Assembly (NCBI RefSeq): GCF_000014265.1
Contig: NC_008312.1
Span: 660,001-692,000 of the forward strand
Length of the DNA stretch: 32,000 nt
Reading direction: 5' to 3'
Origin: Trichodesmium erythraeum IMS101
GTDB taxonomy: Bacteria > Cyanobacteriota > Cyanobacteriia > Cyanobacteriales > Microcoleaceae
Shown here: positions 1 through 32,000 of the stretch, in pieces
How positions within the stretch are numbered: position 1 is the stretch's first letter
How the letters are laid out: each line of letters starts with the position of its first letter
Notes under the pieces: model-generated
Database searches by the model: none
Seen by the model: the letters and a program-made list of their open reading frames with translations, nothing else
What the model was told of the DNA's origin: nothing
Program-made: the position numbers and the translations under genes

Positions 1-1
1 T

Positions 2-2110
2 CAATTCAGGGAATTGGTAAATGAAGTCACCACAGGGGAAGGTGTTGTAAAGGGAGAACCTTACTATTATTCAGAAATTCGCGAGGCAGGTAGAGACCAC
101 TGGCATTACATCATGGAATTACAGGAAGGGACTTCAACTACAGGTATTGATGACGGACTTTACCTCTTGGAAGTCGAAGTTGAGACTAACGTTCCTGATA
201 GTATTCCTTCCGATCCTATTTATATTCTCTACAATCAAAACCTCTCTCCCGCCCCAGATGCAGACCAAAATACTATTCTGGAGGCTCAAAACTATTTGCT
301 GGAAAACTTCGGGATAACTGAACCTGCTCAAGAATTTAAAGCTTTCTTAGATAGCAGTCAAAACGATGGAGTAGAGTCAGATGCTACAGGAATTGCAACT
401 TTTAGGCTGAATGCAGACCAGACAGAAATAGAATATACGATTGAATTAAATGGAATCGATCTAATTGAAGACCCTGCAGAACGTACAGCTGATAATGCAG
501 TCACCAAAATCAACCTTCACCACCGCGACTATGGTATTAATGGGGATCACGTTTTTAATATCTTTGGGGTGGCGTCCGAAGATGACAATGATATTGAGAT
601 CGACTACGAAAATGAAACGATTACAGGTAAATGGGATTGGTCTGATGCTGCTACCAATTTTACTCGCCATTCTGAGCCGAAATCTGGTGGCACTTATGGT
701 GATAGAAAAAGCCCTGAATTAAAAATTGAAGTTATTGAGGCTTACGATAATAGTAATGGTACTTTAGGTATCAAGCTGCAAGATGGGGAACCTCAAGATG
801 AACTTGACATTTTTGAGGGAACTAAACTTAAATTTGAGAACGGTACTACAGTTGAGTTCACAGAAAATATCACTATATTTCAGGAATTTCAGGAAGAAAG
901 CAGCACTGCTCAAGTAAGTCTCCTAGAAGGAGATGATATTTTGGATGGGGAAATAGCTATTTTACCTCCTGCTCAAAGGTCGGCAACTACTCCCGTGACT
1001 ACTTCTCTAGTTCACCTATTTCATGGGAATCTCTACGTTCAGGTACAAACAAAGCAAAATTTTGACCCTGGTGATATTCGGGGCCAAATATTACCTGTGA
1101 GAACTTTAGCAGATGCCGAAGATGATGTACTTTCTGGCGGTACAGGTAATGAATTATTTGAATTGGATGCCGCTGATGTAGGAGGTGTTGAGATTAAAGA
1201 ATTGGCTGGTCGCGAAACTTTGACTCTTGAAGGTATGGAAACTTCTATGTCAAATTTGCATAGAGAAGATAACGATCTAATTATAGATGTTAACCAAGAT
1301 GGCAGTTTCCAAACAGCGGAGGACCTGACCCTCAAAAACTTTTTTGCAGACGAAGTAGGAGTAGTTGGCAAAGGCTATATTGAGTTAGTTGATGAGATTT
1401 CTGGTAATGAAATTTTAAGAGGTGTTTCTTCTAGTGGGAAGGATTTAGTCCATGGAACTTCAGAAGACGATATTCGGCAAGGTAAGGGGGGTAATGATGT
1501 TATTTCTGGCTTTGGTGGTAATGACGAACTCTATGGTAACCGGGGTGATGATCTTCTCAAAGGTGGTGATGGTAACGATATTCTCAAAGGTGGTTATGAA
1601 AACGATACTTTAAAGGGGAATAGTGGTAATGATACCTTAATTGGTTGGCAAGGTTTCGATATTTTGCTTGGTGGCAGTGGAGAAGATAATCTGAAGGGTG
1701 GTATCGGTCGCGATCGCCTGAATGGAGGAAAGGATGACGATCTGCTCAGTGGTGGAGCGAGTCAGGATAAATTTATCTTTGCTGCCAATAAAACATTTAG
1801 TGAAGCAGATTTAGGTGTGGATGAAATTACTGATTTTGTATCTGGCCCAGATAAAATTATCTTGGATGTAACAGTGTTCACTGCCATTAAGACTACTCCT
1901 GGAGAAAGTCTAGATGAAGGCGAATTTGCTGTGGTGGATAATGAAACTGATGTATTTAGCGCTGATGCTACGATCGTTTATAACTCAGCCAATAGTACAT
2001 TATATTATAATCCTAATGGAGTTGAAAATGGCTTGGGAGATGGGGGTAGCTTTGCCCTGTTATCTAATGAAGCATCTTTGAGTGCAGATGATTTCCTAGT
2101 CAGAGCTTGA
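2..2110 (+). CDS. Secreted CHRD-domain / RTX (GGxGxD calcium-binding nonapeptide repeat) protein, paralog A; 5' end outside the window
   Basis: The frame is open to the window edge; the track ORF 14..2110 begins at an internal TTG. About 80% aa identity to the middle of ORF 6287..9340, and identical over roughly the last 330 aa. CHRD-like signatures: ATGIATFRLN..EIEYTIELNG..INLHHRDYGINGDHV and GNLYVQVQT..PGDIRGQILP. Tandem RTX repeats: GKGGNDVISGFGGNDELYGNRGDDLLKGGDGNDILKGG... Confidence 0.85.
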   Translation, partial: QFRELVNEVTTGEGVVKGEPYYYSEIREAGRDHWHYIMELQEGTSTTGIDDGLYLLEVEVETNVPDSIPSDPIYILYNQNLSPAPDADQNTILEAQNYLLENFGITEPAQEFKAFLDSSQNDGVESDATGIATFRLNADQTEIEYTIELNGIDLIEDPAERTADNAVTKINLHHRDYGINGDHVFNIFGVASEDDNDIEIDYENETITGKWDWSDAATNFTRHSEPKSGGTYGDRKSPELKIEVIEAYDNSNGTLGIKLQDGEPQDELDIFEGTKLKFENGTTVEFTENITIFQEFQEESSTAQVSLLEGDDILDGEIAILPPAQRSATTPVTTSLVHLFHGNLYVQVQTKQNFDPGDIRGQILPVRTLADAEDDVLSGGTGNELFELDAADVGGVEIKELAGRETLTLEGMETSMSNLHREDNDLIIDVNQDGSFQTAEDLTLKNFFADEVGVVGKGYIELVDEISGNEILRGVSSSGKDLVHGTSEDDIRQGKGGNDVISGFGGNDELYGNRGDDLLKGGDGNDILKGGYENDTLKGNSGNDTLIGWQGFDILLGGSGEDNLKGGIGRDRLNGGKDDDLLSGGASQDKFIFAANKTFSEADLGVDEITDFVSGPDKIILDVTVFTAIKTTPGESLDEGEFAVVDNETDVFSADATIVYNSANSTLYYNPNGVENGLGDGGSFALLSNEASLSADDFLVRA

Positions 2111-3040
2111 GGGAATTTGAGCAGTTGAGAGCAGTTTTCATGAAGTATGAGTACAGAGATGTTGGCACTCAGCAGGAGCTATGTAGTCTGCAAAAGTGAA
2201 AACTGCTCCTAGGAAAATATTCAAGGTGTCATAAAAATTGATGGTAGTCCTGTAAAAGTAATAATAAAATTAGAACATCCGGAGATTTTATGGTCTCTAA
2301 TTACAGGATTTTTCATGTTAGTAGACCACAGTAGGGACGCTTTTATGCAACTTCCCTACATGTAAGGTCCCTAAAAGGTTGTGGTTATGGCGTGTAGTTG
2401 ACAATTTGAAAAGGGCTGTAATGAACCGATAGCAAATCATTCATTTGTTAGCCTAGAAGACTTAGAAGAAGTTTGGTTTGAGTGTTGTCCAATAGTTTTC
2501 AAAGAGCAGTTTCTCTGAAAAGCTATCACCTAGGACTATTGGAGGCTAAAAATTCAAGCTGAATTAATCCGATGCTACCGGATTTGATCTTAAACCTCTC
2601 CAAAGATTCTCAAGCATTTACTATAATATTAATCATCAAAAATTTTGCTATACTTAGATTGTATATTTTTAAAGATTATTTATTGATGTAGTTGTATTTT
2701 TAAGGTTTTATCTGTGATTTATCCTGTTATTTTACGAACTATCAAGAATAGCATTACTTTCGATAAATAGTATAACTATCTTTTAGGGAGCGATCGCTGT
2801 TCTCCTCCAGATAGTAGATAGTCATTTTTGAGAGGTTTTGGAGTATTCAAAATTATTATTAGAGTTGTTGGGTATGGGAAAATGTAAAATGCTCAAAAGT
2901 TTACTATATAAAGTTTTTGCTAGTTGGGACATAAAAGCACTCTGAAACTTCAAATTATCAGGGCTTTAACCATTTTTTTCCCTAATTCCTAACAACTCTA
3001 TTGTTAATTATTTACCATCTTTATCCAGTTTTTTCTGGCT
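1075..3040. repeat. Left arm of a ~1.9-kb near-perfect inverted repeat (partner 5500..7322)
   Basis: Reverse-complement correspondence x+y=8397 (stop codons 2108-2110 and 6287-6289). By eye the only differences are near 1088, 1189, 1196 and 1321, a few mismatches at 2849-2856, the 2860-3000 insertion and a 4-nt indel near 3025. Upstream of ~1075 the two genes drop to about 80% nucleotide identity. Confidence 0.85.
2860..3000. mobile_element. MITE-like ~140-bp insertion with imperfect terminal inverted repeats
   Basis: Ends are TAGAGTTGTTGGGTATGGGAAAA and the reverse complement TAGAGTTGTTAGGAATTAGGGAAAAA. No ORF inside. Absent from the otherwise identical partner arm (empty site around 5538-5545). 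Flanked by TA/TAT. Confidence 0.6.
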
Positions 3041-3632
3041 TTCTTTTTCGCCATAAAGTATGATTCATACTAAAATTAATGCTACTATTCTGTAAGCATT
3101 CAGCTATTAAATGCTTATAAAAGGTGGATGAAAGTAGCGATGTTGCATCTGCAATACTGGGGGATAGAAATCCGTTCCGCTAACCCCATAGCCTCTGAGA
3201 TATGATAGCAGTACTTTGATTGATTTGACTTAATTCACTAATCTTATACATGAAAAAACTAAAAGTAAAAAAATAAAAATATAAGCTTTACTTATATTTA
3301 TCTTGGCCCTGGTGGAGCATTGACTTAATCAAAGAATGATGATATAATGTAATTAAAAATATATTATTTAAAGAAACTTCCCTCATGCATACATGAAATG
3401 CATCAAAACAAAGCTCAAACTTAATAACAAACAAAATATAGACCGCGATTTGAGTGAGAGTATCAATTTAAGAAATACAGTCTGCTTAAGAGTTAATATA
3501 AGAGTTAATATCTATGGAAGTCCTGCTGCTGACAGTTCTGGTGGAAGCAGAAAGTCAACATTAAAATATCACTATAAAGAATGTTATAATACGAAATATA
3601 ATGGGTGCTAACGCTATTTAAGGAGATAGTCA

Positions 3633-3986
3633 ATGACTGTAGAATTTAAGCACGTGATGTTGATGGTAAAAGATGTACTGGCATCAGTAAAGTTTTACTC
3701 GGAAGGCTTGGGACTAACGGTTAAAACTGCTAGTCCGGGCTGGGCAGAACTAGATGCGAACGGTACGACTATTGCTCTCCATGCAGCGGAAAATCCACAA
3801 GGCAGTGATTCTCCGATTCTTAGTTTTCATGTAGATGATGTACAAGGGGCGATCGCAGCTTTGGAGCCGATGGGGGCTAAATTAGAGGGAAGAGTTCGGG
3901 AACCATCATTCGGGAAAGTAGCAGCAATGCGCACTCCAGATGGTTATCTAGTGAGCCTTTTGCAACCCACAAAAGTCAGTAAGTAG
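3633..3986 (+). CDS. Glyoxalase / bleomycin-resistance / VOC-family protein (117 aa)
   Basis: AAGGAG Shine-Dalgarno sequence 8 nt upstream of the ATG. N-terminal HVMLMVKDVLASVKFYSEGLGL and the C-terminal beta-alpha-beta-beta-beta pattern (DGYLVSLLQP) are typical of single-domain VOC proteins. Confidence 0.8.
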   Translation: MTVEFKHVMLMVKDVLASVKFYSEGLGLTVKTASPGWAELDANGTTIALHAAENPQGSDSPILSFHVDDVQGAIAALEPMGAKLEGRVREPSFGKVAAMRTPDGYLVSLLQPTKVSK

Positions 3987-4007
3987 TAATATATATCTAT
4001 TTATCCT

Positions 4008-4040
4008 AGAAACCAGGTATATCTGAAAAACCTGGTTTCT
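4008..4040 (+). terminator. Perfect 11-bp hairpin downstream of the VOC gene (candidate terminator)
   Basis: AGAAACCAGGT (4008-4018) pairs with ACCTGGTTTCT (4030-4040) across an 11-nt loop, 22 nt after the stop codon. The T-tract is only what lies inside and just after the 3' stem arm, so terminator function is uncertain. Confidence 0.4.
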
Positions 4041-4044
4041 TGAT

Positions 4045-4164
4045 GCAAAGACTATTGCCTGCCATAACGGTTGAAAAGTATCAGCGCTGTGGTTTCCTAC
4101 TACCAAAACTAGGATTCCCAGACGAAAATGTTCTACTGCAGTCCACAACCACACCTTGTTTTTC
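4045..4164 (-). pseudogene. IS1-family transposase fragment (central part), separated from its N-terminal part by the IS5-family insertion
   Basis: Translation KNKVWLWTAVEHFRLGILVLVVGNHSADTFQPLWQAIV matches the IS1 InsB segment that follows DELWxFVGKK (KxxxWLxxAxD...). It abuts the left end of the IS5-type element at 4165, and the homology ends near 4045. Confidence 0.6.
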
Positions 4165-5086
4165 TTATAGAAGCCATTTGGGATCTTTCTGAAAGACTAT
4201 AATGGATAGAAAATGCCATATTCTAGTAGCTTGACAGATGAGGAGTGGGTTATAATTGAACCCCTGTTACCCAAAAAGAAAAGAACTAAACCCCCCAAAT
4301 GGACTAAAAGAGAAATATTGGATGGTGTTCTCTACCAACTTAAGAATGGTTGTAACTGGTGTGATTTACCCAAGGATTTACCTCCTTATTCGACGGTATT
4401 TTGGCACTACAAACAATGGCGTATTGGAAGGGGTAATTGAGAAGATTAGAGATGTTTTACATGGACAACTGCGTCAAAAGGTAAAAAAAAAAGCGCTCCG
4501 GGACAACTTTAATCATCATTGACTCACAAGCAGTCAAAAATACTTGTAATGCAAGTACAGAGTCGAAAGGATTTTGCTTTTACAAGAGTACTAATGGAAT
4601 CAAGCGGCATCTAGCAGTAGATAGCCTCGGTTTTCCTTTTTTTACTCATTGTACTAAAGCATCAGTCTCTGATGATGTGGGATTAATTGAAATGTTGTCT
4701 GACAATATTAATTACTTCAAATCTAAACCTGTCAATATTCCTAAAATCACTATTCTTCAGACATACGGATATCACCCGGAAAAATTAACGATTGAGTTGA
4801 AAAAAATTTATCCAGCGATTATGACCAAGATTCGGTTTAAGCTCTCACCTAAGCCCTCGAAAGCCCTCGAAGAAGAAGCAGGGACAAAGGGGTTTTGTAC
4901 CCGTCAAAGCTAGATGGGTCATTGAAAGAACTAATTCTTGGATGGAAAGATGTAAGAGTTTAGTCAAAAACTTTGAAAGAACTCTTGAGAATGCCACCAC
5001 CAAGATTAATCTTTGTTTTGTTAGACTTATGCTTAAGAGATTGGCGATCGCCTGAACGGCAAAAAGATCCCAAATAGGTTCTATAA
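4165..5086 (+). mobile_element. IS5-family insertion sequence (~0.92 kb) with decayed transposase
   Basis: Terminal inverted repeats TTATAGAAGCCATTTGGGATCTTT (4165-) and the reverse complement TTATAGAACCTATTTGGGATCTTT (-5086). They enclose a DDE transposase reading frame spread over several frames. Confidence 0.7.
4213..5055 (+). pseudogene. IS5-family (DUF4096 N-terminus + DDE) transposase, at least 3 frameshifts
   Basis: Frame 1 gives MPYSSSLTDEEWVIIEPLLPKKKRTKPPKW..YKQWR. Frame 2 gives GVIEKIRDVLHGQLRQKVKKK and ends at an A10 run at 4482-4491. Frame 3 gives IIIDSQAVKNTCNASTESKGFCFYKSTNGIKRHLAVDSLGFPFFTHCTKASVSDD...PKPSKA. Frame 1 then resumes with GFVPVKARWVIERTNSWMERCKSLVKNFERTLENATTKINLCFVRLMLKRLA. 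The track ORFs 4213..4440, 4256..4522 and 4677..4913 are pieces of this single gene. Confidence 0.75.
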
Positions 5087-5406
5087 ATAACAAAAGTTTC
5101 GAGTTCATCAAGTTCTCCTACTTGAGGCAGTTGTTCTGGGTCGTAGGTATCAGGTAAGCGTTCCCCGGAGTGTTTGATCCAATTGATAATAGTTGGATGT
5201 GTAATCCCTGTCACCCGGGCAATTCTTCTAATACCCATACCGTTAATGTATATTCTCAAGCACAGCCTCTTGATATCATCGCTGTATCCTCGTGGGTGAG
5301 AAGGTTCGATGAACTGACGGCTACAAGCAACGCAAATATAGTTCTGCTTGCCTCGTCAATGGCAATTTTTGCGGATATGCTGGCAGGCATAGTCAGGATA
5401 TTACAT
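5087..5406 (-). pseudogene. IS1-family transposase N-terminal part (InsA-like zinc finger + HTH), with in-frame stops
   Basis: Reverse-strand translation: M*YPDYACQHIRKNCH*RGKQNYICVACSRQFIEPSHPRGYSDDIKRLCLRIYINGMGIRRIARVTGITHPTIINWIKHSGERLPD..VGELDELETFV. It breaks exactly at the right end of the IS5-type element. Confidence 0.6.
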
Positions 5407-5499
5407 AGGTTGAACTATCACAGGTTTTAATGACGTTAACTATTATAAACCAAGAAGCTATTTTTTGAAATAGATTCATCCCGCTATCTACCAACGCCG

Positions 5500-7322
5500 A
5501 AAAAAACTGGATAAAGAAAGATGGTAAATAATTAACAATAATTATCTCGAATACTCCAAAACCTCTCAAAAATGACTATCTACTATCTGGAGGAGAACAG
5601 CGATCGCTCCCTAAAAGATAGTTATACTATTTATCGAAAGTAATGCTATTCTTGATAGTTCGTAAAATAACAGGATAAATCACAGATAAAACCTTAAAAA
5701 TACAACTACATCAATAAATAATCTTTAAAAATATACAATCTAAGTATAGCAAAATTTTTGATGATTAATATTATAGTAAATGCTTGAGAATCTTTGGAGA
5801 GGTTTAAGATCAAATCCGGTAGCATCGGATTAATTCAGCTTGAATTTTTAGCCTCCAATAGTCCTAGGTGATAGCTTTTCAGAGAAACTGCTCTTTGAAA
5901 ACTATTGGACAACACTCAAACCAAACTTCTTCTAAGTCTTCTAGGCTAACAAATGAATGATTTGCTATCGGTTCATTACAGCCCTTTTCAAATTGTCAAC
6001 TACACGCCATAACCACAACCTTTTAGGGACCTTACATGTAGGGAAGTTGCATAAAAGCGTCCCTACTGTGGTCTACTAACATGAAAAATCCTGTAATTAG
6101 AGACCATAAAATCTCCGGATGTTCTAATTTTATTATTACTTTTACAGGACTACCATCAATTTTTATGACACCTTGAATATTTTCCTAGGAGCAGTTTTCA
6201 CTTTTGCAGACTACATAGCTCCTGCTGAGTGCCAACATCTCTGTACTCATACTTCATGAAAACTGCTCTCAACTGCTCAAATTCCCTCAAGCTCTGACTA
6301 GGAAATCATCTGCACTCAAAGATGCTTCATTAGATAACAGGGCAAAGCTACCCCCATCTCCCAAGCCATTTTCAACTCCATTAGGATTATAATATAATGT
6401 ACTATTGGCTGAGTTATAAACGATCGTAGCATCAGCGCTAAATACATCAGTTTCATTATCCACCACAGCAAATTCGCCTTCATCTAGACTTTCTCCAGGA
6501 GTAGTCTTAATGGCAGTGAACACTGTTACATCCAAGATAATTTTATCTGGGCCAGATACAAAATCAGTAATTTCATCCACACCTAAATCTGCTTCACTAA
6601 ATGTTTTATTGGCAGCAAAGATAAATTTATCCTGACTCGCTCCACCACTGAGCAGATCGTCATCCTTTCCTCCATTCAGGCGATCGCGACCGATACCACC
6701 CTTCAGATTATCTTCTCCACTGCCACCAAGCAAAATATCGAAACCTTGCCAACCAATTAAGGTATCATTACCACTATTCCCCTTTAAAGTATCGTTTTCA
6801 TAACCACCTTTGAGAATATCGTTACCATCACCACCTTTGAGAAGATCATCACCCCGGTTACCATAGAGTTCGTCATTACCACCAAAGCCAGAAATAACAT
6901 CATTACCCCCCTTACCTTGCCGAATATCGTCTTCTGAAGTTCCATGGACTAAATCCTTCCCACTAGAAGAAACACCTCTTAAAATTTCATTACCAGAAAT
7001 CTCATCAACTAACTCAATATAGCCTTTGCCAACTACTCCTACTTCGTCTGCAAAAAAGTTTTTGAGGGTCAGGTCTTCCGCTGTTTGGAAACTGCCATCT
7101 TGGTTAACATCTATAATTAGATCGTTATCTTCTCTATGCAAATTTGACATAGAAGTTTCCATACCTTCAAGAGTCAAAGTTTCGCGACCAGCCAATTCTT
7201 CAATCTCAATACCTCCTACATCAGCGGCATCCAATTCAAATAATTCATTACCTGTACCGCCAGAAAGTACATCATCTTCGGCATCTGCTAAAGTTCTCAC
7301 AGGTAATACTTGGCCCCGAATA
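5500..7322. repeat. Right arm of the ~1.9-kb inverted repeat (partner 1075..3040)
   Basis: See the left arm. This arm lacks the MITE-like insertion. Confidence 0.85.
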
Positions 7323-9340
7323 TCACCAGGTTCAGGATTTTGGTTGGTATGCACCTGAACGTAGAGGTTGCCATGAAATAAGTTGAATAGAGAAGTCGTA
7401 ACGGGAGTAGTTCCCGGCATTTGAGCAGGAGATAGAATGGCTATTTCCCCAGCTGGAATATCGCCCCCTTCCAGAATGCTTGCTTCAACTATACTACTTT
7501 TTGCCTTAGATATGGTAATGTTTTCTGTTATTTTAACCCTGGCACCGTTGTCAAAGTTGAGCTGAGTTCCCTCAAAAATGTTGAGTTTATCTTCAGGTTC
7601 TTCATCTCGCAATTTGATGCCTAAAGCACCATTATTGTAGGCTTCAACAACTTCAATTTCTAATTTAGGAGCTTTCCAGTCACCATAAACACCATCAGAT
7701 TTAGGCTCAGAATGGCGAGCAAAATTGGCAGCAGCATCAGACCAATCCCACTTACCTATAATCCTTTCATTTTCGTAATCAATCTCAATGTTATCATCAT
7801 CTTCCGATGGTGTCCCAAAGACGTTCAAAACGTGACTGCCATCAGTGCCGTAGCCGCGGTGGTGAAAGTGAATTTCGGTAATGGCGTTCTCAGCTGTACG
7901 CTTTACAGGATCTTCAATTAGGTCAAGTCCATTTAATTCAATGGTATATTCTATTTCTGTCTGTTCTGCATTCAGGCTAAAAGTTGCAAGTCCTGTAGCA
8001 TCTGAATCTACTCCATTTTGACTGCTATCTAAGAAAGCTTTAAATTCTTGAGCAGGTTCAGTCATTCCGTACTCTTCTAGCAGATAATTTTGAGCGGCCA
8101 GAATAGTATCTTGGTCTACATCGGGGGCAGCAGAGAGGTTTTGATTGTAGAGAATATAAACAGGATCGGAAGGAATGCTATCAGGAATATTAGTCTCAAC
8201 CTCAATTGGCAACAAGTAAAGCCCGTCATCAATACCTGTAGGTGAAGTTCCTTCCTGTAACTCCATGACGTAATGCCAGTGGTCATTACCTGGTTCGTCA
8301 TATACTGCATAATAGTAAGGTTTTCCCTTTACAACACCTTCCCCTGTGGTGACTTCATTGGCAAATTCTGCATACCATTCACCTTTATCATTAACATCCC
8401 AGTTTTCTTGAGACCAGGTCATCACCTCTCCACCTGTAGCCACAAAATCTTCACCATTCCATACCTTCAGCTCATCTAGAAAGTTGACTTGGAAATAGGT
8501 ATTGCGTTCGCGATCGAAAGAATCATCAGCAGGACTCCCGTCTACAGGAGTTTCATAGAACATATCTATCTGTGGTGTAAAGCCTGGAAAATAGGATGCG
8601 TTATTAGTATAACGATAGTCAAAGGCAGTATCTTTTTCTTCTATTTCCCGGTCATCCCAAATCCCAACTGGACTTAAAGTGAGATAGTCATCAGAAAATA
8701 TATTGGTGTAGGCGTTACTCACCCTATCATCTTTGCCAAGATAGGCTCTGACTTTACCTGTTTCATCTTGACCGACATAAAATTGTAACCCGTGAAATAC
8801 TCCAGGATAATCTTGAATAACTTGTGGTAAAAAAGCTATCTCTGAAGCAACTGAACCAATGCGGCTTTCTAAATCCCAAGTTCCCCCTTTTAATGGGTTG
8901 CCCACCTGATGTTTTGAAGCAGCAATATTGGCTCCAGTGAATTTATGTAAAAGTTGGAGCAAGTTATCTGATTGACTGGCAATATTACAACTATAGAGTA
9001 ATATATCGACAATTCCCCATTCTTGGAGATATCCGGTATATTTGGGAAGATTCTGCTCGCTTATTGGTGTTTTTCCCAAATATAAAATGCCAGGGTCGCC
9101 GTGACAAACAATATGTAAACTATTAGTTGGGTAATTAGATAAAAGTTCGGTAATTTGTTCTATACCATCACGCTTAGGGTCAATTAAAGCTACTTTTGTT
9201 TCTGGAGTAACTCCTGTAGTTAACTGGCGATAATTTTCCACTCTCGTGTCAATTACCATTAATCTTTTCTGCTGTCGCACTTGCTGCAAATTTTGGTTGA
9301 TTTCTATTGATTCTGTAGCTTTTTTTAAGATTGAGTTCAT
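6287..9340 (-). CDS. Secreted DUF4347 / CHRD / RTX-repeat protein, paralog B (1017 aa, full length)
   Basis: GAGGA 8 nt upstream of the ATG. The N-terminus (LMVIDTRVENYRQL..DGIEQITELL..SLHIVCHGDPGILYLG..ILLYSCNIA..TGANIAASKHQVGNPLKGGTWDLE) has the DUF4347 pattern seen at the start of giant RTX/cadherin-type exoproteins. CHRD signatures and about 10 GGxGxD nonapeptides follow. The C-terminal tail resembles a type I secretion substrate. Confidence 0.9.
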   Translation of the reverse strand: MNSILKKATESIEINQNLQQVRQQKRLMVIDTRVENYRQLTTGVTPETKVALIDPKRDGIEQITELLSNYPTNSLHIVCHGDPGILYLGKTPISEQNLPKYTGYLQEWGIVDILLYSCNIASQSDNLLQLLHKFTGANIAASKHQVGNPLKGGTWDLESRIGSVASEIAFLPQVIQDYPGVFHGLQFYVGQDETGKVRAYLGKDDRVSNAYTNIFSDDYLTLSPVGIWDDREIEEKDTAFDYRYTNNASYFPGFTPQIDMFYETPVDGSPADDSFDRERNTYFQVNFLDELKVWNGEDFVATGGEVMTWSQENWDVNDKGEWYAEFANEVTTGEGVVKGKPYYYAVYDEPGNDHWHYVMELQEGTSPTGIDDGLYLLPIEVETNIPDSIPSDPVYILYNQNLSAAPDVDQDTILAAQNYLLEEYGMTEPAQEFKAFLDSSQNGVDSDATGLATFSLNAEQTEIEYTIELNGLDLIEDPVKRTAENAITEIHFHHRGYGTDGSHVLNVFGTPSEDDDNIEIDYENERIIGKWDWSDAAANFARHSEPKSDGVYGDWKAPKLEIEVVEAYNNGALGIKLRDEEPEDKLNIFEGTQLNFDNGARVKITENITISKAKSSIVEASILEGGDIPAGEIAILSPAQMPGTTPVTTSLFNLFHGNLYVQVHTNQNPEPGDIRGQVLPVRTLADAEDDVLSGGTGNELFELDAADVGGIEIEELAGRETLTLEGMETSMSNLHREDNDLIIDVNQDGSFQTAEDLTLKNFFADEVGVVGKGYIELVDEISGNEILRGVSSSGKDLVHGTSEDDIRQGKGGNDVISGFGGNDELYGNRGDDLLKGGDGNDILKGGYENDTLKGNSGNDTLIGWQGFDILLGGSGEDNLKGGIGRDRLNGGKDDDLLSGGASQDKFIFAANKTFSEADLGVDEITDFVSGPDKIILDVTVFTAIKTTPGESLDEGEFAVVDNETDVFSADATIVYNSANSTLYYNPNGVENGLGDGGSFALLSNEASLSADDFLVRA

Positions 9341-9537
9341 CTTGACAAATCCTCAAATTGATAAAAATTTCTAATAAAGGAATCCTAATTTCTCTCTAAA
9401 TTTTTTGTCAAAAGACAATTTGTCAAATATAAAATAACTATAAAGTATTGGAGCTGAATTTTAAATTTGTCTTATAGTTGATTTTTTTATTTTTTACCCT
9501 GGCAAACTGAATTATAATAATCCTTCTCAATATAAAG

Positions 9538-9575
9538 AAAAAAAAAGGGGGAGAGAAATTCCCCTTTTGCCCCCT
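9538..9575 (-). terminator. Rho-independent terminator of nrdJ
   Basis: On the minus strand: GGGGGCAAAAGGGGAATTTCTCTCCCCC followed by T9. The sequence is G/C-run hairpins then a 9-T tract, about 70-100 nt downstream of the nrdJ stop (9642-9644). Confidence 0.6.
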
Positions 9576-9641
9576 TTCAAAGGTTTTTTTACTTACATTT
9601 TAGAGCTAGATGCACTACGACATTCTTTTTCACCTCTAGCT

Positions 9642-12600
9642 CTAATGAATTTCGGGTTCTAAACCCTTCAACTCACAAACCATCCCAGAACAAGCAGGAT
9701 CTTGAGGTCCTGTCTCTGGTAACTCACTCGCTAACACATAACCATTCATCAACTCGGAGAAATTATGAGACTTACGTCGTTGTAACACATCCTCTTGCAT
9801 TTTTTCATATTGATCCTTAGAGATATGTTCAAAGGGTAACCGAGGGAACGGTGCATCAAACCGTGCTAACAATGCTGAGGAAATATAACCCTCATCATCG
9901 CGAATTGCTTCATAAATGCGTTTGCCCAAAGGTTCAATTTCTGCTTCAGTTAACAAAATGGTACTACTACTATTATGAGTCGTCCAATTTTTCTGTACTT
10001 CCATGTAAAAATCAAACATAGCAGTAGCACTAAACTTCTCAATAGCAATCTCTTCAACCCCAGGCAAATCTATCCAAGATACCTGTACTGGAATTTCTAC
10101 TAACCATTCTTTAGCCCGTTCGTCAAAAGGATCGTTAAGTAAATTTCCATTTTCATCTTTGCCTGACTGCCCAGGAATTACAGAATAACCATAGTCAAGA
10201 CAAGCTAATGCTACGGGATCATTTTTCGCAAAAGTAATCCGTCGCACCCAGCGTAACCCAAAAGGAGGATGCCAACCAGGGGAAGCATTTGTTAACAGAG
10301 ACTTGGTGTTATGTGATTTCAAAGCACCTTGCCAATACCAAGAGTCATTATCATTTATACCTTCAATGGCAAAATCATAAGAATAATCACACACTGCACC
10401 AATATTAACAGACTCAATTTTGTATGGTGAATAATTCAACACACACTTAGATATAACTACAGGTCCTTCCTGACATTTGATACTGTTATGGTTGAGATAA
10501 TCTAAAGCATCAACATTAGACAACATAGGACTCAAACATAATCCCCATGTATTATTGTGTTGATTTTGTAAGTTCTCCCCTTTAGTATTCTGATATATAC
10601 TAAAACACAGTCCGATAGATTCCCCTATTTGTTGCAGGTTGTGAATAAAATCAGAGCTAGCTGAAGCTATGGATAGTTTTCCATCCTGAGGAACATATCC
10701 ATTAGTATCTATCAGACCACAGAAAAATGATAGCAAAGTAACTCGTGAAGAGCGACGTAAACTCAGAGGTATTCGTTCTAAATCTTCACTTTTCTGTGTT
10801 TTGACAAGCTGGTTTAAGTGCAGCCAGTAGAATAACTGTCGAGAAGCAAAGCATAATTCAAAACGACCGTTAGCAAAGTCATTTAAACTGCCTTTAATAC
10901 CAAATAATTTTTTGCCTTTTTCTTGGAGACCATACAAAACATCAAGTCTGCTATGATAAAAACAAACTTGATATTTGTTTTGAACAATGCAACCATTGCC
11001 GAATAAACAACCTAAAAAGTAAGCTAAGTCTGAAGTCATACTTGCAGGAGTCATGATTTTTTTTGTCAAGACACCACCGTTATGACCTAAAGTTTGAGAG
11101 TTGTTAACCTCTGTATAATCTTCCAACTGTAAAGGTATTAGTAAAGTATCTTCTCGTTTTTGATATTCACCAATACTGTAATCAAGCAACATTCCTGGCT
11201 TAAGATTACAAGCATGTATCCACTTACCCTTGACACTCATCCGATGATTTGGAGTCATGCGTAATTTCCGGCCATTAGCCAGTTTTATTTCTACCAGTTC
11301 CATTGGTTGATTAGCGATCGCTGTCGAAGCTCCAATACCATTACGAACAGTTAATCCTAATCCTACTGTTTCTCCACTGCCAGGTGTGACGACTTCATCT
11401 GCATAGAGCAAACCTTGGTTAAATATTCTCAATGCTGTTTTGTCAAGACAACCGGAAGGTTGAACTGTTGTACAACGGTTGGGACGCTTAAGGTTATGAC
11501 GATCGCAATAATCCCACACCACCCGATGCACTATTTCCCGCCAACGAGTTAAATATTTTGCCTCCTGTTGTTTAAACTCCAGACCTTGAGCTGTTGCCGG
11601 GCGACCTGCTTGCCACCAACGCAACCATTCAATGCCAAAAGCTTTTACAAAAAAGTCAAATAAACCAGTAAAAGATACTCCTACAATAGGGTCTAATTCT
11701 CGACTATAACGATAGCGAGGTTCAAGGAACTCATGCTTAAGTAGAGTTGCCACAGAAAGGGCACCAGCAGTAAAAGCTTCCTCCTGTTCTTTATAGTTAT
11801 TTGGTTCAATTTGATTGAGATGAATTTCCGATAAATTACAATTTCCTGTCAAGGCATTGCCAAAAACACCTTTATGAAATTCCGGCTCTTCAAAACAATA
11901 AGTGTCATGTAATCCTGGTAATTCTTCAACATTTTGAATTGTTTGATATTTACCTTGAAATTTAGCTTCACACACCTTAGTTGTATCTAGTCTTTGACAA
12001 GGAATTTCTCTACAATCAGTAATTTGTAAATAGTAAAGGTCTTGATTTCTTTCTCCTAAATTTGTAGTACAACCGCGACTTGCCATTAAATTGACTGATG
12101 CACGAATACCACATTTTGTCAACAATAATTGCAGTCTTTTTGCTCGTTCATAATCAGATACAGAAATTTTAATTCCATTACCTTTAGTCTCAGAACCATC
12201 TGTATCTGCTAATCCTGCGATAAAAGCAAGAATAGCGGATTTATTCCAACTAGCAATAGTATTTAAAGCATCAGGTTCAGTTTGTAGACGACGCAGTAGT
12301 TCTCCAGAAAACCCTAAATCTATAACATCCACAAAAGAAGGTAGATAATTATATTGTCGTTCCAGTGATTTATTACCAGCAAAAATTAATTCAGCTTTGT
12401 GAGAATAAACCCGAATTTTACCATTACTATTTTGGTCTATGGTTCCATTACCTAGAGCCGCACCCAATGTATAAGCATAAGATAAATTGATAGAATCTCC
12501 ATCATGATAATCTATGATAAAAGGTTCCACATCTAAAGCATATTTGCTATGAGTTAGCAAATCCTTTGTTTGTACTTCTTCATACTTTTTACCAAACCGA

Positions 12601-15600
12601 TCTTTCACAAAAAATCTGTGATATTCTGTCACATCAAGATAGGAACCATCCCCAAATCTGACCCGGTATAATTTTCTGTCTTTTCCTGTTTTCAAAGGAA
12701 TTACTTGACTCCAATTTTTGCCGTTCCAAATTTCAATTTTTTGACCAACAACATCTTTTATTTTGTGAATACTATCGCGAGTAATTAATAGAGTATCTCC
12801 GCTCACACAGTGAAAATTTGAACCAATAATTTCTCCGCAATTGTGAGTTAAACAACCATTAGCGATAAAAGAATTAGTTAAAGGAACATGTAAATCATAA
12901 ACAACTTCCTCTCCAAATTCTTCAACTTTTTTCACCTTTGATATGAACTTAGAATTAATAGTTGACTCAGAATAATTAGCTAACGTTTGTACTAGCAATT
13001 TTTCAGCCTTAACATTTTTACTTGGCGATAGCGGAAAGCCAATTAATTGTTGAAATAAACTGAAGCTAAAACTAGAAATCAATAGTTCATAACTACCCCG
13101 GCATAAACTAACTTCATGAGTTACATTAACAGTCCTATAAGGTACACCTATGTAATCTTTTTCCCTAACTAATCCAACTGTACTAATAATTCCTAAATTA
13201 GAGAGAATTAATTGAATTTGTTGGAGAAGTTTTTCCGAAACCATAGTTAGTTTGATTCTTCTTGAATCTTCATATACTATGCCATCTGCACTAAAAATTC
13301 CTTGTAAAAAACCAATTAAAACTTCCTGAGATTGACTAAGAAAATTATTAGGAAGTTCTTCTTTTCCAACTATACCTAAATCAGCAAAAAACTTTTCTAA
13401 TTTAGGATATTGGGTTGGGAATTCATAGACTCCTTTATGTAGTTTAGTTACATATTCTCTTTCTGTAATTGATGCAACTGCTTTTTCAACAACATTGTAG
13501 GCAGTTTCATAGTCATCCTGGTCAAAAACAAACCCTGTAGCAAAATAATCTTGCTTCCCGCCATGACTATGACTACGAGCTTTTATCTTAACATTATATC
13601 CATCCCTGTACCACCAACCAAGCATTTGAGCTTGAGCAACAGAAATAGTACCTTTGCCAAATTGACCCGCTCCTCCTTGAATATAAATATTGTCATCATC
13701 AGTTAAATCTCTAGTACTAACCCAACCTCGACTAGTAAAATGTTGATGGTCTCCAGTACATCGCATTTGCATTCCATTATTCAGAATAACTTGGTAGGTA
13801 GTTTTAACTCCCGTAGCAAAAGCGATCGCATCTGTTAACCTGACACCAGATAAACCTATAGAACGCAAATCTACCAATGCTTGAAATTGTTTACCTACTA
13901 AATCCTGAATTGCAATTAAACCTTGGTCTGTAGATACTAAAGTATCCCCTGAATGACAAGGGTTAAGTCCTAATCTCGCTAACCGATGTTCCAGTTCATC
14001 ATTAGTAATATTTGGATAGTGTTCTTGAAACCACTTTTTAGCATTATTTTTTTCATACGCTTTCAAGAAATCACTCTTTATTTCTGGAGTAAAAAGTAGA
14101 TCACGATTAGCACGAGCAACCGCTTCACCTGCCCACTGAATGGCGCCTTCACCAGAATAAAACTGTTTTCTCACTGCCTCTACACATTCTTCTAATGTTG
14201 GTTTGTAGTGGAAAACATGAGTATGATTTGCCATTCGCAGAGCATCTCTTTTAGGATCGATACCCCAGTTACCATTTTCATCTTGTCGCCAGAGATTATC
14301 CTTCGCTACAGTAAAGATATGATCGCTATTACTCCCCTGCCTGATACCTGCTGAATTTGAAACTAAAATTCCCTGGCAAACAAACTCATGAATACTGGCA
14401 ACTTCAATATCATAAGTTGATGCTTCCCTCACATCCATCTCAACCTTTTTCACCTTCACCGGAATTAAATCTGTCGCATCAACCACAAACTTTTTCACAG
14501 AAGGAAAAATCATCTGCTTGTGAACTTTGCCCAAATGATCTTGAGAAGTCTTTACTAAAGGTCTAACCATTTCCTTTGGAAACCCCTGGTCTGGGAAAAA
14601 CTTAAGGTGGTTCGGTTTTTGCACTGGGAACTGAGTCGAGTAATTCATCATCAGTTTTTCTACTGCTTCATAACCACCCTCACTTACAGTTACCAACTCA
14701 CCTTCCCATGTTCCAGTTGGCTTTTGCACCGAACCACACAATCTTGTAGTGATTCCTAAAGATGCATATAATGCTTGCACCTGTCGCAGAAAGCCTTGGT
14801 CAACTGAAGTTAAAAGTATACCCTGAGAATGACAACCATCTGCGTCTACTAAACCTGCCAAATAAGCTTGACGAATTTCTGTTGTTCCCATCAGAATACA
14901 CTCAGGAATACAAACAGAGTTAGATGGCTGTTTAAACTGTGACAGATATTTGTTAAGAGTGCTGCTATTTAACTCAAGTTCATAAGCTTGAGTTTGAAAT
15001 TGTTCCAGCGTTCTCAGTCTATGTGTTTCCAAACCAAACTCTTGAGCAACATTAATCAGTCGCTCCAGAATTTCCGGACTATCTTGGGAAACTCGAAACC
15101 TAACTTGCCCTCCATCAGAACCAACCGATCCATTTCCAGACAAGTATCCTAGAAAATAAGCAACTTCGCTCTGTAGAGCGGGTATCGTTATGAGTTTGGC
15201 CTCAGATGATGGAACAGCTTTTAACTCAGGTAGTTCAGTGGGAGTACCCGGTATTGCTTGAGGGACAAAAATTAGGCGATCGCCTTCTTGTAAGTCTTTA
15301 GCCTTAATCATTTTATAGTTACCATACAAATCTTGTAGCACAGCAACTTTATGATCAGGAGTACATTCAAAATATCCATCTTCTGTTTGAATACGACATA
15401 AAGACTGAATACCCTGGTCAAAGAAGTTGGTCACAGGATAAAATCCTTGGCTCGTTAATACGCGATCGCCAATCCGAATTTTTTCAATAGCTACCAACCC
15501 TGAAGCTGTATGTACTAAAGCACCTTCAGGTAAACATCTTCGAATATTCCCGGCAACTATTGTGACTGCTGCTTCGTCAATAAGCAAACAACACTCCACA

Positions 15601-15662
15601 GAATTTAATTGTCGCCCAACTGCTTGATTTAAAATGTTCCCACAACGTTCATATAATTCTGG
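9642..15662 (-). CDS. nrdJ: nrdJ exon 4 (extein segments plus four in-frame inteins)
   Basis: Track ORF 9642..15599, extended 21 codons upstream (PELYERCGNILNQAVGRQLNS) to the 3' splice site of intron 3. The track start 'M' is an internal GTG. Confidence 0.9.
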   Translation of the reverse strand, partial: PELYERCGNILNQAVGRQLNSVECCLLIDEAAVTIVAGNIRRCLPEGALVHTASGLVAIEKIRIGDRVLTSQGFYPVTNFFDQGIQSLCRIQTEDGYFECTPDHKVAVLQDLYGNYKMIKAKDLQEGDRLIFVPQAIPGTPTELPELKAVPSSEAKLITIPALQSEVAYFLGYLSGNGSVGSDGGQVRFRVSQDSPEILERLINVAQEFGLETHRLRTLEQFQTQAYELELNSSTLNKYLSQFKQPSNSVCIPECILMGTTEIRQAYLAGLVDADGCHSQGILLTSVDQGFLRQVQALYASLGITTRLCGSVQKPTGTWEGELVTVSEGGYEAVEKLMMNYSTQFPVQKPNHLKFFPDQGFPKEMVRPLVKTSQDHLGKVHKQMIFPSVKKFVVDATDLIPVKVKKVEMDVREASTYDIEVASIHEFVCQGILVSNSAGIRQGSNSDHIFTVAKDNLWRQDENGNWGIDPKRDALRMANHTHVFHYKPTLEECVEAVRKQFYSGEGAIQWAGEAVARANRDLLFTPEIKSDFLKAYEKNNAKKWFQEHYPNITNDELEHRLARLGLNPCHSGDTLVSTDQGLIAIQDLVGKQFQALVDLRSIGLSGVRLTDAIAFATGVKTTYQVILNNGMQMRCTGDHQHFTSRGWVSTRDLTDDDNIYIQGGAGQFGKGTISVAQAQMLGWWYRDGYNVKIKARSHSHGGKQDYFATGFVFDQDDYETAYNVVEKAVASITEREYVTKLHKGVYEFPTQYPKLEKFFADLGIVGKEELPNNFLSQSQEVLIGFLQGIFSADGIVYEDSRRIKLTMVSEKLLQQIQLILSNLGIISTVGLVREKDYIGVPYRTVNVTHEVSLCRGSYELLISSFSFSLFQQLIGFPLSPSKNVKAEKLLVQTLANYSESTINSKFISKVKKVEEFGEEVVYDLHVPLTNSFIANGCLTHNCGEIIGSNFHCVSGDTLLITRDSIHKIKDVVGQKIEIWNGKNWSQVIPLKTGKDRKLYRVRFGDGSYLDVTEYHRFFVKDRFGKKYEEVQTKDLLTHSKYALDVEPFIIDYHDGDSINLSYAYTLGAALGNGTIDQNSNGKIRVYSHKAELIFAGNKSLERQYNYLPSFVDVIDLGFSGELLRRLQTEPDALNTIASWNKSAILAFIAGLADTDGSETKGNGIKISVSDYERAKRLQLLLTKCGIRASVNLMASRGCTTNLGERNQDLYYLQITDCREIPCQRLDTTKVCEAKFQGKYQTIQNVEELPGLHDTYCFEEPEFHKGVFGNALTGNCNLSEIHLNQIEPNNYKEQEEAFTAGALSVATLLKHEFLEPRYRYSRELDPIVGVSFTGLFDFFVKAFGIEWLRWWQAGRPATAQGLEFKQQEAKYLTRWREIVHRVVWDYCDRHNLKRPNRCTTVQPSGCLDKTALRIFNQGLLYADEVVTPGSGETVGLGLTVRNGIGASTAIANQPMELVEIKLANGRKLRMTPNHRMSVKGKWIHACNLKPGMLLDYSIGEYQKREDTLLIPLQLEDYTEVNNSQTLGHNGGVLTKKIMTPASMTSDLAYFLGCLFGNGCIVQNKYQVCFYHSRLDVLYGLQEKGKKLFGIKGSLNDFANGRFELCFASRQLFYWLHLNQLVKTQKSEDLERIPLSLRRSSRVTLLSFFCGLIDTNGYVPQDGKLSIASASSDFIHNLQQIGESIGLCFSIYQNTKGENLQNQHNNTWGLCLSPMLSNVDALDYLNHNSIKCQEGPVVISKCVLNYSPYKIESVNIGAVCDYSYDFAIEGINDNDSWYWQGALKSHNTKSLLTNASPGWHPPFGLRWVRRITFAKNDPVALACLDYGYSVIPGQSGKDENGNLLNDPFDERAKEWLVEIPVQVSWIDLPGVEEIAIEKFSATAMFDFYMEVQKNWTTHNSSSTILLTEAEIEPLGKRIYEAIRDDEGYISSALLARFDAPFPRLPFEHISKDQYEKMQEDVLQRRKSHNFSELMNGYVLASELPETGPQDPACSGMVCELKGLEPEIH
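10308..11450 (-). mobile_element. Intein 4 (381 aa) with LAGLIDADG homing-endonuclease domain
   Basis: Junctions are TVQPSG|CLDKTALRIF ... GALKSHN|TKSLL. Block B is MTPNHRM. Dodecapeptide motifs are AYFLGCLFGNGCI and LLSFFCGLIDTNGYV. Confidence 0.88.
11841..12809 (-). mobile_element. Intein 3 (323 aa) with LAGLIDADG homing-endonuclease domain
   Basis: Junctions are GSNFH|CVSGDTLLIT ... GNALTGN|CNLSEI. Block B is VTEYHRF. Dodecapeptide motifs are YTLGAALGNGTI and ILAFIAGLADTDGS. The penultimate residue is Gly rather than His. Confidence 0.88.
12840..13958 (-). mobile_element. Intein 2 (373 aa) with LAGLIDADG homing-endonuclease domain
   Basis: Junctions are LGLNP|CHSGDTLVST ... NGCLTHN|CGEII. 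Block B is CTGDHQHF. Dodecapeptide motifs are MLGWWYRDGYN and LIGFLQGIFSADGIV. Confidence 0.88.
14355..15536 (-). mobile_element. Intein 1 (394 aa) with LAGLIDADG homing-endonuclease domain
   Basis: Junctions are AGNIRR|CLPEGALVHT ... QGILVSN|SAGIRQ. Block B is CTPDHKV. Dodecapeptide motifs are AYFLGYLSGNGSV and AYLAGLVDADGC. The penultimate residue is Ser rather than His. Confidence 0.88.
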
Positions 15663-18216
15663 GTTAAACTAAGCAAGTTCATTTCCGGTTACCCTTTATT
15701 GAACCTGCTCGTCTTCAAAACCGTACATGAGACTTTCACCTCATACGGCTTCTCTCTTAGACGCCCCAATTCAAAGGTACATCCCTGCTTTATAGAGTTA
15801 CCATATTGTCTACCCATTGGTATCCTTCTGGTATTTCAGGAGCTTTATTCAATCTTCCGACTGGGATGTCTCCCTCTCTAGTGCAGTTTTAGTATCGTGG
15901 CAGTGTCGATGTAATAACTCTTTGTTCTTGCTTGTGCTATTACCCTTTTCAGACCTCGGAATGACATGGTAAACCTCCATAGTATCCGTTGGTCTGAAAC
16001 TTAGCCCACAAAATGCGCATTTACCTTTCTGCTTTTTCAACAGAGTCGAAACTTCTTTCCTTATGCCTGGACTGTTAACCATTCTACTACTCCAATAAAT
16101 CCAGTCACCATCGTAGGGCGATTTATTATCCTTAACTTTAACGTGTCTTATAATAGACACATCAGAGTGTAGATTTAGTATATATTCCTCATCCTTAAGT
16201 ACCCAACTTTTGGTTCCTTCTCTGTGAGGAAAGTACTTCTCTTTCACCCAGGCTGCTGACTTATTAGAATGTCTCCGGCTTGCCCATCGCCATATTCTCC
16301 TCAATAAGAGATGGTCTAGCTTTTGAAATATGTCATTACTGACTACCGCTGAAAAGTAGTTAGCCCATTCTCTTATTATCGGGTTTAACTTAGTTATCAA
16401 TACCTTGACAGTAGCACTTTTATGAGTATCACATACCTCTGCCATTTTCCGATAATGAGTATTAATACTCTGTTTGGATGGTTTGATCAGCGTTTTGAAC
16501 CCTTGCTTGCTTGTTTTTACCTTCCACTGCCTAACTGTGAATCCTAGAAAGTCAAATCCGGGCTGGTTCCCTTCATATTCTTCTAGTGTGTGAGCAATTC
16601 TGGTTTTTTCCGGTTTCAGTTCCAATCCTATGTTATTTAACCATTCCTGTACCACAGCTTTTGCCTGCATTACTACCTCAATATCTTTGTGTAATATTAC
16701 AAAGTTACCGGCATATCTTACTAAAGATAATGCTTGTATATTATCCCTTTTATTTCCTGGTAGTGTTTCAGCAAAGTCTTGTAGGCATTTTTCCATACCG
16801 TGTAGAGCGATATTTGCTAGCAGGGGACTAATTACCTCTCCTTGTGGTGTACCTAACTCCAAGAGAGGTGGATCGAATTGACTCTTGTCAAATACTCCAG
16901 ACTTTAGCCACTGTTTGACTAATTGTCTATAGGGAGATTTATCTATTTTTCCTAGCAGTGCATGATGGTTAACTTCGCTCATACATTTGGATATGTCAGC
17001 ATTCAGTACATATTTTGGTTCGTCGTTGATACTGAGGTAAATCGCCTGAATAGCGTCATCTGTTGACCGACCCGGCCTAAAACCATAGGTATTAGTTTCA
17101 AAGTGAGCCTCCCATTCTGGTTCCATGCCCAACTTAACTAAAGTTTGCAGTCCCAAGTCGTACAGCGAGTGAATGCCTAACCGGCGCTTCTGGTTTCTAC
17201 CAGTTTTTGGTATTGAGACCTTCTGAGTTGGGCTAGCTTTAAGGTCACGTGATTTTAACAAATCCACCAAGTGGAGTCGCTGCATTGGAGGTAGATTTTT
17301 GATCCCATCTATCCCAGCAGTTTTCTTGCCCTGGTTGTCCTGGGTCACATTTCTAACAGCTAGCAACAAGGCGTCATGACTTTTGATCAGAAGTTTTTGA
17401 TATTTGCGCATCTTGCGGATCTCACCACGGCTGGATGCTCTGTAAATTAACTTTTGCAACTTAAATACATTCTTCTCAACCTTTTTCCAATCTATGTCTC
17501 TCCATTTCAGATTAGGATTAACACAAATTTTATCCGGTATATCGTCTGTATCCCATGCCACGCTTAAAAAGGATTCTGGCTTGTCCATTCTTCTTTTTAG
17601 TGTTTTAGCCTTTTCCATTACTAATTATTACCTTACATTACGTCTAACAGTGGGTACGTCTGCATGATTATGCTTCTTACCCAATCCTACTCTCCTTAAG
17701 ACCTGCAACCTTTGTGCAGACTAACCTTGAATGGCTTCCTAAATTTATCGACCTATTTTATCAGGTGTCTTAAAGAGGTTTCCTCGTTCCCTTATGCCTT
17801 TATTGCGACTGATTTAGCGGGGTAAACTCTCCCGGAGGGTTCTGTCTGATTGTTGATAATATCAAATTAATAATATTACCCATTGACCCCCTGGCTTATT
17901 GCCCTACATCCCACAGCTACCTTTGGGATGGTTCCCGGTTACGGGAGTTTTCTTACCTTCCTGTTCGTCCACTTGTCAATCTCTGCTAGAAGTCTCACTC
18001 TTTTGGTAGTTAAAGCTTTGACCCCATTTAGGCCAGCTTCAGGGATTGATGTTCAGTCTCTACCCTGTGGCCTACGCTGTCAACCTAACAACAAGGCGGA
18101 TGGAATTTCACCATCAAGATCATAAGAGTTATCCATTAGTCGAGGTTTCCCTCACTTGTTGACTAAGGACGGCCATTTATATCTAGTTTCCTAGCTTAGT
18201 GGCCAACGAGTCGCAC
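15663..18216 (-). mobile_element. Group II intron 3 of nrdJ (2554 nt, ORF-containing)
   Basis: The 5' end is GTGCGACTCGTTGGCC (GUGYG consensus). Domain V is AAGCCGTATGAGGTGAAAGTCTCATGTACGGTTT (about 15718-15751). Domain VI has a bulged A 7 nt from the 3' end (..GCTTAGTTTAAC|). Removing the intron joins ..GVANPVKL to PELYERCG.. in frame. Confidence 0.85.
15849..17618 (-). CDS. Intron 3-encoded protein: RT-like / maturase (X) / DNA-binding / HNH endonuclease, 589 aa
   Basis: RT blocks: TAGIDG, RRLGIHSLYDLGLQ, YGFRPGRSTDDA, LNADISKC, GTPQGEVISPLLANIALHG. The RT-5 box reads YAGN instead of YADD. The X domain contains LNPIIREWANYF. C-terminal HNH: CAFCGLSF..VYHVIPRSEKG..LLHRHCHDTKT. Confidence 0.9.
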   Translation of the reverse strand: MEKAKTLKRRMDKPESFLSVAWDTDDIPDKICVNPNLKWRDIDWKKVEKNVFKLQKLIYRASSRGEIRKMRKYQKLLIKSHDALLLAVRNVTQDNQGKKTAGIDGIKNLPPMQRLHLVDLLKSRDLKASPTQKVSIPKTGRNQKRRLGIHSLYDLGLQTLVKLGMEPEWEAHFETNTYGFRPGRSTDDAIQAIYLSINDEPKYVLNADISKCMSEVNHHALLGKIDKSPYRQLVKQWLKSGVFDKSQFDPPLLELGTPQGEVISPLLANIALHGMEKCLQDFAETLPGNKRDNIQALSLVRYAGNFVILHKDIEVVMQAKAVVQEWLNNIGLELKPEKTRIAHTLEEYEGNQPGFDFLGFTVRQWKVKTSKQGFKTLIKPSKQSINTHYRKMAEVCDTHKSATVKVLITKLNPIIREWANYFSAVVSNDIFQKLDHLLLRRIWRWASRRHSNKSAAWVKEKYFPHREGTKSWVLKDEEYILNLHSDVSIIRHVKVKDNKSPYDGDWIYWSSRMVNSPGIRKEVSTLLKKQKGKCAFCGLSFRPTDTMEVYHVIPRSEKGNSTSKNKELLHRHCHDTKTALERETSQSED

Positions 18217-18522
18217 TAATTTTACCGGGTTCGCAACACCTCCAAATCCCTTTAAAGGCTCTCCCGCAGGTCTAACATGACTCAAGTCAATGATCACATT
18301 AACTTTTCCTGAAAACTGCTTATCTGTTGACAACTCCAACAAAGCTCGATAAGACTCTACCCAACCTTGACGACTATCACCAACAAAAATTTCTGCTTTT
18401 GCTTTGTCTTGATGACATTTTACTTCTGTCAGCTCACGACGTAACTCAGCAGGAGTAGTACCAATGTCACCTCGCAATACAATATTTAGATAATTGTGAA
18501 TCGGTGGTAGTTGATTTATATA
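18217..18522 (-). CDS. nrdJ: nrdJ exon 3 (102 codons)
   Basis: YINQLPPIHNYLNIVLRGDIGTTPAELRR...DLSHVRPAGEPLKGFGGVANPVKL. It is bounded by the 3' end of intron 2 (..TTAGTTTAAC|TAT) and the 5' end of intron 3 (TTA|GTGCG). The length is a multiple of 3. Confidence 0.85.
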
Positions 18523-20279
18523 GTTAAACTAAGCAAACCCATTTCCGGCTGCCCTTTATAGAGTCTGCTCGTCTTCAAAACCGTGCGTGAGACTTTCACC
18601 TCACACGGCTCCTCTCCTAAACGTCCCAATTCAAGGGCACATCCTTAAAATTCCACCTAAGACCTCATGAGTCCTAATAATTTACTGCTTTTAAATCCTC
18701 AGCAGTCTTAGAGTCGTGGCAATGTTGGTGCAATACCTATTTATTCTTATAGGTATTATCACCACCCTTAGACTTAGGAAAAACCCGGTCAACCTTGATT
18801 TATACCTTGGTCTAAAGTGTATTCCACACCATGCGCATTTACCTTTTTGCCATTTTAACACAATTGTAACTTCCTTTCTTACACCTGGGTATGTACCGAT
18901 TTTGCTAGTCCAATAAGTCCAGTCACCATCTAATAGTGATTTCTTACCTTTAACTTTGATGTGCCTTGTAATAGGTACATCTGAGTATTGGTTTAGTATA
19001 TATTCCCCCCTTTTAATAATCCAATTGTTATTCTAAATTTTGGGGAAATACTCTTATTTAACCCATTTGTCTAACTTATTTGGATGCCAACAACCCTGCC
19101 CATTGACCTAATCTCTGTCATAAAAGCACCTTCATTTTATCAAAGAGCTTTTTACTGACTACAAACGTGCATCCCTCAAAAGGTAACCTACCTAGTTTCA
19201 CCAGTACTTGTAAGACCCTATCGTACATCAAACAGGATGCCTAATGGACATTTTTTATCTTTACCTGGCTTTGGTATCGGTGACTCTAGAGTTGGACTTA
19301 CTTTGAGATAACCTGATGCAAGTAGGTCTATCAGGTTGAATTGTTGAATCTGTAGTAGATTTTTAATACCATCTACACCCACAGCCTTCTAACCGGGTTA
19401 ACTGTGTCACCCGTTTAACAGCCAGCAACAAGGCGTAATAACTTGTGCTCAGAAGTCTTTGGCATTTACACTTTCAATGGAATATCGCCACGGCTGGATG
19501 CTCTGTAAATTAACTTTTGCAACTTAAATACATTCTTCAGGACCCGTCTCCAATAAATGTCTATCAATTTAAGGTTAGGATTAACACTTACTTGATTCAG
19601 TATATCATCTGTATTCCATGCCACACTTAAAAATGCTCTAAAGTTTCCTAGCTTCCTTTTTAGTGTTTTAGCCTTGTTCATCGCTAATTGTTACCCTACA
19701 TTACGTTTAACAGTGAGTACGTCTGCATAGATATGCTTCTTACTCAATCCTACTCTCTCTAAGACCTGCGTCCATTTGCGCAGATTGACCTTGAATGGCT
19801 TCCTAAGTTCTCGACCTATATTCTTAGGTGTCATAAAGAGGTTTCCTCGTTCCCTTATACCTTTATTACGGTTGATTTAGTGGGGTAAATTCTCCCGGAG
19901 GGTTCAACATGGTTGTTAATAATCTTCCACATATAAGATTATTCAAAGACCCCCTGACTTTCGTCCTAAACTCCTTAGCTACCTTTGAAGTTGTTATTAG
20001 TTACGAGAGTTTAATTACCTTCCTATTCGTCCACTTGTCAGCCTTTGCTAAAAGTCTCACTCATTTGGTAGTTAGAGCTTTGACCCCATTTAGGCCAGCT
20101 TTAGGGATTGATGTTCAGTCTCTACCCTATGGCCTATGCTGTCAACCCAACAACGGGGCGGATGGAATTTCACCATCAAGGACATAAGAGTTTTCTAGGC
20201 CGATGTTTCAAATCATTTCTTAACCTAGAAGGCTTGCTATACCTGCTTTTAGCAGTTTTTACTAGCCAACGAGTCGCAC
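18523..20279 (-). mobile_element. Group II intron 2 of nrdJ (1757 nt), a paralog of intron 3 with a decayed ORF
   Basis: The 5' end GTGCGACTCGTTGGC matches intron 3 over the first 15 nt. Domain I is about 85% identical to intron 3 by eye. Domain V is GAGCCGTGTGAGGTGAAAGTCTCACGCACGGTTT (about 18578-18611). The 3' end ..GCTTAGTTTAAC| is identical to intron 3. Confidence 0.85.
18674..19681 (-). pseudogene. Remnant of the intron 2-encoded RT/maturase
   Basis: The N-terminal 71 aa (MNKAKTLKRKLGNFRAFLSVAWNTDD...LQKLIYRASSRGD) parallel the intron 3 ORF. After that the frame is broken by stops and frameshifts, and most of RT blocks 3-7 and X are deleted. C-terminal traces remain (..DGDWTYW.., ..CAWCG.., HCHDSKTAEDL). 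Confidence 0.8.
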
Positions 20280-20420
20280 ATGTGGTTCCAATACGGCACC
20301 CGTACCACAGCCCATCATAGCTAAGTCCATCAATAGACCGAAGGAGTACCAATCTATAATATTAGTGGACGAACAGTTATAAGCCCCCGAAAAGTTTCCC
20401 TGTTGTAAAATCCATTCTGT
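20280..20420 (-). CDS. nrdJ: nrdJ exon 2 (47 codons)
   Basis: TEWILQQGNFSGAYNCSSTNIIDWYSFGLLMDLAMMGCGTGAVLEPH. It lies between the 3' end of intron 1 (..GCTTAGGGTAAT|ACA) and the 5' end of intron 2 (CAT|GTGCG). Confidence 0.85.
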
Positions 20421-22946
20421 ATTACCCTAAGCCACCCCATCGCTGTGGTGACTCGGCTTCAGAACCGTGCATGAGACTTTCACCTCACACGGCTCCTCAA
20501 TGATTTGGCTTTTGTCATAAGTACCGTCTCGTTTGGTTTTGATGTCATGGCAGTGATTATGTAGTAATTAGTAATTTCTGTAGTTATCTTTACTGTTTTC
20601 CTAAACTTACCCAAGCTTACACATACATGATTACACAAGCTTTGGTAGCTAAGTTTCTATTTCACAGAAGACCAATGACAGCAGTCTGTAACTTATCTTC
20701 CCTTTCCATTACATCTTCATCTGGTGAAGTACATACTACATTCTGTATATTTTCCTGATTGTTTCTTGAGCACTTTGGCAACTTTTGTTGGTCATTCAGC
20801 ACTTTTTCCCATACGGGTAGTCCAGTAGATTAGATTTCCATCATATGGACTACTCTCTCCCTTTACCTTCACAAAGTTTTTGATCTGAAAGTCTTCGTGA
20901 TATACAAGACAGATTCTATTACCGTTTTCAATTGTTTTGAATATCCAATTGCTTTTACCTTTGGTGCCAAAATATTTTTTAATCGTCTCTTTTATCGACT
21001 TGTGATGATGTCTAGACTTACCCCATGCAATTAATTTTAAAGTTAAGAGGTGGTCAAGCTCCTTAAATGTTTTAGCACTATTAACTTTTGAGTAATAGTT
21101 ACTCCATCCAGTAATAATTGGATTTAATCCCTTGATTAAATCTATCTGAGATTTGCAAGATTTGAATTTGTCAATCTCAGAGGCTAATCTTTGATAATGA
21201 GCTTTGATTTCCTCTTTACTTGGCATTATGTAGGTTTTGTATCCTAATGGTTTTCCGTATGTATTTTTGCCTGTTGTATATTTTCCTACTGGATATTGAC
21301 GAATGTTAAAGCCAAGGAAATTAAAACCCGGTTCCTCTTCTCCTACCTGAATGAGTGTATGAGTTAAACGAGTTTTTTCTGGTTTGAGTTCTAGCCCCAT
21401 TCCTCTAAGAAATTCCTCTACTAAGGCTTTTGCTTTTGTAACCACATTCAAATTCGGGTGAAGTATTACAAAATGATCTGCATATCTTACCAAAGTTATT
21501 TCTTTCTCATTTTTAACCTTTTTTCCCGAAAGACTATAAGCAAATTCCTTAACAATTTTCTCCATCCCATGTAAGGCGATATTTGCCCATAACCCTGAGA
21601 TTACTTCTCCTTGGGAGATACCTTCATCCATTAGGAACCACGACTCATTGTCATATACTCCAGACTTGAGCCAAGCTTTAATCTGTCTCCTGACTTTTGG
21701 AAAGGTTCCAATTTTATCTAACAGCTTTTCGTGGTCAATATTATCAAAGCATTTGGCAATATCAGCATTCAAGACATATTTACTTTTCTGCTTTATTGCT
21801 GCTTTAATTCCTTCTACGGCATCCATACAACTTCTGCCCGGTCTGAAACCATAAATATTAGGTTCAAATTTAGCTTCCCATTCAGGTTCTATTGCCATCT
21901 TCACAAGCCCTTGCTTTGCTCTTTCAGATATTGTCAGAATTCCTAAAGGTCTTTTTTCTGTCTTCCCTGGTTTGGGAATCCATATTCTACAAGTAGATTT
22001 GGCTTTATGGCTCATTACTAAGTTATTGGCCAAGTTTACTCTTTCTTTGAGCGTTAGACTTTTCTTGCCATCAATACCCGCAGTTTTCTGACCTTTATTA
22101 TCCTGTATTACTCTGCGAGTCGCCAGCATTTTAGCCGACCAAGAATTTAACAGGGTCTTTTGCAGTTTTCTTACCGCCTTGACATCTCCCCTTTGAGCAG
22201 CTTGATAGATTCTTTTTTGCAACTTGTACACCACGCGTTTTAGTTTTCGCCAGTTCACAGGTGTCCATACCACCATCGGATTTTTCCGTGTTTTAGTCAT
22301 TATTCATTGCTATTCAAAACTCCATCTTCCAAATCATCGGGAATTTGTCTGCATATCCTATTTATTACAAATAAGCATTAGCTTCTGATTCCATCTCTTC
22401 CTGTAGTGGCATACAGTTGATACCTACTCAAAAATCGACCTTTTAGAGGGCCAATACAGGATTACTTCGTTCCGTATAACCTTTGCTTGAACATTTAGGA
22501 TGGTACTACTCGGCCGGAGACTGGAGGGCGTGACCTGATAATGGTGGTATTTTCAGGTTCCGTTTGTCTCAGTGTCTTTTGACTGCAGCGTATCAACCAT
22601 TCTTTTCGCTACTTACTGGGTTACGACCGTTCAGACATACCTTCACTTTCGTTATCCATGTGTTCTTGCTTGCTGGGATTTACCTTATGGTTCGGTATTA
22701 CCAGCGTTTATCCCCGCTTTATCCTTTGATAATCAGTCTCTAGATAGGGGAAATGCTTTCACTCCCACGCTTTGGAGGGTAGGACTTTCACCTACAAGGT
22801 TATACAGTTCTCAAGGTTCCATGGTTTGTAGGTTTGTTAAAAGATAATTAACTTTTACTACAAATCCTTTAAGCCTTGGGAGTCATCCTCGTAGTTTATT
22901 GACTTAAAGTGTCTTGTGCACTACGTTTCGACTCAACGAATCACAC
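20421..22946 (-). mobile_element. Group II intron 1 of nrdJ (2526 nt, ORF-containing, a different lineage from introns 2 and 3)
   Basis: The 5' end is GTGTGATTCG. Domain V is GAGCCGTGTGAGGTGAAAGTCTCATGCACGGTTC (about 20462-20495). Domain VI has a bulged A 7 nt from the 3' end. Removing the intron joins ..GRWLWVGG to TEWIL.. in frame. Confidence 0.85.
20792..22300 (-). CDS. Intron 1-encoded protein: RT-like / maturase, 502 aa, En domain lost
   Basis: RT blocks: TAGIDG, RPLGILTISERAKQ, YGFRPGRSCMDA, LNADIAKCFDNIDH, GISQGEVISGLWANIALHG. The RT-5 box reads YADH instead of YADD. The X domain contains LNPIITGWSNYY. The ORF ends right after SPYDGNLIYW. Confidence 0.9.
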   Translation of the reverse strand: MTKTRKNPMVVWTPVNWRKLKRVVYKLQKRIYQAAQRGDVKAVRKLQKTLLNSWSAKMLATRRVIQDNKGQKTAGIDGKKSLTLKERVNLANNLVMSHKAKSTCRIWIPKPGKTEKRPLGILTISERAKQGLVKMAIEPEWEAKFEPNIYGFRPGRSCMDAVEGIKAAIKQKSKYVLNADIAKCFDNIDHEKLLDKIGTFPKVRRQIKAWLKSGVYDNESWFLMDEGISQGEVISGLWANIALHGMEKIVKEFAYSLSGKKVKNEKEITLVRYADHFVILHPNLNVVTKAKALVEEFLRGMGLELKPEKTRLTHTLIQVGEEEPGFNFLGFNIRQYPVGKYTTGKNTYGKPLGYKTYIMPSKEEIKAHYQRLASEIDKFKSCKSQIDLIKGLNPIITGWSNYYSKVNSAKTFKELDHLLTLKLIAWGKSRHHHKSIKETIKKYFGTKGKSNWIFKTIENGNRICLVYHEDFQIKNFVKVKGESSPYDGNLIYWTTRMGKSAE

Positions 22947-23198
22947 GCCACCGACCCATAACCAACGACCAGAGGATAAGGCCTTCAGTTGGCTTTGCAT
23001 CCGATAGAGTAAGTCTGTTTCTTCCTCTGTGAGTTGGCCCAACTTTCTCAGGCCATCAATTGTGCGATCGCACACTTCTACCCAAGTCTCACGGCCAGTT
23101 TTTGTCTTACGGCTATAAGTTCTGTAAAATACTGGATTAGCAGTGGGAGCTGCTTCTGGGAACTCCCTCTGACGTATTTTTTCTACTTCTTGTACCAT
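22947..23198 (-). CDS. nrdJ: nrdJ exon 1 (84 codons)
   Basis: ATG at 23196-23198 gives MVQEVEKIRQREFPEAAPTANPVFYRTYSRK...SGRWLWVGG, a typical class II RNR N-terminus. The longer track ORF (start 23297) adds a low-complexity AT-rich leader. Confidence 0.8.
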
Positions 23199-23915
23199 AG
23201 TCAAATAGAAAATATAATTATTTTCAAAAAAAATTAACAGTCTACAATGGTAGCAATTTTTTATATATACTGTCAAACTATTGACAGATTTACTCAATTA
23301 CTATAAACCTTAAAAATTGCTAAATGGCGCTTTTAATTTTACTTTTGACTTTTAATTTATGCCATATATTTTTAACAATTTGAATAGTTATACAACCGAG
23401 AGGCTAATTGTTTAAATTAATAACTGCCATATTTTCTGGTAAACTTTCCTTGATAATTCGGGAATCATCTTGTCTTAATGTAACAGTGATAATCTAATTT
23501 CATTAATTTTTAAAATTACCAATTAATTCTAATTATTTGAGTAAATAACTTGACATATCAAAGTAAACTACTAATAAAATATATCTGTTAAAATTCAAGT
23601 CTTCCCTGATGTTAAACTGTCAGGAAATAAACTATAATAACTTATTTTAAAATTCTCCATTTTTATTTAGATTCAACTCAAAAATGTTAGTTATTTTTCC
23701 GTATCCCTAATTTTTTTTGTCTAAAATATTATCGCTTTTTTGCAAAAGAAAATATGCCATGGGCAATAATTTTTCCAGACTTTATTTCTAGTTTTTTAAT
23801 TATCACAAGCTAATTTAGTATTACTATATTTTCCCAGTATAGTAATTTTCATAAAAAGATCAGTGTCAACACAAACTATCACCATTTTTCCAACTCTAAA
23901 AATATTCATTCGACA

Positions 23916-24992
23916 TCACTTAATACTTTCCAACTTAATCCGAGGGTCTACAACTTTCAATAATAAATCTGCCAATAAATTACCAATAATTAACATTAAA
24001 GCTCCCATCATTAAACTCGCCATAACTAAATATAAATCCTGGTTTCTTACCGCTTCTAAAATTAGACTTCCTAATCCTGGCCAGTTAAAGAAATATTCAG
24101 CAATAAACGAACCACTTAACAATGAAGCAAACTCAAATCCCAATAATGTTACTAAAGGGTTAATAGCATTTCTCAAAGCATGAACATAAATCACTCTATT
24201 CTCTGGAAGACCTTTCGCTCTCGCCGTTTGAATATAATTTTGTCGCAAAACATCCAATAATTGCCCCCGCATTAACCTCTGTAAACCAGCAAAACTGGTA
24301 ATACTTAAAGCAATAGTCGGTAAAATCATATGCCAACCCATATCTAAAATTTTACCCACAAAAGAGAAGTCATCATAGTCAATACTTTGCATTCCTCCAA
24401 CTGGTAATAAAGGAGAAATATTTTGGGCTAAAAATAATAATAATAGAGCAGTAATAAAACTAGGAAAACCTTGACCAGTGTAACTAATTAATTGTAAAAA
24501 ACGGTCTAAAATACGGTTTTGATTAACTCCAGCAATAATACCAAGAGGAATAGCGATCGCCCAAGTCATGATTAAGGAAGAAATAGATAAAACTAAAGTA
24601 GCTGGTATTCTCTCCCATAATAAATCAGCTACTGGTTGCTGAAAAACAAAACTTCTGCCAAAATTTCCACTTCTAATAATTTCTCCTAACCAACGTAAAT
24701 ATTGTTCTAAAGCAGACTTATCTAACCCAAATTGTTGCTCAAGTTGTTGAATAGTTTCTTGAGATATTTGGGGATTTTGACTTAAAGTATCTAAATAATT
24801 GCCTGGAGCTAATTGAATTACAGCAAAACAAAGAGCAGATGCTAAAAATAAAGTCAAAATTGCCTGTAATAATCTCTTCAATATATAAGTAAAAATTTCA
24901 CTAGCAATTAGTTGTTTTGCCTGTGGTAATAATAAAATTAAAATTGCCTGTAATAATTTCTTCAAAATTGCTTGTAATAATTCCTTCAACAT
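23916..24992 (-). CDS. ABC transporter permease, peptide/nickel (DppB/OppB-like) family
   Basis: ILKRLLQAILTLFLASALCFAVIQLAPGNY is an OppB-type N-terminus. The EAA-loop region is YIQTARAKGLPENRVIYVHALRNAINP. There are multiple transmembrane segments. The true start is uncertain because of the 5' duplication. Confidence 0.85.
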   Translation of the reverse strand: MLKELLQAILKKLLQAILILLLPQAKQLIASEIFTYILKRLLQAILTLFLASALCFAVIQLAPGNYLDTLSQNPQISQETIQQLEQQFGLDKSALEQYLRWLGEIIRSGNFGRSFVFQQPVADLLWERIPATLVLSISSLIMTWAIAIPLGIIAGVNQNRILDRFLQLISYTGQGFPSFITALLLLFLAQNISPLLPVGGMQSIDYDDFSFVGKILDMGWHMILPTIALSITSFAGLQRLMRGQLLDVLRQNYIQTARAKGLPENRVIYVHALRNAINPLVTLLGFEFASLLSGSFIAEYFFNWPGLGSLILEAVRNQDLYLVMASLMMGALMLIIGNLLADLLLKVVDPRIKLESIK

Positions 24993-25032
24993 ATAAGTAA
25001 AAATTTCACTTGCAATTAGTTATTTTACCTGG
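24859..25032. repeat. Tandem duplication (period about 108 bp, plus a partial third copy) of the permease 5' end and leader
   Basis: ATTGCCTGTAATAATCTCTTCAATATATAAGTAAAAATTTCACTAGCAATTAGTTGTTTTGCCTG (24859-) compared with ATTGCTTGTAATAATTCCTTCAACATATAAGTAAAAATTTCACTTGCAATTAGTTATTTTACCTG (24967-). A partial copy lies at 24941-24963. Confidence 0.75.
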
Positions 25033-25182
25033 TTATACCTCAATTTTCTATCCACCAAACTAACATAAAATACATCAATATTTTCTACCAAAGATTGATA
25101 ATTGATAGGAATATCCATTCATACCAAGGATAAAGTGAGGGTCAACCCTCCCTATTGCAAAATTTACTGCTTACTAAAATGT

Positions 25183-25695
25183 CTAGTATTCAATTAAACT
25201 AATAATTGGCACTTTTGGTAATTTTTCACGGCCACCTAATTCCTTTAACTCAATAACAAAAGCAAAACCCACTAAATTACACTTTGCTTTTTCAATTAAT
25301 TGAGTTGTAGCTCCTGCAGTTCCACCCGTTGCCAGCAGATCGTCAATTACTAAAACTCTACTACCTGCTGGCATTGCATCTTGGTGTACCTCTAGACTGT
25401 CTTGGCCATACTCTAAATCATAAGAAACTGAGTAAACTTCTGCGGGTAGCTTTCCGGGTTTGCGAACTGGAATAAAGCCTACATTCAACTGATAAGCTAA
25501 AGGCATACCAAAAATAAACCCTCTGGATTCGATGCCTACTACATAGTCTGGTTTAAATTCTAAGCATTTTTCTGTCAAAATGTCAATAGTGTAATGTAGA
25601 CCATCTGTATTGCTTAAAAGAGTAGTAATATCTCGGAATATAATTCCAGATTTAGGGAAATTTGGGATTTCGCGGATTAAATTTTTTAGTTCCAT
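25183..25695 (-). CDS. apt: Adenine phosphoribosyltransferase
   Basis: 170 aa. [15 protein letters not shown], the PRPP-binding loop [16 protein letters not shown], and typical Apt length and layout. Confidence 0.92.
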
Positions 25696-27516
25696 TGTTG
25701 TTCAAGTCAAAAGTCAAAATTGAAAATATATTAGATTTGTAGCAACCAATTGTAGTTGCTTAATACTATTCAGATACTAAATACTTATTAAAATCATTGG
25801 GTCAAAAACCCGGTATTTTAAAGCAAAATTTTTTTTGGGGGCACCTTCAAAATCTCCGTCACAAAAAACAACTTCTAATTTGTGACTTTGTTAAAGGTTA
25901 TATAATTATTAGAAACTCATATTCGCAATTGTATCATTAAAGAAAATCTCAGTAATAAAAGCATATCTATTTTTGGGACATACTCCCAAACTGATTAAAC
26001 CAATTAGTTAGGGTTAAATAGTAGCTCTACGATGTAGACATCGACTGATAATATCTCTAATTGTACAAATTAGTAATAGTATTTTTTAATTGAGAATCTT
26101 TAACTTCACGCTTTTTTGCAAATAAAAAGCTTGAGGTTCTCGTATTATGAATCTGTGAAGTACTCAATTACTTTCTTAATGGCCATAAAAATATAACAAT
26201 TAGTAGTATTTTGTCAAAAAGTTAACTTTTGTAATGAGACACAAGGCACGCCCCACAACTCCATTAATTTACTTATGTGTAAATAGTACTCCTTGATATC
26301 CTTCAAATTTTAATAGTGCTAATAAATATTTCAGCAAAAATTTGGCTCTGTAATTGATATTAATTGTAGCATTCAAATTACATCTAATTAATAAATTATA
26401 TTGAATAAAATTATGTTTTTTTTAAGCCAAAGGTTTATTGACTACATGACTACAATTACTGTCTTAATTTAATCTACCATGAGGTTTGATTGAATATAAT
26501 TAAGCCTGGTCTTTCCTTCACCTTTTAAGATGATTTTAAATTACTCCATTCTGCATTATTTACAGGCTTAACTAATCATTAATTAGGCATAAGTTTAACA
26601 TTTAGTTTTGAGACTAAAATAATATGATATTTTGATAATAATTGATTAGAATTTTTATTGTAAAAGTCTTTTCTAGTATTAGCTAATTTTCTATGTTTCT
26701 TAGCTGACTTAGTTTTATTTCAAGTACAGTTCTATTCTCTAGACTAAAAGTAACAAAGTAAGCATTATATTTTTTGGTAAATGATATGGTAAATGATATA
26801 TTTTAATAACAAATCTATATAATATTAATGATATTTGAATAACTACCTTGACATTACCTATTTTAGATATTTTAACTTAAAAATCGACAAAAATTTTGAC
26901 AAATAAATGCTGCTTAAACTAATCATAAATAAAGGTTTTATACTGACATTTACCATTAAATATAAGTTTGCCTAGTCTTTTACTGTTCACATCATCTTTA
27001 ATCCATTTATTAATAGCTAACTAAAATATTTTCGGTACTTATTACAATAGTTAATAATATCTTTCTTTGTACCACAGCCTATCTATTTTTAATTGAGTTA
27101 ATGATTTTTTTTTGAATATACTAAGTGAGTTAGTCTTTTAACTCTGACAAATAACAAGTTAAACTATTAAAATTAATTGAGTATCTATCTTGTTCCCACA
27201 AACCAAATCTTTGAGTTAACATGAGTAATCACTACTACTTATTAATTTAACTGTTAACTGTTAATTAACCAGATAATATAGAATATAAAAGTTTGAAAAT
27301 TGACACTCATTGTAGAATGCTAGAACCCATTCATTCTAAACTGATTCTATCATTTTCAGTGCAGACCTTCTGCTAAACACAACTAAAAACTCTGAATATA
27401 AAACTTGTAATTTCAGTGTTATTATTTAGTTTTTTTTGAGCATAGATAGTTTTTTAACTGTCTTGATATTTTTACCAAAATAGTGTAAAGAAGTATAGAA
27501 TATTGCTGTAAAAGTA

Positions 27517-28122
27517 ATGGAATTAAAAACTTCTCCCAATCCATCTAAACCATTGATATTGGATAACCTACCAAATATATCTCTCCCTAATAGTGGGTGT
27601 CCCCGAAGAACTAAGACTCAAATCGATTTAATGCTTTTGGCAATTGAAGCCCTACAACTAGGAGGAGCTGAAGCTATGCTGAAAGTTGTCAAAGAACTGG
27701 AACTACAAGAGATTATTCTATCTCGGGTAGTTTTGTGGCGACTGCGTAGTACAAATCCTTTACGTCAAAACAGCCAACGCCTTCCCTTGACACTGATCGA
27801 AGCGAAAGCCCTAGTAATTATTGTTTGTTACTTGGCCAAACGCTTAACTGTTCCAATTAGGAAACTTTTGCTTGACTATCAGCAGTTAAGCCAAAAACAG
27901 TTACCGATAGAAAGTCATTTACAATTATCCTTTTATTTAGAACAGTTTAGAGTACACTTTCGTAGCCGTATGAATCCTAGACGCTCTGGTGTAATGGCCT
28001 ATAATTCGGAGGAAAAGTTAAATCAACTAGGGTTAGAATTATTGAGTAAATTACTATTTTGTACTGGTACCAGAGGTATGCAGCGGTTTTGGATAAGTCT
28101 GTTTGATGGAGAAGTTACTTGA
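27517..28122 (+). CDS. Conserved cyanobacterial hypothetical protein (possibly DUF3038 family; recalled, not verified)
   Basis: A 201-aa ORF standing alone after a 1.8-kb ORF-free gap. The motifs CPRRTKTQIDLMLLAIEAL and LLFCTGTRGMQRFWISLFDGEV resemble a cyanobacteria-restricted family as I recall it. TATAGAAT lies about 15 nt upstream of the ATG. Confidence 0.65.
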   Translation: MELKTSPNPSKPLILDNLPNISLPNSGCPRRTKTQIDLMLLAIEALQLGGAEAMLKVVKELELQEIILSRVVLWRLRSTNPLRQNSQRLPLTLIEAKALVIIVCYLAKRLTVPIRKLLLDYQQLSQKQLPIESHLQLSFYLEQFRVHFRSRMNPRRSGVMAYNSEEKLNQLGLELLSKLLFCTGTRGMQRFWISLFDGEVT

Positions 28123-28949
28123 TATCTTCCCCTGCTATTAGGTACAGGGGAGTTAGTGGTAACCGAACCTCAAGGGCGGACCGAGGTGTTGCACTTACTA
28201 AGTGCTCCGGGTTGTTTGTGCGGCTGTAATTTCTCGTCACTAGCATAAAACTTGATTCTATTCTTATCCTTGCCTCCTAATTGAGAGCAAATACTGGTAA
28301 TTTATGCGCAAAGGTTTATAGTTTCTTATAACAAAGACTACTAATAATTTTAATATCTATTGTGTCATCTTTCCTTAGAGGTACTTTGGCCTTTATCACT
28401 ATGAGTGGCCAAATTATTGATAGGTCACCTCACCCCCTGGGTCTTGCGAATGAACTTCTGTGAACTCCAATAACTAAACCGACATATTTAGTAAGAATAA
28501 TACCCAAGAAAATCTTGTAAACATTGGGAAAAGCCTCCAATGTAGAAAACTTTTTACTGTGCATTGCTAACAAAAGTTAGCACTCATAGTATTGGTCATA
28601 CAGACAAATAGTTTGATATTTTATATAGAATTTACCAAAAATCTTGGGTCTAGGGTCTAGGGCAACGTCTTTTATGAAAAGCTTTGTATTTTTAGGTAAG
28701 TGGCTACTAAATTAGTATTTGTATCCTGTTTTATCTGGAGATGACTAATGTCATATCTAATTTTAATACTATTAGTATGGATTTGGAACTATTTAAGTTT
28801 TTAGTAACCAACGAAAGTGAATTTATTCAGGGACACAAATTATTCCAAAATAAAGTGAGGATCCCTGAGAGTTTATGGCTAGGAATATGTAAACAAATTT
28901 ACGTTATTTTTCCCCTTATTTATTATTCCTAATCTTCAACTATTTCAAT

Positions 28950-30572
28950 TTAGACAGACAGAGAAATTACAGAAGGATAATTTTTTCCTGAACTAACAGT
29001 TATCGTAATAATTTTGGAGTCAATTAATCTTACTTCCCCTGGTGATTTATCTATTCCTGGATTAATTATATAAGCAGGAAAACAAGCTGCGCTTAAGCTC
29101 AATCTTATAGCATTACCTTTCTGAATTTTCATACAAGTTGGTTGCAAACAAATTGTCACAGGTAAATTATTATCAATAACCTTGATATAACCTTGAGTAA
29201 AATTGTAAACATTCCCATTTTTTGTCACTTCAGATAACACTGCAGAAAGGTCAAAACTACTTGTATCTGCTGTACAATGTAAATCTACAGAAATGTCTCC
29301 TGCTATGTGTAAATCTTCCTTGAAAAACTCAGAAGTATAAGTCAAAATATCTGTACGACAATCTAATTCTGAACGTTCAAAAGAACCAGCAGGAAACGTT
29401 GCATGACCCCCTAATGCTGGAACAGGTCGCCAAGGATCATGTACGAATTTATCATCAGCAGAAATATTAGGACAGCTTTGCGTGAGACTCCCCGAATCTT
29501 CTCTAACATTAGCAAGTCCTGTACTAGCCAAATAATAGAACTTGTAATTGTTACTCGGCCAGGAATTTAAATTACGCCATTCATTACTTCCCATCTCAAA
29601 TAAAGAAACAGGCGATCGCTCAAATATACCTGTATTTATTCCTTTGAGAAACTGATTAAACCATAATATTTGTATATCATCTATAAAACTAGAAGCTCCT
29701 AAACCATAATTTACAGCTCCTACTTTTCTGCCCCAAGGAATATGAGACCAAGGACCTACAATTAATTTTTGTAAGAATTTACTCCGACCAGCCATTTCTT
29801 TATATAAATGAATTGTTCCCCGTAAATAAGTATCAAACCAACCGCCGATATGTAGAATTGGTAGATCTACATTTTTCATATTTGGTGATAAGTTTTGCCA
29901 ATATTCACCAGGTTGATAATTTTCTATCCACTGATGATAAAAAGAATCTTTTCCATACTCATTAATCACTTCAGGTAAAGCAGGAATTGTAGTAGATAAA
30001 GGCAGATTTTTCGAAGCTTGATAAAGCTCTTGATAGGCTTGTTCATCTCCTCGTAAATGAGCAGTTTCTGTTGCTAGTTGAACTGCCCAACCTAGATTTG
30101 TTTGTAGACAAAAAGCCCCTCCTTCATAAGCCCAGTCTGTATATAAATTATAACCAATCATTGCCGGACAAATTGTTTTTATAACAGGAGATTTAGCACT
30201 AGCAGCATATAGTTGAGTCATGCCTTGATAAGAAAATCCATACATTCCTATTTCCCCAGTGCTACCTGGTAAATTTGCAGCCCAATTAATAGTATCAATT
30301 CCATCTTCAATTTCATGGGCAAATAATTCAAATTCACCCTCTGATGTACCCCGACCCCGCACATCTTGAATAATCACAATATAACCATGAGCAGCATACC
30401 ATGTTGGGTGAGCATAGACTACCGTTGAGGCGATCGCTCTGCCATAAGGTTGTCGCATTAATATTACTGGAAATTCACCTGCTGCATCAGGGCGATAAAT
30501 ATCAGCATCTAAACGTATACCATCTCTAGTAAATATAGAAGTAGTTTCTTTGGGTAAGATTTTCATTTTCAT
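28950..30572 (-). CDS. CocE/NonD-family alpha/beta hydrolase (X-Pro dipeptidyl-peptidase S15-like)
   Basis: 540 aa. DGIRLDADIYRP..FPVILMRQPYGR..GYIVIIQDVRGRGTSEG, nucleophile elbow GFSYQG, and a C-terminal beta-sandwich-sized domain. Confidence 0.85.
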   Translation of the reverse strand: MKMKILPKETTSIFTRDGIRLDADIYRPDAAGEFPVILMRQPYGRAIASTVVYAHPTWYAAHGYIVIIQDVRGRGTSEGEFELFAHEIEDGIDTINWAANLPGSTGEIGMYGFSYQGMTQLYAASAKSPVIKTICPAMIGYNLYTDWAYEGGAFCLQTNLGWAVQLATETAHLRGDEQAYQELYQASKNLPLSTTIPALPEVINEYGKDSFYHQWIENYQPGEYWQNLSPNMKNVDLPILHIGGWFDTYLRGTIHLYKEMAGRSKFLQKLIVGPWSHIPWGRKVGAVNYGLGASSFIDDIQILWFNQFLKGINTGIFERSPVSLFEMGSNEWRNLNSWPSNNYKFYYLASTGLANVREDSGSLTQSCPNISADDKFVHDPWRPVPALGGHATFPAGSFERSELDCRTDILTYTSEFFKEDLHIAGDISVDLHCTADTSSFDLSAVLSEVTKNGNVYNFTQGYIKVIDNNLPVTICLQPTCMKIQKGNAIRLSLSAACFPAYIINPGIDKSPGEVRLIDSKIITITVSSGKNYPSVISLSV

Positions 30573-30663
30573 ATTTGTAAATAGGGTTTGCTAAAAAAGT
30601 ATTTTTAGGGAGTAGGGAATAGGGACTTAGTAGCAAGGATAAAAGCAATTATAAAACAATATA

Positions 30664-31776
30664 TAGCAATCCCATATTGGTCGCAACAGATATAATAGTA
30701 AGAATAACAGATCTAAGAAAAAGACAAAAAATGAATATTATAGATAAACTAAATGATTTTATTAATCAAACAAAAGAGTCTAAAGAAATTAAAAGGGCCT
30801 TGGCCGTAAAAATGACCTTGTCAGGAAAATCCTACCATGAAGTCAAAGAATTATTAAATGTTTCTCACAGTTTTATTAGTGAATGGAAAAACCAAGCATT
30901 ATTTCATGGTGTAGAAAGTTTAAGGCTTCAGTATCAAGGGAGACAAGGTTACTTAAAAACGGTCGAAAAAGAGAAAACAATTGAGTGGTTGAGAGCACAA
31001 GATTATCTTAGGTTATCAGATTTAAAAAACTACTTACAGGAGCAATATGATGTGGTTTTTGAGTCTAATCAAAGTTACTATAACTTGTTTAAAGAAGCGG
31101 GCATAAGTTGGAAAAAAACTCAAAAAAAGAATCCTGCTAAAAATGATTAATTAGTAGAAGTTAAAAGAAAAGAAATAGAGGAATTTTTAGCTAAATGGCA
31201 ACCAGAAATAGAAACTGGAAAGCTTACAGTGTTTATGATTGATGAATGTCATCTTCTATGGGGAGACATATTAGGTTATGCTTGGGGAAAAACAGATGAA
31301 AGAATAGAAATTGCAATTAAAAATGAAAAAGAAAGACAGACTTATTATGGAGCTTTAGACTATAAAACCAAGGAATTTCTTGTGCAAGAATATGAGAGTG
31401 GAAATACTAAAAATACTATTGAATTTATTAAATATTTGCAGAAGCAAAGACCGGGCAACAAATTGGCAATATTTTGGGATGGGGCAACTTACCATAACTC
31501 TCAAGAATTTCGAGAATATTTAATGACAATTAATCAATACTTATCAGAAGAAGAATTGTTGATAAATTGTACAAGATTTGCTCCCAATGCTCCGGAGCAA
31601 AATCCTGTTGAAGATATTTGGTTACAAACCAAAAATTTCAGTATTACTTTTTATCATCTTTGCAGTTCTTTTAAAGTAGTTAAGTGGCTATTTAAGTTTT
31701 TTGCGGATGGTCAAATATTCAATTTCCCAAAACTTTTTCAGTATGAAATTTTGCCGCAACCTACTTAGGATTGCTA
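30664..31776 (+). mobile_element. IS630-family insertion sequence (~1.1 kb) flanked by a TA duplication
   Basis: Imperfect terminal repeats TAGCAATCCCATATTGGTCGC (30664-) and the reverse complement TAGCAATCCTAAGTAGGTTGC (-31776). TA at 30662-30663 and 31777-31778. The element lies about 90 bp upstream of the hydrolase start codon. Confidence 0.7.
30677..31768 (+). pseudogene. IS630-family transposase (HTH + DDE_3) interrupted by a single in-frame TAA
   Basis: Track ORFs 30677..31150 and 31229..31768 are in the same frame. The only stop between them is TAA at 31148-31150 (..NPAKND*LVEVKRKEIEEFLAKWQPEIETGKLTVFMIDECH..). DDE signatures: MIDECH, FWDGATYHNS, APEQNPVEDIW. Confidence 0.75.
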
Positions 31777-32000
31777 TAGTTCATATCAGACGAAATTTAT
31801 AAGGCATAAAACCATGATGTTCAGCTTTTCAAATTACATAATTGCAAAAAAAAATAATTAACTGAACCATATTAAATTAATTAGGAAATTTCCATAATAT
31901 CAATTTCCAAAATAATAGTATATTTAAATAGCACTTTAAATATTAATTAATCAATCCTAATTGCTATTTATTAAAACTAATTTTTTTTCAAAATTTAGTT

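Follow-up and report, generated by a model that had tools for sequence, protein, structure and literature searches.

Three group II introns and four inteins in an RTPR-type ribonucleotide reductase gene of Trichodesmium erythraeum IMS101

Bacterial group II introns typically reside in mobile DNA or at sites away from conserved genes. Typical examples, such as Ll.LtrB or the bacterial classes of the Zimmerly database, have GUGYG/AY termini, domains V and VI, EBS-IBS pairings and, in domain IV, an intron-encoded protein (IEP) of the reverse transcriptase-maturase(-HNH) type. The introns described below share all these features but lie, all three of them, within one core metabolic gene. The initial annotation of this locus held that such introns shun housekeeping genes; this stands as a general rule, but exceptions to it are nothing unusual within T. 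erythraeum. The usual barrier against group II introns in conserved genes has likewise given way in dnaN (four ORF-less group II introns), thyX (an intein and one intron) and split dnaE (inteins) of the same genome (PMC4143802; intron counts of dnaN and thyX in its Table 2). None of these genes, however, unites seven insertions drawn from both kinds. The RIR gene of Nostoc punctiforme (Meng, Zhang & Liu 2007) is also a cyanobacterial RTPR hot spot for self-splicing elements, but, as summarised in PMC12702839, it holds a single element, a group I and not a group II intron. The closest described system is the RIR (nrdJ) gene that Liu, Yang & Meng reported (J Biol Chem 278:46826, 2003) from the same organism, with three group II introns and four inteins; this count is repeated in PMC2443231 and PMC2874743, and the nrdJ introns also appear in PMC4143802.

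The gene studied here is that same gene, since four proteins of the window (the whole stretch of 32,000 nucleotides that was analysed, to which all coordinates refer) exactly match entries of the marine cyanobacterium T. erythraeum IMS101: the two IEPs (ABG49891.1 and ABG49886.1) and two neighbouring proteins (ABG49893.1 and ABG49894.1). The window is also 100% identical to the T. erythraeum contig JAGGDU010000146.1. Hence the architecture is striking but already known, having been published in 2003, as the initial annotation had pointed out.

The gene occupies 9642..23198 on the reverse strand, as do all the features given below, with its ATG at 23198 and its stop at 9642-9644. It consists of exon 1 (22947..23198, codons 1-84), exon 2 (20280..20420, codons 85-131), exon 3 (18217..18522, codons 132-233) and exon 4 (9642..15662), which holds codons 234-768 and the four inteins in an uninterrupted frame. 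The introns are inserted after codons 84, 131 and 233, all in phase 0, and the inteins after codons 275, 407, 417 and 547. Spliced in silico, the four exons give 6720 nt, that is, a frame of 2239 codons whose only stop is the terminal one; once the inteins are removed as well, a mature coding sequence of 2307 nt is obtained, which predicts 768 aa. The parts add up to 13,557 nt, of which 83.0% is inserted sequence, exactly as had been counted at the outset. A product of 768 aa and 83% of inserted sequence are also what the original description of the gene reportedly gave, together with a length of 13,650 bp, which differs by 93 nt from the 13,557 nt measured here.

The spliced, intein-free product matches TIGR02505, the RTPR equivalog, with 711 bits (cut-off: 340 bits), and the proposed class II identity is thereby established as RTPR-type; PF17975 (RNR_Alpha) is recognized in exon 1 and PF21995 (RNR-II insertion domain) in exon 3. 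The N-terminus MVQEVE aligns with MVRELE or MVQELE in homologues, and in the alignment to PDB 1l1l the catalytic motifs correspond, C408 of the query facing C408 of the chain and C418 facing C419. We searched for alignment gaps against uninterrupted NrdJ that would miss the predicted boundaries, and there are none: all seven junctions, such as WLWVGG/TEWI at the end of exon 1 (a slash marks a junction) and those which define exons 2 and 3, are free of gaps against 14 uninterrupted cyanobacterial homologues. Such an agreement is far beyond chance. The junction peptides listed beforehand (NIRR/SAGIR, LNP/CGEIIGSNFH/CNLSE and VQPSG/TKSLL) are correct in the predicted sequence. We conclude, with a probability of about 0.96, that this is the IMS101 nrdJ (RIR) gene, coding for a monomeric-type adenosylcobalamin-dependent (B12-dependent) ribonucleoside-triphosphate reductase (RTPR) that is made via seven self-removals at the RNA and protein levels.

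The three introns have the boundaries initially proposed: intron 1 at 20421..22946 (2526 nt, GTGTG...AT), intron 2 at 18523..20279 (1757 nt, GTGCG...AC) and intron 3 at 15663..18216 (2554 nt, GTGCG...AC). All their termini are of the form GTGYG...AY, and the 3' ends predicted at 20421, 18523 and 15663 coincide exactly with the ends of the Rfam domain V/VI covariance matches. These matches are, for RF00029, 20421-20497 (49.1 bits), 18523-18613 (57.3 bits) and 15663-15753 (59 bits), and for RF04357, 20458-20498 in intron 1 (62.1 bits) and a match of 63 bits in intron 3; the best-matching domain V model is the plastid (chloroplast-like) one. Intron 1 encodes IEP1 (20792..22300, 502 aa, ABG49891.1), in which Pfam finds RVT_N, RVT_1 and GIIM (maturase) domains and no HNH domain, while intron 3 encodes IEP3 (15849..17618, 589 aa, ABG49886.1), with RVT_N, RVT_1, GIIM and HNH. 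Intron 2 is 78% identical to intron 3 across the first ~1020 nt, and tblastn recovers in it residues 1-178 and 423-579 of IEP3, dispersed over several frames, the longest open stretch being of 113 codons. The IEP of intron 2 is a pseudogene, a frameshifted and internally deleted remnant of an intron-3-like protein, and intact IEPs are present in introns 1 and 3 only.

Complementarity to the 5' exon places EBS1 and EBS2 at 22543-22548 (ACCACC) and 22617-22621 (ACCCA) in intron 1, at 19927-19932 (ATGTGG) and 19995-20000 (CTAATA) in intron 2, and at 17864-17869 (TAATTT) and 17934-17939 (ACCGGG) in intron 3, where both are perfect complements; in every case EBS2 lies ~70 nt upstream of EBS1. EBS1 of intron 1 pairs with five of the six bases of IBS1, the last exon base, a C, standing opposite an A. 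In introns 2 and 3 EBS1 occupies the same position, 348, but differs in sequence, and each is fully complementary to the IBS1 of its own exon (CCACAT and AAATTA, respectively). This means that EBS1 has covaried with the exon at a homologous site. As the IEP of intron 2 has decayed, its maturase is presumably supplied in trans, most likely by IEP3, which the closely related intron 3 encodes. Other ORF-less introns of T. erythraeum likewise rely on trans maturases (PMC4143802, Table 2; PMC4649490), and PMC4649490 states that the dependence of ORF-less Trichodesmium introns on trans-encoded factors was demonstrated in E. coli by Meng et al. 2005. Split RNA-seq reads exist for the three nrdJ introns in vivo, in low numbers (2, 10 and 10), with a maturase scored as present, absent and present (PMC4143802, Table 2).

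The four inteins are also found where the initial annotation had placed them, and their Cys1, Asn and +1 hallmarks are present. Intein 1 (14355..15536, 394 aa/1182 nt, site a, NIRR/C...VSN/SAGIR) has Intein_splicing (44.4 bits), LAGLIDADG_3 and Hom_end domains and the block B TPDH; intein 2 (12840..13958, 373 aa/1119 nt, site b, LNP/C...THN/CGE) has Intein_splicing (56.4 bits) and LAGLIDADG_3; intein 3 (11841..12809, 323 aa/969 nt, site c, NFH/C...TGN/CNL) has LAGLIDADG_3 (36.4 bits), Intein_splicing at 16.2 bits and the block B TEYH; intein 4 (10308..11450, 381 aa/1143 nt, site d, QPSG/C...SHN/TKSLL) has LAGLIDADG_3, Hom_end, Intein_splicing at 22.4 bits and the block B TPNH. The Pfam cut-off for Intein_splicing being 35.8 bits, inteins 3 and 4 score under it. 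All lengths are multiples of 3, every intein begins with Cys and ends with Asn, and the +1 residues are Ser, Cys, Cys and Thr; the penultimate His is absent from inteins 1 and 3. The +1 Cys of intein 2 aligns with Cys408 of the L. leichmannii RTPR (PDB 1l1l), and that of intein 3 with Cys419. Judging from this alignment, inteins 2 and 3 would use the enzyme's own catalytic cysteines (the equivalents of C408 and C419) as +1 nucleophile. We infer that all four inteins splice, and Liu et al. 2003 are reported to have observed the splicing of all four in E. coli.

The same sites a, b, c and d are used in the RTPR genes of Hydrocoleum CS-953, Okeania, Dapis, Nostoc, Trichodesmium sp. MO_231.B1 and the metagenomic P0013, P0050, P0051 and P0088. 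The inteins that these genes carry at a given site are allelic to those of nrdJ and have the same lengths (394, about 370, 323 and about 381 aa): each intein of nrdJ is 75-87% identical to the same-site inteins of related cyanobacteria, against 21-25% to the other three. The identity is 80% for intein 1 (Hydrocoleum and Okeania), 84-87% for intein 3 and 78-80% for intein 4. The other intein-bearing cyanobacterial RTPR genes mostly have 1-3 inteins and zero introns; all four sites are occupied in P0013 and P0051, without introns, and P0050 has five inteins. One relative, L089, has a homologous intron at the site of intron 1, the only one it possesses, together with inteins a, b, c and, at a fifth position, a mini-intein. 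Close relatives differ in their sets of elements, with 0-1 introns and 2-4 inteins.

It had been claimed that introns and inteins occupy separate halves of the gene. The pattern is real, but only weakly significant: the segregation in order has a chance of 1/35 and the location of all three introns before codon 275 a probability of 0.046, so that the separation is marginally non-random (P about 0.03-0.05). Moreover, the intein positions are the standard homing sites common to cyanobacterial RTPRs.

The route to the mature enzyme would begin with the transcription of a ~13.6 kb pre-mRNA, from which the three group II introns would be excised by ribozyme catalysis, each finding its own 5' exon by EBS1/EBS2-IBS1/IBS2 pairing; introns 1 and 3 would provide their own RT/maturase, intron 2 being most likely served by IEP3 in trans. 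Ribosomes entering an unspliced intron would halt within 1-6 codons. The ligated 6.7-kb mRNA would be translated into a 2239-aa precursor, and the four LAGLIDADG-type inteins would then excise themselves by means of Cys1, the block-B TxxH, the Asn at their end and the +1 residue (Ser, Cys, Cys and Thr in turn), protein splicing after residues 275, 407, 417 and 547 giving the 768-aa enzyme.

A gene of which 83% is inserted sequence, and one of whose introns has lost its IEP, might instead be a decaying pseudogene killed by its insertions, the dNTPs coming from another ribonucleotide reductase; our view is confined to the window, and a second such gene elsewhere in the genome would escape it. 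This is extremely improbable, and the idea is largely refuted, as 768 codons remain open after removal of the elements, the aligned catalytic motifs are intact and the product scores 711 bits as an RTPR equivalog. Furthermore, seven environmental variants (98.9-99.9% identity) are devoid of stops and frameshifts, relatives with other element sets likewise have intact frames, and spliced transcripts occur in vivo (PMC4143802). Even less credit can be given to a misassembly of repeated intron copies into nrdJ, despite the fact that the family of introns 2 and 3 is a repeated one and that one metagenomic contig (L085) ends inside intron 2 with a dense cluster of SNVs typical of a chimeric join. 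The exactly matching proteins sit on the 7,750,108-bp IMS101 chromosome, the full arrangement recurs in at least eight independently assembled contigs (98.9-100% identity) with coding parts free of stops and frameshifts, and the EBS sequences of each intron are specific to its exon.

If one or more inteins, especially 1 and 3 or 3 and 4, were dead for splicing, they would be retained in the protein or cleave it. This is very unlikely, though slightly less so than the two preceding possibilities; it draws on the C-termini VSN and TGN of inteins 1 and 3 and on the Intein_splicing scores of inteins 3 and 4, below the cut-off. However, all four possess Cys1, the block-B TxxH, an Asn at the C-terminus and a nucleophile at +1, and ..VSN/S and ..TGN/C are kept in the same-site inteins of many distant hosts, a conservation that implies function. 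Inteins 2 and 3 both interrupt the active-site loop, and therefore their retention would destroy the enzyme. The reading of nrdJ as a working gene freed of its seven elements by splicing is thus the one we keep. Past its stop, by ~80 nt, a hairpin followed by a T-run (9548..9564) matches the consensus of a terminator.

The gene nrdJ (9642-23198, minus strand) had been read in the initial annotation as a single coding sequence split by three group II introns and four inteins, and this architecture is confirmed to the base. On removal of introns 1, 2 and 3 (20421-22946, 18523-20279 and 15663-18216, minus strand, with the claimed lengths of 2526, 1757 and 2554 nt and, in each, a GTGYG start and an AY end), the exons join into 6720 nt, that is 2239 codons closed by one terminal stop. 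Inteins 1 to 4 (sites a to d: 14355-15536, 12840-13958, 11841-12809 and 10308-11450, minus strand) have the proposed lengths of 1182, 1119, 969 and 1143 nt and lie in frame throughout; once they too are removed, 2307 nt remain, which code for the mature product of 768 aa. Inserted sequence makes up 83.0% of the 13,557-nt gene, and every number of the annotation is reproduced. The introns are placed after codons 84, 131 and 233 and the inteins after codons 275, 407, 417 and 547. On the ORF map of 9000-24000 the same locus appears as separate minus-strand frames: an ORF of 1985 aa (9642-15599), the RT/maturase ORFs of introns 3 and 1, called here IEP3 (589 aa, 15849-17618) and IEP1 (502 aa, 20792-22300), and two short ORFs (18196-18477 and 22941-23297) which match RNR domains in a domain search.

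In the GTDB species genomes a scan found 80 cyanobacterial homologues, with 61-72% identity and all of them uninterrupted, because split genes score lower; Trichodesmium itself was not among them. Of these, 14 were aligned with the conceptual product: each of the seven junctions is crossed without a gap, and the flanking motifs are almost invariant. The annotation had itself proposed this comparison as a way to refute the claim, and the claim withstands it. This 768-aa product reaches 711.2 bits with TIGR02505 (equivalog cut-off 340.05, residues 9-731) and only 25.5 bits with TIGR02504, the model of the dimeric-type NrdJ_Z. Its one solved relative is the class II ribonucleoside-triphosphate reductase (RTPR) of L. 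leichmannii (PDB 1l1l), the active-site loop of which contains N406, C408, E410 and C419; C408 is the thiyl-radical cysteine and C419 one of the redox-active pair. The active-site loop of the query, GLNPCGEIIGSNFHCNLSE, is aligned to chain 404-GTNPCGEISLANGEPCNLFEV of this structure, and the thiyl-radical cysteine and its partners are all found there. The same comparison pairs C408 with the +1 residue of intein 2 and C419 with that of intein 3, both Cys, and the two insertion sites are 10 residues apart. The interpretation given in the initial annotation is supported, with minor refinements. This gene can stand as a textbook extreme of genetic parasitism: three introns must be spliced from the RNA and four inteins from the protein before a core DNA-precursor enzyme is obtained. 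Its introns also contradict the rule that conserved genes are free of bacterial group II introns.

The annotation had also warned that this gene was probably reported before, and rightly so: the window is IMS101 sequence and the gene was already published in 2003. IEP3 (ABG49886.1), IEP1 (ABG49891.1), the upstream ABC permease (ABG49893.1) and the adenine phosphoribosyltransferase (ABG49894.1) all match T. erythraeum IMS101 exactly. The abstract of Liu et al., from 2003, reportedly mentions 13,650 bp, 768 aa and 83%, to be compared with the 13,557 nt measured here; the 2003 work is restated in PMC2443231 and PMC2874743. Contig JAGGDU010000146.1 is 100% identical to 9373-27618, and JAGGDU is assigned to T. 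erythraeum (PMC9366434). What the annotation describes is therefore a known gene, correctly rediscovered; the nrdJ of IMS101 has been a case of the literature since 2003, with intron splicing seen in vivo, and its rediscovery adds nothing new. It shows that a first-stage reader could place the boundaries of introns and inteins with single-base accuracy when given raw sequence.

The identity of the three introns is carried by several kinds of evidence. Their termini are GTGTG..AT, GTGCG..AC and GTGCG..AC for introns 1, 2 and 3, in agreement with a 5' GUGYG and a 3' AY. With the curated Rfam thresholds, the 32-kb window contains exactly three matches to Intron_gpII (RF00029, 49-59 bits for a gathering threshold of 40) and three to domain V (RF04357, 58.6-63 bits for a gathering threshold of 53), all on the minus strand; the matches terminate at 20421, 18523 and 15663, which are the predicted 3' splice sites, so that a domain V/VI region is found at the end of each intron. 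The best domain V model is of the plastid type, which hints that these introns may belong to a chloroplast-like class. All three introns are in codon phase 0 (5' splice sites at 22946, 20279 and 18216), an agreement expected by chance with a probability of 1/27, and their removal in silico precisely restores the host frame. Translation running on into the introns would meet an in-frame stop after 1, 5 and 6 codons respectively (intron 1 opens with GTG TGA), which means that on unspliced RNA it would abort at once.

The 5' splice sites find independent support in the EBS elements. At intron position 348, EBS1 reads ATGTGG in intron 2 and TAATTT in intron 3, and each pairs perfectly over 6 bp with the hexamer that closes its own 5' exon (CCACAT and AAATTA); this covariation at homologous positions argues for the exact 5' splice sites. 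EBS2 is situated about 70 nt upstream of EBS1 and pairs with IBS2 over 6 bp in both introns (CTAATA in intron 2, with one G-U pair, and ACCGGG in intron 3). For intron 1 we used the alignment with the orthologous intron of L089, a metagenomic contig on which an intron 73% identical to intron 1 occupies the same site. EBS2 is ACCCA at 326 (5/5) and EBS1 is ACCACC at 399 (five of the six IBS1 bases), with the same spacing as in introns 2 and 3 and at positions conserved in the orthologue. Another candidate for EBS1 of intron 1, GCCACT at position 537, pairs 6/6; it is not conserved in L089, lies about 210 nt from EBS2 and was rejected.

An intact IEP ORF is present in introns 1 and 3 and is missing from intron 2. 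RVT_N, RVT_1 and GIIM domains (Pfam) are found in both IEP1 and IEP3, and HNH in IEP3 only. The orthologous IEP of L089 (L089:1710-3398, 562 aa) keeps the HNH domain which IEP1 (20792-22300, 502 aa) lacks, which suggests that the T. erythraeum copy has lost the En domain and with it autonomous mobility. As for intron 2, ORF-less derivatives are an accepted subtype of group II introns. Using tblastn we found in 18523-20279 a frameshifted IEP remnant, in which residues 1-178 and 423-579 of IEP3 are scattered over several frames and the RT core is deleted. Intron 2 is 78% identical to intron 3 across about 1020 nt of the 5' part and 69% identical in the 3' part. From this similarity and from the scattered IEP3 remnants, it follows that intron 2 arose by deletion from an element of the intron-3 type. 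It is not simply ORF-less, as it retains the remnant of an intron-3-type IEP gene. Split reads from RNA-seq have been listed for three introns of nrdJ, assigned to Tery_0433, Tery_0433 and Tery_0428, with a maturase noted as yes, no and yes respectively (PMC4143802 Table 2), which agrees with the IEP pattern of introns 1, 2 and 3; the accessions of the two IEPs are spaced by five, exactly as these locus tags are. ORF-less Trichodesmium introns depend on factors encoded in trans, a dependence that Meng et al. 2005 demonstrated in E. coli (PMC4649490).

The four inteins are inserted in frame at conserved host sites, NIRR|SAG, LNP|CGE, NFH|CNL and QPSG|TKS, where homologues have none. Every one of them has Cys1 and a terminal Asn, a block B motif (TPDH, TGDH, TEYH and TPNH for inteins 1 to 4) and a suitable +1 residue (S, C, C and T). 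The penultimate His is found in inteins 2 (THN) and 4 (SHN) and not in inteins 1 (VSN) and 3 (TGN). Active inteins do not universally have this residue, and the C-termini ..VSN|S and ..TGN|C recur among inteins inserted at the same sites in distant hosts, which argues that these are probably functional variants. Scores with Intein_splicing (PF14890, cut-off 35.8) are 44.4 and 56.4 for inteins 1 and 2, and fall below the cut-off for inteins 3 (16.2) and 4 (22.4), while the LAGLIDADG domain PF14528 is above the Pfam cut-off in all four. An Asn stands in place of the LAGLIDADG acidic residue in motif 1 of inteins 1 (FLGYLSGNG) and 4 (FLGCLFGNG), and in intein 4 the second motif is altered likewise (FCGLIDTNG). 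Endonuclease activity is therefore doubtful for these two, and intein 4, changed in both motifs, probably has an inactive homing endonuclease. Liu et al. reportedly observed in 2003 that each of the four inteins splices in E. coli. The four are mutually only 21-25% identical and are 75-87% identical to the inteins found at the same sites in Hydrocoleum, Okeania, Dapis and other Trichodesmium. They are site-specific alleles and did not arise by intragenic duplication.

The annotation went further and saw RNA-level and protein-level parasites as occupying separate halves of the gene. The order itself, introns first, is indeed observed; its significance is weak and the pattern can be called suggestive at best. 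In a random order of seven elements, a given three would all come ahead of the remaining four with a probability of 1/35; three positions drawn at random would all lie upstream of codon 275 with a probability of 0.046. Moreover, sites a to d are occupied in many combinations across about 120 homologous RTPRs. This recurrence means that the positions of the inteins reflect conserved homing sites around the active site, and cannot be treated as free variables.

We considered two other readings of the locus, namely that it is a pseudogene and that it results from mis-assembly, and rejected both. Exteins, inteins and IEPs are free of stops and frameshifts in seven environmental contigs that share 98.9-99.9% identity with the window. 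As the SNVs are too few for dN/dS (9 in exteins and 16 in inteins), this absence of stops and frameshifts is the usable part of the comparison. The environmental contigs differ from the window mainly within intron 2. The high SNV density in this intron was mostly traced to the end of one contig, L085, where a dense cluster covers intron 2 positions 442-751; this cluster probably reflects a chimeric assembly of paralogous introns. In another contig, L083, changes are found at intron 2 positions 278, 280 and 283, in the EBS2 region.

The set of elements is quite different in the relatives of this gene. The metagenomic locus L089:812-9245, from a close relative with 88% extein identity, has intron 1 only, inteins a, b and c but not d, and in addition a mini-intein of 155 aa at a fifth site (KHWTTHN|C...ILVMN|TSSTI); its protein cluster has 189 members. 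In Trichodesmium sp. MO_231.B1 (GCA_029979625.1, L090:6001-10377), the syntenic nrdJ, flanked as in the window by the same permease and DUF4347/CHRD/RTX genes, lacks introns and holds two inteins only, at b and c. The one at site b shares just 26% identity with intein 2 and belongs to another lineage, so that two intein lineages use one site. Hydrocoleum CS-953, a close relative, has no intron and inteins a, b and d. As the elements thus vary between orthologous, syntenic nrdJ loci of close relatives, the state with seven can be regarded as a recent, lineage-specific snapshot and not as a fixed oddity. Introns 2 and 3, which are 78% identical and have retargeted EBS sequences, would then be gains of the T. 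erythraeum lineage, made through ectopic retrotransposition of one intron family; we put this forward tentatively, with rather less than even confidence.

Three further metagenomic genes have no intron and extend the range of the inteins. All four sites a to d are filled in the RTPR P0013 (L092:6001-12591), the neighbourhood of which is phage-like, with PHROG matches to ParB-like, SSB and DNA-polymerase-exonuclease proteins and many small ORFs of unknown function. Such a full set on a phage-like contig hints that viruses may shuttle or carry RTPR inteins. The RTPR P0050, from an ENA metagenome contig of 10.6 kb (49% extein identity), has a single ORF with five inteins, the fifth of which follows WTTHN while the others fill sites a to d (249, 128, about 321, 380 and about 137 aa). 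It thereby exceeds by one the four published for the Trichodesmium gene, which has been cited as the previous maximum per protein (PMC10710043). The distant homologue P0088 has inteins at a, c and d and at a sixth site near residue 99. A limited search of the literature found no description of this comparative picture of gain and loss. The potentially fresh part of our results lies there, in the gain and loss of elements across the relatives of Trichodesmium and in the multi-intein RTPRs of metagenomes.

Finally we must note some features of the flanks. By consensus match only, promoter-like hexamers are seen upstream of the nrdJ ATG, and a GC-rich hairpin with a T-run at 9548-9564 (minus strand), about 80 nt past the nrdJ stop, is a candidate intrinsic terminator. 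Downstream of nrdJ lie two paralogous proteins in opposite orientations, both with CHRD and RTX-repeat (HemolysinCabind) domains, at 14-2110 (plus strand) and, with DUF4347 as well, at 6287-9340 (minus strand); the same type of gene stands beside nrdJ in L090. An IS630-like transposase at 30677-31768 (plus strand) is split into two ORFs (HTH_33/HTH_23, then DDE_3) and is probably a frameshifted or programmed-frameshift IS element.

Follow-up and report, generated by a model that had tools for sequence, protein, structure and literature searches.

Two intact intron-encoded proteins (IEPs) in the nrdJ locus of Trichodesmium erythraeum IMS101, designated here I1 and I3 after the first and third intron, have lost the YADD box of reverse transcriptase (RT) block 5, and they are likely to be RT-dead proteins kept by selection as splicing helpers in this essential gene. 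Both are encoded in the window, i.e., the whole stretch of 32,000 nucleotides analyzed here (contig NC_008312.1, positions 660,001 to 692,000), where the Trichodesmium-type nrdJ, a ribonucleotide reductase gene, is split by three group II introns. These interrupt the coding sequence at codon junctions, as established by tblastn and by reading of the junctions (Table 1). The ribozyme 5' ends at the exon junctions are GTGTG and GTGCG, conforming to the GUGYG type, and the D5/D6 ribozyme parts are intact in introns 1, 2 and 3, with Rfam Intron_gpII/D5 matches downstream of each ORF; I1 and I3 are accordingly placed in domain IV of ribozymes bearing both of these hallmarks. Intron 2 is 78% identical to intron 3 over its first 1020 nt and 69% identical over its last 500 nt, and is a derivative of an intron-3-like element with an internal deletion of ~1 kb. 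Its ORF is shattered into fragments and provides an internal neutral control. In vivo splicing is reported for introns 1, 2 and 3 of nrdJ (PMC4143802, Table 2). I1 and I3 display two features of degenerate maturases: their RT catalytic residues are lost while the ORF stays open, and their introns interrupt a host gene whose expression needs splicing.

Table 1. Features of the intron-bearing nrdJ locus, in the order of transcription (positions are those of the window)
Feature	Position	Strand	Basis
nrdJ exon 1 (class II ribonucleotide reductase), ends ...WLWVGG	22947..23198	-	tblastn with intron-less Okeania NrdJ (L007), aa 1-84, 85% identity; junction read
Group II intron 1, 2526 nt	20421..22946	-	Junctions; Rfam Intron_gpII and D5 matches at 20421-20498
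Intron 1 termini: 5' GTGTGATTCG; 3' ...GGCTTAGGGTAAT	20421..22946	-	
Intron-1 encoded protein I1, 502 aa, RVT_N + RVT_1 + GIIM(X), without En domain	20792..22300	-	Pfam; phmmer to 6ME0, E 1e-70
YADH replacing RT block-5 YADD in I1 (second catalytic Asp to His)	21473..21484	-	
Pseudogenized D/En (HNH) remnant of I1, 3' of the I1 stop codon	20499..20791	-	tblastn with orthologue tail (L002)
nrdJ exon 2, 47 codons	20280..20420	-	tblastn and junctions
Group II intron 2, 1757 nt, without intact ORF	18523..20279	-	Rfam D5/D6 at 18523-18614
nrdJ exon 3, 102 codons	18217..18522	-	tblastn and junctions
Group II intron 3, 2554 nt, 5' end GTGCGACTCG	15663..18216	-	D5/D6 at 15663-15754; Rfam 59-63 bits; junctions
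Intron-3 encoded protein I3, 589 aa, RVT_N + RVT_1 + GIIM(X) + HNH	15849..17618	-	Pfam; phmmer to 6ME0, E 2e-93 over aa 36-576
YAGN replacing RT block-5 YADD in I3 (both catalytic Asp lost)	16704..16715	-	
HNH endonuclease domain of I3	15882..16019	-	Pfam HNH, aa 534-579; alignment to 6ME0; column statistics
nrdJ exon 4 with in-frame inteins	9642..15662	-	tblastn; Pfam Intein_splicing, four LAGLIDADG_3 stretches, Hom_end

Both proteins align with the full length of the Pfam RVT_1 profile (1-205 of 205; E 1e-28 for I3 and 4e-37 for I1), and both are also matched by RVT_N, corresponding to RT0 (E 8e-30 and 3e-29), and by GIIM, corresponding to domain X (E 3e-20 and 4e-18). In I3 the block-5 segment LVRYAGNFVIL occupies aa 299-309 (window 16692-16724), with YAGN at aa 302-305 (TAT GCC GGT AAC), and in I1 the segment LVRYADHFVIL occupies aa 270-280 (window 21461-21493), with YADH at aa 273-276 (TAT GCA GAT CAT). 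Phmmer comparison with solved structures places lvrYAGNfvil and lvrYADHfvil alike on lirYADDfvvt of the T.el4h RT (6ME0; E 2e-93 and 1e-70, respectively), and the YAGN of I3 also aligns with the YADD of 7UIM and 6AR1, the alignments to the three solved RTs being unambiguous. In MAFFT alignments with 240 homologues, the box column reads YADD in 213, among which both Asp columns are invariant. The original prediction that neither intact IEP retains a YADD is thus borne out, including the assignment to block 5 that it proposed to verify by alignment: YAGN and YADH fall on the YADD of relatives and solved RTs alike. A box elsewhere in either protein can be rejected, as a search throughout I1 and I3 found no second [YF]xDD, and I1 is devoid of any DD dipeptide. 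A sequencing or assembly error is likewise rejected, because independent database copies bear the same motifs, namely YAGN in a metagenomic copy 99% identical to I3 (P0001/L001) and YADH in a protein 100% identical to I1 (P0121). Looking up the two ORFs among exact-sequence clusters gave no match, probably on account of start-codon differences. Hence, the catalytic YADD carried by retrohoming-competent introns is replaced in both proteins.

The decay is not confined to the box. When departures from the consensus are counted at those columns which are at least 95% conserved among the 213 YADD-bearing relatives, I3 shows 18 and I1 shows 11 in RT1-7, whereas the YADD-bearing relatives themselves average 1.4 and reach 11 at most. 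In contrast, the X domain departs at just one of 22 conserved columns in I3 and at none of 22 in I1, and RT0 of I3 at none of 25. For I3 the difference between RT1-7 (18/109) and RT0 plus X (1/47) is significant (Fisher p = 0.014), as is that between RT1-7 and X when both proteins are pooled (p = 0.037). The additional lesions lie in RT blocks 1, 2, 3 and 4: a 100%-conserved block-2 Arg is changed in I3, and both proteins have altered the first Asp of DADI (giving NADI) and the Gly of PQGG (giving PQGE). The original description of the other RT blocks and the X domain as well preserved is therefore only partly true: all the blocks are recognizable and X is largely spared, but with respect to RT1-7 it understates the decay.

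These lesions bear directly on whether I1 and I3 could still be reverse transcriptases operating through a non-canonical active site. The fold-defining RT blocks can be recognized, the block-3 catalytic Asp (the second Asp of D-A-D-I) is kept, and purifying selection acts on the RT domain (see below), all of which such an enzyme would display. However, the two block-5 Asp columns tolerate no change in the 213 relatives, conversion of YADD to YAHH or YAAA abolishes RT activity according to the cited literature, neither protein offers a substitute YxDD, and the lesions in blocks 1 to 4 compound the loss, making this notion exceedingly improbable. As judged from these residues, I1 and I3 would be devoid of RT activity.

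Further insight comes from the orthologues of I1. Intron 1 is inserted at the identical nrdJ codon junction in L002, L003, L004, L008 (Trichodesmium MAG_R02), L068 (Coleofasciculus) and L070, and in L085 (Nostoc), L086 and L087 (Microseira) an intron-1-like IEP is encoded directly after nrdJ exon 1; counting the latter three on this basis, it is present at nrdJ in at least nine other cyanobacterial loci. Intron 1 is thus orthologous across genera, and the box states over its copies are YADH, YASD, YADN (three times) and YADD (four times). The dN/dS ratio of the I1 of the window against box-less orthologues (YASD, YADN) at the identical nrdJ site is 0.13-0.14, a pairwise measure which spans also the time before each box loss. 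On the terminal branch of the window I1, omega is about 0.12 (0.14 for RT1-7 and 0.05-0.10 for X), and for RT1-7 it ranges from 0.10 to 0.25 on box-less branches as opposed to 0.03-0.04 on a YADD branch. These omega values derive from comparisons of the window, L002, L004 and L086, NG86 dS being saturated or undefined for L008, L068, L070, L085 and L087. As a control, the visibly decayed En domain of one orthologue yields an omega of 0.7-0.8. The contrast between this value and the omega of about 0.13 indicates that the I1 ORF has been kept by selection despite the lost polymerase site, which is the pattern expected from the dN/dS comparison suggested along with the original prediction. The strong constraint that still acts on the RT domain of I1 (omega about 0.14) fits a role as an RNA-binding scaffold, and is also compatible with a residual nucleotide-dependent function.

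For I3, no orthologues between 99% and 73% identity were found among the database relatives. It differs from its 99%-identical relative at eight non-synonymous and one synonymous codons, seven of these differences being in residues 2-18, and its relatives beyond that are paralogues at no more than 73% identity, for which dS would be saturated; hence no omega is given for I3. Selection on I3 is instead supported by the pattern of conserved-site retention described above, together with the literature on its trans-acting role considered below.

The same data speak to the view that the two ORFs are young pseudogenes which have yet to acquire stops, with splicing accomplished by the ribozymes themselves or by other IEPs. 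The many substitutions at conserved RT sites in both proteins and the loss of the C-terminal domain from I1 would be in keeping with this, and T. erythraeum has been reported to be rich in pseudogenes (PMC4649490). However, omega on the box-less I1 branches (about 0.12-0.14) is far below the 0.7-0.8 of a truly decayed domain, the conserved X-domain columns are kept almost without exception (22/22 in I1 and 21/22 in I3), and ORFs of 502 and 589 codons have stayed open at 36.5% G+C, whereas stops abound in the adjacent intron-2 ORF and in the I1 En remnant. Taken with the published trans-maturase activity of the RIR intron protein, this renders the pseudogene view very unlikely.

The endonuclease region is damaged in both proteins. 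The intact D/En domain on which En-dependent mobility relies is reduced in I1 to a pseudogene remnant that aligns in two frames at 76-77% identity and contains a premature stop, a Cys to Tyr change in a CxxC, a frameshift and a second stop. I3 retains a Pfam HNH match (E 7e-9), in which EVYHVIP stands where relatives have EVDH, so that a metal-ligand Asp (96% conserved) is changed to Tyr at aa 550, and two conserved Gly residues are changed as well. Introns 1 and 3 would therefore be expected to lack autonomous mobility. Even so, the designation of these introns as immobilized needs to be qualified, since a YADD-bearing protein of the same species, P0011, could mobilize them in trans. In its strongest form, this would imply that the introns are RT-dead in cis yet mobilized by RT-competent paralogues, the family as a whole being an active population of retroelements. 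P0011 (635 aa, with YADD and HNH), which is annotated in T. erythraeum IMS101, is indeed the nearest neighbor of I3 at 73% identity, and I3-like introns, many of them without an ORF or without the box, occur in several genes of Trichodesmium-type contigs (L088-L092). Additionally, the nrdJ of Trichodesmium sp. MAG_R02 (L008) lacks introns 2 and 3, which must therefore have been gained or lost relatively recently. However, IEPs usually prefer their own encoding intron, as established for LtrA, recognition of the DIVa of another intron by P0011 at 73% identity is only putative, and the inheritance of intron 1 looks vertical or site-specific, its En domain having decayed long ago. On balance, a family that is actively mobile by this route appears unlikely.

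The preferred reading thus remains that I1 and I3 function solely as maturases, as originally predicted, and it is supported by the concentration of decay in the RT domain with X spared, the low omega of I1, the En damage and the published trans-maturase role. Under this reading, both proteins would descend from ordinary reverse-transcriptase/maturase/endonuclease proteins, in which polymerase catalysis was lost through the YADH or YAGN replacement plus the lesions in RT blocks 1-4, and target-DNA cleavage was probably lost too, through pseudogenization of En in I1 and the Asp to Tyr change in the HNH of I3. It is proposed that they are kept open and conserved because the host must remove the introns from an essential mRNA. 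The domains of LtrA and other IEPs are established to bind intron RNA and to support its folding and splicing; by analogy, RT0, the fingers/palm scaffold and X (thumb) of I1 and I3 may still bind intron RNA and aid its folding and splicing, and I1 is predicted to be an active maturase on these grounds. According to published experiments, I3 additionally splices several introns in trans, serving relatives that lack an ORF, intron 2 among them.

The locus itself is not new. The T. erythraeum RIR (nrdJ) introns RIR-1, RIR-2 and RIR-3 are reportedly the subject of a 2003 study by Liu, Yang and Meng (J Biol Chem 278:46826), and a 2005 study by Meng, Wang and Liu (J Biol Chem 280:35085) is said to have presented RIR-3 as a 'general maturase'. 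The gene in the window is organized like that system: its 5' part is interrupted by three group II introns, of which the first and third carry an ORF and the second does not, and inteins occupy its 3' part. The published trans-maturase role agrees with the RT-dead state found here. Both studies are cited in PMC4143802, PMC4649490 and PMC12584367, the last of which states, citing Meng et al. 2005, that the RIR intron RT 'functions as a general maturase', and PMC4424553 refers to trans-splicing by this cyanobacterial IEP as demonstrated. A full-text literature search, covering sources other than the two J Biol Chem papers, found no mention of the YAGN/YADH state of the box in Trichodesmium introns, the terms YAGN, YADH and YADN returning only unrelated uses. 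What is added here to the RIR work is the set of orthologues with other lesions, the dN/dS estimates and the RT-specific nature of the decay.

Among solved structures, the best relative of the window proteins is the RT of the TeI4h intron of Thermosynechococcus (T.el4h, 6ME0), which shares with them the order RT0-RT7, X, D, En; unlike them, it has YADD and a DH/HH-type HNH motif. A close parallel in bacteria is O.i.I2, also an intron in a host protein-coding gene, whose IEP is open without YADD and other motifs and has been inferred to be a maturase. However, O.i.I2 is of the ML class and from a Firmicute, whereas the window proteins are close to cyanobacterial IEPs such as the T.el4h RT; further, two such proteins are found here in one gene, one of them also serving other introns in trans. 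In organelles, MatK of the chloroplast trnK intron, MatR of the plant mitochondrial nad1 intron 4 and Porphyridium plastid mat1a/mat1b have similarly lost RT residues while keeping domain X, the intron being fixed in an essential gene and En truncated, and MatK resembles the system described here in that one protein services several introns. In MatK, RT0-4 can no longer be aligned, whereas the window proteins align over all RT blocks and the RT domain is still constrained, with an omega of about 0.14 for I1. This degree of alignability and constraint points to an earlier stage of the process, in a free-living bacterium.

Degenerate intron proteins that act only as maturases are considered a hallmark of organelles and have rarely been reported in bacteria. 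A 2015 review names a single bacterial case (PMC4424553). The window adds two, both within a single essential gene of a free-living cyanobacterium, and one of them, I3, is the protein already shown to splice many ORF-less introns in trans. Both the nrdJ intron locus and the concept of a degenerate maturase are already known. The present results leave the general picture of group II intron function unchanged. The wider family displays a recurrent trend: the DD pair has been lost at least 12 independent times among the 240 close relatives, and otherwise invariant positions have been struck convergently. Of 23 degenerate proteins, 19 have N, H or R in place of the second Asp of YADD, and PQGG has become PQGE in nine, I1 and I3 included, these two being only about 47% identical to each other and sharing also the change of DADI to NADI. 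We tentatively raise the possibility, in our estimation doubtful at present, that polymerase loss is a recurrent and possibly selected route of domestication in filamentous cyanobacteria, beyond passive decay. If true, free-living bacteria would repeatedly convert intron RTs into splicing factors that are dedicated to this task and in part act in trans, and would offer a living model for the transition between mobile group II introns and a Prp8-like protein of the spliceosome. In any case, the series of intron-1 orthologues (YADD, YASD, YADN, YADH), along with I1 and I3, constitutes a graded and experimentally tractable set, which could help to trace the conversion of a selfish retroelement into an intron that depends on its host and has a splicing factor of its own, a transition postulated to have led towards spliceosomal introns.

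The class II ribonucleotide reductase gene nrdJ, on the minus strand of the window, is split by three group II introns, the first and third of which encode the proteins referred to here as I1 and I3. The 1985-aa precursor specified by exon 4 contains several in-frame inteins that carry LAGLIDADG or Hom_end homing-endonuclease domains, Pfam matching four LAGLIDADG_3 stretches, Intein_splicing and Hom_end. Selfish elements of two kinds hence crowd the gene. The overall gene architecture is the one already published for RIR/nrdJ of T. erythraeum (cited in PMC4143802 and PMC4649490), and the split RNA-seq reads listed for each of the three introns in Table 2 of PMC4143802 indicate that all three splice in vivo. 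Both large flanking ORFs, 14-2110 (plus strand) and 6287-9340 (minus strand), combine CHRD with RTX calcium-binding repeats, the second also containing DUF4347.

Features of nrdJ and its introns in the window (exon and intron bounds from tblastn with the intron-less Okeania NrdJ, L007, and junction inspection)
Feature	Position	Strand	Basis or content
nrdJ exon 1	23198-22947	-	tblastn, junctions
nrdJ intron 1	22946-20421	-	tblastn, junctions
nrdJ exon 2	20420-20280	-	tblastn, junctions
nrdJ intron 2	20279-18523	-	tblastn, junctions
nrdJ exon 3	18522-18217	-	tblastn, junctions
nrdJ intron 3	18216-15663	-	tblastn, junctions
nrdJ exon 4	15662-9642	-	tblastn, junctions
Group II intron D5/D6	15663-15754, 18523-18614, 20421-20498	-	Rfam
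I1 ORF	20792-22300	-	502 aa; RVT_N, RVT_1, GIIM only
I1 LVRYADHFVIL	21461-21493	-	aa 270-280; YADH at 21473-21484
I1 D/En remnant	20791-20499	-	3' of I1 stop; 76-77% identical to orthologue tail
Intron-2 ORF fragments	19466-19681, 19218-19382, 18691-18861	-	resemble N- and C-termini of I3
I3 ORF	15849-17618	-	589 aa; RVT_N, RVT_1, GIIM, HNH
I3 LVRYAGNFVIL	16692-16724	-	aa 299-309; YAGN at 16704-16715

As the original prediction held, the canonical YADD box of RT block 5 has been lost from both proteins. A phmmer search of all PDB sequences aligns the YAGN string of I3 and the YADH string of I1 residue for residue with lirYADDfvvt of the T.el4h RT (6ME0; E-values 2e-93 and 1e-70, respectively), and that of I3 also with the YADD of 7UIM and 6AR1. 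Block 5 thus falls on YAGN and YADH, with no second YxDD anywhere in either whole sequence and no DD dipeptide anywhere in I1. An assembly artefact as the source of these motifs can be excluded, and the loss is real, since separate database copies show the same strings: P0001, 99% identical to I3, reads YAGN, and P0121, 100% identical to I1, reads YADH. Other intron-encoded proteins (IEPs) lose RT activity when YADD is changed to YAAA or YAHH. Eight amino acids differ between I3 and L001, a metagenomic copy with 99% identity, and seven of them lie in aa 2-18 (17565-17615, minus strand), ahead of RT0; the N-terminal extension may be free of constraint, or the true start codon may lie further in, e.g., at Met11.

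Of the 240 closest homologues from the I1 and I3 searches, 213 carry YADD, with both Asp columns invariant in those 213. The 27 database entries without it include 21 non-redundant proteins that have lost one or both Asp and which, together with I1 and I3, constitute the 23 degenerate proteins analysed; the degenerate variants comprise YADN, YADH, YADR, YASD, YAED, YAAD, YADY, YAYD, YNDN and STDN. Fitch parsimony on a neighbour-joining tree requires at least 12 independent changes from DD to a degenerate state, and the nearest neighbours of most degenerate proteins carry YADD, so box loss is recurrent in this cyanobacterial group; it is uncommon per protein, yet not confined to the nrdJ locus. 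Trichodesmium-type contigs from marine metagenomes contain a phage-type lysozyme gene with several I3-like introns, whose intact IEP has a YADN box (L089/L090), and another multi-intron gene of this kind, with YNDN and YEDD IEPs and exons of 83 and 128 aa (L091/L092); in both, the introns with box-less IEPs adjoin deletion-derivative introns. A different I3-like intron, with YADD intact (51% identity), occupies Microcoleus nrdJ (L037, L042; about 11035-12882) at MGC|GTGAVLE, which lies 7-8 codons upstream of where intron 2 sits in the window.

The accompanying claim that the other RT blocks and the maturase domain X are well preserved stands for X and only in part for the RT blocks. Departures were counted at 181 alignment columns, those with a conservation of 95% or more in the 213 YADD relatives, leaving out the box itself. 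X departs at 1/22 columns in I3 and 0/22 in I1, as against 18 and 11 departures in RT1-7, where the YADD reference relatives average 1.4 and never exceed 11; RT0 shows 0/25 in I3 and four in I1, and I3 has three further departures in D/En columns, En being absent from I1. The contrast is significant between RT1-7 and RT0 plus X in I3 (18/109 vs 1/47, Fisher p = 0.014) and between RT1-7 and X in the two proteins pooled (Fisher p = 0.037). In block 1, RR has become QK in I3 and R has become C in I1; in block 2, RPLGIPT reads RRLGIHS and Leu replaces the 100%-conserved Arg of DR in I3; in block 3, DADI is NADI in both proteins and CFD is CMS in I3; and in block 4, PQGG is PQGE in both, with TPQGGVISPLL reading ISQGEVISGLW in I1. 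Decay of this kind around the active site makes the case for a dead polymerase stronger. NADI and PQGE (alignment columns 287 and 362) are shared by I1 (aa 178, 232) and I3 (aa 206, 261), themselves only about 47% identical. The Gly-to-Glu change in PQGG recurs in 8/23 box-less IEPs, a ninth having Asp, and this column departs in 12/240 sequences through at least 10 changes by parsimony; the shared substitutions at nearly invariant RT positions may reflect convergence rather than drift.

The endonuclease (En) domain of I1 persists 3' of its stop codon as a pseudogene, disrupted by a premature stop, a frameshift and then a second stop, and with one Cys of CxxC changed to Tyr. I3 retains a Pfam HNH match and reads EVYHVIP, with Tyr at aa 550 (15969-15971, minus strand) immediately before the catalytic His, where 96% of relatives have Asp. 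T.el4h has HH where most relatives have a D-H pair and I3 has YH; by analogy with HNH nucleases, in which this position is a metal ligand, the Asp-to-Tyr change would probably inactivate the I3 nuclease. The intron-1 protein of Trichodesmium sp. MAG_R02 (L008) has the HNH His replaced by Tyr (EVDYIIP).

The ORFs of I1's closest relatives lie directly 3' of an 87-88-aa nrdJ exon 1, and a scan of GTDB genomes with this exon recovered further cases. The window has exactly the same exon-intron junctions as L002/L003, L004, L008, L068 (Coleofasciculus) and L070, with ...TGG GTx GGx GGY then GTGTGATTCGTT at the 5' end and ...GGCTTAGGGTAAT then ACx at the 3' end; L085 (Nostoc sp. DSM 114159), L086 and L087 (Microseira wollei) share the exon 1/intron-1 arrangement. 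The box is YADH in the window, YASD in L002/L003, YADN in L004, L008 and L068, and YADD in L070, L085, L086 and L087. Intron 1 represents a site-specific lineage with several losses of the box via different substitutions. It occupies one and the same codon junction, WLWVGG|T, in Trichodesmium, Coleofasciculus, Nostoc, Microseira and other cyanobacteria; Okeania nrdJ (L007) has inteins and no introns. In the GTDB species set, exon 1 matches best to Okeania sp. SIO2F4, at only 90%, and the window's genome is not among the matches; the region may be masked or absent there.

For the three box-less copies nearest to one another, dN/dS (Nei-Gojobori, NG86, as for all values here) is 0.13 (window-L002), 0.13 (window-L004) and 0.14 (L002-L004), and a three-taxon estimate for the window's terminal branch gives 0.12 (dN 0.063, dS 0.516), the estimates being noisy because of their pairwise nature and because each path is in part older than box loss. 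Compared with 0.72-0.81 for the decayed En of L004, a positive control for relaxed selection (intact En domains, 0.04-0.19), these values place the I1 ORF under strong purifying selection. By domain, the window branch has 0.14 in RT1-7 and 0.10 in X, and the YADD-bearing L086 branch has 0.03-0.04 and 0.08-0.15; moderate relaxation is confined to the RT domain. This pattern fits a protein that would need the RT scaffold for RNA binding and no longer for catalysis.

For I3, the homologue search found no orthologue between 99% and 73% identity and MAG_R02 nrdJ has intron 1 only, so dN/dS is not applicable. Intron 2 is an internal-deletion derivative of an intron-3-like element: about 1 kb is missing, and identity to intron 3 is 78% across the first 1020 nt and 69% across the last 500 nt. 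The I3 ORF has remained open over 589 codons of 36.5% G+C DNA, as against the shattered homologous ORF of intron 2; this, the retention of conserved RT0 and X columns, and the general-maturase role for related ORF-less introns reported for the RIR intron protein in PMC12584367 and PMC4424553 argue that I3 is functional.

In the proposed mechanism, I1 and I3 are both RT-dead maturases, I1 most likely acting in cis on intron 1, and I3 serving intron 3 as well as, in trans, intron 2 and further relatives, with splicing restoring the nrdJ mRNA. Autonomous retrohoming of introns 1 and 3 is very unlikely to occur, as both proteins have lost the polymerase site, I1 has also lost En, and the En of I3 is probably impaired. 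That the introns are immobilised, as originally predicted, is still an inference, because a relative with YADD, P0011, is annotated in T. erythraeum IMS101; it shares 73% identity with I3 and could conceivably mobilise I3-type RNAs in trans.

YADD lost and X kept is the textbook condition of MatK, MatR and the Porphyridium plastid mat1a/mat1b, and Zimmerly & Semper 2015 (PMC4424553) describe degeneration of bacterial IEPs as rare, with O.i.I2 as the sole known example. A literature search, the scope of which left the original JBC papers outside, found no paper noting the YAGN/YADH of the RIR proteins. Both the locus and the concept are known, and I1 and I3 are well-supported additional bacterial degenerate maturases; what is modestly new is the nrdJ intron 1 comparative series, together with the recurrent, partly convergent substitutions at the RT site.
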